NCBI GenBank assembly: GCA_964036045.1 | Contig: OZ038378.1 | Span: 118,420,001 to 118,484,000, forward strand | From: Eutreptiella sp. 'Long Island Sound 2002' | Taxonomy: Eukaryota > Protista > Euglenida | Length of the DNA stretch: 64,000 nucleotides | Direction: 5' to 3' | In this document: in pieces, positions 1 to 64,000 of the stretch | How the letters are laid out: each line of letters starts with the position of its first letter | How positions within the stretch are numbered: position 1 is the first letter of the stretch | The notes under the pieces: model-generated | What the model was told of the DNA's origin: nothing | What the model saw: the letters and a program-made list of their open reading frames with translations, nothing else | Database searches by the model: none | Translations under genes and position numbers: made by a program

Positions 1-950
1 GCACCGCCTACAAGAAAGCTGGACAAAGCTCACCTCCAAGGCCGACGGGGACCTTGCCAGCCGAGAGAAAGGTCCCCACGAGGCCATCGTGGACCTCGTC
101 CTTTGGAGGGCACACCAGGTCACGCAAGACCAGCGCATCTGGATCCCCTCCATCAAAAGGAGCCAGGCCCTGACACACGAGACCCAAACTCACGTCTGCC
201 ACAGGAGAACCTTGAGCCTTCCACGAGCCTGAGCGGAGAAGGACCACCCGGCAGACGTGGACCACCGGGAACAATGGGAACAGGCCACCGCAGCGGAACG
301 CAACACCGCACTCCGCGCCACGAGCCCCTGCACAGACAGCAATTGGCCCCCGCCGGAGGTCAGGGGTACAGTCCTCCAACGCGTGACTATTGCGTAGTGC
401 AACCAACAGCACATCCAGATGCCTAACGGGTCCTCAGGGGAACGGACAGCATGCTCGCCTCAGGGACCGCACCTCCTGGGGCTTGGGGGAACCCACCGGC
501 CCAGACAGGGTCCTCAGGGGTGTCCTCCAACCGGGAGACCAAGCCCTGGCCCGCACGCTGGCCAGAATCACCTCGCGTCAGGCGGGCTACCACCAGGGGC
601 TGGCCACGCTCTGACCGTCCCAATGGATCCAGCGGCGCTGGCCACGCACGGCGGCCGCACCCCTGATCTGGGCCATCCCAGCCACCCACACAAAAGTTGA
701 GGCAGGCCCTGACACACGGAAGGACGCCCCCCCCAGGCCACGACAACCCCTCAACTGCATACACCACGCCATCCACAGAGTCCCTTGCCGCATGGACGTC
801 CGCAAACCCCTGAAGTACCCCCTTCCCACCACCCATCAAGGAGTGCACCAAATACGCACACACATCTGCGAAATCCTCGCCGCAGCCCCGATGGAAATCA
901 AACTCCTCCTTCAAATTGCCAGACCTACACTAGACTAGGCGTGCACAATA
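1..950 (+). pseudogene. Probable 3' (post-RNase H) remnant of a non-LTR retrotransposon ORF2
   Basis: Stitched + frames (...LQRVTIA*CNQQHIQMPNG...QIRTHICEILAAAPMEIKLLLQIARPTLD*) loosely parallel the C-terminus of the element at 10807-11300 (RWYARRSIHVPAG...TYRTHKYLQHAATLP...LLKLLFYQP*). Similarity judged by eye only. Confidence 0.35.
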
Positions 951-1499
951 CTGCAAGCCGACACAAACAGCGACACACAGCATGCAAACCCCACCCGACG
1001 CCCCCCATCTCTCCCTTCCCACGCCCCCACCAGTGGGTCACACAAGCCCGCCGGCGCGCACAGCCCGGGGCCCCACAACACGAGCCGACCCCCCCGCCTG
1101 AGCGCCAACACACGCCCGCCACGAACGCCCCCGCCATGCATAGCTCGCCGCTCCGCACACCCGGCAACCCACACACAACCGCCACAACAAGCCCCACGCC
1201 CCACAGCACACCCAATGAGCCGCACACGCCCCCCACACACAGCCCGCTAACCGTAAGGCTGACCCTCCTGACGCCCAAATGCAGCCGGCGCACACTCTTT
1301 CCCCCCCCCGGGCGCTGAAGCGCACACCCCAGCACGCCAGCAGCAAGCCAGGAAACTCCTCCACCCGGAACCGCCCCCCCCACACCTCGTGGACGAGGTC
1401 CTCTTCAACCTGGAACTCCTTTCCAAACCCGAGCCTGACCCCAAACCAAAACTAGAGCCTAACCTCGCATGCCTTGCTGGGCGGTGCACACCTTGGGGG

Positions 1500-3840
1500 T
1501 GGTGGTCCGGTGCCCGTGGGGGCACGTCCTGACATGGTGTGGGGCTTCTGGGGTTAGGCGCTCTCCCTCTCCCGGCTACCCAGCCTTGGGGCAGGTAGCT
1601 GGGGCCCGTTGCCCATGTCTTGTGGGCGTAGGAGGTGTAGGTATGAGGGCCCAGCACCAGCTCCAAGGCGCACGCTAGTGCGAGCTGGCGTTGCACGCTG
1701 TGAGGTTGGCAAGGGGGCTTCTCCGCGCGGGGCGCCGCACGCCTTCATGAGCTGCGTCCCAGGTTAGGTGCTCACCCTCCTCCGGCTGCCTGCGCTTCGG
1801 GCAGGCAGCCGGGGCTTGCTGCCCACATACTGCAGGTGTGCAGGCGTGGGGACCTGGCACTGGTTCTTTGGCTGGCATGCCTTGCTCGTACCGCAGGGTT
1901 GGTGGGAGGGTACCCGAGGGGGACTGAGGGGTTTGTGGTTAGGAGCTCCTAAATCCGAACGCCCCTCACCGCCCATGAGGGGCATCTGGGTGAGGGTGTG
2001 CGCCAACCCCAGACGCGCCTCATGAAGGCGCCAGGTGCCCCCCCCCGGGGAAGTCCTTCTGCCAGCCCTACAGCGTGCAACACCTGCTCGCAAGAGCGTG
2101 CCCTGTGGCACCGCTGCTGGGCCCTCATACCTACACCTCCCACACCCATGAGACACGGGCGACGGGAACCAGCTACCTGCGCCAAGGATTGGTAAGCGGG
2201 AGAGTGACAGCACCTAACCCAAAACGCGCCGCTCAACGACAACAGGAGCTCCCCAGGGCACCCTCCCGCCACCCCCGCGGCGCGCGACACCGGGCAGGGC
2301 ATGCCAGCCAAAGGGTCAGTGCCCGGTTCCCATGCCTGCACACCCGAACCCACAGTATGTGGGCAGAGGCCTCTTACTGCCTGCCTGTAGGACGGGCAGC
2401 TGGGAGAGGGTGAGTGCCTAACCCCAGACACCCCTCATAAAGACGCGAGGTGCCGCGCATGGGGAAGTCCTCCTGCCACCCCCACAGCGTGCAACCCACG
2501 CCAACTAGCAAGAGCGCGCGCCGTGGCCGTGGGGCCGGTGCTGCGCCCTAACACCCATCCCCCCCCGGCGCCCACGAGACACGGGTAGCGGGCGCCAGCT
2601 ACCTGGACCAAGGAGGGGTAGCCAGGAGAGGGAGAGCGCGAAACTCCAGACGCCCCTCACCTTGGCGAGAGAAGCCTCCCTCGCCACCCTCTCGCCACCC
2701 CCGTGGCGCGCTGCGCCCAGCAGGGCATGCCAGCTAAAGGGCCAGTGCGAGGGTCCTCACGCCTGCACAGCCGCACCCACAGTATGTGGGCTGCAGTCCC
2801 GACTGCTTGCCCCAAGGATAGGCAGCCGGGGGAGGGTGAGTGCCTAAATCCAGAAGCCCTTCATGAAGGCGTGAGGCGCCCCCCCTGGGGAAGTCCACCT
2901 GCCACCCCCACAAGCGTGCAACGACAGCTTGCAAGAGCGTGCGCCGTGGGGCCAGTGCTGGGCCCTGACACCCACAGCCCCCGCGCCCATGAAACGCAGG
3001 TGACGGACACCCGCAAGCTGCCCCAAGGACGGGTAGCCGGCAGAGGGAGAGCATGTAACTTGAGACGCTCCTCGCCTTGGCATGAGAAGCCTCCTCTGGA
3101 ACCCTCCCGCCACCCCTGCGGTGCACTAGGCCTGGCAGGGCATGCCAGCCAAGGTGCCAGTGCAAGGTTCCCATACCTACACGCCTGCAGCAACAGTATG
3201 TTGGCAGCGGATCCCGACTGCCTGCCCCAAGGACGGGCAGCGAGGGGAGGGTGAGCACCTAGCCCCAGAAGCCCCTTTCATGAAGCCAGAAGGCACCCCC
3301 CCCCCCCTGCTGAACTCCCCCTGCCATAACCACAGCGCGTAAAGCTAGCTAGCAGGAGCGTGCGCTGTGCGGCCGGTGCTGGGCACTCATACCCACACCT
3401 CCCACGCCCACGAGACACGGGCAACAGAAGCCAGCTACCTGCCTGGAGGGAGGGTAGCGGGAGGAGGGAGACCGCCTAACTCCAGACGCCCCTCACGCTG
3501 ACGAGAGCAGCCTCCCCCGGCACGCTCCCGCCTACCCCCGTAGCCTGCAACGCCCAGCAGGGCGTTCCAGCCGAAGCGCCAGTGCCAGATCCCCACGCCT
3601 GCACACCTGCACCCACGGTATGAGGGCAGCGGGCCCGGACTGCCCGCCCCCCGAAGACGGGCAGCCGGGCAAGGGTCAGTGCCAAAACCCGGACGCCCCT
3701 AAAAAAGCCATGGGCTGCCTTCCCCGGGGAAGTCCTCCTGAGAATGCCACAGCGCACAACGCCAGCTGGTAAGATGGTGTACTCTGGGGCCTGTGCTGGG
3801 CCCCCATACCCACAGCCCCCGCGCCCAGGAGAAACAGGCA
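1500..3840. repeat. ~420-bp tandem satellite (about 4.4 copies, 2000-3840) plus one inverted copy (1500-1950)
   Basis: Anchor cctcatgaagg-like recurs at ~2018, 2435, 2859, 3277 and 3699. Each unit has two ~210-bp subunits sharing ggga..gag.gcctaacccc. 1500-1950 is the reverse complement of the unit. Confidence 0.85.
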
Positions 3841-3899
3841 GCACAAAAAAAACTCACCTCAAGAGTGTTGACCCAACACCCCTAGTTTTGAACGAAAAT

Positions 3900-4266
3900 A
3901 GCCCATGGGTACCCTAGCAAGTGCGAAATCCGTTCAGATTCGATAAAACCAATAATGATCAACAAAACTACCTTTCATACAGGTATCAAGGGTCCTTCTG
4001 GCAAGCAGGGCAAGGGCGGATGTCCACCTCATGTCCCAGGCTCTGACACTGCGCCATCGTGCGAAGGTAGGCTCGCCAACGGATCAGACCGCGTTCCGTG
4101 ATGGTGTTGTATACCGACAAGGATTTGCGCATCGCTTGCTCCGGGTCCTCCATGTGGAGACCACATAGGCGACGGGCCGCGGTTTCCACCAAACGGTCCG
4201 GGTTGATCACCCGGACAGTATTGTGGGTGAAATAGACCCAGGGCGCCTGGAGCCCCTGGATCCAGC
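3900..4266 (-). pseudogene. C-terminal fragment of a non-LTR ORF2, cut by the LTR at 4267
   Basis: ORF 3986-4210 LCGLHMEDPEQAMRKSLSVYNTITERGLIRWRAYLR resembles LLRTHAEDPQATAAHMQRTVVAKTAGQLTYRTHKYLQ at the end of ORF2 of the 5610-14195 element. Confidence 0.35.
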
Positions 4267-4787
4267 TGTTAGCCGTAGGCAGCAGAGTACAGACTCCGGC
4301 GATCGCGACTCATCTGCGAGGACGCTCGTGAGGGATAGGCCTGACAACGTAATACAGACGACATCAATACTACAGAGTACAGACAGAATTGCGACAGAGC
4401 ACAGACAGAAGTACGACAGAATAATTAATGATTATCAAATAGCATGGTGATTGCATTTTACACATCGTGTATGCATGTGTTCTGTAAAATATTCTGAGAC
4501 TGGACTTCTGTGTGTTGCACAGGGTCTTTGTGACCATGTTGACCGTAGATTCACAGATAAGTTCAACAATTACGACGTGTATGAGCAGTACGTTGCTTTG
4601 AGGGCAAAGGTACAAGTGTGGTCTGGATTTTGAAACAAAGTTCAGGTGTTTTGCAGCAATGGGCCCGTTGCAGAAGCCTAGTGGCTTATCAGTTGGTAGC
4701 ATCATCAGGTGCTTGCAGCGTGAATCTCTGACTTTCTGATCTATGCCTGAGTGCTGAGTACATCGTTTCGTGAATCCATGGTTAGCA
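4267..4787 (+). repeat. Left (putative 5') LTR
   Basis: Starts TGTTAGC. 4267-4686 aligns with 25103-25521 at roughly 92% identity (about 30 differences in ~420 nt by manual count). The right end (…GTTAGCA at 4787) is tentative. Confidence 0.8.
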
Positions 4788-5364
4788 TCGGTGAGGTAGG
4801 TAGGTAGGTAGGTATCTTCGGGAGCTCGGGATGCCTCCCTTGACATTGCAGGAAGAAGGTCTTACCAAGGGGACGTCCTGTCCCTCCCACTGCCCTATGT
4901 CAGGTGCCTCTTGAGCCGCTCCCGCATGTGCTTGGGAAGGCATTGTCGCGGCCACCCGGTCCATGTGTCCCAGGTTGGAGGGTGTCCCCACATGTGTCCA
5001 TGGGTAGGGCCACATGCCCCCTCCTTTGGGCGGCAGCTCTGGGGGCTGCCCAGCCGTGTGGAGTATCTCTCACCACAAGGGGTTTTGCTCCTGCTAGTCT
5101 ACGGTACGTCCGCCTCACCCTTGTGGCTTGAGTTGCGGGGCCACTCTGCTTGGCAGACGACCCCCTCCTGGACTGTATACCGGCTCGCCTGTCACCGGTT
5201 GCTTCCATGGCTCCGGATGACGTTTGCCATGGTCCCCGATGCAGCCTGGCCGGGCTCGGACCAGTGGCCTTGGAGTACCGCTCCTGCCACTGTCCCGGTG
5301 GGTCGGCTGGGTCGCCCCAGTGCGTCCGACCCATGGGGTGTTGGTTCTTTCCTGTCCCTCGGCC

Positions 5365-5560
5365 GCCCTACGTGTGTGCAGTGTCCTGGGCCGCTTGGCT
5401 CCTGTTCACCGGTGTGCCCGCGCGGTTTGCTGTGTTGCGTCTGCGGTGTCCTGGGCCACTTGACTCCTGTTCACCGGTGTGCTCGCTCGGTGTGTTGTGT
5501 TGCGTGTGCGGTGTCCTGGGCCACTTGGCTCCCGGTCACGGGTGTGCGCGCTGTGTCCGG
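5365..5560. repeat. ~62-bp GT-rich tandem repeat, 3 copies
   Basis: gtgtcctgggcc(a/g)cttg(g/a)ctcc unit repeated three times. Confidence 0.8.
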
Positions 5561-7689
5561 TGCGCGTGTGCCATGGGTGGTTGTGTCCCTCTTCCTTCCC
5601 CCCTAATTTTCGTTTTTTTTTTCTTTTTGATGGAAAACAAAGAGAAACTGGGGCGAGCGTACACTGCAGGCACAGGCACGGGCAGCTGGTGCGGCGGTGC
5701 AAAAGTGTTGTGTCCTCTGGCGTGTGTCGTCGGTGCTGTGGCGGCAGTCGCGCCCCAGGGGCGCGGCTCGCGCGTCCTGATGTACACGGGCTTGGGCCAG
5801 GGTGGGTTTGGTTAGGTGTCTCTTTGCTTCTGGAGCTGGCTGGTTAGGCGGCTGTGTGGGCTGTGGGTGTGGGCTGTGGTTACGTTATTCCCTTTGCGGG
5901 CCTGGTTAGGAGTCAAGGGTTAGCGGCTTCGGGGTGTGGCTCGGATTTGATTTATGTTTGGGTTTCGGCTTGGTTAGGTGGTTGCGACGGTAGCAGGCCT
6001 GGGTTCATGCCTTTGGGCGTAGTTGTGCCCGTCGTCGTGTGCGTTGGCGTCCTTCGGCGTCCGGTTTGTTTGGTGACTTCTGGGCGGGGCCTGGCGTGGC
6101 GCCCCGTGGTGGTGGTTTGCTGGGTAACGGGGTGAATTGGCGGCGCCGCTGGCCGGGGGGTCAGGCGCGTCGTGTGGTGTGATGCGCAGGGCTCCTGGTG
6201 TGCTGTGGGTGCCGCCGGTGTCGGTGCGTCGACGCTTGTTGGGTGGTGAGGGGGTGTGTGTGTGCGGGGCTGCGCTTTGAATGATGTCCCACAGGCGGAT
6301 GCCGTCTCGCTGTGTCTCCTGGAGGGTCTCCCGCAGGCGCCTGAGGACATACGGGTGGTCCTCGGGCGCGAGGAGGTTGCGGGGGTGGACTCTCAGGGGG
6401 TGGAGCGCATCGGCCAGCATGGCTTCTGACGCGGCCTGCGGCATCCGCCCCCCCGCTGGCCGGAGGCGGAAGTTCTTCACCGACCCCTTGCAGGGCCGAT
6501 GGACCAGGCCCTCGAGCGAAGGCTGTCCCTGGGCCCACTTTCGCAGCTCCCAGAGCTGCGTGTGGGTCCAGCGCTGCCACCACTGTCCCTGGGCGGGCCT
6601 GCGGTCTTTGGCGGAGGAGTGGGCGTGGGTGGGTGTGACGGGGTCGTGGGGACCGGTGGCCGTGGCGGGCCTGGGGGATTCCTCGTAGTCCTGTTCCGTG
6701 GGGGTGCGCGGGGAGTGGGGGCGCGCGCGGATGTGGACCCGCGGGTGTGCGCGCACGGTCTCCGCCTCGGGGTTGGGCGGGGACTCGAGGTGGCGGCGGT
6801 AGTGGGGCATGCGCTGTATGTGGGCTGTCATCGAGGGTTGGTAGGGGGGCGGGGACGCTGCTGGAGGACCCTGGCGTCGTTCTGGCCTGGTCGGGGGCGG
6901 TCCGTGGGCCTGGGGTGCGGGCTTTGAGAGGTGGCGGGACGAGGTGCGCAGTGCTTCGGCCGCGACGCGCTCCGCTATGAAGGTGGTGGCGGCAGCGTCG
7001 GTGACGGTGGCGGGGCGCCGTGCTGGGCGCTGCTTCCTCCGGGCCTGGGAGGGCTGGGGCTGAATGTCATAGAGGATGTCCTCGGGGGGCCGGGCTCGCG
7101 CTGCCGTTGTGGCCCCGGGTTTTGACTTGGGTTTAGGCTTGGCTGCGGTTTGCGGTCGTGGCGCGCCGACGGGTTTGGGTGGCTGTTTGGCGGCAGTCTT
7201 GGGTTTCGGCTGGGTCGCGGGTGTGGGCCTCGTCTGGGCGTGCGCCTTGGCGGCAGCGGGGTTGCTCGCGGTGGGGGCGGGTTTGGGGGCCCGTTTGGGA
7301 GGTGTCCTCCGCGGCCTGGGGGGTGGAGTGCTGGATGAGGACGTGGTGGTGGTGGTGGATGAGGTGGTCTTGGTGGTGGAGGTTGTGGAGTCGAAGGCTG
7401 AGGAGAGGGCTGTGGGAGATGGCGGAGGGTTTTGGGCTTCGGGGGCGGGCGTAGGATGCTCGGTCCTGCAAGTAGTGAGAACGAGGGTGCGGGTTCGGGC
7501 ACCGGGCGTGTGCGCGCGTTTTCCCTGGTGATCTGTGTGTGCTGGTGCTGGTGTGGCGGCGTTGTCTCGGCTGCGCGGGGACGTGGGTTACCCGTGGGCC
7601 GGCCATATCTGCTCCACGACGTGCGGGTGTGTTTGCTAGAGGTATTTGAGGGTGCGGAAGAAGCATCGCTGGTTGCCGGGCATGTCCTG

Positions 7690-8640
7690 CTCTGTGAGGT
7701 GGGGGTAGTATTGGGTGGGGGTGTCTGGGCCCGGCCACAGCAGCGCCATGAGGCGGGCTGCCACCATGTATGGGCAGAGCTGTAGGGTGGTGGGGCGTGG
7801 GGGGGCTGGTCTGCTGCGGTTTGGGGGGGCTTCTCTCTGCTGGGGGCGCAGCCTGACCACCCACACCCACCGGTCCGTGGGGATCCCCCAGGTCCGTTGG
7901 GTCCACTTGGCGAGGCAATACATCGCCCTACCAAGGCGCTGGCTGCCGCTGCGGATGGAGAGCAGCGTATCCAGGGAGTTGCGTTCCCACGTGCCCAAGA
8001 TGTGGGGGTCGTCCGGGTCGTCCCCCCTGGCGTACGTGTCGAGGCCTGGGTTTTGTGGGGGGGGTGCGTAGTCGGCGGGGAGGAGGGAGTCCGTGCCGTG
8101 TACCACCCTGTGGTCAGTGGGTGCGTGGTAGTGGGTGGTGGAGAGGGTGTAGTGCAGATTGTACATGAGGTTCATGTACGTAAAGGGGGCTGGCTGCTGG
8201 TCGTCGGGGGTGGGGATGTCCCCCGGGACGTGGTGCCGGAAGTTGCTCAGGGAGGCCATCCGGGCTACCCATGTTTCCCGCTCCCACTCTCTGGTGTTGT
8301 TGGGGGTGGCGCCGGGTGGGGGTTTGGCCAAGTTGGGCTCGCGGTAGCGGGTGCGGCCCTGGGTGCTGTCCCGCTCCGGCAGGGGTGTCCGACTAGGTGT
8401 CGCCCACAGCCGATGGGGGGCACCCAGATCCGGCTGCCCGTGGGGGGCGGGCTTTCGCCGTCTGGGGTGGCGCGTGGGGGGCGGTCGTGTCGGGCGACGT
8501 GGAGGAAGGCGTCGAAGAGGAAGTCTCGGACGCCTTCCGCAGGGTGGCCGCCTGGACCAGAGTGGCCGCCCGGATGCGGGTGCTGGTGCCGAAGGTGCGG
8601 AGGCACAGCAAGTCCTGTTCCCCGAGTCCCCGGAGGTGCT
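7690..8640 (-). pseudogene. Ulp1/SENP-like (peptidase C48-like) cysteine protease region
   Basis: DLLCLR...GVRDFLFDAFLHV...MNLMYNLHYTLSTT (His 8152-8154)...VVHGTDSL (Asp 8089-8091)...RPQQ (7837-7842)...QLCPYMVA (Cys 7774-7776). The order matches clan CE, but the spacings are longer than canonical. Confidence 0.55.
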
Positions 8641-11157
8641 GCCGTACCGCTGCGGGGTTGTGTAGGGCGTAGGGTTCGGCCGGTGCGGCGGCTGGTGGTG
8701 CGGGGTGTGATGGGGGGGGTGGAGTGGGTTGGGGGGGGTGGTCGTCGTTGTCGCGCGTGGGGTCCGGTGATGGGGTCTCTTGTGGCGGTCGCGGGAGGGG
8801 GGATTCGCGGCTGGCGTGTGTCGGCGGGGGCATCAACGTCAATTGGCTGGTGCTGGCTGCCGCGTGTTGCGTCCGTGGCCTGGTCTCGGGGGGGGGGGGC
8901 GGGGGGGGGGGGTGTGGGGTTGGCGCTGTTGGTGGACGGGGGGGGCGGGGGTAAGTGTTATGCTGGATGGGGGTCTGGGCGTTTCTGTGGGTCGTGTGGG
9001 TGTTGCGTGTGTTCGCCGTGCGGTCCCTGCGGTTCTAGGCTGGTTTTGGTGCCGGGGTGTGGGTGGGAGGCGGCCGCATGGGCGTCCGGGTGGGGCTGTG
9101 GTCCGTATGTAATGGGTGGCTGCTGGTGGATGGTGCTCGCTGGTATGGGGTGTGGGTGGGGGGGCGGCTGCTGGTGGTGGGGCGTTCCTACTAGGCCCGG
9201 GTGTTGCTGGTGTGCGTGCGCGGCTCCCCGCGGGTCCATGGGGGTGTACCGTGGCTCGTGTGTCGTGGGCCCGTGTAGCGGGGGCGGCGGGTGGTGCTGG
9301 ACCGCGTGGTGGTGGTGTTGAGGGTGTGCTGGTTATGTGTGGTACCCCGGCGTTGGTGGGTGTGGTGGTAGGGGCTGGTGGTGGTGGAAGACGTGATGGT
9401 GTGGTGCGGTGATGTGTGCCATGTGGGGTGGGTGGTTCGTGGGGCCTGGATGTTTTCGGGCGTGGTGGGGATGTAGCTGGTGCGGGTCGCTGTAGCATGG
9501 GAGTATTAGGGGGTAGGGGTTGGGAGGGACGGGGGCGTGGTGGTGGTGTTGGTGGTGCCATGTCCCCTGGCTCTGCGCGTATGGTGGTCCTGGCATGGTG
9601 TGGACGTGTGTGGGCGGTGGTGGCTGACTGCGCTGCAGGGTTTGGGTGCTGCGGTACGGTGGTGGTGGTGGGCGCTGGCGGGGGCGGTGTTGTTGGTGTG
9701 CCCCGGAGGTCTGGGCGTGGGGTGGTGCGGTGTGGCTGGACCCGGGCCCTGGTCGGGGCGTCGCGCCCTGCTGGCGGGCGCGCCGGCGGGCTCCCTGACC
9801 TGTCTTGGTCTTCTTGGCCTGGTGGGTGTCGGGGGCGGGTGAATCCCCCTGTCCCCGTTGGGGCGACGGGGAGCGGTCGTGCCAGCGGTGCGCCTCTTGG
9901 AGGCTTGTCTTGAGGCCTCTGACGTAGGTGCTCTGGTCCGTGAGGCCCATCCGTGTGGCAGTGGCCTCGTCGGGGGCGGCCAGGTGGGCGTCCCGAAAAG
10001 ACGCCCAGCCCTCCGGGGACTTCTGTTGTGCGGGGTGGGGTTGGTGTGCCGGGTAGAGGAGTGCGCTGAGTGGGTAAGGTGTTCCCTTTCGTCGGCCGAG
10101 GGCGGTGTTGAACCGGCGGCAAGTGATTCGGAGGTAGGCTGCTATATCCTCTGGTGTCGTGTCCGCCCACGCTTCTGGCGTCAGGGCTGCTGCTTGGGGG
10201 GCCGGGATTTGTGGGTCTGGGAGGTGTAGGTCACGGGGGTGGAGGTATAGGGCGAGGAGGATGTGGCTGGCTGCCACGTTCAAGCCGCCTCCGCTGTGGC
10301 GTAAGGGTGGGCTGTGGGGGGGCAGGGGTGTGCTGCCCGTGGCCACGGCAGTGGTCCATGCGTGGTCCGCCGCGTCCGCCACGTAGTACCCTCCCAGGTG
10401 GTCCTGGAGGGTGTCGGTGAGTGGCCCGAAGAAGCTGGGGTGGCTGGCGGGGGGGGGGTGCGGCTGGGGCCGCGGGCCGCTGGCGGTGGTGGGGGTTGAG
10501 GTTTCCGCAGTGGGGGCAGTGGGTGAGGCGGTGCGCGGCTCCCGGGCAGACCCAGTGGTCTGGGTTGCAGGGCAGGGCCGTCTGTGGTAGCCGCTAGCGT
10601 ACACAGAGGGGACATGCGGTGGCTGACGGTTGGTGGCACCTGTGGACGGACGGCGGCGCCGGGGGATGGGGGCTGGTGGCGCGCGCATGCTGGTGGGAGT
10701 GCGTGCGGTGCCTGTGGTGCCCGTGTGTGCCGTGCCAGTGTTGTGCTCGGTGGATGGTGTGTAGACGTGGTGGGGGTTCCGTGTTGGTGTGTCATGGGGT
10801 AGGTTCTCATGGTTGGTAGAACAGGAGTTTGAGGAGGTGGGCTTGGTCTGTTTGGGGCAGGGTTGCTGCATGCTGCAGGTATTTGTGGGTGCGGTATGTG
10901 AGCTGCCCCGCTGTTTTTGCAACGACCGTCCGCTGCATGTGCGCCGCCGTGGCCTGGGGGTCCTCCGCGTGGGTGCGTAGCAAGGTGTAGACGGCAGTGG
11001 GGACGAGTCCCCTGCGGACTGCCTCGAGTACCTCCGTCTGCTTGAGGACGGTGGTGAGTTGCTGGGTCGCCGGGGACTGCGTCAGCCATCCGGTGTGCTG
11101 TGCTATGGTGTGGGTTGGGTTCCAGTCTGTGAGGGTGTCCAGTCCTCTGTACAGGGG

Positions 11158-11209
11158 GCACACCTTGAAGTGGTTTCAGGTTTCATCTTCCGCGTGGCCA
11201 CAGACGCAT
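11158..11209 (-). pseudogene. CCHC zinc motif of non-LTR ORF2
   Basis: CVCGHAEDET*NHFKVC; the TGA is likely a decayed TGG. Confidence 0.7.
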
Positions 11210-11604
11210 TTGGTGTATCCTGCGGGGACGTGGATCGAGCGGCGCGCATACCATCGGTGGTATCGGGTGAGGAGGGGAGGCTGTTGGAGGGCGAGTTGGA
11301 GTCGGGGTTTTTGTTGGTGTGCTGGGAGGCTATTCAGGGGCAGGGCGGAGTAGTAGAGGGGGGTGTGGACGGAGTCTTCGAGGCGTCGGAGGAGTTCGGT
11401 GTTCGCTGGGTGGCCCAGTGTGGTGGCCAGTTGCTGGATGGGTGTGGGGTAGTGGTACTGCTTGTCTCGATCTGTGTACGGCGTGTCCTCGGGCATCCAT
11501 TGGGGGGGCTGTGTGGCCGGGGGTATCGGGGGCAGGTGCTGCAGGTGGCTGTGGTGTGGAGTGTCCAGTCGCACGTGTTCGAGCCCTGGGGTGTGGCTGG
11601 TGTT

Positions 11605-12050
11605 CTGGTGTTTGGCCTGCGTGTCTGCGCGTTCATTGCCGTATGCGTAGCGGTGTGACTCCTGTTTGACGATGTGTAGGGCGTCCTGGGGGTGCATGCC
11701 CCTGAAGGCCATCCATAGTCCCAACGCTTGTGTGCCGAGGCCTGACTCGAGTGCCTTGCGGAGGGGCAGGTCCGCAAGGCGGCTGGTGAGGTGGATGTCG
11801 ACCGTGGCGTCCACGACTACCTAGATGTTGCGGGGCCGGATCGTTGTGGGTGGCGGTGTGGCGGTGACGGCGTCTGCCATGGTGCGCAGGTCGCCGTGGG
11901 AGGACGCCCCAAAGATGGTGGCCCCGGTGTGCTGTTCCACGTGGAGGCCGTCCGCGTGCCTGGTGATGCGCACGGAGGCGCAACGGACCGTGGGGGTGCG
12001 TTGCTTGGCGCCGGATGCGTCAGTGAAGTAGATGATGTCGGTGTCGCTGG
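11605..12050 (-). pseudogene. RNase H domain of the non-LTR element
   Basis: IIYFTDASG...GASSHGDL...VDATVD...VKQESHRYAYGNERADTQAK, with a frameshift near 11815. Confidence 0.85.
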
Positions 12051-13528
12051 GTATGGGTAGGCAGGCAATTGATGTGGGGTGATAGACGTATATGGGGTTC
12101 GCTTGGGCGGTTCTGGCGGTGATTTGCGTGGGTTGTAGTAGTAGCACTGCATAGACGCCTATCCCCTGGGTGATGATGGCCTTGGCTCGTGGGGTGAGGC
12201 GGAGGAGGCCCCAGTCTGGGCACCCCTGGGTGATATACGCGTACATCAAGGGGAAGAGGTATCCCGTATTGGGGTGGAACTTCCGGCACGTGATGGTCTT
12301 CGCCGCTCCTTGTCCTCTTTGTCACCGTGGAGGGTGGGGCCTTTGTGCTGTAGGGGGCGCATGGGTGCCTCCTGAGGTCCTGCGCGGTGTGGGACGTACT
12401 CTATTGCCACGCTGTCCGGGTCTGCCAGCTCGTTGGTGAACCTCCATGTCGCCGTGGGTGTTCGGGTCCAGGCTACGTGTGCCGGGTGGTCTGTGGGTAC
12501 CGTGTGAAACCAGGGGGAGAGCCATGCCTGCTGGTCGGCGGTGGCGGCGGCGGTGGGGGTGTGGTAGTGGGTGGAGATGAGGCGTAGCAGGGGCCACGGA
12601 GTGGCCAGGGCTGCTGGACCGCAGTGCCAGCACGTGCGTGGTACGCCCTGGTCACTGTGTCTGACTGGTGGTACATCGGTCTCCGGTGCATTGTGTTTGG
12701 GGATGGACCAGGGGGCTTGGTGTCGCTGGACAGTGCGGGTAGCATGTTTGTGGCCGTTGGGTGCTAGTAGCAGGATGGTGGGTGGTGTCCAGCCTTCAGC
12801 TGACGGGTTGGGCTCCTCTTGCGTCGTGCCGCCGTTGTTGAGGGTCTCGTGCTCGCTCGGGCGGGGCCAGGGGTGCTGGCGCTGGAAGGCTGTGTACACC
12901 GTGTCGATGTCCTTGGGCCCCGGCATGTCGCGCCCTGCTCTTGTAGCACATGCGCGGATGTACGCTTGGAAGACGTGGCGTGCTGGCCATTGTGGGTCGG
13001 AAAGGAACAGGGCGCGGTGGGCGTCGCATTGGGCCATGATCCTCATCTGTGTTGGGGTGATATACACTATGGTGACGGTGGCCCCCACGAGGCGCAGGGT
13101 GTCCACCTCGCCTGCCGGGTGTCGGTGGATGTATGTCTGCGTGGCCACGAGTGGCCCCTGTTGATCGCAGTGGTGGTTTGTCAGGATGGCGTGTGTGTGG
13201 TGTGGTAGGACGAGCTGTAGCTGGGCCCAGATGCCAGTGCCCACGGAGGTGGAGACGCCGTGTTGCGCGAGTATACACCGGGGGCAGGTGTTGCGGGCCA
13301 TTTGCGCTTCTTTTATGCGTATCGCTGCCGCCTCGCGAACTTCGAATTGGTGGTCGTGTGTCACCCTGTGTAGGAGGTGCCCTGCGTGTTTGGCATAGGC
13401 AATGTCGATCAAAGCGCCTGTATTGTCTCTGTAGTAGCGCCAGTGGGCCATCATGGCCTCCTTGGGGAAAGACGTGGGCCAGCCTCCGTGTTGCGCCCAT
13501 GCCTTCGTCACTTGCTGTCGAGCGTGGC

Positions 13529-14195
13529 TTAGGGCGTCTTGGGGGCGGGGGAGGTGCAGGGCTTGGTACCCGATGGCCGCATTGAGCACCGCTTCCATGA
13601 AGTACGCCAGGTCCTGCGTAGACAGGAGGTCCCCCCTGGCAATTTGGGGTAGCCGGGCGAGGCGCTCTTCCAGCTTGCTTGGGAGTGTGATGTGGTGGTG
13701 CCGCGTGGCCTACGTGACTCCCAGGTGGACTGTGGTGTCTTCCAGGTGTAGGAGTTCACCTTTCCGGATGTGGGGGGTGGGGTCCTGGTGTCGGCCAGCC
13801 CGACCCATTTGCGCGGGTGCACTGGGAGCTGGTGGGCGTCCAGGTAGGTTGTGGTGAGTTGGAGAATGGCGGACGCTTGCTCGGTGGTCGTTGGTAGCCC
13901 TGCGTTCTCAGGGTGATGGTTGCGGGTGGCCGTAGTTAGGAGGTTGTCGTCCGAAAAGTTGATGAGGGGGGACTGTAGCGGGTATGGGGCGTACCCCGGG
14001 GATACCCGTGCTAGCTTCAATGCCAGTGGCAGGGTGAAGAGGAGGTAGCGGAAGGGGCCTTTGGCGCCTCCCTGGGGGACCTCGCTGTCTGTGCCGGTCC
14101 AGGGGGTGAGGCCTGCGGCTGTGATGACGGCGTAGAGGCGGGTCTGGATGTACCCGGTCATGAAGGATAGGAATGGGAGGCCGATGGCATCCCAT
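13529..14195 (-). pseudogene. Non-LTR reverse transcriptase, C-terminal half
   Basis: WDAIGLPFLSFMTGYIQTR...VPQGGAKGPF (QG..SP motif)...NFSDD (YADD-equivalent)...VHPRK. The N-terminal RT part is missing. Confidence 0.85.
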
Positions 14196-14199
14196 ACCT

Positions 14200-17100
14200 G
14201 AACCTGAACTGTTGCGGCTGCAGCTGTATGAGTCTACAACACAGCAGCAGCAGGCTCCAGCGGAGCCGATGATCCTGTTGAGCCCTGTGAAGGCAGCAGC
14301 GTTGGATCCACAAGAATCAGTGCCGCCGACGCTGTCTGCAGCTAGCGTGCTAGTCAATGTGGAGAGGCATCGCTGGGTTGATCAACATGGGTGTCCGCAC
14401 GAGTGGCAAGCCATCAGCCACACCGGTGACCACGTTGAGCGCTTGCATCAGGTAGGAGACGGCGTGAGGAAGCTTCGTGAAGCTATGACTGCTGTCACGG
14501 ACGCGCTGAGATCGGGACTGAACAGGGATCAGCAGGTGTTTGATCTGTTGAAAACCCTCGATCATCACTTTGCAGGCATCGCTGTTGATCTGGAGACCAT
14601 GAGAGGAGACATGTCGGCACTGGGCAACGCCGTCACCGCTGCACAGCGCGATATGGGAGACCTATGGCCTGATCATCGCGGCCTGCAAGAGGTTCACAAC
14701 ACCGCCATGTCAACGGTGGAGCGCAGCGTCAACGAGCTGCTGCAAGTGGCAGCAGCAGCGCGCCTACGGCGGTTGGAGGAGTCCTCAACGCGTGCAGAGG
14801 CGAGCAGCAAGGGCTGCCACGTACCATCGAAGGTGTGCGAGCCTCAGTGAACGCCAGCGGGCTGCAGCTCAGCAGCCACATCCACAACGTGTCCTCCTCC
14901 CTGAACGACATGGGGCAGCGCGTGGGCGCGTTGGCGCGCCAGGAGGCGGCCATCGCGCAGGCTTACGGGCGCATCACGCAGGAGACAGCGGAAATCAGGA
15001 GGGTTACAGCCTCTACTGAGCAGGTCAGCACTCCTCAGCGTGTGGTATATGGGTTAGAGCCGAAGGTGGGAACGTTAGAGTGTCAGTACCAGACCTTAAG
15101 AATCCGGCAAACAACGGTGATGGAACAGTCAGACAGGACAGCAAACTTGTTGGATGAGCGCATCATCACAATCCGAGCGACGACGTCGCACCTGAACTAC
15201 TGTGAACAAAACTTTGCAAACAGCGCTCAACAGAATCACCATACTGGAAAAGGGTACTGGCGCCTCCACAGACTCTCAACCTCTTGAGCCACCCAATGAC
15301 CCTCCTCCTTCTCACTCGTGCTCTGGCAGCGACGGGTGCTGCCCCTGGTGTGCATCTAAGGTGTCTTCGTTGGAGGACGCCAATGAAGCCCTTGAGCATG
15401 AAGTGGCTCGGCTGAACCCACAGTACATTGACTTCAGGCGCCAGGTGTTACACCAGAGCGAGGACAAGGCCTCTTGGGAGGGGAGGTCTTGAGTGAAATG
15501 AGGGAGAGCCTCGAGGCCATCTGGCGCCAACACCTGGAGGAGATCAGGGACTGTCACCATCGCCTGATACTGGCGGAATCAGGTTCGGATCGCCTGCAAA
15601 CAGAGGTCATGAATCCGTTGGCCAGGAAGGTCAACGAGCTGGACAGGCAGTGTGCGTCTTTACAACGACAAGTTCAACACAACGCCCAGGAGTTGGCGCT
15701 GGTAAAAGGACCGCAGCAAGTGCCTGGACCACGGGCCCCACTCCTGGACGTATCCACCTCCTTGAATTTTGATGTGGCGGCGGTGGAAGCCCGAGTGGCG
15801 GAACATGACACCTCCTTCCGGGTTTTGGAGACGCAGCTCCCAGAGGTCGTTAATGGTATGGAGACGCTCACGAATTCGATGGAACAGATAAGAGGAAAAA
15901 TACAGGAGTGGGAAGATGAGTATGCGGATGAAAGGGAGGAGGGTCCAGACACCCCTGATCCTCGCCCAAACGTGAACCCCCTTCCCAGCCTTTCGCATCC
16001 CACATACCCCGCCAAGGCCGACCCTGGGGCTCCGCCACATGTTTCGACGGGAGAGGGCATTTGTTTCTCTTATTGCCAATATGGAGAGACTACGCCTGCA
16101 CCGGGGGTTCGGAAGCAGTTTTCTGGGTCGGGGGACATTCTCAGGTCGCACACCAACCACTCCGAAGCCAGCGGCAAGCGCCCCAACTTTGCTACATGAA
16201 GCGGGCGGCGCTACGTTTGACGTTTCAGCGCTGGACATGAAAGGCACCACCCATGATCGGGAGAAGCACGTGAGTTTCTCCAACGTGCAGGAATTTTTCA
16301 AGAGTGACCCCCTCTCAGCTATGGGTAGCTTGCCTTCGTTTGGGGGGACGGGTAAGGCCCCAGTCCTGGGCACACCCGACCTAGGGTCTTTTTCTGTACC
16401 TGATTGCTCCGTGCCCGGCAGTGCCCCCACCCACAAGGACCCAAATGTTCAGGTCAGGGTGCTGTTCAACACCGACAAGCTGGGGTTAGAAACCCTAGAC
16501 CCCGAGACTAGGCAAGTCATTAAAGACCTCCCCAAGAGGCTGGTCTTCCGAGGAGACTGGGCCACGTTTGAGCCTGAATGGGACCGTTACAGGGGTTTTT
16601 GTCGTAAGCGCATGGCGCCAGATCTCCTGGCATATGTTTTCTGCTCATGTTTCCCGGACGAAGGGAACTTATACGCCAGTCTGGCTCGAGATGCCGGCTG
16701 GACATACGAGCAGATATACAGCGTGGCCTCTACTATCGGCCAGGGCAGGGTGTCCGGCGAACTCCTGGAAAAGAAATGGATCGCAATGGACCTGACCCGC
16801 CCAAAAACTCTGGCCAACTACAGCCTTCGGATAATCCACTGGGTGCTACACGCTCGCCGCACAGCACCCAAGTGGGCTATCACCCCACAGCGTGCCAAAC
16901 AGGTGTGGCGCCAGGCGCTTGAGCGTCATGGAGGCCACGGCGCCGAACTTGCCGAGCTGGCAAAGATAGAGGCACTACACAGTGAGTTCACCTGGGAGGC
17001 TGCACACTCCCAGGTGGTGTACAAGCTCACCTGGCGGGATAAGCGCAAGTGACAACAAAAACGCCACGATGAGGCGCAGCCGGCAACTCCAGTGCAGACG

Positions 17101-17631
17101 CGCAACGCCTCGGCACCCGCAACCTTCAAGGGCGCATGCCACAACTGCGGTGATAAGGGACATCGAGCGGCAGACTGCCCCAAGCCCAAGAAGACGGATG
17201 ACCGTCGGGACCGCACTCCTGGCCGTAAACCTGGCAAGGGGAAGGGCAAAGGCAAGGGCAAAGGCAAGGAGCAGCACGGCGATTACGTGGTGGCGGGTTG
17301 TGGGGAGACGGCAAGCCTCTTCAGGGGGACGACAAAGCTAACCCCAAGTCAACAGAGACAGGTTGACTTGGCCCTCCGACATGCCACTAAAATAGCCAGG
17401 GATGACAAGTGCATGTGGTGTGGGGGTGCACACCATCCTTGCCAGTGCCAATATCACGTGAAAAAAAATGTTGCCCGTGCCCCGCAGACCCAAATGGAAG
17501 CCAAAGATGGTAAGCCTGCTGAGGCAGCCCCCCAGGGGGACGCCAAAGGGAAGGCCGACAGAGACACCCCGGCCAAACCGGCGGCAACCAGCGCGTCAAC
17601 AAGGGGCCGCTCCAGGAACCCGCGTCAGTAG
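14200..17631 (+). pseudogene. gag: Gag: long coiled-coil-like N-terminus, capsid-like helical region, two Zn knuckles
   Basis: Overlapping ORFs 14173-14850, 14835-15287, 15202-15492, 15474-16199, 16039-17052, 17092-17631. Knuckles CHNCGDKGHRAADC (17137-17178) and CMWCGGAHHPCQC (17410-17448); KG repeat. Confidence 0.8.
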
Positions 17632-18958
17632 AGACGTCGGGGGTGGCTTACGAGAGGCAAGCAATGCGCTCGCAAGAGAGTAGCCAGGCTGCGGGGGGCT
17701 GACCATGCTGCTGGCACCCCGCAGGCACGGCCAGCGTTGACGGATCCACCCCCTGTACTGAATCCGTCGGCGCTGAAGGTCATAATTTCTACTGCAACCA
17801 TACGGTCGGTGCTGGCGAGCCCAATATACGATCCTTGTACGCGCCGTACCCTCCGACGACCCCGAGTATGTGCGCTGAGTTGCCGGTGCGTGCCTGGTTC
17901 AACAGGCACGTGCCGGGAATCGGTGGTGCAGGGCAGTGCCCGCCGGAGAACGGGTGAAGAGAGCCCAGCACCTATCCTCGTCAACTGAGGGAGCCAGGCT
18001 TTTGCCATCGCTCCCACCTCATTTTTTCCGAACGGTACGCTCCAACTGGAGCGGAAGACATGGGCTGCCGCCATTACGCAAACGTTGGCCTCTTTAGGAC
18101 AACAGGTGGCGGCAGTGGCCGTGGCGGTGTAGCAAGTCACTACGATAGCCACCGTCATGTCAGCAACACGCAACGCTAGCTTAGGAGTGGAGCAGCCGTT
18201 ACCCTCTCCTCCCAAGCAGCAGTTGGTAACCCCGCCCAGGCAGCCCGTTACGGTCTGCCAGTGTGTCTCAGTAGGTTTAGTCGCGCCAGATGGGCAGTTT
18301 GATTGTGACAATTTGTACTGTTCGGTTCAGGAATATGAAGACAGCATGGGGGACCCGAAGTACGCAGATTTTCCTCCAACCGGGCTGCCTTATTCCATGG
18401 AGTGGATAATCATAGCTCAGGCTAGGTACAAGCCACCACAGTCCATACCCCCCCCTACCGCCACGAGATTGGCCGGGGACGGAGTTCACCGCTTCATACA
18501 CCCCCTCCGAGGTCGAGCCACGGCAGTTTAGGTGCCAGTGCCTGCGGCAGTGTGGGTGTCATTTAGCCGTAGATCCCAACAGCGGTACAAAGAGCAAGCA
18601 AGGGTTATTTGAGGCGGAGTCAGAAGAGGGCGATCCTATTTTAGCTCGGCCCCTCAACACCCCCTCCCCTGTCCACACCGCGTCCGCAGACAGCTTCACC
18701 GGGGTCTGGGGATACCACCAGAACCACAACGGCCAATGGAGGGGAGAAACCCTTCCAGAACCCCCCACAAGACAACCCAGGTTCTCCGGTACGGACCCCC
18801 CCACGGACAAACAGGTCGTCCAGCGGTACGGTCGCTTCCCAGGATCCAGTTCAGGTACCACCTCGGTACGACCCGTCCGCATTTCTAAGAAGGCTCAGGC
18901 ACTACCAACCGCAGCTGGGCGCTGGCCGCTACATAAGTCAGCTAGTCGTACTTAAAAA

Positions 18959-19380
18959 ACCGAGGCATACGCAGTACTGCCGAGTCTGAAGCAAGAGATG
19001 TTGGCATGGGCAGGGGTTTCAGGAAGGGAGCAGCAGTCCATGGTTGATGCATTTGCCCAAAAATGCAATGCCCAGTTCCCACGGTATTGGTCACAGGCCC
19101 AGGATGCCTTCTCTGAGGAGTGGGGCCGGGAGCACCTATGGATTAACGCCCCGTTCTCTACAATGCAAGATGTTGTCCTCAAGGCCATCATGGACCAGGC
19201 CCAAAGGATAATGATTGTCCCTGTGTGGAAGGCACATGATTGGTTTTGGGAGTTAAGAGATAGCCTTGGTTTGGTCAGACTTGCTGGCGGACCAGCCGCT
19301 CTATCAGGACAATGCGGGTTTTGTCCTCCCGCCATCCAGAGGCTGGACCACCAGGGTGGTCCTTTTTGAAGCATTCTCCA
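18959..19380 (+). pseudogene. Dam-like DNA N6-adenine methyltransferase domain (DIRS-type MT)
   Basis: YAVLPSLKQEML...VDAFAQKCNAQFPRYWSQAQDAFSEEWGREHLWINAPFS...KAIMDQAQRIMIVPVWKAHDWFWEL/EIALVWSD...LPPSRGWTTRVVLFEA. NAPF (19145-19156) is one base from catalytic NPPF. One frameshift near 19255. Confidence 0.85.
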
Positions 19381-19599
19381 GCAACGTCCGGGACAGTGCC
19401 TGCGACGCAGTTGCTGGTGCGTATGAGGGTGACAGTGACACCTCTCCCTGGTTACGGGACCACGTTGAACATGACGCCAAGAGGGAATACTACCGCCCAC
19501 GGTCTCAACGCTCGGTGCAGTCAGCAGTGCAGGCAGACCAGGAGGACCCCCGCTGTGCTTTCAACACACACCCATCAAGGAGGTCCCGCAGGATCTGCG

Positions 19600-20640
19600 G
19601 CCGCACGGGGAGCATGCCATAGCCTTTAAAACTGCCACCCCACAGCCACAGAAATGTGTGCCAGACACGGCCTTCCGCAAACTCGTTAACAAGTTTATTG
19701 CCCGAGGCTTCTTGCAGAAGTCTGATTCGGTGTGGGGTGCAGGGGCCTTTGTGGACCCCAAACCTCGGGGAAAGTGGAGGCTGGTTATTGATTACCGCCA
19801 TCTGACCTCCCAGGTGAGCGACGACCCCTTTCCCCTCCCGGTCATAGGGGATATGATCCTCTCGCAGGGTAAAAATGCACTTTGGTCTGTCTTTGACCTT
19901 GAAGACGGGTTTCACGAAATGCATTTAGTGCCTGCAAGCAGGTAATATACGCTTTCGTGACACCATGGGGGCTGTAAGAATGGCTGGTACTCCCCATGGG
20001 CCTGAAATCGGCACCCAGGGTATACCAGCGCATGGTGGCGGCCTGCCTGGATACCGGGTTTGGGGACAAGTTAAGTTTCACAAATCGGTTTGGTACAAAG
20101 CCGTACATTGATCACCTGCTACACGGTACCCCTGACCGGGACAATTTGGAGAGGAACGAAAAACTTAGTCGTCTCTGTATACAGGACCGAGAGCGTCAGC
20201 TACAGGATTTGTTTGAAATTTTGGCACACTACAAGCTCTCCCCGACGCCGACAAATTGCAAAATGTTTGTCACTTGCGTTAAATTTTGTGGGCACATACT
20301 CACACCAGGGGGTAGACACAGGGACCCTGAAAAGGTGGCCGTCATTGAACGGTGGCGGTGGGAGGACATTACCACCCCCACGCACCTTAAGGGATTTCTT
20401 GGGTTCACACAGTGGTACAGCGTGTACATACATGACTACGCGCGCATGGGCGCCCCTCTGCAAATGGCCTTGCAAGGTATGTGCCTCACAAAGGCACAAA
20501 AGAAGGCCCAAAAATACCAGCGGCAAACAGATTCACTGCCTGGTACTGATACCCGCCAAGGGGCTAATTTTTCCAATATGAGTCAGGAGGAGCTGGTACA
20601 ACATTACAAACTCCAGGCGAAAATTCACTGGACCCCCGAA
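19600..20640 (+). pseudogene. pol: Ty3/Gypsy reverse transcriptase
   Basis: KWRLVIDYR...PFPLP...DLEDGFHEM...MGLKSAPRVYQR...YIDH (decayed YIDD, 20104-20115)...FCGHIL...LKGFLGFTQWY. Confidence 0.95.
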
Positions 20641-20649
20641 ATGTAAGAG

Positions 20650-21170
20650 GTGTTTGAGGAGCTGAAACAACAGTTCCAAAAGGGGGTGATACTCCAATTT
20701 CCTGATCTCAGCAAGGACTGGTGGATCACTGTGGATTCCAGTACCTCCGCGTTTGAGGGTACACTGGAGCAGGAGGATGCTAACGGCAACCTCCGCCCGG
20801 TGGCGTTTTTTTCGAAAAAGTTACAGGGCACCAGGACCAAACGGCCTGACGGGTCGTACCACAAAACGGGCCAGTTGAACTGGCACATTTTGGATCAGGA
20901 AATGTACAGAATTGTTGCCACCCTGTACATATTTAGAAGCTGGCTGCAAACGGGGGTAAAAATCAAATGCCGCACGGACCACAAACGTTTGGAGTCCTGG
21001 GTCAAAGAGGACTTTGACCGCATGGGTGGTCCAGTGGGTAGGCGGTCCCGTTGGCACCAGTTGTTGGCAAGGTTTTCCCTGGAAGTTGTCTACATCAAGG
21101 GGAAGACAACTGGGCGGTGGATGTGTTGTCTAGGGGGGCATACCCTGCTTACCTAGCCAACCCCGACACC
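20650..21170 (+). pseudogene. pol: Ty3/Gypsy RNase H
   Basis: ITVDSS...LEQED...RPVAFFSKKL...DQEMYRIV...RTDHKRL...RWHQLLARFSLEVVYIKG/EDNWAVDVLSR. Confidence 0.92.
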
Positions 21171-21999
21171 AACGTACATGGGAGCGATGCCAACCAAGCG
21201 GGTTGGGATGCATCGGAGCAGGAAACTGCCCAGTGGGTCCACGCAGCACTTGTCGGCCCCTACGGTCGAACCCGAGCCCCACCATACCCCCTTACCACCT
21301 CGCACATGGAACGGCCCGGATGGAGAACGGTTGAAAAACCTGGACCTTAGTACCGACCAAGTACGGGTCCTCTGGGTGGAAGTGAACTGCACATTGCCAA
21401 GCACGGGTCACAGCCTGGCAGGAGCAGTTCATCAGTGGCATGCGGCCTTACGGCCTGTTGGTCATAGTGACGGGAACTCGGATTTCTATAAGGACAGGGA
21501 GCTCACGGAGCAGGCTGAAAAGGCTCGCAGGCAGCAGGCATTTGTCAATGCATTGCCTACGGGACCCAGACGTGCTACGGTGCGCCAGCTAGCACACAGG
21601 GTGTCCAGTGACGTAGTCAGTGTGCTCCATGATTCGTGTAAATACACGCGAAATGCCCCGGATGCACACGGGTTGCCTTGGAGGTCCAAGCGACGCCAGG
21701 CTAGGGCATATATGGACACACAGTGCTGGTACCAGGGCGCGGCCGCCTTCATGCGCCACACCCTTGCTACTGGCTGTTGGGACGGTCCCAATACGGCTAT
21801 GCTGCGCACGCTTACGACTTACTGTGTGAATGCACATCCACAGAGTGAGCCCCCCACACACGTGCAGTGGTACCAAGCCATCCAGGTGTGGTGTAGGGCA
21901 GGGCGCAAAGAGAAGGCAGATATGCCTGGTAAGGGCACTGTCATGATGCCCCCTCCAGACTGAATTCCTGTTTCACAACTGGGCCCCGCACTACGAGGC

Positions 22000-23130
22000 T
22001 TACCCTGCCCTGAAAGGGGAGTATGCGGCCGCTCGGACTTGCGTGGCGGAGCATTGACGCGCGGCCAATCATGTTAACGGCCGAGAGCAACTCCTTGAGC
22101 ACCATCACCTGATAGTGCCCAAAGCAGTGGCCTCGAAGGTCATACAAGCTGTGCATTCATGCAGTCACCAAGGGGTGGATAAGACGCCTGAAGTCCTACA
22201 CAGACGCTACAAATTCCACGAATACACCCCGACGCGGCTGCGGGAGCTCCTCGAAAATGTAGTCCAGCGCTGCGACACGTGTCAGACATGTAAGCTGCCG
22301 TGTGGTTGGCACCCAGGGATGCGCCACTACTACCTCATCCCCAAATATCCGTTTGCTTCAGTGGCGATGGACATAGTCCATCTCCCTACGTGGGAGGTGC
22401 ACAAAGGTTACACTGTGGACTGTTGCTTCGTCATTATTGACCGGGCAACTGGCTATGTTATAGCCATACCAGCTACTCTCAAGGGTCTCTACACCCCCAA
22501 ATTGGCGGAACCTTTTTTGGAGAAGTGTGTGTTTTTTACCGTTGTTCCCAACGAAATCCTGCGGGATAACGCCAAATATTTCAGTAACAAATTTGTGACC
22601 ACCCTTTGCAATTTGGCTGGCATCTCCACCCATGAGTCTGTGATCTACGATCAGAAGACCAATGGGAGAGCCGAAAGGGCGGTAAAAAGCGTCGTTGAAA
22701 CCCTTAGGGTCTACCTACAGGGGACCAACACACCCACCAGTCACCGGTACTGGAAATTGCCTTTGACACTGTGGGGTCTCAATGACCTTCCGGATGCCAT
22801 AGCGCCATACTCTCCCCACCGTCTCTCGTTCGGGAGGGATCCAATTGGATTCAGGGACATGCCTCCCATTGTGGAGGAAAACAGGTGCGAAGACGCGCTT
22901 GATTTTTTCTTGCGTCTCGGGCGAGAGCGTGAGGAGGTTCAGCAAAAGCTGACGGCCATCCATGAAATAAACGAAAAAAGAATTTCGCAAACAGCACCCT
23001 GAAAAATTGTGGGAAGTGGGTGACCGCGTCTGGGTCCGCAATTTGGCCAAGGGCGAGGAGCCCCATTTTGACAAGCTGGCGCGCAATTGGTCGGGACCAT
23101 ATGAGATCCTCGAAATTGTGGGCGGGGGTC
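22000..23130 (+). pseudogene. pol: DDE integrase with HHCC zinc domain and GPY/F motif
   Basis: VHSCSHQG...CDTCQTC; VAMDIV; IIDRATGY; LRDNAKYF; TNGRAERAV; KLARNWSGPYEILE (frameshift near 23000). Confidence 0.93.
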
Positions 23131-23260
23131 GGTTCTGTGTGGCGACCGCCCAGGGACCTCAAATCTTGGGGGTAGGCCGTCTCAAGCTGGCCCTGCCGCT
23201 GTTGTCGGGGGTTAAGCTGAAATGCGACCACCATACGCTCCGTCCTCCCCACAAGCACGA

Positions 23261-23405
23261 CGACAGCTGGGTTGTGGAGGATGTGGTGAATCTCAAAGAG
23301 GTGCCTTCCATTCGGGGTAACGGCAAGGTCCAGAAATGGCTTGTCAAGTGGAAAGGTCACCAGGAGTGGACATGGGACACCAGGGACCAATTTGTGCACC
23401 ATGTG
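23261..23405 (+). pseudogene. Chromodomain at the integrase C-terminus
   Basis: DSWVVEDVVNLKEV...KWLVKWKGHQEWTWDTRDQFVH follows the chromodomain pattern. Confidence 0.85.
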
Positions 23406-25092
23406 TGCGACCCCGTGGCTGGCCTACAATGCCAAGCATGGCATTCAGTTCCCGTTATGACCTCCCGTCACTCCCCGCCACCGTTAGGTCCCCTACATTC
23501 ACTACGTGTCACCTACGTTGACTACATGGCAGTTACCTTTACTGCATGTCACCCACAATATCTCAATGCGGTGCCCAGTACACCTTGGCCCACCGCCGTA
23601 CGGTAGCGGGCACTAGTGCACGTTTTTGTGTTGGGGTCGGTCTCCAGACGGGCCCTACCCTGAATTCTTGCTGTCGGGTTTGGCCCCGAGAGAGGCTCTA
23701 CCCTAAGTTTGTGCCGCAGTTCTCATTTAGGGGAGATGGCTCGGGCTGCCTCGCCAGGGCTCTGCCAGTGTACCCGTATCTCAATTTATGGTTTGACCCT
23801 GAAGGGATCCTGCCTGTCATTGCATATCAAAAACTGGTGAGACATGTGTAGCATCCTCGACCCCTGCGTGGCGGTCCTGGCGGGCTGCATGGGGAGACGA
23901 CCTCGGCCCGCCAACTGTGGCAGGGGCCCTGCCAGTGAGCCCACGTCCAACCCATGCATCTGGCGATTTGCTTTTTCCTCCTGTGCTCTCTCCCCCACCC
24001 TGCCATGCTTCTCCGTTTGAGGTCAGAGCGCGGGCCCGGATCAGCCACCACCAGCATTGAGCTGAGCGACTAGCCAGTCATTTCTGCGCCAACCCTCTGC
24101 TTCTTGCCCAGCACCCTGTGTCTCAGTGTCTCGGGCGACTCTCTGGCCTTGGTGGCTGTCGAGGGTTGCCGAGCAGAATTTTCGTTGGGAACGGGAGAGG
24201 GAAAAACGTTTGCGAGTCATTCATTTCTGCGCTGACCCTCCAACTCTGTCCCTCCACCCTGATTCATCAAGACCACCAAGCGCCTTGGGAAATGGTGTGT
24301 GCCAAGATGCGGAACGAGGTCAACTTATCCGGTGCTAAAGCCATTGTCATGGTGGTAAGTTGTGGCAAGACGGGATACAGCAGCTCTGCATGGGTATAGG
24401 CAGGCCTGTGTACCATGCCCATGCCTATGCCAGCTGGCCTCTACCTAGCCTCTGCCTTATTGAATCATTAGTTAGTATAGACAGTGAGCACGCGGACCCC
24501 GGTGCAGATCCTTACCGACGTCGTCGTTGCCGTCAGTGTTGTCGTCGGCATGTTCTGCGCGCGTCCCGGTGTGTCGCTGTGCTGCTGCGCAAACGTCCAC
24601 AGCACGTGTCGTCCTCAAGAGCAGAAGTCGTCATCCTCGTCAGCGTCGTCGACAACATCAGTCGTCGTTGTCGTCAGCGTTGCAGTCGTTGCTTGCTGCA
24701 GTTGTCAGTGTCGCCAGTGTGCTGCTGACGTGCCGTGCGTTGCCGTCTTCCTTCAGACTGGGGTCCTCAGCCCATACCCAGTTGCTCTGCTTGCGGCCGA
24801 CGCACCCTCTCTACCTGTGAGCCTCCCTCCTCTCCGTATGAAAAAAAAATGAAAGGAAGAAAACACCTGTCGTGGTTGCCCCCTTCCCCTCAGAGCTGAT
24901 CATCACTGCTGGCTTTGAGCTGATGTGGAGTCCCTACATCCCGTCTCTGCTGACATAATTCCGGGCCGGAGTGCGCTACAGGATTTTGTTTCTATGCAGT
25001 AATCCTGTCGGCGACGTCCGCTGCCTCCTACTAAGTAGATCTACCAGGTGCGCCCTCTTTCTGGCTCTACTTTCACCCCAGGGCGCTGCCTT

Positions 25093-25102
25093 AGGAGGGG
25101 AG
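25093..25102 (+). promoter_or_regulatory. Polypurine tract (plus-strand primer)
   Basis: AGGAGGGGAG directly abuts the TG of the right LTR. Confidence 0.85.
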
Positions 25103-25521
25103 TGTTAGCAATAGGCAGCAGAGTACAGACTTCGGCGATCGCGACTCATCTGCGAGGTCACTCGCGAGCGATAGGACTGACAACGTAATACAGACGACAT
25201 CAATACTCCAGAGTACAGACAGAATTACGACAGAGCACAGACAGAATTACGACAGAATAATGAATGATCATGAAAAAGCATGGTGATTGCATTTTACACT
25301 TCGTGTATGCATGTGTTCTGTAAAGTATTCTGAGACTGGACTTCTGTGTGTTGCACAGGGTCTTTGTGACCATGTTGACTTTGGATTCACGGACAAGTTC
25401 AACGATTACGGCGTGTATGAGCAGTACGTTGCTTTGAAGGCAAAGGTACAAGTGTGGGCTGGATTTTGAAACAAAGTTCACGTGTTTTGCAGCATGGGTC
25501 CTGTGCAGGAGCCTAGTGGCT
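25103..25521 (+). repeat. Right (3') LTR, truncated
   Basis: Starts TGTTAGC after the PPT. Homology to the left LTR stops after gcctagtggct (25521). Confidence 0.88.
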
Positions 25522-26600
25522 CCTCAGCCCAGCTCACCCCAACTTGTGCCTTCCCGGCCCGCCTCGTTGCCACTCCGTCGGCCGTGTCCAATAGGGACTA
25601 CAGAAAAGTGCCGACGCAGTGGGAGTACTGGCGCTTGGGAGCACAGATATCCTTGGCGAATAACCCCCGGCAGGCACGGAGCAGGTCATTACACAGCGTC
25701 GAGGACCCAGGCTTAGGGGGCTGAACCGCGTCGATGTATCCCTTGCCATTATGGAAGGACCACTGTTGGCCCCCGGGTGCCCTACAACACGCGGTGGGCC
25801 CCGCGCGCCTCCAGCACTTCCTAGGCAACGTACAACTCCGCTTGGTAACATCCATCCACGTGTACCGGGATGGGTATGCAGTACGTCTAGCTCCAGCCTG
25901 TTGCCGTATCTGCCAACACCAAGCCACCACTGACCGTCCTGTACAAAACCCGCCTTGTCCGGAATACCTTGCAGAGTAATGCCGTCCGAATCTGCTAAAG
26001 CACCAACTGCATGTACCGGGGCCACGGGGGGAGAGCTTCTGGTCCACAGAAACGTGACCAGTCCCGATAGCCTGCTGCCAGGGCCGCGTGGGCATCGTCT
26101 GCCTTGGTAGCGGTGCCTGCTGTTCCCAGGGGGTGCTTGGGCACCTCCATACCCACCCGCTACAGCCACACCGCGGGCAGCCTCCTCTAGTACGACCCCG
26201 ACGCCACATCCATCCAACAGTGCCTGTGGGCAGCGGTCACCGCCGCAGAGAAAGAGCCCTCCCGATCTGCCTGGGGTCTGCTGAGCAGCATACATACGGG
26301 TTAATGCCCGCGGCGGCCGCGGACAAGGTGTTCAAGCACCTCCACGTGGTGCATGAATCACTGGCGCGGATATCCATGAGCCAGGTGGACCGAAGGAAAC
26401 GATCATGGTGGGTGGGGTGGCAGTCACAGTCCGCCAGACCCTGTAGCACGCATGGCATGTCCAGGCTAAGCTGCCAGAGGGCGCACATGAGTCCCCACCT
26501 GGCGGACGATCGGGTGAGCTGGTTGGCCCCATGAAGACAACTACCACCTTCATGGCCCGGGAGGGACCCGCCGGCCCCTGAGATTGCTGTGAGGCTGGGC
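25522..26600 (-). pseudogene. Degenerate non-LTR ORF2 fragment containing RNase H
   Basis: Stitched frames ALADSDG..KAGFV / HVDGCYQAELYVA / SFHNGKGYIDAVQ / YSHCVGTFL*SLLDTADGVA fit the RNase H D-E-D-D layout. Confidence 0.55.
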
Positions 26601-26639
26601 CCGTGGCACTACCGTGGGCCCGGGCCCCTGACTCCATTT

Positions 26640-27810
26640 CCCCCCGGGACGTCTCTATCCCTCAAACGCCCCAGGCAGGACCAGGGGGACTCAGGTGTAT
26701 CCCCTTCTGTATGGGAGGGGCCAGGCCTTGCGCATACCTTGCTCTCCCACGGGGCATCCGTATCCCCCAAGCGGCCCAGCCAGGACCGGAGGGACTTAGG
26801 TGCATCCGCCTCTGTGTCGAAGTGGCCGGACCTGGTGTCTCTTCGTTGTCCGACGGCGCGTCTCTATCCCCCAAGCAGCCCGGGCAGGACCGGAGGGACT
26901 CGGGTGTATCCCGCACTGTGCGGGAATGGTTGAACCCTATGCCACCCTCGTTCTGCCAGGGGGCGTCCCTATCCCCCAAGCGGCCCAAACAGGACCGCAG
27001 GGACTCGGGTGTAACCCCCGCTGTGTGGGAGCGGACGGACCTTGTGTCTCTTCGTTCTCCCGCGGGCCGTCCCTATCCTGCAAGCGGCCAAGGCAGGACT
27101 GGAGTGACTCGGGTGTAGCTGCCCCTCTGTCGGAGTATCTCGGCCTTGTGCCGACCTTGTTCTCCCAAGGGCGTCCCTATGGCTCAAACCGCCCATGCAG
27201 GACTGCAGGGACTCGGGTGTATCCGCCACTATGTGGGAGTGGCTGGAAGATGTGTCTCCTCATTCCCCCATGGGGCGTCCCTAACCCTCAAGCAGCCCAG
27301 GCAAGACCGGAGGGACTCGGAGGTATCCGCTGCTGTGTGGGAGTGGCTGGGCACCGTGCATACCTTGTTCCTCCAAGGCATACCTATCCCCCAACGGCCC
27401 AGGCAGGACCACAGGGACTAGGCTGTATCCGCCGCTGTGTGGGGGGAAGGAGATGGAAACGCGCACGTGTTGCCACGAGGCGGCCCTATCCCCCAAGCGG
27501 CCAAAGTAAGACCGGAGAGACTGGGGTGTATCCCATGCTGTGTGGGAGTGGATGGGCCCCGTGCATACCTTGGTCTACCAAGGGGCTTCCCTATCCCCGA
27601 AACGGTCCAGGCAAGACCGAAGAAACTCGGGATTATCTGCCGCTATGTGAGGGGACGGAAATGGCAACGCGCAAGTGCTCCGACGGGGCACTGCTATCCC
27701 CCCAACAGCCCTGGCAGGACTAGAGGGACTCGGGTGCATCCACCGCTATGTGGCAGTGGCTCGGCCTTAACATACCTTGTCCTCCCTTGGGTCGTCCCTA
27801 TCCCCAGAGC
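26640..27810. repeat. ~104-bp tandem array, about 12 diverged copies
   Basis: tatcccc-aagcggcc-ggcaggacc-gagggactcgggtgtatcc anchors at ~26656, 26761, 26865, 26970, 27074, 27178, 27282, 27386, 27487, 27591, 27694, 27799. Confidence 0.9.
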
Positions 27811-28544
27811 GTCCGCCGGGAGCGGCGGTCTGCAGCGGCACGGGCCAACCGGTCAGGGGGAGAGGGGTCAGTGGGCCCCGCCCTGACGGTGGTGTTTGCC
27901 GAGACCCGACCTGCTTCACACAGCCCCTTCCATGGAGCCCCGGGCTGGGTCATCCAGTCTGAGCATCGTACAAACGCCTTGCCTCCGTGAGCTGTGCACG
28001 GGGGTGCCCTACACTCCCTACCCGTGTCCTAAGCAGCAGCGGGCGTGGTAGGCAGGCGGCACCGGGGGTCATAACCCCGGGGTAACAGTGGCTGGGACTC
28101 AACGTGAGTCCTCTTGACCAGAGCGCTGAGGCCCGCCGGGGCTTAACTCCTGAACAATACGGTCCTTAGGGCCCCCATGGGCAGTTTAGGCCTGCGGGGA
28201 CAGGGACAGGCGTGACCACCAGCACTCTCATCTGGCCCGTCATACCCAGACTCCGGGCTCCCCTCAATGCAGCAGTTGAGTCCGGCTATGGGGGGCACAC
28301 TCGCTTGGGCCTCGGGGAGGCCCCTTACCATTCAAGCATTATGTACCACAGTAGGCAGTAATTATTGCGTTAGTAACTGAGTACATTGCTACCCCGCAGA
28401 TGTGCCCCCTCTGGTGGTGCCCTCACCATTGGGGCTGCGGTTGGGGGATCCGCGGGTTTTATCGTTCCTCCAGTGTCTGAGGGGGGTGCCCTCTGGGTGG
28501 TCATCGAACATCCTTGGCCAAGGTTGCACGAGGCTGCAGCAGTG

Positions 28545-29560
28545 AAGTTGCAGAATTTTCAACACACACAATCTCTGTGTAGATCCGGTCAATTGGTATC
28601 CCATGGGATCCTGCGCTTTGTAGAGCCTAATACTCTGAAATTTGTAATACTACGGGTGATATTGGTCAATGTGCTGGATCGGGGCTCTGCAAAGCCCAGC
28701 ATGAACAAAAACGTGAATCAGGGGGGGGGGTTCAGTACGGGAAGAAACCTGTCTGGTAGAAATTAGTACGCCCAATTCTGGCTCAATTTTGCGAATCAGC
28801 TTTAACGATTGTGGGGAAAATTTTCCGATACTTTATTTAGGACATCAAGTTCAAAACTTGTACCCTGTGCTGGGGAGCTACGCCCGGGGTCAGCGGCAGG
28901 GCGCAATCAGTAATTTGGATGCCACTTGCAGTGTGGAGAACTGCCTGGACCTGAGCAGACTAGACGCTAGTCACACCTTTTCCTCAAGGAGTTTCCCCCT
29001 TAGTAAGAAGAGCCAATCTTAGGCCTTGCCCTTCACCATGGAAAGACGTGGTGCAAATTTTCCCCATCACTTTTAAGGATTGTGGCGGAATTTTTTCCCG
29101 GCGGAATTTTTCCGGGCAAACTTTTTCCTGTATTAAAATTTACCCCCCCTGTAGGGGGTGTCTGGGGGGGGGCGGACTACTGGGATATTTTCGGGCAAGG
29201 TGGCACTGTTCAACAGTAGTGAAGTTGCGGAAGTTCGGACAGGCACAGTGTCTTCTTGGATCCAGTGAATTGGCATCCCATCAGATCATGGGCTATGCAG
29301 AGCCCAGTACTCCTCAAATGGTAACAAGACGGGTCAGATTGGTCAACGTGCTGGATCTGGGCTCCCAAAAGCCCAGCACCAAGAAAATGGTGACTCAGGG
29401 ATGTCGAGGAGGGGGGTCGTTGGACATCATCACGCAACATTGCACCAATCAGCAGCACTGAAAGTGCCGAAGTTCCAACAGGCACAGCGTTCGTGTAGAT
29501 CCAGTCAATGTGCATTTCATGGGACACTCGGCTTTGCAGGGCCCAGCAAACTCAAATTGC
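28545..29560. repeat. Three dispersed diverged copies of a ~190-bp unit
   Basis: gtgaagttgc.gaa.ttc...gatcc.gtcaatt... at ~28545, 29215 and 29452 (partial). Confidence 0.7.
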
Positions 29561-30479
29561 TTGGTCTCATACTGAAACACTTCATCTCGGCGACACCTTT
29601 GCTTACCAACAGGGTGAGGGCCAAGAGGTCCCCGTGGGGCTACCTCAGAACCAGCCAGCTCACCCAACCACACACCCACTGACCCAGAATCCCCCTACCC
29701 CCCAAATAGGGGGGGGGGGGGGCAGTGTGCTGTCACAATCAGCTACTAACACAAAGACCCTGTGTATTTGCCAAAAACAGTTGTTGTGCTTCCGTCATTA
29801 TGCGATCTCTGAACAGCAGTACAGCTGAACTGGCAGGCACCCTAGTGGTATATCCCTGCACTGGCAAACAAGGGAGGCGTTGGTTTCAATCCCCACTGCC
29901 TACGGACCGGAAACGGTTCGCCACTTTTTACCATAGGGACCCGAAGCCTTTGCCAGTGTTTGACACCATTCTCTTAGTGCACATTCTGTTCTCATGCATC
30001 AACAAACGCTGTGGGATCATTCTCTCAGTACTCTGATGTGAAAATTGTGTTCTCCTGGACAAACAATGGCTGTAGCAAGAAGATGAAGGCACCTGGGTCA
30101 TTAGAGCCTGCACCAGACGACGGATGCACAGACACAAAAAAGCAGCAATGCAAATCATGTGCAACACAACGGCAAGTCTCGTTGATGGCTGCGAAGTATA
30201 CCATTTTTACTGTCCTTACTTTGATTCAGAGTCAGAGGTGTCAGAGGAGCAGGAACTGGAGGACGAGGGGCTTGATGTGACAGTGACCCTCTGTACAATG
30301 GTGTTTGCTTCCACTGAATGTGTTGCCAGTTTTTGAATGCCCTTTTTACCCTTTTGTTTTCCGCTTGTGGGGTGTCACACCCTTGTTGCTCCGCGCAAGC
30401 CAGAACCTGGCACGCTGAGCATTTTTTTGGACCATTTCACCTACCGCACTGTGATAATATTAGTGCCATCCCTACTCAG

Positions 30480-31900
30480 CCAATGCCAGAATCAGAAACT
30501 GCTCAAACAGGGAGGGGGGCAAAGAAAGGCGCCTACCTGAAAGGATCTAGGTCAGACGGTTGAACACGGCTTCAACCAGTGCATCAGTTTGGGTGAGGGC
30601 TAGCAAGATGCACATCATCACATGCATGGAAGGCAAAGCTCTTGGGTTAGACACTGTTTGTTTCCAAAATAGATCATTGTCAGGGAGTGGTTTCATTGCG
30701 GTACACCAGACCACCTTCACCTTGTCACACATTGCCAACAAACTATCCAAAGAAATGCCATCTGGTTCCAAAGGCAGTTTGTAAAAATTAAAAAAAGCAA
30801 TGAAGTCCTCAACCCCGACCTGGTCACCCTTGTGGGTTCTGTGTGGCGCGTTTTGGACATCCAAACACTTCAAATTCTTCGAATTCTAAGGGTTAGCCAG
30901 CCCATTCACCAATTGGCTGGGAGTGGCGTGATGCACTTCACACAAAAGGTCCGCCGCACACACATTCTGTGTGACACGCACATCATCAAATCTCGTTCCC
31001 TGGTCCCTTTTCTTTTTATTTTCCACACATCCCTTGGTGCTTTGGTCCCAATCTCGCAAGGTTATTTAACGCTTGTTAGGGCATCCTTTTTGCTTTTTTT
31101 TGGACCCTCCCTTAAGCACCCTGTGATATCTATGATGCCCCCAAAAAGTTCACTGGATTCGCGTGTAAACCACATTTGCTTCACCAAAGTCCATGCTGGG
31201 CAGGCATCATCTTTTTTTTTAACAGGTCCTTGATATGAGGTGACATGGCAGCATAATTGTACAACACGTGACCAATTGTAGCAGCCAATTACTCACATCA
31301 CTGGCGCCCGTTGATCACCTTCAGACTCTGTTTGTGCTGTGACTCTAGCTCCATTAGAATAGTCATCAACTCACCCTTCTGGAAGGCGTTAGTAACTGTC
31401 CACAGCACAGTTAGCGCATTGTTAATTTACTCCCTCACCCGCATACCATGGGCGACATCCTTTCAGAGGGTCCTCTCAGTCGATGGGAATAACAGAGGCT
31501 AATACCAAACAGAGGGGGACTGATGCTCTTTAGAGATTGTGGACCTCACGGCAACATTATAATCAAGACATTATGCATGGTGTTTCTGACCAAGGAGGAG
31601 CTGAAGGAGTACAAAAAAATAGAGAGAAGACCATTTTGGGCAAAGGTGCTTTGGCAGCGCATGCCAGATGCCACGGAGGAACGTTTTGGTGATCGCAACA
31701 CAACACCTCGCGCCCACAATTTTCTTCCTCACTGCATGCGCCCCCTGTGGCAAGGAACTGGTTGCGGCTGTCCCGGAACAAGGGTGCGGGCATATAGAAA
31801 AGGGTGTAACACACGAGAACAGGTAGCTCGCGCAAAACGTGGGTTCCGGCATCCAAAAGAAGAATAAAAAGCAGCTGTTCAACGCCCTGGCACACAGAGC
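30480..31900 (-). pseudogene. hAT-superfamily transposase remnant
   Basis: C-terminal dimerisation pattern FWKQ...LPSMHVMMCILLALTQTDALVEAVFNRLT*ILSGRRLSL (30480-30873). Upstream LPKHLCPKWSSLY resembles the TRWnS motif. Confidence 0.6.
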
Positions 31901-33149
31901 GCGTCATGCGCGGATATGTAATACGTACTCTTGAATTTCTGGTCGCAGACCCAGAATGGAACGCCTAGAACGCGTAACACGCGCAGCGCACAACGCTCGA
32001 AAGTCAGGGCAGGGGCAACCGCATGATACGTCTCTCAAATGAAAAACCTTCCAAATAACAACACTTTATGGATTCTTTTTTGACGAACAAAAAAGGTTGA
32101 TTCTGTTCTACGCGTGATAGAGGGCGGAACATATGGGGTCCAATGTGGGGCTTCAAGTAGTGAAGCTACTGTCCTTAAGCTGCACTGGAAAGATACATTG
32201 TGCATATATGGGCTATTTTATCTTATGCACAGGATTTCTGGTGTGGGATCAGAGATGGGCTCCACCTACAGATGACATTTACGACACAGAGTTTGGGGCA
32301 ATGAAGGCTGAGGGCATGGCTAGTGCGGACCTCCCGAGAAACCTTGCCTACAAGTTCCCTGGGCTAATGCATGCACGGTACCAAAAAGAGGGCTCAGAGT
32401 GCACATGGGCAAAGGAGATTTTGAAGCTGGTGGACCTTGTTATGCAGCATGCATGCTGCTTTGTTTCTTGGTTGTTGCAGTGCACCCAGATGAAGGTTGC
32501 TCATTGTTGCTGTGCTTCCTTGTGGGCATGTCTTGCCTCCTTAGCCGTGGCGATCCAACGGGCCAGCGCTGGCGGCTGTTGCTAATGCTAAAGCTCTGCA
32601 GTTACCATTGCCCCCAAAGCAGCCTCGACCGTTATCATCCGTTCTTTGGGTCCTCAGTCATGCTGTGGGAGCCACGCTGTCGAGCAAGGCAGGATCCGGC
32701 TGTTGGTGCGAGATGCCGGGTAGCTCCAGTGGACGGCATGATCGGTGGTTATGACTACACGTTGCGCTGGAACGTGCACCATGGAAGGTAAAAAAACGCA
32801 AAAAAAAATTGGGGACTTTGTGGGGGATTTTGGGAAACGCTGAAACTCCTCTTCCAAAAATAAGAAAACGCCCCAACCTACGAACCGCCCCAAAAAATAA
32901 GGACCATCTCGGGCCTTCCACAGAGCCGGCCATAAATAAGCACCACCTTGGACGCAAGCAAGACAAAAACGGGGAACACTGAAGGTTTTTTTGTGCATCA
33001 GTTACTTGCGGAAATAGGAGGTGCAGGTAGCTGGGCGCTTTGCTGCAGGCAGGTTGCAGACAGGACCAGGTTCAGGCACTGTGTGAGCCCTTGCAGCTAC
33101 CTTTTGCTGAACATCCTGCTCCACCTGAGACATTGGAACAAAGGTTTAA

Positions 33150-34200
33150 GAGGGCAGAACCCGCCGCTTGATGTCAGATGGGTCCGCTAAGTGATAGCCC
33201 ATCTTTTTGAAGACGTCATGTCGCTTGGCATTGCCAGCACTGATGGTTAAGCTGTGAGCGTATGCAACAATGCGTGTCACCAGCACCCGTCTGTCTGTTG
33301 CTGACAACGCTCCACCTCTGTGGCAAAAGTATTAGCAAAAACATCTTTGATCACGAGGTTGAAATCTGTGTCAAGGTACTGCCCTACAGTTGTTGTTGAT
33401 GTCTTCAAACTGGCACACAACGTGTTATCGAAGACGTTGCATTTGGCATTCGGGGTCCGATGCGGTTTGGCTGCATCCCCGAACACATCACCAAGAAATC
33501 CCTCCCACTCGGCATAAATGAGAGACATCAAATCTTCATCTACGACACCCCTGGGCTGGAAATACACAGACACATCAGGGTGGTATAGGGGTTTTTCATG
33601 TTTGAACACATTCCCTTCACCCTTGAAAATCACAATGCGCTTTGGCTGTTTTTCAATGGCAGTGCCATCCACATTTACCAGCATAAGCGGCGGGTATGCG
33701 AACATTCTCTTGGACTCGGCTGCGACATTGCTTTCGAATGCAATTGTTCACTCCGCCATCTCTCTTTTTGGTACGACCAACAGCTGCAGAAAGACGCCAT
33801 TGAAAATCACAGGGGCCTCATCAAATTTACCAACCACGCATACTGGCATCAAATGATGCATAGCCTGCACATATGTGTGAACCGCACGCATGCAAGCAAA
33901 GAAATCACCTTTTGAGTGATCGTTTTCTGGCGCACAATTCGCAGATTGTGCCGCCGGCGGAACCCCTTTTCTCAACTACGATCAAGCTTGGCAGTGATGC
34001 CCACTTTGGCCTTCACTTCTCGAACCTTTTTTGGCAGCACGGACGGGCGCGTTTTGTTTCCATTTGCAGTCTTCTGCCGCCATCATTCAACAACGGCGCT
34101 CTCCAGGCCATTGTGCGGCGGTCCCACTCACAGATGTTTAGCGTTGCAACGCCTTTTGTGCCTTACCAATCTCCACCAGCAGTTGCATGATGGTGGCCTT
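33150..34200 (-). pseudogene. pogo/Tigger-family transposase remnant (CENP-B-type HTH plus DDE_1)
   Basis: RS*EKGFRRRHNLRIVRQKT (HTH end); GKFDEAPVIF; VIFKG; VYFQPRGVVDEDLM; VFGDAAKPHRT; QYLDTDFNLVIK. Confidence 0.78.
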
Positions 34201-35329
34201 TTGTTTGACATGTCCTGACACTTGCTTCACACCACTGTTGCTGGACAGATGGAACTTCTGGACAGTGGCAGGCTCCAAAAACTATGCACCTCCAGGCAGA
34301 AGAGCATCTGCACCTTCAGTTTCCACAGGGTGCACAGCATCTGCACCTGCAGGTTCCGCAGCATCTGCAGGGACAATGGCGTCTGGAGAACTCACTCTCT
34401 GGAACGTCCACAATGAGTCGTGCCAGATCAGCCTCCGCAGGATTAACCATCTGCTCAATCATCTCCATATCCGAGTGGTCAGATGTGTCTGATTTTTCAG
34501 GTCAATGGAGTCCGCACACTGCAAGCCATCGAAAATGTCCAATTTTTCGGAAGGCAGGAAGAGGTGTCAAACGCAATAGGAACTGCCCCCAAAAATTAGA
34601 AGTCCCCCTGCTGCTGTTACCAACTGGGTCAAAAGTAAGAAACAGTTCCCTTTCTTCAGGGCGCGGGGTTAGCACGTATGGTAACCAAATATGACTCGTA
34701 TGAAACGGTACATTTCAGAAGTCGGCACCAAAGCTTCTTCACAGCTACCTGGAGACGGTTGGCTGGAAGGTCCATAGAACCTTCCAAGCGACATTGGCTG
34801 CGTTTTGGGTCCCGAGCTGCCTGCCAAAACTTCCAAGCATTTTTCCGGGTAACTTTCAAAACGTCCAAGCGATTTTCTATTGAAATGTGCTACATTGAGA
34901 GGGGGCAATGTTGTCCGCCCATACCACCCATATACCTGACCTCAGCAAACGAACATGCAAAAAAGAAAGAAATACTGGTCCTGAATCGGAACAGTGAATC
35001 CATATGCAAAGATACATTGTTGCCAATGATCATGCTGAAAAAGATTGAAATACCTGTCCTTAGTTGCCCTTAATTGGAACTGTGAATGCTGTACTCCCCT
35101 TCACTGAGCATATGCACAGGACAACAATCACTTTACATGACCTCCACATCCAAGTCCCTCTCCCCTACTTTGTACAGCCGTGCGCCCATATTTCTTGGGT
35201 TGCGGTTGAGGTTCAGGGCCGTCATGAGATGTTAATGGAAAATATGACCCTGCGGCATTTCCTGTAGGGCAACCAGTCACGTACACATCATCATTCTTGG
35301 AAGCATCGTTCTCAGGACCGCACAAACCC

Positions 35330-38300
35330 CCCCGTCACTGCTGCTGCTGCTGCTGCCGCTGCTTTTGGGAAACACAAGCCGCTGCTCTATGTTGCTAGCA
35401 ACAATGGGGACGCGAAACAACTTTGCCTGCCTCATTCAATATACGCGCTTGTGGTCGCTAACATCACTTGGATCTTGCAATGAGGCAGCAGTGGCCTCTG
35501 CATCGAAGGGATGAACCACAAAAACGGAACCTGGGTCAGAATCTACCTGTCTGTGAATGGGCTCCACATTATATATCCCCTTATCCTTTCCCCTGCCCTT
35601 GAGATCTTTTCGCCATGCGGCACAGAATTTGAATTTGGACCGGCTCTTCAAACACATGGTATGCCAGCTTTGAACAGCTTCCTCCTCAGGTGGGACCCAT
35701 TGACATATACCACGATTTGAGCCACAACTCCCACACACACAAGCATCATCAATTTCTGGTTCTGCACTTGGAAAATTGCATTTTACCGAATTGGTTGCTA
35801 GGCTCATATATAACACGCAGCCGCCTGCGTCTTGACAAGTCATCAACTGCCCTGATGGACGTTGAAAGACTGCCTGCCACATTGCATAGGCACAAACGAT
35901 GCAAGCCCCACCATCCTAACCATCCATGCATAAAGGTCGCGCGCTCTATCACAATGGTCACAACAATTTAGGACACTTCGCAACAATTACAAGATGAGCG
36001 GATCTCAGCATTTCTCTAATCATTCCAATGGGTACATTGATTTCCGAGGCAACTGCCCCAGAAATCGCGACCATTTCCGCAACCCTTAATCTCGTCCCAC
36101 AGGAATGGAGAATTGACGTTCTTTTATTTATCAACAAGCTCATAGAAAACACACCGCACATACCAGACTCTGTCCTTACCAGAACAACTGCCGCTTTCAA
36201 AAACACTGCTGGTACAAACACCAAGCACCAAACACTCACAACCCATATGCGCCGTCACCTCGCTTTTCTCTAAGAAACAATGTTCAGCGCAACGGCGAAT
36301 TCACGCTTCAAGGCAACAGCGACACCAAAACCACAGCGCACGATTTATCCCAGACAGGTACTCTCTTCCCTTCAGCGAGCACAGCACCTGGACCAAGTAT
36401 ATATCGTTCCCACTATTCAACACCACCACCCTCGGCAGCGCCCCAAGTGAAGAAAACAAGCCGCGCAAGCTCGCTAGAGAACAGCTCAAGATCACAATCC
36501 AATCTGATCACTGAAGCAAATCACGACGACCAGGTCATCTGCATGTCACCTACTCGAAAACCGGCTTCTGGAATATTCGCTTCGCAAGAAAACAGCACGT
36601 CAAGTGAAACAAGCTGTTCTTCTGGCAAATCTGGAAGCTGGACTTCAGTTAACAATCAACGCCATCGCCTTTTGCTTCCAGCCGGCCGTCCAAACGTCCA
36701 AGGAGAACCGAACTCTACTTGCAAAGACTGCTGCAAGGGTTTCGCACTGACAAAGGCAACAAAGAACTGGTATCTTACCCGTGACCTTCACGTACCACTT
36801 CGCTGCGAGGACTGCAGAGTCAAAGGCAAACAGGCAGCCGCTCAAAAGGAGAACGAATCAACACCGGCAAAAATCATTCTCTATCAGTCCATCCCGCCAA
36901 CAGGGAAAAAATGGGCCACAGGCCCTACTGCCCTCGCCCACCACGCAATCTCAAACATCACCAAGTCAGCCGTTGATCCTCACAACCGTGACCAAGAGAC
37001 ATCTACCTCGCATCGCACAGAAACACGCACCACGGATGCGCCAGATATGGAAGACGACCTCCAATCACAACGCTCAGGCTCTATTGGCAGCAATACACCT
37101 AAAACCGAAGTTGATGACCTAGAAAAAGAGGAAACCTCCTCATCCAGGTCTACCGCCAAAAACTCAAGGTCGGCGTCATTTGATGAGCACGAGTCACAGG
37201 TCCAAGATGAAACAACGAGCAATTCTTCGGCCCCTCCTTCATTGCAAGAGGACTCCAGCGACACCACCGGGTGCGACACGCCTTCGATTCACAATTGGCA
37301 CTTCAAAGACCCTCGCCTCCGTCGAAAACTTCAAACTACATTGAGCAGCCCCCATAAAGCTACTCTCTTAAGTGCTCTCGAATATACCAATGATCTGATG
37401 AAAGAAACCATCCCGTATTCAGCCAGACATGCAGACCTACTACTTCGAAGATTCAAGTTCACTTTGCCAAAGTAAGGACTCACCAACCTCACTGTTTTTG
37501 GTCCAGTGCTTCGCTTGCTGAAGGGTTAGAGCCCAGAGTTTTTGTACGCCATTTTTCCTTTTTTTTTTTCATTTTTAGACAGCCATGAGGATCCAATCCC
37601 AATCAATCAAGCAGTCTGCATCACTCGAACACACAGCAATCACCTCAATAAGCACTGAAACAACTCCAGTGACCATAAACCCACATTCTTTACACAACTT
37701 ACATGGACACAATCATTTTCACTCCTGAGCAGCAGGTTTGCTTCTGACTGAGATTTCAGGTCCCTGCAGCCAGCCACCATGTGGCCTCTTAGAATTTTTG
37801 CAAGCCTCTGGTGCCATTAAGGCAGTGCATTGCACGTTTGACTTTTCAGGGCAGGATTTCAGATACTCAGTCTCTGCATCCTGCACTTCAGTGTTCATTT
37901 ACTCTGTAAATTGGGGAAATGGCAGATTTGCATGGGAGACCCCTATGTCACTGCCACCCACCCACCACTGAACTCAGTTTGTTGCTACACTTTGGGCGGG
38001 AAACTGCCATGCCCAAAAAAAAAGGTGCAAGCCTCAAAAACAAGGCTCCGATGGACAGCGGCCCAAATTTTGGCAGTGGGGACCTTTTTCTTTTTACGCA
38101 AAGATGTTCCTGCAGCTCACGCCTCAAACGTTCACTAATATTGGCATCCTACCTAGTACTAGTCCAGAGGGCATATCCTTTGGCCACCCGGAGATCCCGC
38201 TGCCCTGCCTCATCAGAATATACCATGGGAGCCTTCTGGGTAAACCAAGTGTGGGACCACCCATGCATTTGTAGGGTTGCAATGCAACCTTTTTCCGCAG

Positions 38301-39700
38301 ATCCCCAAACGATATGCACAACATATGTGTACACCAAACCCATACCCTGCCATGACGCAGTTGCCAATGTAGTGCAACCGTAGCACAGGTGTACTATGTG
38401 GCAGAGGGTAATGTACAAAGAAGGAAAGGGCAACAGAAGGACCATGCCCTGTGCTAATCTGCCCATCACAGTGCTGGCCTCTGGTGCCAATTAAGCTGAT
38501 GCCTGCTTGGAAACTTCTCTGCAGAATGTGGTGGTGCTCCCTGCTATCAGGAGGGAAAGATCGGGGGGGTATCTCCTAGCAACGTGATCCATCAGCTTCA
38601 ACAACTCATGCTTGTACGGCCCGGGTACAGTCCACCCAATAACACCAAGGAGTCTGTAGGCTCCTCCTTTGATGTTGTGTAATACTAGTTGTATAATATT
38701 AACCTATGCCAGGTTAGAGACACCATGGAACCTGGGGGAACCTCGCATCTCATTTAGGCGCCCCTTTGTGCAGAAACAGTGCGGCAACCCCTCCTTTTAC
38801 GGACACACAAACCACAGATGGTGCTGATCTGCAATCAGGCAATCAAGCTGTAGGTGCAGTGTCGTAGTGTACTCTAAACCAGCATACTTCATACGTTGGT
38901 TGAAATTACCCAAAGGCAGGGCTTGTAGAGCCTCCTTCTGTATGGGTAACCGCTCCCCATCAAATACGTTTGGAAATGCCATGCATGGCACCATGTTCTT
39001 GCACTTGGGCACATGACCAGACCCTAGCAACCAGTCTCCAGCAAAATCAATCATACAAATATTAGTGTTTACATTTGGACGCCCCTTGAGCTGGTATCCA
39101 TTAGCATACAAGCCCAAGGTTAGGGTGGCCTGTCGGGCTTGAGGGTCCTTGCGCCCTTGTACTGCTAGGGTGCCGGACTCCTGCAGAAGTAGATGGCACA
39201 GCTTTGGCAACAGTCTGCTTGTGCTGACTGAGTAGTCCAATGCCGGACGATGTAGGAGCTCCTGCTGCCGCGGTGCCACCAAAGACAACCAAGCACCAGC
39301 TTGCAGGCGATCAAGGGTTTGCAGCATTACTGCTGGCACAATTTGCTCATGCAGCAGAAGCATGGCAGCTGGTGCACTGGGTATACTGGCGAACAGGGCT
39401 AGCTAACGGGGCTGGGTGGTAAAGGACCCGTTGAGCACACACAGCCCAGACTGTGCCAGTCAGGGGCCATGGCACGTTGTCCAGCTCCTTGCAGTCCAAA
39501 GGGGTGGCCAAAGGGAATTCAAAATCAAAGCTGACACCATCAACTGGCTGGCAGGGCCAAGGCAGATTCTGATAAACGCCTCCAGTTCAGACACGTCCCC
39601 ATTTGCCATTGACCCATACAGTAAAATTGTCCTAATGAACTCATGCCTGAGTTTTATGATTTCGCAGTATTAAGATAGGCAGCACGGATGGCAGACTTCT
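35330..39700 (-). pseudogene. Decayed large coding region, possibly a CMC (CACTA/Mirage/Chapaev)-like transposase with a C-terminal Cys/His finger; interrupted by the 36-37.7 kb ORF segment
   Basis: LTLGLYANGYQ, LDCLIADQH..LPHCFC, RFHGVSNL, CHIVHL and WGSAEKG occur in the order of the D / D-CxxC / H / H-H / E signature. CVCGSCG...CQW...WHTMCL near 35650-35760. Weak, by eye. Confidence 0.35.
36447..37475 (+). CDS. 342-aa Ser/Thr-rich protein with a CxxC-CxxC zinc ribbon (zf-trcl-like)
   Basis: Uninterrupted ORF containing CKDCCKGFALTKATKNWYLTRDLHVPLRCEDCR. An upstream ORF (36028-36273) may belong to the same gene. Confidence 0.6.
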   Translation: MKKTSRASSLENSSRSQSNLITEANHDDQVICMSPTRKPASGIFASQENSTSSETSCSSGKSGSWTSVNNQRHRLLLPAGRPNVQGEPNSTCKDCCKGFALTKATKNWYLTRDLHVPLRCEDCRVKGKQAAAQKENESTPAKIILYQSIPPTGKKWATGPTALAHHAISNITKSAVDPHNRDQETSTSHRTETRTTDAPDMEDDLQSQRSGSIGSNTPKTEVDDLEKEETSSSRSTAKNSRSASFDEHESQVQDETTSNSSAPPSLQEDSSDTTGCDTPSIHNWHFKDPRLRRKLQTTLSSPHKATLLSALEYTNDLMKETIPYSARHADLLLRRFKFTLPK

Positions 39701-40550
39701 TTGTAAGACCCCGACCAGTAGCTGTCGGCACAACCCTATTTTGGTACAGTTGGTCATAGTACCTCAGATATCTGGTCCCCCCAAATTGTGGTTGACTATC
39801 AAATCCATAAAGGTCCCACTATTTCACATTTTTGTCGACCAAGCATTCTGTGATTCCTGACCATTAGCTTGCAACAGAATGTTATTTTGGCGGATCGGCT
39901 CACAATGGCTCAGGGATCTAGGCCCCCCAAGTGTGCTCAACTATCCGCCCTTCAAAGAGGGCTCACTATTTCAGATTTTTCTCAAACAAACATTCTTATA
40001 TTGCCCTGACCATTAGCCTTCACAGAAATGTTTTCCTCCTGGATTTCGTCACGATGGCTCAGAGATCTAGGGCTTCCAAGTGTGCTCGACCATTTGCCCC
40101 CAAAGAAGGGCCCAGTGTTTCAGATGTTTCCTTACCAAGTGTTTTTGTAATGCCCCAACTAGTAGCTTTAACCTATATGGTTTCTTCCTGGTTTTGCACA
40201 CGCTGGCCCAGGGATCAGGGACCTCCAGGTGTGCTCAACTATCCGGCCCCCAAAAAAGGCTCACTATGTCAGATTGCTCTCAACGAAGCATTTCTGTAAT
40301 GCCTCGACCGTAGCTTTCAGCAGAATGTTCTTTTGGTTGATTTGCCCACAGTTGCCCAAAGATCTAGGCCCTCCCAAAGTGCCCCACTATCCGCCCCCAA
40401 ACAATTGCCCACTCTATCAGATTTTCCTCAATCAAAAATGGTGGTAATGCGGCTGCCGCCAGCTTCCACTAGAATGCTTTTCTGGTACATTTGGTCATAG
40501 TAGCTCAGAGATCTGGGCCCTGCAGGTGTGCTCGACTATCTGCCCCCTTT
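39700..40550. repeat. ~148-bp tandem array, 6 copies
   Basis: atct/atca anchors at 39770, 39916, 40065, 40214, 40362 and 40511. Confidence 0.88.
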
Positions 40551-41092
40551 CACACGTTTAACATGTGCAAGTGATTGCTTGTACATGGAATATCACCATT
40601 GTGCACCATGAACTCATAAAGTCCATTACCCTGACTCCCCGAGCTCCCGTGGCTCTGAAGTGAGGTTTGAGGTTTGAGGTTTGACGTTTCGGGTACTAGG
40701 CGCTTTTCGGCCCCGGGGGGCCACCTGGTCGGGCCAGGTGATATCCTCCCCACCGGGACCTAGTGTAGGCCCTTCATGGCACCTCTCCTGCCTGCTGGCG
40801 GAGTTCCCCGGGTTCACAGGGCTCGAAGCCCTGTCCCTCCCCGGCTTCCCGATTTCGCCACTCCCCGGTCAGTGCATTAGATAGCAACCGTGGCTGCAGG
40901 CGGTTACTCACTACGCCCCCCCCCCCTGATGTGTTGTCGCCCGTGCTGCCGGCGCCCCCGGGCCCGTGCTACTGGCTTGTCGCCAGTGGGACACCAATGG
41001 GCTGGCGCTGGGGCCTCCTAGTCGCGAGGCTGGTGCATAGCACTGTGTGCCACTACTGCCTTGGCGGCTGCAGTGCCCTGATCGTGTGACCC

Positions 41093-44000
41093 CCTCCGTC
41101 ACTGCTGCTGCTGCTGCTGCAGCTGCCTTTCGGAAACACAAGCCGCTGCTCTATGTTGCTAGCAACAATGGAGACCGAAACAACTTTGCCTGCCTCATTG
41201 GATATACGCGCTGGTGGTCGCTGACATCACTTGGACCTTGCAATGAGGCAGCAGAGTTTGAATTTGGACCAGCTCTTCAAACACATGGTATGCCAACCTT
41301 GGGCAGATTCCTCCTCAGGTGGGACCGATTGACATATACCACGCTTTGAGCCACAACTCCCACACCCACAAGCATCATCAATTTTCGGTTCTGCACTTCG
41401 AAAGTTGCATTTTACCGAATTGGTTGCTAGGTGCATATATAACACGCAGCCGGCTGCGTCTTGACAAGTCATCAACTGCCCTAATAGACGCCGAAAGACT
41501 GCCTGCCACATTGCATTGGCACAAATGATGCAAGCCTCAAAAACAAGGCTCCGATGGACAGGGGCCCAATCTTTGGCAGTGGGGACCTTTTTCTTCTTAC
41601 GCAAGGATGTTCCTGCAGCTCATGGCTCAAACTTTCACTAATATTGGCATCCCCCCTACTACTAGTCACGAGGGCATATCCTTTGGCCACCCGGAGATCC
41701 CGCTGCCCTGCCTCATCAAAATATAGCATGGGGGTCCTCTGGGTAAACCAAGTGTGGGACCACCCATGCATTTGTAGGGTTACAATGCAACCTTATTCCG
41801 CATTACCCGGAAGGATATGCACATCACATGCGTACACCAAACCCATACCCTGCCATGATGCAGTTGTCAATGTAGTGCAACCGTAGCACAGGTGTACTAT
41901 GTGGCAGAAGGTAAGAACCAGAGAAGGGAAGGGCAACGGGAGGACCATGCCCTGTGCTACTCTGCCAATCACAGTGCCGGCCTCTGGTGCCAATTAAGCT
42001 GATGCCTGCTTGGAACCTTCTCCGCAGGAGGTGCTGGTGCTCGCTGCTATCAGGAGGGAAAGATCGGGGGTGGTATCTCCTAACAACGTGATCTATCAGC
42101 TTCAACAACTCATGCTCGTACGGCCCGGGTACGGTCCAACCAATAAAACCAAGGAGTCTGGAGGCTCCTCCTTTGGTGTTGTGTAATACTGGTTGTATAA
42201 TATAAATCTATGCCAGGTTAGAGACACCATGGAACCTGGGGGAACCTCGCATCTCATTTAGGCGCCCCCCTGTGCAGAAACAGTGCGGCAACCCCTCCTT
42301 TTACCGAAACACAAACAACAGATGGTGGTTATCTGCAGTCAGGCAATCAAGCTGTAGGTGCAGTGTCATAGTGTACTCTAAACCAGCATACTTCATACGT
42401 TGGTTGAAATTACATGAAGGCAGGGCTTGTAGAGCCTCTTTCTGTATTGGTAACCGCTCCCCATCGGAAACGTTTGGAAATGCCATGCATGGTACCATGT
42501 CCTTGCACTTGGGCACATGATCAGACCCTGCGAACCAGTCTCCAGCAAAATCAATTATACAAATATTAGTGTTTACATTTGGACGCCCCTTGAGCTGGTA
42601 TCCATTAGCATACAAACCCAAGGTTAGGGTGGCTTGTCGGGCTTGAGGGTCCCTGCGCCCTTGTACTACTACGGTGCCGGACTCCTTCAGAAGTAGATGG
42701 CACAGTTTTGGCAACAGTCTGCTTGTGCTGAGGGAGTAGTCCAATGCCGGACGATGTAGGAGCTCCTGCTGCCGCGGTGCCACCAAAGACAACCAAGCAC
42801 CTGCTTGGAGGCGATCAAGGGTTTGCAGCATTACTGCTGGCACAACATGCACATGCCGCAGAAGCATGGCAGCTGGTGCACTGGGTATACTGGCGAACAG
42901 GGCTAACGGGGCTGGGCCGTAAAGGACCCGTTGAGCACCACACAGCCCAGACTGTGCCAGTGGGGGCCATGGCACGTTGTCTAGCTCCTTGCAGTCCGAA
43001 GGGGTGGCCCAAGGGGATTCAAAATGAAAGCTGACACCATCAACTGGCTGGCAGGGACAGGGCAGATTCTGGCAAACGCCTCCATTTTAGACACGTCCCC
43101 ATTTGCCATTGACCCATACAGTAAAATTGTCCGTAATGTACTCATGCCGGAGGATTATGATTTTGCAGTATTAACATAGGCAGCACGGATGGCAGACTTT
43201 TTTGTAAGACCCCGACCAGTAGCTGTCGGCACAACCCTATTTTGGTACAGTTGGTCATAGTACCTCGGAGATCTGGTCCCCCCAATTGTGGTTGACTATC
43301 AAATCAAAAAAAAAGTTCTCACTATTTCACATTTTCGTCGACCAAGCATTCTGTGATTCCTGACCATTCGCTTTCAACAGAATGTTATTTTGGTGGATCA
43401 GCTCACAATGGCTCAGGGATATCGGCCCTCCAAGTGTGCTCAACCATCCGCCCTTCAAAGAGGGCTCACTATTTCAGATTCTTCTCAAATAAGTATGTTT
43501 GTATTGCCCTGACCATTAGCCTTCACAGAAATGTTATCCTCTTGGATTTCGTCACAGTGGCTCAGAGATCTAGGGCTTCCAAGTGTGCTTGACTATTCGC
43601 CTTCAAAAAAGGGCCCAGTGTTTCAGATGTTTCTTAACCAAGCGTTTTTGTAATGCCTCAACTGGTAGCTTTGACATATATGGTTTCTTGGCGGTTTTGC
43701 GCACAGTGGCTCAGGGATCACCATTGTGCACCATGAACTCATAAAGTTCATTACCCTTACTGCCCGAACTATCGTAGCTCTGAACTGAGTTTTGAGGTTT
43801 GAGGTTTGACTTTTCGGGTACTAGGCGCTTTTCGGCCCCAGGAGGGCACCTGGTCGGACCAGGTGATATCCTCCCCACCGGGACCCATCGTAGGCCCTTC
43901 ATGGCACATCTCCTGCCTGCTGGCGGAGTCCTCCGGGTTCACAGGGCTCGAAGCCCCGTCCCCCCCCGGCTTCCCCATTTCGCCACTCCCCGGTAAGTGC

Positions 44001-44215
44001 ATTACTTAGCAACCGTGGCTGCAGGCGTTTACCCACTAAGCCCCCCCCCCTGATGCGTTGTCGCCCGGGCTGCCGGCGCCCCCGGGCCCGTGCTACTGGC
44101 TTGTCGCCAGTGGGACACCAATGGGCTGGCGCGGGGGCTGCCTAGCCGCGAGGATGGTGCGTAGCACTGTGTGCTACTACTACCTTGGCGGCTGCAGTGC
44201 CCTGATGGTGTGAGC
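41093..44215. repeat. Deleted second copy of the 35332-41090 block
   Basis: 41093-41536 matches 35332-35907; 41529-43720 matches 38026-40217; 43717-44215 matches 40592-41090. Confidence 0.92.
43230..43720. repeat. ~148-bp array, second block (4 copies)
   Basis: Same unit as 39700-40550, inside the duplicated block. Confidence 0.85.
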
Positions 44216-47200
44216 GTGGCAATCACGGCAGGTCTGGCGGGTCGGGGCCGGTGCCGGTTCTTGCCTCTCCCATAGGGTTCCTCGCTGCCCTATCGTCCCT
44301 CACAGTGCGTGTTGCGCCCCGCCCGATCGCTACCTCCCCTCCTGGAACACGCGCCGCTGCAGCTGCGGCAGCGTGATGCCCGGCGGCGTGCGCTTGGGCG
44401 TCTGGGGACGGACGGGCCGCAGCCTCCCCTCGGGGAAGGCAGCCTTTGGCGGGTACGGCTTGGGGGCTGGTCTGGGTGTGGCTGGGCTTGGTGTGGGCGC
44501 GGTACTTGGCACACTTTGTGCCTTCCGCTGCAGACCTGGCGGTCCCCGGCGAGGCCGCCGGGGCACACACGGGGCCTGTCCCCGGGCCGGCAGCGTACCA
44601 GGCGCCGTGGCGTGGCTGGCCAGGGCGGCAGCCGCGGCCCCTTGGTTCATCCGGGGCGGGGCGGGGCGGGGCGGGGCGGCAGGTGCAGCGGCCCGGGCGG
44701 CAGGGGCGGCCTTCCTGGCTGGCACTGGTTCCGGGGCCGGTGGTTCGGGGTCGTCGGGGGCCGCCTGGGGCTGCTTGGCCAGCAGCTCAACCGGTACCGC
44801 GGCCTCCGGCAACTGCCGCGCGTCGCACTTCACAGGGGTTTCCCCCACGCATCCTGGGGCGACAGGGGATCGGGAGCGGGAACGGCGGTGGTGGCGGTTG
44901 TACCGCTGGGGGGAGCCATCAGAGTCTGACATCGCTGTTATCCTGGTTGGCATGCGAAGCTGCAGGTGGGCCCATCCAACTACCTCCCAGTGCATTGGTG
45001 GCGTGCCGTGGGCAGTGTCATGCGGGGCCAGAGGGGGGCGGGGCTGGTTGCGGTGGTGGTTCAGGGCGGTCAGGTGCCGGTAGCCATCCACTGGCACTGG
45101 TACGGGAGGCGGGCAAGCCACTCCGCCCACGCGCCGCGCGCCACAGCCCCCTGTCTGGGGCGGGGCTCAGGTCCCTGGGACTTCGGGGGTTGTCGGGGGG
45201 TGCTGGCTGGAGCCGCACAAGGTGGATCCCCGTCACGGCGGTGATGTCCTGGGTCCGCAAGAAGGCGGGAGGGGGGGGGCGAGCATGGACGTCGCCCCGT
45301 TGAGGTTGGTGGGGGTGACCCCAGGAACCGCTCTGGGTCTACGCGGGTCGTGATGACGAGGAGGAGCAGGGGGGTGCCCGGGCGCTCTTGCCAGAGGACC
45401 TGCCCTCTGTGCTGGGCGCCCCTGGTCCTGGAGACGGGGGGGGACCGGTGTGGATGGGCCCAGCTGCAGGCCGCGTCGGTGTCCGGCGGGAGGGCGGGGC
45501 ACCAGGTGGGCTCTCTGGCAAAAGCCTCGCACGTGACGGCGTACAGGGGGGTTGGCTTGGTGTTGTCGTATACCAGATTGGTCGCGCGGGGGCGGATGCG
45601 CGTCTCGCCCGCGCCTGCCACGAATATCGTGGCTTCGCCCACTTCTAAGTCCACGTCTGGCAGATGTAGGGGGTGGTGCGCTGCGTCCAGTGCCAACAAC
45701 CCTCCCGGATACGCAGCCCGCGCCTGGTTCACATATGGGGCCTCGTCCGTGCAGTGGCGCTGCTGTGGAGGGAGGTGGCCGACCCTTCGCCCGTCAGCCG
45801 CAGGGCGTCTTCCATGGATAGGGGCCGGCCTGACTGCTTGGACGGGTGCCACTCCATGGAGTACCCGTAGAGGGTTGCATCAAAGCCTATGAGCCCCGGT
45901 TTGACGGCGTTCACAACCCGGTGCATTAGCGGGAGCAGCATGGGGGTTCCTGCTCCGTTCAGGGCGCGGACCGCTGGGAGGGCGGCCACGACGAGAAAGT
46001 TCCTCGCGCTGCCCGCCGGGGCTTGCAGGGCGGCAGCATGCGCCGCATGCACCTCCGCCAACGCGCCTGCTACCAGGCCCCGGACAGTTGCCTGCTGCAC
46101 CTGGCGGCGGGCTCTGGCATGCTCCGGCCCGTTCCCCCTTTGGCGGGGCATTGTGCTGCGGGCTCTGCAATGCGCGGCGTCAGGTGGGGGTCAGGGGGGT
46201 CCCTCACAGGCACGTGGATCCACGGGTGGGCGGCACCCGCGGGGCCCGCTTGGCCGTGCAAAGGGGTCTGCGCGCCCTCCATGCGTCACTGCAGCGCCTC
46301 CCCCTCCATGCGCCGGCGTAGGCCCGCGGATGGCTCGGGCCAGGGGCACACAGCCACCTGGGAGCACTGCGCGCACCTGTTGGCGCCTGTCAGCGTGGCA
46401 GAGGACACCGTGTTGCACTCTCGAAGTGGTGGTAGGTGTGTGGGAGGTGGGAGGCTGGAAACCAGGGGTCGAGGCGGCGAAGCCCGAAGTCGTCCCACTG
46501 TTGGCGAAGAGGGCCCCGGAGCTCAAGCAGGCGGGTGCGGATGGGGAGCCGGTAGTCCCTACGCAGCATTTTGTGCCAGATCGCTGGCCACGTGTCGTTA
46601 GGGAGGATCCTGTGGTCGTGGAAGACCGCCATGAGGTCATTCCAAGCCGGGAGGAGCTCTTCCTGTAGGGTCGTCATGTAGGTATGACGTCCGGTGAGGT
46701 GGGGCATAAGAGCTACCCACCGGCAGCCGTCTGCGGTGCCCTGGTGGAGGTGGACCAGCACGGTGCCGTCCCCGACTGTCTCCCATCCCACCCTCGGCGG
46801 GCCGCAGTGGTCCAGCTCCCGGCGCAGCGCGGCGGCGAGGTTGGTGGGGAGCATGAGGAGCAGGGGTCCTGCGATGTTGCCCAGCCGGGACAGGGCGTCA
46901 TCGTACATAGGCCCCCCTTTTGTGAAATGCGCCACCTTGAGCCGGGTGCCCCCGTCCTCTGGAGGGAGCCACCGGACATTGGCTGCGTTGCGCCCCCATG
47001 TGTGTATCTCCATGGCTCGCAGCATGTTCGCGGCGTGGAGCAAGAAGTGGGGGGGGAGGGGTGGTAGCAGGAGCGAGGACACATCGCCTCTCCACCCAGT
47101 ATGGGGCTTCGGAGCCGCCTGCAGCCATTCCGTGGTCGCCGCGTCCCACAGGCGCTCAGCGTCCGGCCCACGAGTCACAGTAGGCCGCGGCCGGGTGTGC

Positions 47201-47859
47201 GGCCCCAAGCACTCGAGTGGGATGGCGGCGTACTGTGGTGTGGGGGTCTCCAATGCGCGCATTGTTGCGCTCCACCAGCTCCATTCGCGCGCCTGCTCCG
47301 CGCTGACAATGTGCACCTCCCACGTGGTCCTGGAATTGCGTCCGATGATCCGAGGTGGGAAGAGCAGGCCCCGGAGGTGCTCCAAGAAACCCCCAGGCAG
47401 GTCCCGGTAAGGGTGGGGGTCCTCCTGCGGGGGACACTTCGGCGTGCCGTTCACGAGGCAGAGCGGGGCCGGATTGTCCCTGCCGGGTTGCGGGGGAGCG
47501 GGAGGGCAGTCGCTTTCCGCCGCAGTGAGCCACGGGTGCACCCGGGCAGCCGCGCGGTGGGGCGCGCGGAGGAGTTGCTCCAGCTGCCGGTTGCGGAGCT
47601 CCCACACGCAATCCCCAAGCTGGAGCATGTGCTGGAAGAACTCCCCCACGGAGGTCCCCCCCGGCGGGTCGTAGTGGGCAATTGCGCGGAGCTGCGTCTC
47701 CGCCGCCTCGAACACCACCCGAGATTCGAAGACCTCCGTCCACTCGGCGCCGGCGGAACGCCACGAAGCCACCCATAGCGCCTTGTCCCCGGGCAGGAGG
47801 TGTCAGGCCACCTCCTGTTCCGCCTGGCGGTAGTGGGGCCAGAAGAGTCGCGAGTGGGC

Positions 47860-47913
47860 GCAGCCCACGTGCATATTCACCGGGGTCTCTTCCCGGCCCC
47901 CACAGAGGGGGCA
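47860..47913 (-). pseudogene. CCHC zinc motif (His decayed to Asn)
   Basis: CPLCGGREETPVNMHVGC. Confidence 0.75.
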
Positions 47914-48239
47914 CGTCTGCGGTAAGATGGCGACGCCGGAAAGTCGCTCCTTTCGGATGCGGAGCCTGCGTTGCACCGGTGTGTGGCCGTCCCTGGCTGG
48001 CAGCGCTCGGTGGTTGGTGGCTGCCGCGGTGAGGTCGCGGGTGTGGACGTAGGCAGTGGCCTGAGCCACGCCCAGGGGCATGTAGCCCCGGTGCGTTGAC
48101 GCGTGGTCGAGCTCTGCCCGCTGTGCGACCGCGCCGAGCGTCTGCATGGTGCGGGGCCACAGGTCGAGGTGGCCGTCATGGCGGGCAATGATGAGCTGGG
48201 TGTGGCTGGGGCCCGGTGGCGTGTTCTGCAGGACGTGTC

Positions 48240-48640
48240 GAGCAATGCCGCCCAGTCCGCCTTGTGCAGCAGCGCGTTACTGTGGTGGGAGGTAGCCCGG
48301 GCAAAGAAGAATGGATGCTCGGTGTGGTGCTCGCGCACGCGCAGGCTGTCCTGAAACCACCGCAGGAGCACCTGGTATGCCTTTGCCGCACCCGCAGGGG
48401 ACCCCCGTGGCCCGCTTGCCGTCCGCGTGTCACAGGAGGTGGAGGATGACCTCGGCGTCCACTGTATGGACCCACAGCCTGTGGGTGCCGTACTGCAGGG
48501 GAGGTAAAGTGGTCAGCCCCTCCCCGTCAGGTACCGTGCCTGCGATGGCAACCACCCACGTGCGGGGGAGGTCGGCAGCGAGGACGACACTAGTGGCGTG
48601 CCTGCAGGGCCCGCCCCCCGATGCGTCGGAGGATGTGTGG
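48240..48640 (-). pseudogene. RNase H of the second non-LTR family
   Basis: HTSSDASGG...PDGEGL...HTVDAEVI...ARATSHHSNALLHKADWAA. Confidence 0.7.
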
Positions 48641-49899
48641 CCCCAGGCTTCTGAGATCCGATAGTACCCGCTGGGATGCAGCCACCCCGCGTTGAGGGCG
48701 GCCGAGTGCCACTTGACGCCGGGGTGGCCGCGGGTCAACTGGTCCACGCTCAGTGCCAGAGTGTCCTAGGGGCGGATTGCCGGGTGGTCGATGAAGCGAA
48801 CTTCAGCTCCGGTGACCGTGCTCGCCCAAGACCAGAGCACTGTTAGGTGCTCCCTGAGCCACGCCAGGCTTCCGCTTTGGTGCACCACCAGGTGCACTGT
48901 GTCGTCTGGCTGGTCCTCCAGCGTGTGCACCGCCATGTGTGGATCGTGTGGCACCCTCGTAGCCACCAGCAGGCCGGTTCCGTGGGGTACCTCACGGGGC
49001 CTGAACTGGCCCGCCACCAACTGCACTATATCCCACCAGGTCCGGAGCTGCGCCTGTTCCGTCGCCCGGGCGCATTGGTTGTCCGTGGTCACCAACCACA
49101 CCAATGTTGGTCCGTGGCGTTGTGGGCGTAGGGGCTCCGCCGCCGCCACGTCCGCATTGGGCGCCTTGTGTCTGCTGTCCGCCAGCACGTCACGGAGGAT
49201 GTACTTGAGGGCTGCCGGCGGTGGTACGCCGACCCCTGCGTGGGGGAGGATAGGCCGGCCTGATGGCTGTAGCCCCGGACGTGGAGGTGCAGGCCGTCCA
49301 GGGGCCACCCGTGGACCAGTGTGGGTGTCCTGTTTAGCCCTCTTTGGGTGGTCGAGCCTCAGGCGGGGGTCCTGCCTGCCGGTGGTGTGGAACAGGTGGA
49401 CCAGGCCATCGTGCCATCCGGGGTGCTCGGTTGGCCCCTGTTCGGGACAGCAGTAGTGGAGCTGCTCATCGGCGTACTAGTTCAGGCACTCCCGCACCGC
49501 TGCTTGCCATGGGTCGTAGTTGTCCGGAAAGGGGTGGTGGGGCCTGTGGTTTTCCTGACAGGGCGTCGTGTGTGGCACCGTCAGGCGGCACGTGTCGCGG
49601 TGCCGCAGCTTGGCGATACGCAGCGTGACGACATTGTCCGGGGGGGACTGCAGCTTGACGTGGGCCGCCCTGGGGCACTCGATGGGGTTGTAGAGCCCCA
49701 CTGCCAGAGCAGCCACTGCTCGGGGCACGCAAAGGACCCCGTTGCCCGCCGCCGGGGTTGCACACTCGGGGACGGGATAGTGAACCTCGGGGCAAATGCC
49801 ATGCGCTCCGGCGATTCTCCAGAAAATCCTGGTGACCTCGGCGCGCACAGAAGCCGAGCATGCGCACGGGGGCTACCGCCCTGTGCTGGCACTGTGTTG

Positions 49900-50445
49900 G
49901 CACCTGCATGAGCCCCAGGGTCCGGTCATCCTGTAGACTTGACTTTGAGGCGTCAAAGTTGTACCGCGCCCTGCCCTTTGCGACCTGGACCGTGATGTGG
50001 TCAAGGTGGCGCGCGGCGTCCGAGTTGTCAGCGATGAAGGGGGCAACGTGCTTGTTCATGCCCCCCAGGATCGTCAGGATGACGTACTGCACTACTTTGA
50101 ACGGCGTGAGGGTGGTGGGGCACCAGTGGTGCACCGCCGCCAGGCGCAAACGGTGTTTGCGCTGCAGGGAGAATTCCCTGTCCGGCTGCAGCTGGAGTCC
50201 CAGGTAGGGGACGGAGTCTGCCGCCTGTACCAAGTGCCATGGGTTTTTCCAGGCCGGGGGAGAGGCGTAGGTGCAGGCCCGGTACTTCCACCGTAGTGGC
50301 AATGGCGCACTTGCGGGGGTTGGACTCCATGCCCACCATCCCGATGTACGCGGCCACCACCTCTACGCCCTCGACGAAGTGCTTGTGGGCCACAACTAGC
50401 AGGCCGTCTATATAGGCCTGGATGAGGCCCCTCTTGGCCTCTCCA
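49900..50445 (-). pseudogene. RT C-terminal remnant (YxDD motif and thumb)
   Basis: LIQAYIDGLLVVAH (decayed YIDD)...MESNPRKC...VPYLG. Confidence 0.8.
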
Positions 50446-50455
50446 GCGGGCGCAC

Positions 50456-50940
50456 TCAGCCGAGGCTGTGCGCCGTGGCATACATTTGCATGTCGGCTGA
50501 AAACGCTGCCGGCCCCGCCCAGGGGGAGCAGCCTGCCTGCGGCCCCTGGACATTGATGAGGGTGAGGCCGCCCTTGTCCGTGAGGATCTCCAGGACCGCG
50601 GCTTTAGCAGGGACGAGTTTCATGAAGCTGAGCACCTCGTGCTCGGCCACGTACTTGCTGCTGACGGCAGTGAGGGGGCCTCCCCCTCTCGCGGTCGAGG
50701 TTGAGGGGGTGTACCCGCTGTCCCGAAGCGCCGCGGCCACGTGCATCTCCTGCGCCCGGATGGCGATACCCGTTTCCTCGAGCATGATGGCAAAGCCCCC
50801 CTCCTGGGGCAGCATGCCGGTGATGAGGTGCTCCCTATCGGTACACGCTGCCAGCCCCTGGCGTCGTTGGAGTGTGTCCTGGAGGGACCGGTCGGGCGGG
50901 ACGAAGCCGTTGCGCAGGTTCCAGGAGAGGAGCCAGAGGG
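50456..50940 (-). pseudogene. APE endonuclease, N-terminal half
   Basis: LWLLSWNLRNG...IMLEETG...GGGPLTAVSSKY...LTLINVQGP. The sequence breaks before the GDxN motif. Confidence 0.8.
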
Positions 50941-51359
50941 CGTCACCCGCCGCTTCTTCCTGGAGTCAGCTGTCCCTCACGGGCATCACCTCGGGGTCTG
51001 CCAGGGCTGCCAGGGCCCCTGGGCGGTGCCGGGACCATCGGGTCAGGAGAGACCGCCTCCAGGGGGGCCCACAGGGGGGCCAGTCCTCTGAGGATGCACC
51101 CCTGGTGGATTGCACCGCCAGCCCCTGGGGCCGCCTCGGCCGCCTCCTCTCCCCCTTCAGGGGCCGCCACGTCGTCAGGCCCCCGGGGGGGGGCACAGTG
51201 GGGATGTTGGGCGTGCCACGGAGACCTCAGTGCCCGTCCTTGGAGGATCTGGGCGGCCACCTCCTTGTCTTCTGCCGGGGCGGTGACGTGCACCGTGTGC
51301 CACGCCAGGCACTCCAGCATCGCCCAGCTTGTGTAGAACCTGTCTGCACATAGGGGGCT

Positions 51360-54300
51360 TGTTGTGGGTTCCGTGGCCCTCATTGCCGGAGGGAGCGGTA
51401 CCGACTTCCGGATCGAGCTCTCTGGCGCTGGGTCGAAGGCTAGATTGGCCAGTGGGACCTTGAGCGGCGCCAGCGCGCGGCCGGCAGCCGACGCGTCGGC
51501 GGCCCTCGCCGTGGGTGCGGGTCTGAGGACTCGGACGGTGGTGCGCTGCGCGTCTGCCTGTAGCCACTTTTGCCAGTGTGTGGCACCGATCTGGCGGTCG
51601 GGCTTGCCTCTCTACTGCAGGTCGTGGAAGGCCTGCAGCAAGTGGTATACCGCCAGCTGGAGCTTTAGGTCGGCAGGAAGCGCCGCCGCCGGCAACACCC
51701 CCGGTTATGCCACTTGCATTGTCCCTGAGGTGGCCTTCCAGCAGGAGGACGTGGTGTTCGCCCTCTCAAGTGCCTTGACGATTACGCGGGCGCAGTCCTC
51801 CACGCGGATCACGGCCTCAGGCACCGGCAGGCGTTCGGGGTCGCAGACGGCGATGTGCGCTTCTGCTGGGCCGAACATGCAGACCACCCACTTCGGGCTC
51901 TGCTGTCCGCGTTGCGCAACAGGGAGGGTGGCACTCAGGCAGGCGTGCGTGATGAGCCCCGCGTGGAGGTCTGGAACATCCATGGTCTGGATGGCGTCGC
52001 CCCGCCATGCGGCCTGTAGATGCTCCTCCTGGTCGGGGCTTCAGACCAGTGTGGGGGGGTTGGCCCGTCCCGGCTCGTGCCGCTTGCTTGGGGCGCTGAT
52101 GGTGTGCAGCAGGACTGCCAGCGGCTAGGCGTTCGCCGCGTTATAGTAGGCCCAGGTGGGCTCCCGCCGCCAATCGACATGGAGCGGGAGGGCCCCTTGC
52201 CTGGTGGTGCCATGCCAGACGGTCCATTGGTCTCCGGCTAGGATGTGCGACCGATAGCCCCTGGCTGGGGCCGTGTAGGATGGCTTGGTAGCCTGCCGTC
52301 TGTATCCCCAGCGCTTCCCCTTGCTGGGGCCCGGCAGGGGGTGTTCGGCTGTCTGTGTCCCTGACGCGGATGCGCTCGCGGAGCGTGGTGTGCCAACAGT
52401 GGGGCGCAAAGCGCCGCGGCCCTTGCATCCTGGCAACGATCTGTGCCTAGACGTGGTGGTGGACGAAGGTTTCTGCGGCGTCCGCCAGCAGCGCCGCCAC
52501 GATGCTGTACAGCTGCTGTGCCGCGGGGGGTGCCGTCTGTGTGTGTGTCGCGGCTGGGTGGCAGGGTCGCGCATCCCGGCAGGGGACGTGGGGCAGCAAG
52601 CGCGCCAGCCATACTGCCACCGGTCCCATGGTGACAGCATGCGACCGTGGACGCCAGTGCAATGCGGTCCGCCGGCCGCTACGGCCTGCCTGGGATGGTG
52701 TCCGGCGTGAGGTGACTGCAGGCCGCGGTCCTGGCCACCACCCCGCAGTTCATGCCATCCGGCTCGGCCCCGTTCGCGTTGCTGCCTCCCCTATGCTGCA
52801 CCGCGGTGGTCGCTTCGAGTGCGGGTCCCCGCAGCAGTGCCTGCTGGCCCTGTTCTTGCGGGAGGGCTGGCGGGGCCGGCTGCGGGAAGCCCGGTGCGCC
52901 CAGGCGCTCCGGGGCTGTGTTGTACAGGTTCTGCCGGCGGTGCCACGGGGCCGCCCACAAGAGGGAGAGGAGTTGGTGCAAGTACCAGTGGCCCTACGCA
53001 GTGGACGCATTGCGGAGTGACAGCCACTGTCCCACCAGCCCTATCGCGTGGCTGGCCTCGACACGGTGCTGTAGTCCTAGGCGGGCGAGCTGTTTGGACG
53101 TACCCGCTGGCGGAACATGGGCGTGCAGGTAGAGCACCCGCAAGGGTTCCAGCGCCAAGCCCAGCACCTCATTGGTGAGCGGTTCCGTCGGGGCTGACGC
53201 CCTGTGCAGGACGTGGCAGACCCGAGGTGTGGGGGCTGTTAGTCGCTCAAGCACCGGCCTCAGTGCATATCGTGCGCCCGGGGTCGCCAGCCATTCTCTG
53301 GTGTTGCTCAGTGGGGGCTGCGACACGTCCTGTGTGGGGGAGCCGCGGGGGGCCAATGGGGGGACTGTTCGTTGGCCACATGGGTTGCGGGGCAGCAGCT
53401 GTCATCCATCTGCACAGCATGTCGGGCACGATGGCCACCCATTCCACAGTCCCCATGTCCTCGTCGTGAAGCACTGCCTCCACTTGCGCCAAGGGGAAGT
53501 ACGGGCTCGGGCGTCCGTTCTCTCGCCACCGAACCCAGGCCGCTCCCGCCTGCAGGCTGCGGAGCAGGGTTGCGCCAGGGGGCTGGGGCAGCGGGAAAGC
53601 CCCTTTGATGGCCTCGGTGGCACGAACCAGGGCATCGGTGGGCAAGTACCAGAAGGGGGGGATCCAGGGGTCCGCCAGCGGTTGTGCCTCCTATGTGTCC
53701 CACTTCCATCCTGAGTCTGGCGGGGCAGCCGGGACCGTACCTGTCTGCAGGAAGGGGCGCGCCCTCTTGTCAGGGTGTCGTTGAAGGGTCGCCTCGAAGC
53801 TGAACGCCTCTGCCGCGGGCGCCACCAGGAGACCATTTTGGGCTCTGTGCCAGGGGTAGACCTGGTAGGCGGGCGAGGCGCGGAGCTCCCGGGCGATTTC
53901 TGCCGCGGTGCAACATGATGGCGATTGCTGCCCATGTGGAGAAAGGCCACGTCCGTGACAGGATGTAAAACTGGATGGTCCACTGTGGGCGCGCTTCTCG
54001 CACTCAGGACGCGTGGAGCACCCCTCCGACAATGTCCGCGGCAAGTCCCAGTACCATCCCTGTGGGCTCCACGACAATCCCCTCCGCCGGTCTGCCGTGG
54101 CGGCCCCGGGTGTGCAGGGCCACTTCGGTCTCCACGGCTTCCGCGTTGTGTCATCCTTGATCCAGCCCGGCGCCACACCGTATTGCAGGGCGGCGTATGT
54201 GGTCGGGTACACCACTGCAGGCAGCACCCCATCGTTGGCGGTGGGCCGGGGGTGTTGCCTGGGGCACCAGCCCTCTCCGGTGCAGTGCCCCCGCTTCCAC

Positions 54301-54504
54301 GCGGGGCAGAGGGCTTGCACGCTGCCCGCCGGCGCCGGGCGTCCCGCGGGCGCGCCGCCCGTGGGGGCCTCTGGGATCAGCTCCAGGTCGGAGGGGAGGA
54401 TCCCTGCCGCGGCTTTGAAGTCTCAGCCCCCCGATGACCTCGTGTGCCTCGTCGAGCGCCGGAGATCGGGGGCGCGCTTTGCGTGTAGCCGTGGGCTCTG
54501 CCAT
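51360..54504 (-). pseudogene. ORF1 of the second non-LTR family with a CCCH zinc finger
   Basis: ATG at 54504 (MAEPTA...). CPAWKRGHCTGEGWCPRQH (C-x7-C-x5-C-x3-H, 54252-54308). Multiple frameshifts. Confidence 0.6.
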
Positions 54505-54534
54505 AGCTGTGTCGTTGTGTTTGAGAACTGGCTC

Positions 54535-54580
54535 TGAACTCAGAAAAGACGGAAGGATGAAAGAATAAAAGAATACATTA
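54535..54580 (-). promoter_or_regulatory. Polypyrimidine tract plus AG upstream of ORF1 (splice or trans-splice acceptor-like); copy at ~57783-57828
   Basis: - strand reads ttcttttattctttcatccttccgtcttttctgag, about 35 nt before the ATG. Confidence 0.4.
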
Positions 54581-56055
54581 ATCCGAGTCCTCTGACTCCT
54601 CTGGCTCTGGCTTATCCAACCCTGTGGCTTGGGTCAGCGGGGGGACAATCAGAAGGACAAGCTCGCCCTGACCAGCTGAGCTGCCATCCAGCAGGGGGAA
54701 AGGCACCATGCAGGAATTGGGGCGGTGCCCCATGCCCCTGACGTAGTCCACGACTGACGTCAGTATCCCAAGGGGGAGGGCACCCTCTGGCCTCCCAACC
54801 ATCCCCCCCCCTGCCGTCCCCGGACCTGTCTTAATCGAGGAGCTGTAAGGCTTGAGGGCACCAACCCCATTCTTCCTCTTCCTGTGCGCCGTTGCAAAGG
54901 CCATCTTCCTCCTTGCCTTCACCACTGTAGAAGACACAAGGAAATAAGGGTCGAACTCAAACTCAGACTGAGGCGGGGGGGAAGGGTGGCAGTCGCGATT
55001 GGGTGAAGCACCACCAAGAAAACAATGTACCCTGCGAGGGGGGCAAAAGGCACCGGCTCTTTGCCCCCCAGGGGTGGCAACTTCTCTGCGACCTTTTGGA
55101 AACCCTCACCACAATGGGGGCCCACTCAGTGCGCCGAAGGGCAAGGTTCCCAGGTACTGCGACCTAGGATGCTGTGGCATTAACCATGGCTCTACACTCC
55201 CTTTCCTTGCGTGGCAAATTTTTCAAGTGGGAGGGTTTACTCCACTGTGTTGTAGGGTGCCGCAGGCGCCACAGCAGCACCCGCACTGCAATACATCAAC
55301 AACGCTTTGGATTGCAGTGCGGGGGGCTGAGTGTGCAGGGCAACTGCAACCCTGTTGCGCGAAGGATCACATAGGTTGACTAGGAGGCATTAGTGCCTGC
55401 CGAATCATAACCTTCCAACCCTCCATGCATGCGCGGAAAAGACGATGCGGTGCAGCAAGTCGTCCCCCCCCCAATCACGTCTCATTTGTCAAAAAGAGCG
55501 AGCCTGTAGGCAGGCATTTTTGGCTGGGGCAACTTGAGGAGATGCCGCTTTTTGGCCTCCCCCCATGGGGCACACGTCTGCACTAGCAGCCCCTATGGGC
55601 ACTGGCATTGTCACTGAGCCTGGGGTCCTTCTTCTTGAGGCAAGCCCCTCCATGTCTCCTCTTCTCGAACATCGCTAGCACCCGCTGCTCTGCTGCCTTA
55701 AGCTCCTTAACCTCTTCCTCAAATGTCCCCCTCAGTAACCTAAGCTGCACAGCTGGCTGCATAAACTGCATCACAACCCAATGGCGCACCTGGGGAGTCA
55801 TCTCGAAAATAAAACAAGCGCTGATTCCATTTTCCGGAATGGTCAGCTGCAGCAAGGCCACAGGGAGGGCGGAGGGGAGGACCCAAAATTTTCAAAGCCT
55901 CGCCTGGTTTGCTTACCCGTGATGGCAGCCTTGGTGTGCTGGCCGTCCCGGGGCCGTGGGTGAACCAGGCCTGGACTGCAGCCCAGTCCTTGTTCTTCTT
56001 GGTGCATATATGCAGAAAGTACTACACTTGCTCAGCTGCCACGGCCATGCCCGCA
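54578..56055 (-). pseudogene. Unidentified degenerate coding sequence (duplicated at ~57826-59300)
   Basis: Protein-like fragments (TFEEEVKELKAAEQRVLAMFEKRR; ...DKPEPEESEDSD*) are retained in both copies. No family recognised. Confidence 0.3.
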
Positions 56056-59000
56056 ACTACACATGGCCTCGAGCCAGCCGCCAGTGAACTGGAGTCCAAG
56101 TTCTTGCGGGAGGGCTGGCGGGGCCGGCTGCGGGAAGCCCGGTGCGCCCAGGCGCTCCGGGGCTGTGTTGTAGAGGTTCTGCTGGCGGTGCCACGGGGCC
56201 GCCCACGAGATGGAGAGGAGTTGGTGCAAGTACCAGTGGCCCTACGCAGTTGACGCATTGCGGAGTGACAGCCACTGTCCCACCACCACTATCGCGTGGG
56301 TGGCCTCGACACGGTGCTGTAGTTCTAGGCGGGCGAGCTGTTTGGACGTACCCGCCGGCGGAATATGGGCCTGCAGGTAGAGCACCCGCAGGGGTTCCAG
56401 CGCCAAGCCCAGCACCTCATTGGTGAGCTGTTCCGTCGGGGCTGACGCCCTGTGCAGGACGTGGCGGACCCGAGGTGTGGGGGCTGTGAGTCGCTCAAGC
56501 ACCGGCCTCAGTGGGTATCGCGCGCCCGGGGTCGCCAGCCATTCTCTGGTGTTGCTCAGTGGGGCCTGCGACACGTCCTGTGTGGGGGCGTGGCGGGGGG
56601 CCAATGGGGGTACTGTTCGTTGGCCACATGGGTTGCGGGGCGGCAGCTGTCATCCATCTGCACACCGTGTCGGGCATGATGGCCACCCATTCCACAGTCC
56701 CCATGTCCTCATCGTCAGGCGCTGCCTCCCCTTGCGCCAAGGGGAAGTACGGGCTCGGGCGTCAGTTCTCTCGCTACCGAACCCAGGCCGCTCCCGCCTG
56801 CAGGCTGCGGAGCAGGGCTGCGCCAGGGGGCTGGGGCAGCGGGCAAGCCCCTTTGATGGCCTGGGTGGCACGTACCAGGGCATCGATGGGCAAGTACCAG
56901 AAGGGGGGGATCCAGGGGTCCGCCAGCGGTTGTGCCTCCTCTGTATTCCACTTCCATCCTGAGTCTGGCGGGGCAGCCGGGATCGTACCTGTCTGCAGGA
57001 AGGGGCGCGCCCTCTTGCCGGGGTGTCGTTGAAGGGTCGCCTCGAGGCTGAACGCCTCTGCCGCGGGCGCCACCAGGAGACCGTTTTGGGCTCTGTGCCA
57101 GGGGAAGACCTGGTCGGCCGGCGAGGCGCGGAGCTCCCGGGCGATTTCCGCCGCGGTGCAACATGATGGCGAGTGCCGCCCATGTGGAGAAAGGCCACGT
57201 CCGTGACAGGATGTAAACCTGGATGGTCAACTGTGGCCGCGCATTTCGCACTCGGGACGCGTGGAGCACCCCTCGGACAATGTCCGCGGCAAGTCCCAGT
57301 ACCATCCCTGTGGGCTCTACGATGATCCCCTCTGCCGGTCTGCCGTGGCGGCCCCGGGTGTGCAGGGCCACTTCGGTCTCCACGGCTTCCGCGTTGTCTC
57401 ATCCTTGATCCAGCCCGGCGCCACACCGTATTGCAGGGCGGCGTATGTGGCCGGGTACACCACTGCGGGCAGCACCCCATCGTTGGCGGTGGGCCGGGGC
57501 TGTTGCCTGGGGCACCAGCCCTCTCCGGTGCAGTGCCCCCGCTTCCACGCGGGGCAGAAGGCTTGCACGCTGCCAGCCGGCGCCGGGCGTCCCGCGGGCG
57601 CGCCACCCGCGGAGGCCTCTGGGATCAGCTCCAGGTCGGACGGGAGGGTCCCTGCCGCGGCTTTAAAGTCTCAGTCCCCCGATGACATCGTGTGCCTCGT
57701 CGAGCGCCGGATATTGGGGGTGTGTTTTGCGTGAAGCCGTGGGCTCTGCCATAGCTGTGTCGTTGTGTTTGAGAGCTGGGTCTGAACTCATAAAATACGG
57801 AAGGATGAAAGAATAAAAGAATACCTTAATCCGAGTCCTCTGACTCCTCTGGCTCTGGCTTATCCAACCCTGTGGCTTGGGTCACCGGGGGGACAATCAG
57901 AAGGACAAGCTCGCCCTGACCAGCTGGGCTGCCATCCAGCAGGGGGAAAGGCACCATGCAGGAATTGGGGCGGTGCCCCATGCCCCTGACGTAGTCCACG
58001 ACTGACGTCAGTATCCCAAGGGGGAGGGCACCCTCTGGCCTCCCAACCATCCCCCCCCCTGCCGTCCCCGGACCTGTCTTAATTGAGGAGGTGTAGGGGT
58101 TGAGGGCACCAACCCCATTCTTCTTCTTCCTGTGCGCCGTTGCAAAGGCCATCTTCCTCCTCGCCTTCACCACTGTAGAAGACACAAGGAAATAAGGGTC
58201 GAACTCGAACTCAGACAGAGGCGGGGGGGAAGGGTGGCAGTCGCGATTGGGTGAAGCACCACCAAGGAAACAATGTACCCTGTGAGGGGGGCAAAAGGCA
58301 CCGGCTCTTTGCCCCCCAGGGGTGGCAACCTCTCTGCGACCTTTGCGAACCCCTCACCACCATGGGGGCCCACTCAGTGCGCCGAAGGGCAAGGTTCCCA
58401 GGTACTGCGACCTAGGATGCTGTGGCATCAACCATGGCCCTACACTCCCTTCCCTGCGTGGCAAATTCTCCAAGTGGGAGGGTTTACTCCACTGTGTTGT
58501 AGGGTGCCGCAGGCGCCACAGCAAGACCCCCACTGCAATACATCAACAACGCTTTCGATTGCAGTGCGGGGGGCGGAGTGTGCAGGGCAACTGCAACCCT
58601 GTTGCGCGAAGGATCACATAGGTTGAGTGGGAGGCATTAGTGCCTGCCTAATCATAACCTTCGACCCCCCCATGCATGGGCGGAAAAAACGATGCGGTGC
58701 AGCAACTCGTCCCCCCCCAAACACGTCCCATTTGTCAAAAAGAGCGAGCGTGTAGGCAGGCATATTTGGCTGGGGCAACTTGAGGAGATGGCGCCTTTTG
58801 GCTTCCCCCCATGGGGCACCCGTCTGCACTAGCAGCCCCTATGGGTACCGGCATTGTCACTGAGCCTGGGGACCTTCTCCTTGAGGCGAGCACCCCCATG
58901 TCTCCTCTTCTCGAACATCGCTAGCACCCGCTGCTCTGCTGCCTTAAGCTCCTTAACCTCTTCCTCAAATGTCCCCCTCAGTAACCTAAGCTGCACAGCT

Positions 59001-59299
59001 GGCTGAATAAACTGCATCACAACCCAATGGCGCACCTGGGGAGTCATCTCAAAAATAGAACAAACGCTGATGCCATTTTCCGGAATGGTCAGCTGCAGCA
59101 AGGCCACAGGGAGGGCGGAGGGGAGGACCCCAAATTTTCAAACCCTCGCCTAGTTTGCTTACCCGTGATGGCAGCCTTGGTGTGCTGGCCGTCCCGGGGC
59201 CGTGGGTGAACCAGGCCTGGACTGCAGCCCAGTCCTTTTTCTTCTTGGTGCATATGTGCAGAAAGTACTACACTTGCCCAGCTGCCACGGCCACGCCCG

Positions 59300-60530
59300 C
59301 CACTACACATGGCCTCGAGCCAGCCGCCAGTGAACTGGAGTCCAAGTTCTCTGCAAATGGTATGTGAGACACCAAAGCTGGCCAGTCAGTGACGAGGAAT
59401 CTTGACTGCAACCTCTTCGGCTAGCAGACACCTTTTTGCGCGACAGGACGACCATAGCCTAGCCGCTGTGTTGGTCCACACACAGGTCCACACAATTCAA
59501 AACTTCCCTTCGGATGTGCACGTCGAGTATGGAAAAGACGTCCATGGCCACGCTCTCCGTGGGGTGGTCAGGAATCGGCGTCCATGGGGCTTCCCCCTTG
59601 ATCTTCTGATTGTCAGGATTGCAGGCATGACACACGGAACAAGCCTTCTTGACCTGCTTGATGTCATTGTAGAGACCGATCTCGTCGACTTTGAACTGGC
59701 GCTGCATGTCTAAGGCTTGCATCTCAACTGCTGGGGGCATCATGTGGTGGTGCCGAGCTGCACAAAGCTCTGGCACCCCGAACTCCAGTACTAGCAACTC
59801 ACCATTCCGGTAGACCTTGCCATGTGCCTCTGTGAGCCCCTTTTGCCACTTTTGGCCGTCATCAGGATCAGTCACAGGGCGATACTCGGACTCTAAGGCC
59901 GCAGACTTTGCGTAGTTGTCGATCCAGCTGTCTTGGAGGCACGACTCAGGGAAGAGGTGCTTGTCGAACTCGCCACCCCTGGGACGAGTACATGGACCGC
60001 TCTGCTCACCCTTCCTTTGAGGGAGGCATCTGCAGCCATGACGACAAAGCACTGAACACCGTCATCCTCGATCATGTGCTCCATGTCGATGATCTTCTTG
60101 GCCTCAGCGGTCTCAGCCTCATCGCCAGGGGCAGACACGTCTGTCATGTTCTTGCTTGCAGGGTAGGCCAGCTTTCTAAGACAGTCCGCCACCGTGACCT
60201 TTTCTGGAACGTAGGCCACTGCAAGGTCAAACTTTGCCAGAGTCTTGTGCCATCTGGCTCTTGGGGAGGCTGGTCCTGAGGGGCTGTCGGCGTGCTCTTT
60301 GTGCCATGACTAAAGACTCTGACCGTCTGTGCAGACCGTTACAGGTTGCAGCGCTATAAACCCGGCCCACTTCATGAGACCCATGACTTAACGCCGTTCT
60401 CCTCCATCATCCCCTCGATGTGGAATATCTTCTTGACCTCAGCGGTCTCAGCCTCATCGCCATGGGCAGACACGTCTGTCATGCCCTTGCTTGCAGGGTA
60501 GGCCAACTTGCTAAGACAGTAGCAAGGTAG
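59300..60530 (-). mobile_element. pol: Second Ty3/Gypsy fragment (RNase H end plus integrase N-terminal half)
   Basis: KFDLAVAYVP..VADCL..LAYPAS; HHHMM...CSVCHAC; ESVAMDVFS; CVDQHSG; FGVSHTICRELGLQFTGGWLEAMCS. The LAYPAS..DVSA segment is locally duplicated at ~60395-60525. Confidence 0.85.
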
Positions 60531-61079
60531 GTGGGTAGGTGCACTCAGTCGTGGAGAGGCGCCCCATGGTTCCCGCTGGCGTTGCCGCTGTGACGAACAG
60601 GAAGGGGCTCTGCGCTTGAAAAGAGGAGGCAACCTACATCTCGCTAGACCTGACTGGTGGCCCCCCAAATAGCAGCCCGGGGCAACACCGGGAGGGCTGA
60701 TCGTCGCCAGCGTGATGTACTTGTCTCGCCGTCAGGGTGTGCCTCCGTGCTTGCGCACTCCCCCTTCTTTGGGAGGAAATCCTGGGGGGTTCAACAGATT
60801 TCCTGGTGTATCCCGTTCCCAAGGCATGCATGCATGTTCTTGGTACTGGGGTTCCGAGGTGCTTTGGTGTCGCACGCGCCGCCTGGAATCCCAAAGCTGC
60901 GCAGGCCTTAGGATGCAGCCTTACCCCCGGTGTCCGGATCTTGTTTGGCAGGGTCACCTGCATGGCACGGGCTGCCTCAGTGCTCATTCTATGGACACTG
61001 GATTTCCTACTGTTGTGTGGCGCTTGTGTTTGTGTTTGAGTTTCACGGTTACCCCGCCGTGTTTGTGTGCGTGCTCTGT

Positions 61080-61870
61080 TTTTACCCCGCCCCTCCTGGC
61101 TGGGGTGTCCCGTGTGGGTGTGTCTGCTTGGGCTCAAGTTGCCGCTGCGCCCCGCCACTCCTGCCTGGGGTGTTGGGGTATGTGTCTGCTTGTGTGCGTG
61201 TTCCGCTTGTACCCTGCCACTCCTGGCTGGGTTGTGCGGTGTGGTCGTGTGTGCTTAGGCTCGCTTGTCGGCCGCGCCTCGCCACTCCTTGCTGCGTTGT
61301 TGGGGCGTGTGTTTGTTTGTGTGCGCGCTTGGCTTGTGCCCCCCCCTCCTGGCTGGGGTGTGCGGTGTGGGTGTATTTGTTTGGGCTCTGGTCGCGGCTG
61401 CGCCCCGCCACGCCGGGCTGAGTAGTTGCTGTGTGGGTGTGTTTTTCTGCGCGCTCCGCTTGTACCCTGCCACTCCTGGCTGGGGTGTGCGGTGTGTGTG
61501 TGTGTGCTTGGGCTCCGGTCTCGGCTGCGCCCCGCCACTCCTGGCTACGGTGTTGGGATGTGTGTGTATTTGTGTGCGCGCCCTGTTTGGACCCCAGCAC
61601 TCCTGGCTGGGCAGTGCGGTGTAGGTGTGTGTGTTTGGGCCCGGGTTTTGGCTCTGCCCGCCACTCCTGGCTTGTGTGTTGGGGTGTGTGTGTGTTTGTG
61701 TGCGTGCTCCGTTTCCACCCCGCCACTCTTGGCTGGGGTGTTCGGTGTGGGTGTATGTGTTTAGGCTTGGGTTTCGGCTGCGCCCCGCCACTCCTTGCTG
61801 GGGTGTTGGGGGGTGTGTGTGTTTGTGTGCGCGCTTCGCTTGTAGCCCGCCACTCCTGGCTGGGGCCTGC
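61080..61870. repeat. ~63-bp GT-rich minisatellite, about 13 copies, with alternating A/B units
   Basis: ccgccactcctggctggg anchor every 63-64 bp, followed by one of two alternating spacer types. Confidence 0.88.
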
Positions 61871-62499
61871 GGTGTGTGGGTTGGGTGTCGCCTGGTACCT
61901 ATTCCTGACCCGCGGTTGGTTGCGGGTTGTGAGGGCTGCCTGGGTTTGCGGCACCCTGTCGTCGTTGTTGCTTGGCACCTGTCCGTGTGCCTTGGTTGTG
62001 GCCGGCAACGTGCCTCTCTGGCGGGCCTCGTGGCCCCACGTTACTACACCGCCCCGCGTCCGGTCCTGTCGCACTCTGTGCTCTGGTCGGCTTTCCAGAC
62101 GCTGTGGTGCCTCTCCTCACCCCGGGGGCTTGCGCCCCCGGAGTTACTGGGCGTCTGGGCGGGGCACGTGGAGGCCGACTGGGAACCGGGCTCTTTGTGC
62201 CTGCCAGTGGCCGCTGCTGAGGCAGCGGCGGTGGGCTCCCTCCGCGTAGTACCCGTTCGGGGACCCGCCATGGGGTTGTCCCTGGCTGGTCCCTCGGGCG
62301 TCGGTCTTGGGCTGCGTGTGCTGCGGTGGTTTGCGTGTGTGGACCCGGTCACCGACACGTCCGGTTTCCTGTACCGCCCGTCTTTCGACAGGGGAATTGG
62401 CCAGTGCACCGGGGCTGTTTCGTGTGGACGCCGACACCGCCACTTTTGGGTCGGAGGACGCCACGCCCAGGTCCCGTGCGTGTTTGCCTGTGCGCGCCC

Positions 62500-64000
62500 C
62501 TGTTGGCCGGGTTGGGCGGGCCGGCCTCCCGGGCACGTTTTGGTGCGCCTCACGTTTTTCTGTGGCCAGTCTTGGTGCGCTCTTTGTTTGCTCGGCCCCC
62601 TCCGGGCTGGGGTTGCCCTGTTTGTGGTTGTTGCTGTGTTTTCTTTTTTTTTTCTCTTTCCTTTGGTGCGCCCCTGTTGTCTCTCGCGTTCCGTGTTCTC
62701 CGTCCCGGAGTGCCTTGGGCCTTGGCGTCTTATCTTCCTACTGCACACCCCCCCCTTTTTTGCCTTTTTCTTCCGGTGGGCACCCCTGTTGTCTCCGGCG
62801 TTCCGTGCTTTCCGGCCCGGGATGCCTTGGGCCTTGGTGTCTTGTTGTCCTCCCGCCCGCCCCCCCCTTCTTCTTCTTGTTTTTTGGTTTTTTTTCTCCC
62901 CCTTCTCCCGCCTCCCCCCGCATTTGGTTTTCTTCTGCTCGCCTTGCTCCTGTTTTCTGTTTGTTTCCCTTTTTTTAGCTTCCTCCTTTTTCTTCTTGCG
63001 CTGGTGTGCCGGTGTTGCGGTGCTGGGGCTGGTTCCTGTGTCCTGGGCTGTGGGGTGTGCTGCCTTGTGGTGCTGTGGGTGTTGTTTCCCGGCGGGGGCC
63101 GGCTTGTGCTTGCGCTCTGTCGTTCGGTGCTCCCTGGTTGTGCCTGTTCCCCGTGTGTTGTTGCCTTTTGTGTTGCGCATGTCCGCTGGCCCCGTGCTGG
63201 CGGCGCTTCTCTTTCCCGCGCTGCCCCTGGCGCCCTGCTTTTGTGCTTTGTCCTCTGGTCTTGTGTTGTGGCGCTTGTCGTGCTGTTTTGCCTTGCGTTG
63301 ATGTGTGTTGTGTTGGTCTCTTTGGTGTGGTGTTGCTCGCCGTTGTGGGGTGCGGTGTGGTGTTGTCCGCCCCTCCCTCCCCCCCGGCTGCTGTGCCCTG
63401 TTTTGTTTGTTTTTCTTTTCGGGTGTGTGCTGGTTGTGCTGCCCGCCCCTGCTGGTTGTGGTGCGCTGTGTTGTGTGTTGTCGTGTGGTGCTGCTGTCTG
63501 TGGTGTGTTTTGCGTTTTGCCCGGTGCTGTGTGGCATGCTTGTGCTGGGCTGGGTTCTTGCGCCGTGCTGCTGTCGTCTGTTGCTGTTGCCTGGTCCCCT
63601 GTTGTGGCCCTTGGTTGTGTCCTGTCCTCGTGTGTGGTGCTGCGTTGTTTCGGCCTGTCGCTTGTCTTGTGGTGTGCTGCTGTCTGCGTCGTGTCTTGCT
63701 GGTGCCCCCTGTTGTTTCGTTGGCCCTGGCTGGTGCCGTGTGCTGTTGCCTGTGGTTGCCGGGTGTTCGTTGCTGGGTCTGGTTGCCCGCTGTTGTTTTC
63801 CGCTGGCGTGCGTTGTCATGGGTGCTTCTGCCTGGCCTCGTGGCTTGCTGCCCTACTGTGTGCTGTGGTTTGTTGTGGTGCCCTGCTCCCCTATGCTGTG
63901 TCCTGTGTTCTGTGGTGCTATGTCGGCGTGCTTGGTGCCCTGCTGCGCTGGTGGTGTTGATTTGTGTCCTTTCCCTGTGTGTGCGGTGCTGATTTGCGCT
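62500..64000. repeat. G/T-skewed low-complexity sequence
   Basis: Almost no A on +; degenerate gtg/tgt/ctg repeats. Confidence 0.75.

What the first reader, a model, noticed from the sequence alone, without database searches (positions are those of the whole stretch)
7636..8660. Ulp1/SUMO-protease-like domain downstream of RT-RNase H in a non-LTR element
Seen: His (NLHY), Asp (TDSL), Gln (PQQ) and Cys (LCPY) in clan CE order, plus an N-terminal DLLCL...DFLFDAFL segment, all between the ORF2 stop (10807) and the A-rich tail (5613-5628). Established: Ulp1-like proteases occur in NeSL-type LINEs upstream of RT and in some DNA transposons. Inference: a 3'-located protease on an RNase H-bearing LINE is an unusual layout, possibly a de-SUMOylase countering host silencing or a polyprotein protease. 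Caveats: Gln-Cys spacing is ~20 residues versus ~5 canonically, and the segment might be ORF1 of an adjoining element.
Basis: partly seen in the sequence, partly recalled or inferred. Interest (0 to 1): 0.78.

Follow-up and report, generated by a model that had tools for sequence, protein, structure and literature searches.

The report
Possible protease domain in Euglena LINE
A worn copy of a very abundant Euglena jumping gene (a LINE) carries, after its reverse-transcriptase gene, a third conserved reading frame whose end looks like a SUMO-protease (Ulp1) active site, but no statistical or structural test confirms that resemblance.

Summary
In this window they lie in three frames, because of private 1-bp indels. 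In other copies they form one open frame.

They end a roughly 1,065-codon ORF3. ORF3 follows ORF2 (RT, RNase H-like motifs, CCHC) in the same frame, after two conserved TGA codons. The element is a 5'-truncated APE-type LINE spanning window 14196-4794. It ends in (TACC)n, so the A-run at 5613-5628 is internal.

The domain is real coding sequence and belongs to the element. A sister LINE family keeps it directly behind ORF2 at 26-30% identity, with His, Asp and Cys retained. In-frame dN/dS is 0.65, against 0.9-1.0 out of frame and 0.3 for RT.

Membership in Ulp1/C48 is not shown:
- Pfam, PDB profile and hhalign searches are negative, though this family's RNase H-like region also escapes Pfam and PDB sequence searches.
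- The AlphaFold model is weak (pLDDT 59) and matches no clan CE fold.
- Support comes only from motif order, predicted secondary structure and protein-language-model neighbours carrying PF02902.

I put the Ulp1-like reading at about 0.45. Other readers in this scan noted the same idea on other copies in this genome.

The parts
4794..14196 (-). 5'-truncated copy of an abundant, young APE-type LINE family (about 9.4 kb kept).
   Evidence: blastn against copy C5 (L033+L038) gives 94% identity from window 14196 down to 4798. The domain probe found more than 2,700 candidate places in the genome and the RT probe more than 1,900, and the 40 scored for each were 94-97% identical. 5' ends differ between copies.
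13511..14200 (-). Reverse transcriptase, with its N-terminal part missing in this copy.
   Evidence: tblastn to the C5 RT gives 83% identity. Pfam RVT_1 scores 43-50 bits on intact copies L033:6179-7189 and L034:4778-6313. The window ORF scores only 15 bits.
12372..13673 (-). Conserved ORF2 region between the RT and the RNase H-like region (thumb or linker).
   Evidence: tblastn gives 90% identity to C5. dN/dS is 0.36 against an older subfamily.
10810..12165 (-). RNase H-like region (FTDASG, HGDL/HGEL, VVVDAT, ESH..YGNERAD) and a CCHC knuckle (VCGHAEDET..VCP at 11205-11143), ending ORF2.
   Evidence: The motifs were read directly. dN/dS is 0.33. The region is 44% identical in sister family L054. 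Pfam and PDB sequence searches do not detect RNase H.
10792..10809 (-). ORF2/ORF3 junction: TGA, four codons, then TGA. ORF3 continues in ORF2's frame, and an ATG overlaps the first TGA (CCATGA) in another frame.
   Evidence: The junction is identical in layout in the window and four other copies.
10504..10617 (-). Cys/His cluster near the start of ORF3 (CPLC..C..H..C..HCPHC), RING-like.
   Evidence: Read directly. Pfam zf-C3HC4_3 and Sina_RING match only at E about 1.5 and 9 bits, far below their cut-offs.
9435..10433 (-). ORF3 N-terminal globular-looking part, function unknown.
   Evidence: tblastn gives 89% identity to C5. In-frame dN/dS is 0.63 against about 1.0 out of frame. No Pfam family matches.
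8684..9434 (-). Pro/His/Thr/Gln-rich low-complexity linker of ORF3.
   Evidence: Translations. This part is absent from sister family L054, where the domain follows ORF2 after about 250-325 nt.
7636..8683 (-). C-terminal domain of ORF3 with Ulp1-like motif order. Candidate residues are His 8154-8152, Asp 8091-8089, Gln-Gln 7842-7837 and Cys 7776-7774. This copy is broken by two frameshifts (near 8539 and 8381) and a premature stop at 7638-7636.
   Evidence: It is one frame in other copies. It is conserved in sister families. dN/dS is 0.65. The language-model neighbours carry PF02902.
6142..6948 (-). Further conserved coding-like stretch downstream of ORF3 (the 'tail ORF', WQRWTHTQLWELRKW...).
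   Evidence: tblastn gives 89% identity to C5. In-frame dN/dS is 0.59 against about 1.0 out of frame. It has a weak match in sister family L054 (36% over 66 aa, E=4e-4).
5613..5628 (-). Internal A-rich run, not the element's tail.
   Evidence: Homology with other copies continues about 800 bp beyond it.
4794..4814 (-). 3' terminus of the element: a (TACC)5 microsatellite.
   Evidence: Five termini (window, C5, C11 and two in C4) end in TACC repeats followed by unrelated DNA or, at one C4 terminus, by the next copy.

Best explanation
Window 8683-7636 (minus strand) is the decayed C-terminal domain of a third reading frame (ORF3) of an APE-type LINE from a Euglena genome. The layout of the family is [APE]-RT-RNase H-like-CCHC (ORF2), then TGA-4 codons-TGA, then ORF3 (a RING-like Cys/His cluster, an unknown domain, a Pro-rich linker and this domain), then a further conserved ORF, then (TACC)n.

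Shown: the domain is part of the element, is protein-coding, and has been kept behind ORF2 in two LINE families that have diverged deeply.

Inferred: the domain is a highly diverged cysteine isopeptidase of the adenain/Ulp1 type (clan CE). In this reading His178 sits on a beta strand, Asp199 follows the next strand, Gln283 is the oxyanion residue, and Cys304 is at the start of a helix. Three Pro-rich loops are inserted, including 16 extra residues between Gln and Cys.

My most likely mechanism is that the element's protein removes a ubiquitin-like modifier (SUMO-type), either from its own RNP or from host factors that would otherwise restrain it. A less likely mechanism is that it cuts an ORF2-ORF3 read-through polyprotein. 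How ORF3 is translated is unknown; read-through of the two TGAs, reinitiation or a separate mRNA are all possible.
For: Linkage:
- The domain lies inside the element in all copies compared.
- Sister family L054 has the order RT (56% aa identity), middle region, RNase H/CCHC (44%), then the domain (26-30%). L053 has the same order from RNase H onward.

Coding:
- In-frame dN/dS is 0.65, against 0.90 and 1.03 in the other two frames. ORF2 parts give 0.30-0.36.
- The exhaustive HMMER search found 133 relatives and the word search 613, all in one ENA assembly set, with identities down to 30%.

Residues:
- His178-Tyr179 is among only seven columns that are >=90% conserved across 28 sequences from three families.
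- GTD[ST][LM] and [LT]C[PG]Y are kept in families A and B.

Topology:
- The AlphaFold secondary structure is strand, strand (His), strand (Asp), helix, strand (Gln), then Cys at a helix N-terminus. From my own knowledge this is the Ulp1 core order.

Language-model features:
- The first neighbour scores 0.94 with 171 shared features, and 83 of 100 neighbours belong to the PF02902-bearing set.

Weak collinear hhalign matches:
- IRIRAATLVQAATLGEGVRDFLFD aligns to ITITRKDLLTLAPGQKVNDQIVQFY.
- TKEWE aligns to the region of the conserved Trp.
- PQQ..LCPY aligns to PQQ..DCGVF once the insert is removed.

Fold search:

Sensitivity control:
- This family's APE-like ORF (Pfam only) and its RNase H-like region (Pfam and PDB) are also missed by sequence searches. 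Negative HMM results therefore carry little weight here.
Against: - No Pfam Peptidase_C48 match at E<=10 for any of 85 members.
- The PDB profile search returned nothing.
- hhalign against canonical Euglena C48 gives probability <=0.14% and E 0.4-0.9.
- The language-model 'recognition' value of 2075 is below the 2300 reached by most known families, and sister-family protein P0128 gave no usable neighbour.
- The canonical N..DCG is replaced by LC[PG]Y. The Gln-Cys spacing is 21 residues rather than 6. Gln is not kept in one sister copy (HTN).
- Asp199 and the Gln residues are no better conserved than the median column among diverged copies.
- A second conserved Cys (C257, in MYCLAKW) is not explained by the Ulp1 model.
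- There is no evidence of expression. No RNA run holds the sequence.
Confidence: 0.45

Rival explanations
1. The domain is a genuine, conserved, element-encoded protein domain, but it is not clan CE. It could have an unknown fold. It could also belong to a different branch of the papain-like superfamily, for example a permuted NlpC/P60- or LRAT-type or a transglutaminase-type thiol hydrolase that uses His178 with Cys257 or Cys304. In that case the Ulp1-like motif order is a coincidence of a few residues.
For: - All profile and fold tests for C48 are negative.
- The best structural rows are VASH1 and TseH, not Ulp1, SENP or adenain.
- Conserved Cys257 is unexplained by the Ulp1 model.
- The Gln-Cys spacing and the residues around Cys are non-canonical.
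- Asp199 and the Gln residues are not specially conserved.
- Several weak rows have E2/RWD-like alpha/beta folds.
Against: - The language-model neighbours are overwhelmingly PF02902-bearing clusters.
- The order of conserved His, Asp and Cys and the predicted strand and helix context fit clan CE.
- The N-terminal segment aligns, weakly, to the Ulp1 N-terminal motif at the right place.
- The AlphaFold model is too poor for its matches to discriminate.
Confidence: 0.4
2. The stretch is non-coding 3' UTR of the LINE. The long open frame is a by-product of the stop-poor C/A-rich strand, and the motifs are chance.
For: - All three frames of this strand are open for hundreds of codons.
- Substitutions among 30 young copies are spread evenly over codon positions, 201/190/209.
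- ORF3 has no ATG for about 330 codons and is separated from ORF2 by two stops.
- No RNA evidence was found.
Against: - In-frame dN/dS is 0.65, against 0.9-1.0 out of frame, between subfamilies.
- Amino-acid similarity survives to 26-30% in sister families, where the DNA is no longer alignable.
- The even codon-position spread is what dead copies decaying after insertion would show.
Confidence: 0.07
3. The segment is ORF1, or another gene, of an adjoining element that merely sits next to this RT.
For: The window copy is broken, and the supposed A-tail suggested an element boundary nearby.
Against: - Homology between copies is continuous from the RT through the domain to the (TACC)n end, with unrelated flanks.
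- There are more 3' than 5' matches in the genome, as expected from 5' truncation.
- The same order is found in sister families.
Confidence: 0.01

Closest known systems
NeSL-1 and Utopia-1_TSP (nematode RLE-type LINEs with a Ulp1-like protease)
   Same: These are non-LTR retrotransposons that encode a Ulp1-like cysteine protease domain as part of the element (PMC4640811).
   Different: In those elements the protease is N-terminal, upstream of the RT, within a single ORF of a restriction-like-endonuclease LINE, and it aligns with cellular Ulp1. Here the domain is the C-terminus of a separate ORF3, downstream of RNase H/CCHC in an APE-type LINE, and it cannot be aligned significantly to C48.
Cryptophyte Dualen-1_GCr
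   Same: It is a protist LINE with C48 peptidase, APE, RT, RNase H and CCHC in one element (PMC5029228).
   Different: Its C48 lies upstream of the APE and is recognised by domain searches. That element also has a SET domain and a restriction-like endonuclease, neither of which is seen here.
Chlamydomonas Dualen (Josephin-related cysteine protease)
   Same: It is an algal LINE with RNase H that carries a deubiquitinase-type cysteine protease as an accessory domain (figure legend in PMC9977147).
   Different: It is a different protease clan (Josephin, with a Cys..His order), and the element has dual endonucleases.
Cellular Ulp1/SENP (Pfam PF02902) of the same genome
   Same: The order is the same: an N-terminal hydrophobic motif, His-aromatic on a strand, Asp-Ser-hydrophobic, Pro-Gln-Gln, then Cys at a helix start.
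   Different: The canonical Euglena copies have invariant HW, DS, P.Q.N..DCG with a Gln-Cys spacing of 6, and they score 41-91 bits. This domain scores nothing, has HY, DS, PQQ and LC[PG]Y, and carries three Pro-rich inserts.
Ulp1-like proteases carried by plant Mutator-like and CACTA DNA transposons (my own knowledge, not checked here)
   Same: They are transposon-borne, fast-evolving C48-like domains. The language-model neighbours of this domain are plant 'hypothetical protein' clusters that partly carry PF02902.
   Different: Those are DNA transposons, and I have not shown that the neighbour clusters are transposon genes.

Membership tests
Peptidase C48 / clan CE (Ulp1, SENP, adenain-like) | Significant match to the family profile (Pfam PF02902 at or above 20.7 bits) or to a solved member. 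| tested here: not met
   There were no hits at E<=1 for the window pieces and intact copies, and none at E<=10 for 85 members. The PDB profile search returned nothing. hhalign against seven canonical Euglena C48 domains gave probability <=0.14%.
Peptidase C48 / clan CE (Ulp1, SENP, adenain-like) | Catalytic residues in the order His, Asp (or Glu/Asn), Cys, conserved in relatives. | tested here: met
   His178, Asp199 and Cys304 are present in the majority of family A and in sister-family copies L053 and L054. His178 is >=90% conserved. Asp199 sits at a CpG and is often Asn in dead copies. This is evidence at motif level only.
Peptidase C48 / clan CE (Ulp1, SENP, adenain-like) | Oxyanion-hole Gln about 6 residues before the nucleophile Cys (Q.N..DCG). 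| tested here: not met
   The Gln283-Cys304 spacing is 21 residues, filled by a Pro-rich insert. N and D are absent, and Gln is replaced in L053 (HTN).
Peptidase C48 / clan CE (Ulp1, SENP, adenain-like) | Adenain/Ulp1 three-dimensional fold with the triad juxtaposed. | tested here: inconclusive
   The best model has pLDDT 59 and pTM 0.34. No clan CE match was found in Foldseek PDB, VIA wide, VIA second look, BFVD or the Atlas shape search. The order of secondary-structure elements is compatible.
Peptidase C48 / clan CE (Ulp1, SENP, adenain-like) | Isopeptidase or processing activity on SUMO or another ubiquitin-like protein. | not testable with these tools
   This needs a biochemical assay.
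APE-type non-LTR retrotransposon (LINE) with RNase H | LINE-type reverse transcriptase. | tested here: met
   RVT_1 scores 43.4 and 50.1 bits on intact copies. The window piece is 83% identical to them.
APE-type non-LTR retrotransposon (LINE) with RNase H | Variable 5' truncation, no LTRs, and a simple-repeat or A-rich 3' end. | tested here: met
   5' ends fall at different element positions in four copies. All 3' ends are (TACC)4-5, followed by unrelated DNA or by another copy. The genome holds more 3' than 5' matches.
APE-type non-LTR retrotransposon (LINE) with RNase H | Apurinic/apyrimidinic-type endonuclease upstream of the RT. | tested here: inconclusive
   ORF L034:3300-4844, directly upstream of the RT, has GDVNA-, THPSRTD- and GHRPL-like motifs by eye. 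There is no Pfam hit even at E<=10. This part is absent from the window copy.
APE-type non-LTR retrotransposon (LINE) with RNase H | RNase H domain (D-E-D-H-D) downstream of the RT. | tested here: inconclusive
   The motifs FTDAS, HGEL, VVVDAT and ESH..YGN(E/G)RAD appear in the right order and are under constraint (dN/dS 0.33). There is no Pfam or PDB sequence hit.

The most novel reading that the evidence does not exclude
A euglenid LINE lineage carries, behind its RT/RNase H gene, a small ubiquitin-like-modifier toolkit. It would consist of a RING-like finger and a highly diverged Ulp1-type isopeptidase in an ORF3 that is read through, or reinitiated after, two tandem TGA codons. The element would use this toolkit to strip or redirect SUMO/ubiquitin marks that would otherwise silence it. 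This would be the first 3'-located, separately encoded Ubl protease in an APE-type LINE.
Probability: 0.2. Interest if true: 0.75.

Novelty: new variant of a known kind. Interest (0 to 1): 0.5.

Why it matters
LINEs are usually described as carrying only ORF1 and an EN-RT ORF2. Accessory proteases are known in a few lineages (NeSL/Utopia, Dualen), and there they sit upstream of the RT.

This element has thousands of young copies in a 2.3-Gb Euglena genome, and it keeps about 5 kb of extra coding sequence behind ORF2 under selection. If the terminal domain is a working Ubl isopeptidase, three things would follow:
- Retrotransposons would have captured this enzyme class independently, in a new position.
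- A SUMO- or ubiquitin-based conflict between element and host in euglenids would become plausible.
- There would be a tractable recombinant target for testing it.

Even if the fold turns out to be something else, ORF3 and the tail ORF are unannotated, conserved LINE proteins. They deserve a name in euglenid repeat libraries.

Tried and rejected
- Pfam on the window pieces, intact copies and all 85 alignment members found no C48.
- PADLOC, PHROGs and NCBIfam were not tried, because they are irrelevant to a eukaryotic LINE.
- Single-sequence AlphaFold gave pLDDT 42 and was useless. With an 85-row alignment it gave pLDDT 59.
- Fold searches in PDB (Foldseek), VIA wide, VIA second look, BFVD and the Atlas shape library found nothing above background.
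- hhalign with the Pro-rich inserts cut out aligns PQQ..C only trivially, at E 0.63, and the test is circular by construction.
- A language-model search with sister-family protein P0128 gave no usable hit.
- The codon-position test on 30 young copies was flat, as expected for dead copies, and so uninformative.
- Per-column conservation among diverged but partly frameshifted fragments does not single out the candidate triad, apart from His.
- No run on record as RNA holds the stretch. Laying contigs of four runs only confirmed abundance and the window's private indels.
- I considered an E2 (UBC)-like reading of the tail ORF. It rests on an HxP..C..W.P spacing and Pfam Prok-E2_E at E 0.24. I rejected it because there is no room for the UBC N-terminal half and no PDB hit.
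- Dualen membership was rejected because no restriction-like endonuclease follows the CCHC.
- The Kojima and Fujiwara 2005 Dualen paper is not held in the library.

Full report
**What is in the window.** The minus strand between about 14200 and 4800 is C/A-rich (the plus strand has GC 0.63-0.70 with strong positive GC skew). All three of its frames stay open for hundreds of codons, so ORF length means little here.

- DLLCL at 8614-8600
- DFLFDAFL at 8525-8502
- NLHYT at 8160-8146
- GTDSL at 8097-8083
- RPQQR at 7848-7834
- QLCPY at 7782-7768

In the window they sit in three different frames, and the last frame ends in a premature stop at 7638-7636.

**The family.** A DNA search of the window's own 2.28-Gb assembly found more than 2,700 candidate places. 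The 40 that were scored are 94-96% identical over the whole 1.1 kb. The RT probe found more than 1,900 candidates.

In other copies the motifs lie in one frame. Seventeen of 30 copies keep the 365 codons open. L037:3287-6781 and L038:3713-6907 are open for 1,165 and 1,065 codons. Public contigs show that the window's frame breaks near 8539 and 8811 are private 1-bp changes.

**Anatomy of the element.** I compared only natural copies and built no consensus.
- The window copy is homologous to copy C5 from 14196 down to 4798.
- tblastn maps the parts as follows: RT 14200-13511, a conserved middle region 13673-12372, RNase H-like plus CCHC 12165-10810, ORF3 10791-7600, and a further conserved stretch 6948-6142.
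- Five termini (in four copies) end in (TACC)4-5, followed by unrelated DNA or by the next copy. In the window this terminus is at 4814-4794.
- The A-run at 5613-5628 is therefore internal.
- 5' ends differ between copies, which is the hallmark of a LINE.
- One longer copy has an ORF with APE-like motifs directly upstream of the RT (L034:3300-4844).
- RVT_1 scores 43-50 bits on intact copies.
- Neither the APE-like ORF nor the RNase H-like region is seen by Pfam, and a PDB sequence search of the RNase H-like region also finds nothing, even at permissive thresholds. The RNase H-like region nonetheless has a textbook D-E-D-H..D motif order.
- This last point calibrates the searches: negative HMM results are weak evidence in this lineage.

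**ORF2/ORF3 junction.** ORF2 ends ...LLFYQP-TGA. Four codons later there is a second in-frame TGA, and ORF3 continues in the same frame. An ATG overlaps the first TGA in another frame. This layout is identical in the window and four other copies. ORF3 has no Met for about 330 codons. How it is translated is open.

**Is the domain part of the element, and is it coding?** Both answers are yes.
- An exhaustive HMMER search of 1.84 billion representatives gave 133 hits, and the word search 613. All come from the same ENA assembly set, none carries a Pfam label, and identities run down to 30%.
- Two diverged loci were fetched. L054 has RT (56% aa identity), the middle region, RNase H/CCHC (44%) and then the domain (26-30%). 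The domain lies only about 250-325 nt after the ORF2 end, with no RING-like part or linker. L053 shows the same from RNase H onward.
- An older subfamily copy (L055, 78-85% nt identity) allowed a frame-controlled dN/dS test. RT gave 0.30, the middle region 0.36 and RNase H/CCHC 0.33. The Ulp-like domain gave 0.65, against 0.90 and 1.03 in the other two frames. The ORF3 N-part gave 0.63 and the tail ORF 0.59, each against about 1.0 out of frame.
- ORF3 and the tail ORF are therefore coding and under weaker constraint than ORF2.
- The flat codon-position spectrum among young copies (201/190/209) is what post-insertion decay predicts.

**Is it Ulp1-like? Evidence for.**
- His178-Tyr179 is one of only seven columns that are >=90% conserved across 28 sequences from three families.
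- GTD[ST][LM] and [LT]C[PG]Y are kept in families A and B.
- The predicted secondary structure runs strand, strand (His), strand (Asp), helix, strand (Gln), then Cys at a helix N-terminus. From my own knowledge this is the order in the Ulp1 core.
- The protein-language-model search put a PF02902-bearing cluster first (score 0.94, 171 shared features), and 83 of 100 neighbours were in that set.
- The only local alignments hhalign reports are collinear with the Ulp1 motifs, though each is non-significant.
- The ordered motif pattern occurs elsewhere in 239 kb read in six frames only in two canonical Euglena C48 domains. I wrote that pattern after seeing the domain, so it is not an unbiased test.

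**Is it Ulp1-like? Evidence against.**
- No Pfam C48 hit for any member.
- No PDB profile hit.
- hhalign probability is <=0.14%.
- Model pLDDT is 59, and no clan CE chain appears in five structure libraries.
- The language-model recognition value is low, and the result did not repeat with P0128.
- The Gln-Cys spacing is 21 residues, and N..D is absent.
- Asp and Gln are no more conserved than the median column.
- A second conserved Cys (C257) is unexplained.

**Weighing it.** I put the clan CE reading at about 0.45. Another fold, or another thiol-hydrolase branch, gets about 0.4. Non-coding gets about 0.07. The 'ORF1 of a neighbour' idea is refuted.

**Comparison with known elements.** Ulp1-like proteases are described at the N-terminus of NeSL and Utopia-1_TSP (PMC4640811). 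A C48 domain lies upstream of the APE in a cryptophyte Dualen (PMC5029228). Chlamydomonas Dualen carries a Josephin-type protease (PMC9977147). I found no description of a Ubl-protease-like domain in a separate ORF behind RNase H/CCHC of an APE-type LINE. If the fold is confirmed, this is a new variant of a known kind.

First readers of this scan made the same suggestion on other copies in this genome (s1-199748 and s1-213044), so this window is not the first sighting. Those notes carry no follow-up.

**Limits.**
- Model coordinates could not be inspected.
- No RNA run holds the sequence.

Noticed in passing
window 10792-10809 (minus strand); L038:3695-3712: ORF2 and ORF3 are in the same frame, separated by TGA, four codons and a second TGA. 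An ATG overlaps the first TGA (CCATGA) in another frame. The layout is conserved in the window and four other copies. It suggests read-through or termination-reinitiation.
   Followed up: partly
window 10504-10617 (minus strand); L038:3713-4900 residues 58-96: A Cys/His cluster (CPLC-x12-C-x4-H-x2-C-x8-CPHC) sits at the start of ORF3. Its only Pfam matches are two RING-finger models that span the whole motif, at E about 1.5 and 9 bits.
   Followed up: partly
window 6142-6948 (minus strand); L038:7535-8347: A further conserved coding-like stretch lies downstream of ORF3. In-frame dN/dS is 0.59, against about 1.0 out of frame. It has a weak match in sister family L054. There is no Pfam or PDB match apart from Prok-E2_E at E 0.24.
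   Followed up: partly
window 4794-4814; the 3' ends of copies C5, C4 and C11 within L036-L039: The LINE ends in a (TACC)4-5 microsatellite rather than poly(A). In C4 a 5'-truncated copy starts 1 bp after the TACC end of another copy, in a head-to-tail arrangement.
   Followed up: partly
L033:4699-6015 (G000:C5, upstream of a copy's RT): A 439-codon open frame of ordinary (not C/A-rich) composition with no Pfam match abuts the LINE exactly where homology to all other copies begins. It is probably an unrelated gene or element into which that copy is truncated.
   Followed up: no
window 14173-16199 (plus strand): A run of plus-strand ORFs with coiled-coil-like, Gln/Glu/Leu-rich sequence lies directly beyond the LINE's truncated 5' end.
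   Followed up: no
G000:C1:197535377-197535673 and at least 10 similar places: A repeated sequence carries a canonical PF02902 match (about 31 bits, profile positions 85-187) inside open frames of 985-1,182 codons. It looks like a transposon-borne genuine C48 domain in the same genome. It could not be fetched.
   Followed up: no
L053:4494-7397 (minus strand): An element with RVT_1 next to a Phage_integrase (tyrosine recombinase) gene, of DIRS type, lies just upstream of the sister-family LINE copy.
   Followed up: no
L031:2638-6462: A 1,275-codon Ty3/Gypsy-type pol (RVT_1, RNase H, integrase, chromodomain) lies about 10 kb upstream of one LINE copy on G000:C6.
   Followed up: no

Follow-up and report, generated by a model that had tools for sequence, protein, structure and literature searches.

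Does the Dam-like methyltransferase (MT) sequence that lies ahead of a Gypsy reverse transcriptase (RT) at this locus belong to the retrotransposon around it, and if so, what might it do there? We examined a window of 64,000 nucleotides (the whole stretch of DNA analysed), in which an earlier note had flagged positions 17092 to 23405 as an LTR element carrying an MT. That stretch corresponds to the gag-pol core of an old, dead copy from a family of chromovirus-like Ty3/Gypsy LTR retrotransposons about 12 kb in length, and the family is one of the "DAM-LTR" elements reported in 2026. Taken together, the identity, architecture, MT domain, and proposed role given below probably make up the best explanation of the locus.

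The complete element exceeds the flagged stretch, occupying positions 4267 to 25528 of the window, and is split by a 9.4-kb nested element. Alignment delimits a 5' LTR of 427 bp that starts with TGTTAG (4267 to 4693, plus strand) and a 3' LTR (25103 to 25528, plus strand); the two form a 420-bp direct repeat, in which the 5' copy is 92.4% identical to 25103 to 25521. The same alignment places the 5-mer CCAGC immediately outside each LTR (4262 to 4266 and 25529 to 25533, plus strand) as a target-site duplication (TSD). A leader (4694 to 4794, plus strand) opens, immediately 3' of the first LTR, with a putative PBS-like sequence, TGGTAGCATC, and a polypurine tract (PPT), AGGAGGGGAG, sits directly 5' of the second (25093 to 25102, plus strand). 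The LTR pair does not lie inside 17092 to 23405, the stretch given in the earlier note, and no direct repeat was found within 15000 to 25500.

Repeat matches and ORF strand identify the nested insertion (about 4795 to 14198, minus strand) as an unrelated high-copy element that does not belong to the DAM-LTR element around it. Positions 4794 to 5950 match at least 40 other places at 95 to 97% identity (3903 first-look candidates), with these matches beginning only at query position 524 to 536. Its long ORFs lie on the minus strand, and a Pfam search of its ORFs and of the other large ORFs of the window gave no matches. Copies of the DAM-LTR family match window positions 14100 to 15300 only from position 100 on, so that family homology starts at 14199.

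From that point, all features lie on the plus strand. The 5' coiled-coil ORFs and gag (14199 to 17631; tblastn) include a zf-CCHC knuckle at 17134 to 17184 (PF00098, E 6.3e-6), and a natural 680-aa gag maps to 15609 to 17628 at 79 to 80% identity, interrupted by a single frameshift and a single stop (tblastn). A protease remnant (17737 to 18057) is followed by a 342-bp deletion, which removed pol residues 42 to 160 and with them most of the protease; where a natural copy retains the protease, LVDSGSQAF, with the DSG motif, and IVGYPFL can be read. A linker with no known domain (18058 to 18940; tblastn against natural pol, no Pfam match) leads to the Dam-like N6-adenine MT domain (18941 to 19406; PF05869 and mapping on a natural long-ORF copy), which has a frameshift at about 19255. 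The linker between MT and RT (19407 to 19759) has a 43-nt deletion at 19558 in the window copy, as judged against other copies and a metagenome contig. The RT itself (RVT_1, 19760 to 20305; Pfam and mapping) reads YIDH for YIDD and is frameshifted at about 19951, and the RT of a natural copy matches RVT_1 at E 1.9e-25. There follow a Ty3-type RNase H (20632 to 21156, also placed at 20650 to 21156; PF17917, E 1.6e-16; PF17919, E 2.3e-15), a family-conserved region of about 330 aa without a Pfam match (21157 to 22114), and the DDE integrase that had been reported before, with an H2C2 zinc-binding part (PF17921, E 3.4e-6; E 1e-9 in a natural copy) and a DDE core (rve, E 0.005) at 22115 to 23002.

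The integrase C terminus (23007 to 23393) yielded sub-threshold matches, for an SH3-like region (SH3_Tf2-1, E 0.022) and for the segment at 23268 to 23393 that had been called a chromodomain. In that segment a chromo-like pattern is visible (W-V-V-E-D-V ... K-W-L-V-K-W-K-G ... W-T-W), but Pfam Chromo reaches only E 0.035 (14.5 bits versus a cutoff of 25.1, in a natural copy) and the cpSRP43 chromodomain E 0.061 over the same residues, so we refer to it as chromodomain-like.

Both the LTRs, which are direct and flanked by a 5-bp TSD, and the Pol order of protease, RT (RVT_1), RNase H, and DDE integrase, seen in the window and in natural copies, are those of Ty3/Gypsy (Metaviridae) elements. The full Pol layout is protease (DSG), a linker of about 300 aa, a Dam-like MT of about 150 aa, RT, RNase H, a region of about 330 aa, integrase, and a chromo-like tail. 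The earlier reading of an integrase-type element with MT ahead of RT, unlike DIRS elements, in which MT follows RT-RNase H, is thus borne out by the Pfam order, as is the distance between the two domains: RT begins about 93 codons 3' of the MT in the same orientation, where about 90 had been estimated. The window copy is dead, and no protein can be made from it. Besides the deletion in the protease and the YIDH, it is disrupted by no fewer than 5 frameshifts and no fewer than 9 in-frame stops; its variant motif IV, also cited earlier as a sign of death, is no such evidence (see below).

The MT that had been recognized at about 18959 to 19380 was confirmed by an HMM search against the Pfam Dam profile. 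The ORF at 18998 to 19369 (plus strand) matches PF05869 at E 4.4e-11 (43.2 bits versus a gathering cutoff of 28.1), with the match restricted to positions 30 to 109 of the 169 in the profile, and it includes VDAFA (motif I-like), DAFSEEW, LWINAPFS, IVPVW, and WFWEL. Contigs from an independent run span 18956 to 19334 without gaps, and the frameshift at about 19255 is therefore not an assembly error. An AF2 model of the MT domain of a natural copy (pLDDT 87, pTM 0.76) predicts a compact class I SAM-methyltransferase fold that includes a motif I-like site for SAM, nearest to phage DNA N6-adenine methyltransferases. These were the top structural matches (E 2e-8 to 1e-6, TMq 0.53 to 0.62) among the predicted structures of BFVD, and a phage Dam superposed at an rmsd of 2.5 Å over about 145 columns (BFVD E 2e-8). 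Among solved structures, PCIF1 was the best match (Z 10.0; Foldseek probability 0.99 to 1.0; T4 Dam, Z 8.3; EcoDam, Z 8.1), with KsgA/Dim1, Erm, and METTL5 coming after it. When PDB sequences were searched with a profile, there was no match at E ≤ 1. Across 54 sequences, D37 and F39 of VDAFA are near-invariant. Phage Dam (PF05869) resembles this MT in profile match, predicted fold, and the order of motifs (D-x-F-A, then motif IV), but reads NPP[YF] rather than NAPF, and of the two only the MT described here is embedded in a retrotransposon polyprotein.

The MT is not confined to one copy. Of the family's copies, on the order of 100 in the genome, we inspected about 30, and in these the MT region is intact and in frame. 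Neither a lack of LTRs or of an integrase in full-length copies nor an absence of the MT from the majority of copies, either of which would have spoken against this identity, was observed. In other copies a single open frame, as long as 1768 aa, encodes protease, Dam, RT, RNase H, and integrase; in the longest, Dam covers residues 489 to 558, RVT_1 749 to 931, RNase H 1041 to 1189, and integrase starts at 1538, and this domain order recurs in a 1360-aa ORF of a second copy. All comparisons used natural copies. In one copy (L032), a direct repeat of 351 bp and 99% identity was considered as an LTR and rejected, as it is a 2.2-kb nested insertion absent from other copies. On a metagenome contig (L043) there is a gene for a 1438-aa Dam-RT-RH-INT protein whose MT domain is 57% identical, and long representatives from a library of 1.8 billion proteins have the order Dam-RT-RH-INT in common. 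The MT domain is kept between lineages that are just 35 to 57% identical, approximately. The metagenome matches include estuary metagenomes.

The earlier note had taken the arrangement to be possibly new. The architecture is real, but it is already published and makes no new category: the DAM-LTR architecture, including a Euglena DAM-LTR/DIRS group, was described by Fernandez-Moreno et al. (May 2026; bioRxiv 10.64898/2026.05.21.726589). Like our family, in which PF05869 lies in one ORF with RT and DDE integrase, the Euglena group consists of Ty3/Gypsy LTR elements with a PF05869 Dam in the Pol polyprotein, part of it with a chromodomain-type tail, and has a compact MT with a five-stranded sheet, which lacks the N-terminal portions that serve catalysis and recognition in bacterial Dam. 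The hosts are also alike, Euglena there and here a genome with the E. gracilis spliced leader: the sequence of the E. gracilis SL primer (PMC5654406) occurs 5458 times, versus 0 for a control, and the dinoflagellate spliced leader has 0 matches in the genome. The two differ in motif IV, as almost all DAMs in the preprint have Asn-Pro-Pro whereas our family has Asn-Ala-Pro and its clade is more eroded; the text of the preprint is silent on the protease-DAM-RT position, dUTPase-carrying relatives, and selection tests (bioRxiv 10.64898/2026.05.21.726589). The preprint regards DIRS as the likely donor of the MT domain (bioRxiv 10.64898/2026.05.21.726589). DIRS1-like elements (Goodwin and Poulter; PMC3266345) have a Dam-like MT of the same domain family, but they combine it with a tyrosine recombinase, inverted/split repeats, and an MT placed after RT-RNase H, whereas the element here has a DDE integrase, LTRs that are direct and bordered by a 5-bp TSD, and the MT before RT.

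At motif IV (19145 to 19156 in the window copy), the canonical [DN]-P-P-[YFW] is absent and N-A-P-F stands in its place. The earlier note had read this as a lesion and proposed a genome-wide consensus to look for an intact NPPF. All of the approximately 30 family copies examined have N-A (two read NASF), and NAPF is a state fixed across the family rather than a lesion of this copy. Pattern counts across the genome were 100 for W-x-NAPF (control, 23) versus 4826 for W-x-NPPF (control, 36), and about 4800 other copies retain NPPF, including two abundant families known from their protease-MT-RT part. The clade to which the family belongs has eroded catalytic motifs (NAPF, NGPF, HPPD), and tetrads in the sister sub-clade read NGPF, HPPH, HCPH, HAPK, HPTI, or HPPD, of which HPPD, HPPH, and NGPF are without the Asn and/or the stacking aromatic residue.

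Despite NAPF, the pattern of variation shows an MT domain kept by purifying selection. Variants shared among the 30 copies comprise 15 nonsynonymous and 25 synonymous changes (pN/pS, 0.16), versus 95 and 45 among singletons (pN/pS, 0.57; Fisher P = 0.0008). On shared variants, pN/pS was 0.70 in the adjacent MT-to-RT linker, which is almost neutral, and 0.34 in RT. The giant clade elements of 17 to 19 kb carry a dUTPase and an HPPD-type domain. In two recently inserted HPPD elements (LTRs 99.8 to 99.9% identical, Pol 30% different), the HPPD domain has a pN of 0.12 versus 0.22 to 0.33 in the linkers, with a dN/dS of about 0.08, and is as conserved as integrase and dUTPase.

What would such a domain do? 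In the mechanism that we tentatively propose, it would be made within Gag-Pol, packaged alongside RT, and act in cis, either on the intermediate through which the element replicates (RNA:DNA hybrid or double-stranded cDNA) or on the freshly inserted copy, depositing 6mA with SAM as donor, while the chromo-like integrase tail would bias the landing site. In Euglena, 6mA marks a small class of 5mC-free, permissive promoters; therefore, a 6mA-marked new copy would start transcription-permissive rather than CpG-methylated by default. We know of no TE-borne DAM for which activity has been demonstrated. The idea of 6mA marking coincides with the hypothesis of the preprint, which reports a higher proportion of 6mA-methylated DAM-LTR copies in E. 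gracilis, no 6mA upon expression in dam-deficient E. coli, and low to absent LTR expression in E. gracilis (bioRxiv 10.64898/2026.05.21.726589). Several observations count against this exact route of cis-acting deposition, which we rate below an even chance: NAP in place of the nearly universal Asn-Pro-Pro, together with the eroded tetrads of the clade; the RNA adenine methyltransferases among the structural matches (PCIF1, the top solved structure, KsgA, METTL5, and Erm); and the silence of TE DAMs in E. coli, scant LTR expression in E. gracilis, and a window copy that is dead as a coding sequence.

It is possible, if short of an even chance, that the MT domain of the family and clade is instead a pseudo-enzyme without methylation, putatively kept for a noncatalytic role such as binding nucleic acid or SAM in the particle, or steering integration by recognition of adenine or 6mA in the DNA of the host. 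NAPF fixed in the family, the tetrads of the sister sub-clade, the conservation of the HPPD domain in the two recent elements, and the inactivity of TE DAMs in E. coli all fit this. However, both the Asn and the aromatic residue survive in N-A-P-F, which makes an activity that is lowered or changed no less plausible than a complete loss; D-x-F-A, the motif I-like sequence, is kept as well, and some of the unusual tetrads may come from representatives that have decayed. A broader form, which we likewise put forward only as a conjecture, is that a whole clade of Euglena DAM-LTR elements, NAPF family and giant HPPD elements alike, swapped the NPPF tetrad under selection as strong as that on integrase, and that the captured Dam domain is now a noncatalytic or re-purposed module, e.g., one that reads or binds adenine, 6mA, SAM, or the intermediate of replication.

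It is unlikely that the MT methylates RNA rather than DNA, putatively placing m6A on the element's genomic RNA or the RNA strand of the hybrid and affecting stability, packaging, or translation. PCIF1, an mRNA cap adenosine N6-methyltransferase, and the other RNA enzymes listed above fit this reading, as does an MT of about 150 aa without a target-recognition domain for double-stranded DNA, but the matches to phage DNA Dam are much stronger (PF05869 E 4e-11; BFVD E 2e-8), and the preprint sees more 6mA on DAM-LTR DNA (bioRxiv 10.64898/2026.05.21.726589). Very improbable is a functionless passenger whose decay is still to come; the noncanonical motif and the lack of demonstrated activity would suit it, but not purifying selection beside an almost neutral linker or retention across such divergent lineages. 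Finally, a secondary insertion of a DIRS fragment in one copy, or an assembly chimera, can be dismissed, for although nested insertions are common (one inside the window element, one inside L032) and the preprint mentions possible chimeras in E. gracilis (bioRxiv 10.64898/2026.05.21.726589), the MT shares its reading frame with RT and integrase in a metagenome contig as well as in independent copies spread over many chromosomes, Pfam found no tyrosine recombinase (Phage_integrase) in the window or natural copies, and independent-run contigs reproduce the MT-RT junction.

The addition made by this window is modest but usable, namely, a noncanonical Dam motif that is conserved rather than decayed. 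Related families in one genome with NPPF (thousands of copies), NAPF, and HPPD provide a natural experiment for asking if Dam domains carried by TEs write 6mA at all, and a comparison of 6mA across these families would bear directly on the proposed writing in cis versus another role. No DNMT domain was found, so the family is not an "EpiLTR." Retrotransposons with cytosine methyltransferases (de Mendoza et al. 2018; PMC5890265) follow the same logic, in that a DNA-modifying enzyme could shape the element's own epigenetic state, but theirs is a DNMT3-like C5-cytosine enzyme rather than a Dam-like N6-adenine one, and their hosts are Symbiodiniaceae and charophytes.

The methyltransferase-like (MT) domain in the window lies in the plus-strand open reading frame (ORF) 18998-19369, which matched the Pfam Dam profile (PF05869) with an E value of 4.4e-11 and 43.2 bits (gathering cutoff, 28.1) and contains all of the MT motifs listed in the earlier note. 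Neighboring plus-strand ORFs matched zf-CCHC (E, 6.3e-6), RVT_1, RT_RNaseH (E, 1.6e-16), Integrase_H2C2 (E, 3.4e-6), and, weakly, rve (DDE core). To set the domain borders, a natural copy with a long ORF was mapped to the window by tblastn; the MT domain fell at 18941-19406, and the reverse transcriptase (RT) began at ∼19760, both on the plus strand. The profile match, this mapping, and the other copies confirm the earlier claim of a Dam-like MT upstream of RT in an integrase-type element. The window copy is also dead, as had been proposed: a 342-bp deletion after 18057 removed pol residues 42 to 160 (most of the protease), the frame changes near 18504, 19255, 19559, 19951, and 21999, at least nine in-frame stops are present, and the RT has YIDH in place of YIDD. 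The frameshift in the MT region is real because public-run contigs cover 18956-19334 without gaps. Further, a 1,259-nt estuary metagenome contig with the same MT-RT stretch (∼93% identity to the window copy) has extra letters at 19254, 19558, 19662, and 19950, so the lesions at these positions are specific to the window copy.

The direct long terminal repeats (LTRs) described in the earlier note do exist, but not within 15000-25500, where no direct repeats were found. Self-comparison of the whole window instead paired 4267-4686 with 25103-25521, a 420-bp repeat with 92.4% identity. Alignment indicated that the LTRs begin with TGTTAG and have a target-site duplication, CCAGC, directly outside them (4262-4266 and 25529-25533). 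A purine run, AGGAGGGGAG, is found immediately 5' of the 3' LTR, and immediately 3' of the 5' LTR is TGGTAGCATC, by appearance a putative primer-binding site. When 4267-5950 was used as a query, matches elsewhere (95 to 97% identity; 3,903 first-look candidates) started only at about position 528 of the query, and copies of the window element's own family, here called the NAPF family after its motif IV tetrad, aligned to 14100-15300 only beyond position 100. Together, the LTR pair and these homology breaks define a DAM-bearing element of ∼12 kb that spans 4267-25528 and contains a 9.4-kb nested insertion. The insertion (4795-14198, minus strand) is a different, abundant element; its minus-strand ORFs are long and proline rich, an RT-like FSDD motif is present, and two of its ORFs had no match in Pfam. 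The family copy on contig 8 (L031) is homologous to window positions 14749-25521 at ∼90%. The window also contains a tandem array of 415- to 426-bp units (1980-3840), a 104-bp satellite of ∼10 units (26641-27770), a dispersed duplication of ∼2.2 kb (38020-44213; 92% identity), and a 3.25-kb tandem duplication (52852-59354; 95% identity).

We conclude with high confidence that the window element belongs to a Euglena DAM-LTR family and is a dead copy. The earlier note had left room for this architecture being novel, but it has already been published: a preprint of 22 May 2026 claims the first report of DAM domains in non-DIRS LTR retrotransposons, infers that Ty3/Gypsy elements repeatedly acquired the domain from DIRS, and defines a Euglena DAM-LTR/DIRS group with chromodomains and DNMTs in some members (bioRxiv 10.64898/2026.05.21.726589). 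Its text does not mention a dUTPase or a protease-side DAM position. The preprint states that the Asn-Pro-Pro triplet is near-universal in DAMs, whereas the NAPF family has N-A-P.

To describe the fold, we used an AlphaFold2 model of a natural MT domain built from an alignment of 54 relatives, which was confident across residues 1 to 150 (pLDDT, 87; pTM, 0.76). Phage DNA N6-adenine methyltransferases were the best matches among predicted viral structures (E, 2e-8 to 1e-6; TMq, 0.53 to 0.62; rmsd, ∼2.5 Å over ∼145 columns). The top solved structures were PCIF1 (Z, 10.0), KsgA/Dim1/Erm, T4 Dam (Z, 8.3), EcoDam (Z, 8.1), and M.TaqI; the MT profile had no match among PDB sequences. Near-invariant residues were D37 and F39 in the motif I-like VDAFA and L67, W68, and P72 around motif IV.

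Selection was examined in 30 natural copies aligned to one natural reference copy, with no consensus used. We treated singletons as mostly postinsertion decay and shared variants as mostly change in active lineages. In the MT domain, shared variants had a nonsynonymous-to-synonymous count of 15:25 (pN/pS, 0.16), compared to 95:45 for singletons (pN/pS, 0.57; Fisher P = 0.0008), indicating purifying selection on the domain. The shared MT variants also departed from a site-based neutral expectation (P = 2e-8) and from shared variants of the MT-RT linker (29:13; pN/pS, 0.70; P = 0.007); shared RT variants were 26:22 (pN/pS, 0.34). The MT would mark the element's own DNA in cis with 6mA, leading to a permissive chromatin state. 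For the NAPF family, a pseudoenzyme MT competes seriously with such marking. In favor of a pseudoenzyme stand the N-A-P triplet and published assays in dam-deficient Escherichia coli, in which a gain of 6mA was not seen; in favor of marking, a higher share of DAM-LTR copies was 6mA methylated in Euglena gracilis (bioRxiv 10.64898/2026.05.21.726589).

Decay of the window copy, the earlier explanation of NAPF, is ruled out since the examined family copies, long-ORF copies included, have L-W-[IVM]-N-A-P-F, with two N-A-S-F exceptions. Across the genome, the W-x-N-A-P-F DNA pattern occurred 100 times (control, 23) and W-x-N-P-P-F occurred 4,826 times (control, 36). The two dominant NPPF families also have the order protease-MT-RT, so this layout is general in the genome, with the NAPF family as a small minority. 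These very abundant families (L047 to L058; several places on G000:C1) have WINPPFHL and WINPPFDV, and the 3-kb pieces read show an unusual D-N-G-S protease motif. In the MT-domain tree, the NAPF family grouped with other NAPF representatives and the NPPF-bearing metagenome contig L043 (support, 93/89); the sister subclade contained NGPF, HPPH, HCPH, HAPK, HPTI, and HPPD, and the outgroups had NPPF. Only about half of the 132 closest representatives covering the motif were canonical; the tetrads included 53 NPPF, 9 CPPF, 8 NAPF, 5 HPPD, and 5 NPPI, along with others, and part of the noncanonical tetrads may represent decayed copies.

Two giant HPPD-type LTR retrotransposons of 17.5 to 19 kb were also recovered (L033, G000:C1:41918000-41927999; L034, G000:C13:31395000-31404999; flanks, L039 to L042), with LTRs of 1,364 and 2,179 bp that are 99.8 to 99.9% identical. 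Their Pol proteins (2,431 to 2,449 amino acids [aa]) run from a dUTPase through an HPPD-type MT-like domain, RT, and RNase H to integrase. At 30% Pol divergence between the two, the MT-like domain had a pN of 0.12 and a dN/dS of ∼0.08, ratios that are rough because dS is near saturation; its pN resembled that of the dUTPase and integrase and was well under that of the linkers (0.22 to 0.33). This second family gives the same picture of conservation as the NAPF family. NPPF, NAPF, and HPPD families side by side within one genome constitute a natural experiment.

Searched in all six frames with the 123-aa ORF, the whole genome yielded 13,862 first-look candidates, and all 153 scored matches were significant, so the MT is not confined to one copy. 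L031 has a 1,768-aa open frame with Dam (489-558), RVT_1 (749-931), RNase H (1041-1189), and Integrase_H2C2 (from 1538), and the contig 12 copy (L032) has the same domain order in a 1,360-aa frame, with the protease motif LVDSGSQAF upstream and a 680-aa gag that includes a CCHC knuckle. Gag and pro-pol of L032 are in one frame, separated by one stop codon (L032:43-3330), which suggests that Pol may be expressed by stop codon readthrough rather than frameshifting. A 2.2-kb insertion within the integrase end of L032 (7671-9866), a small LTR-like element with 351-bp terminal direct repeats (99% identical), is lacking in other family copies. Outside this genome, the 7-kb metagenome contig L043 encodes gag and a 1,438-aa Dam-RT-RNaseH-integrase protein with an MT domain 57% identical, and 1,092 relatives (E ≤ 0.001), the long ones in this order, were found when 1.8 billion representative proteins were searched exhaustively. 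A DIRS fragment dropped into the window copy alone is therefore ruled out. One library protein (P0129; 1,114 aa) has the order integrase (rve)-Dam-RVT_2, a Ty1/Copia-type order with Dam placed between integrase and RT; this may be the "Chloro-Ochrophyta" layout of the preprint.

The dinoflagellate spliced leader was absent from the genome. For the Euglena gracilis spliced leader, the 24-nt core, a string identical to the published spliced-leader primer (PMC5654406), occurred 5,458 times (reversed control, 0), which identifies the host as a Euglena. Estuary metagenome contigs compared with window positions 18600-21200 carry the NAPF family at ∼90 to 95% identity, so Euglena-like DNA is present in those samples.
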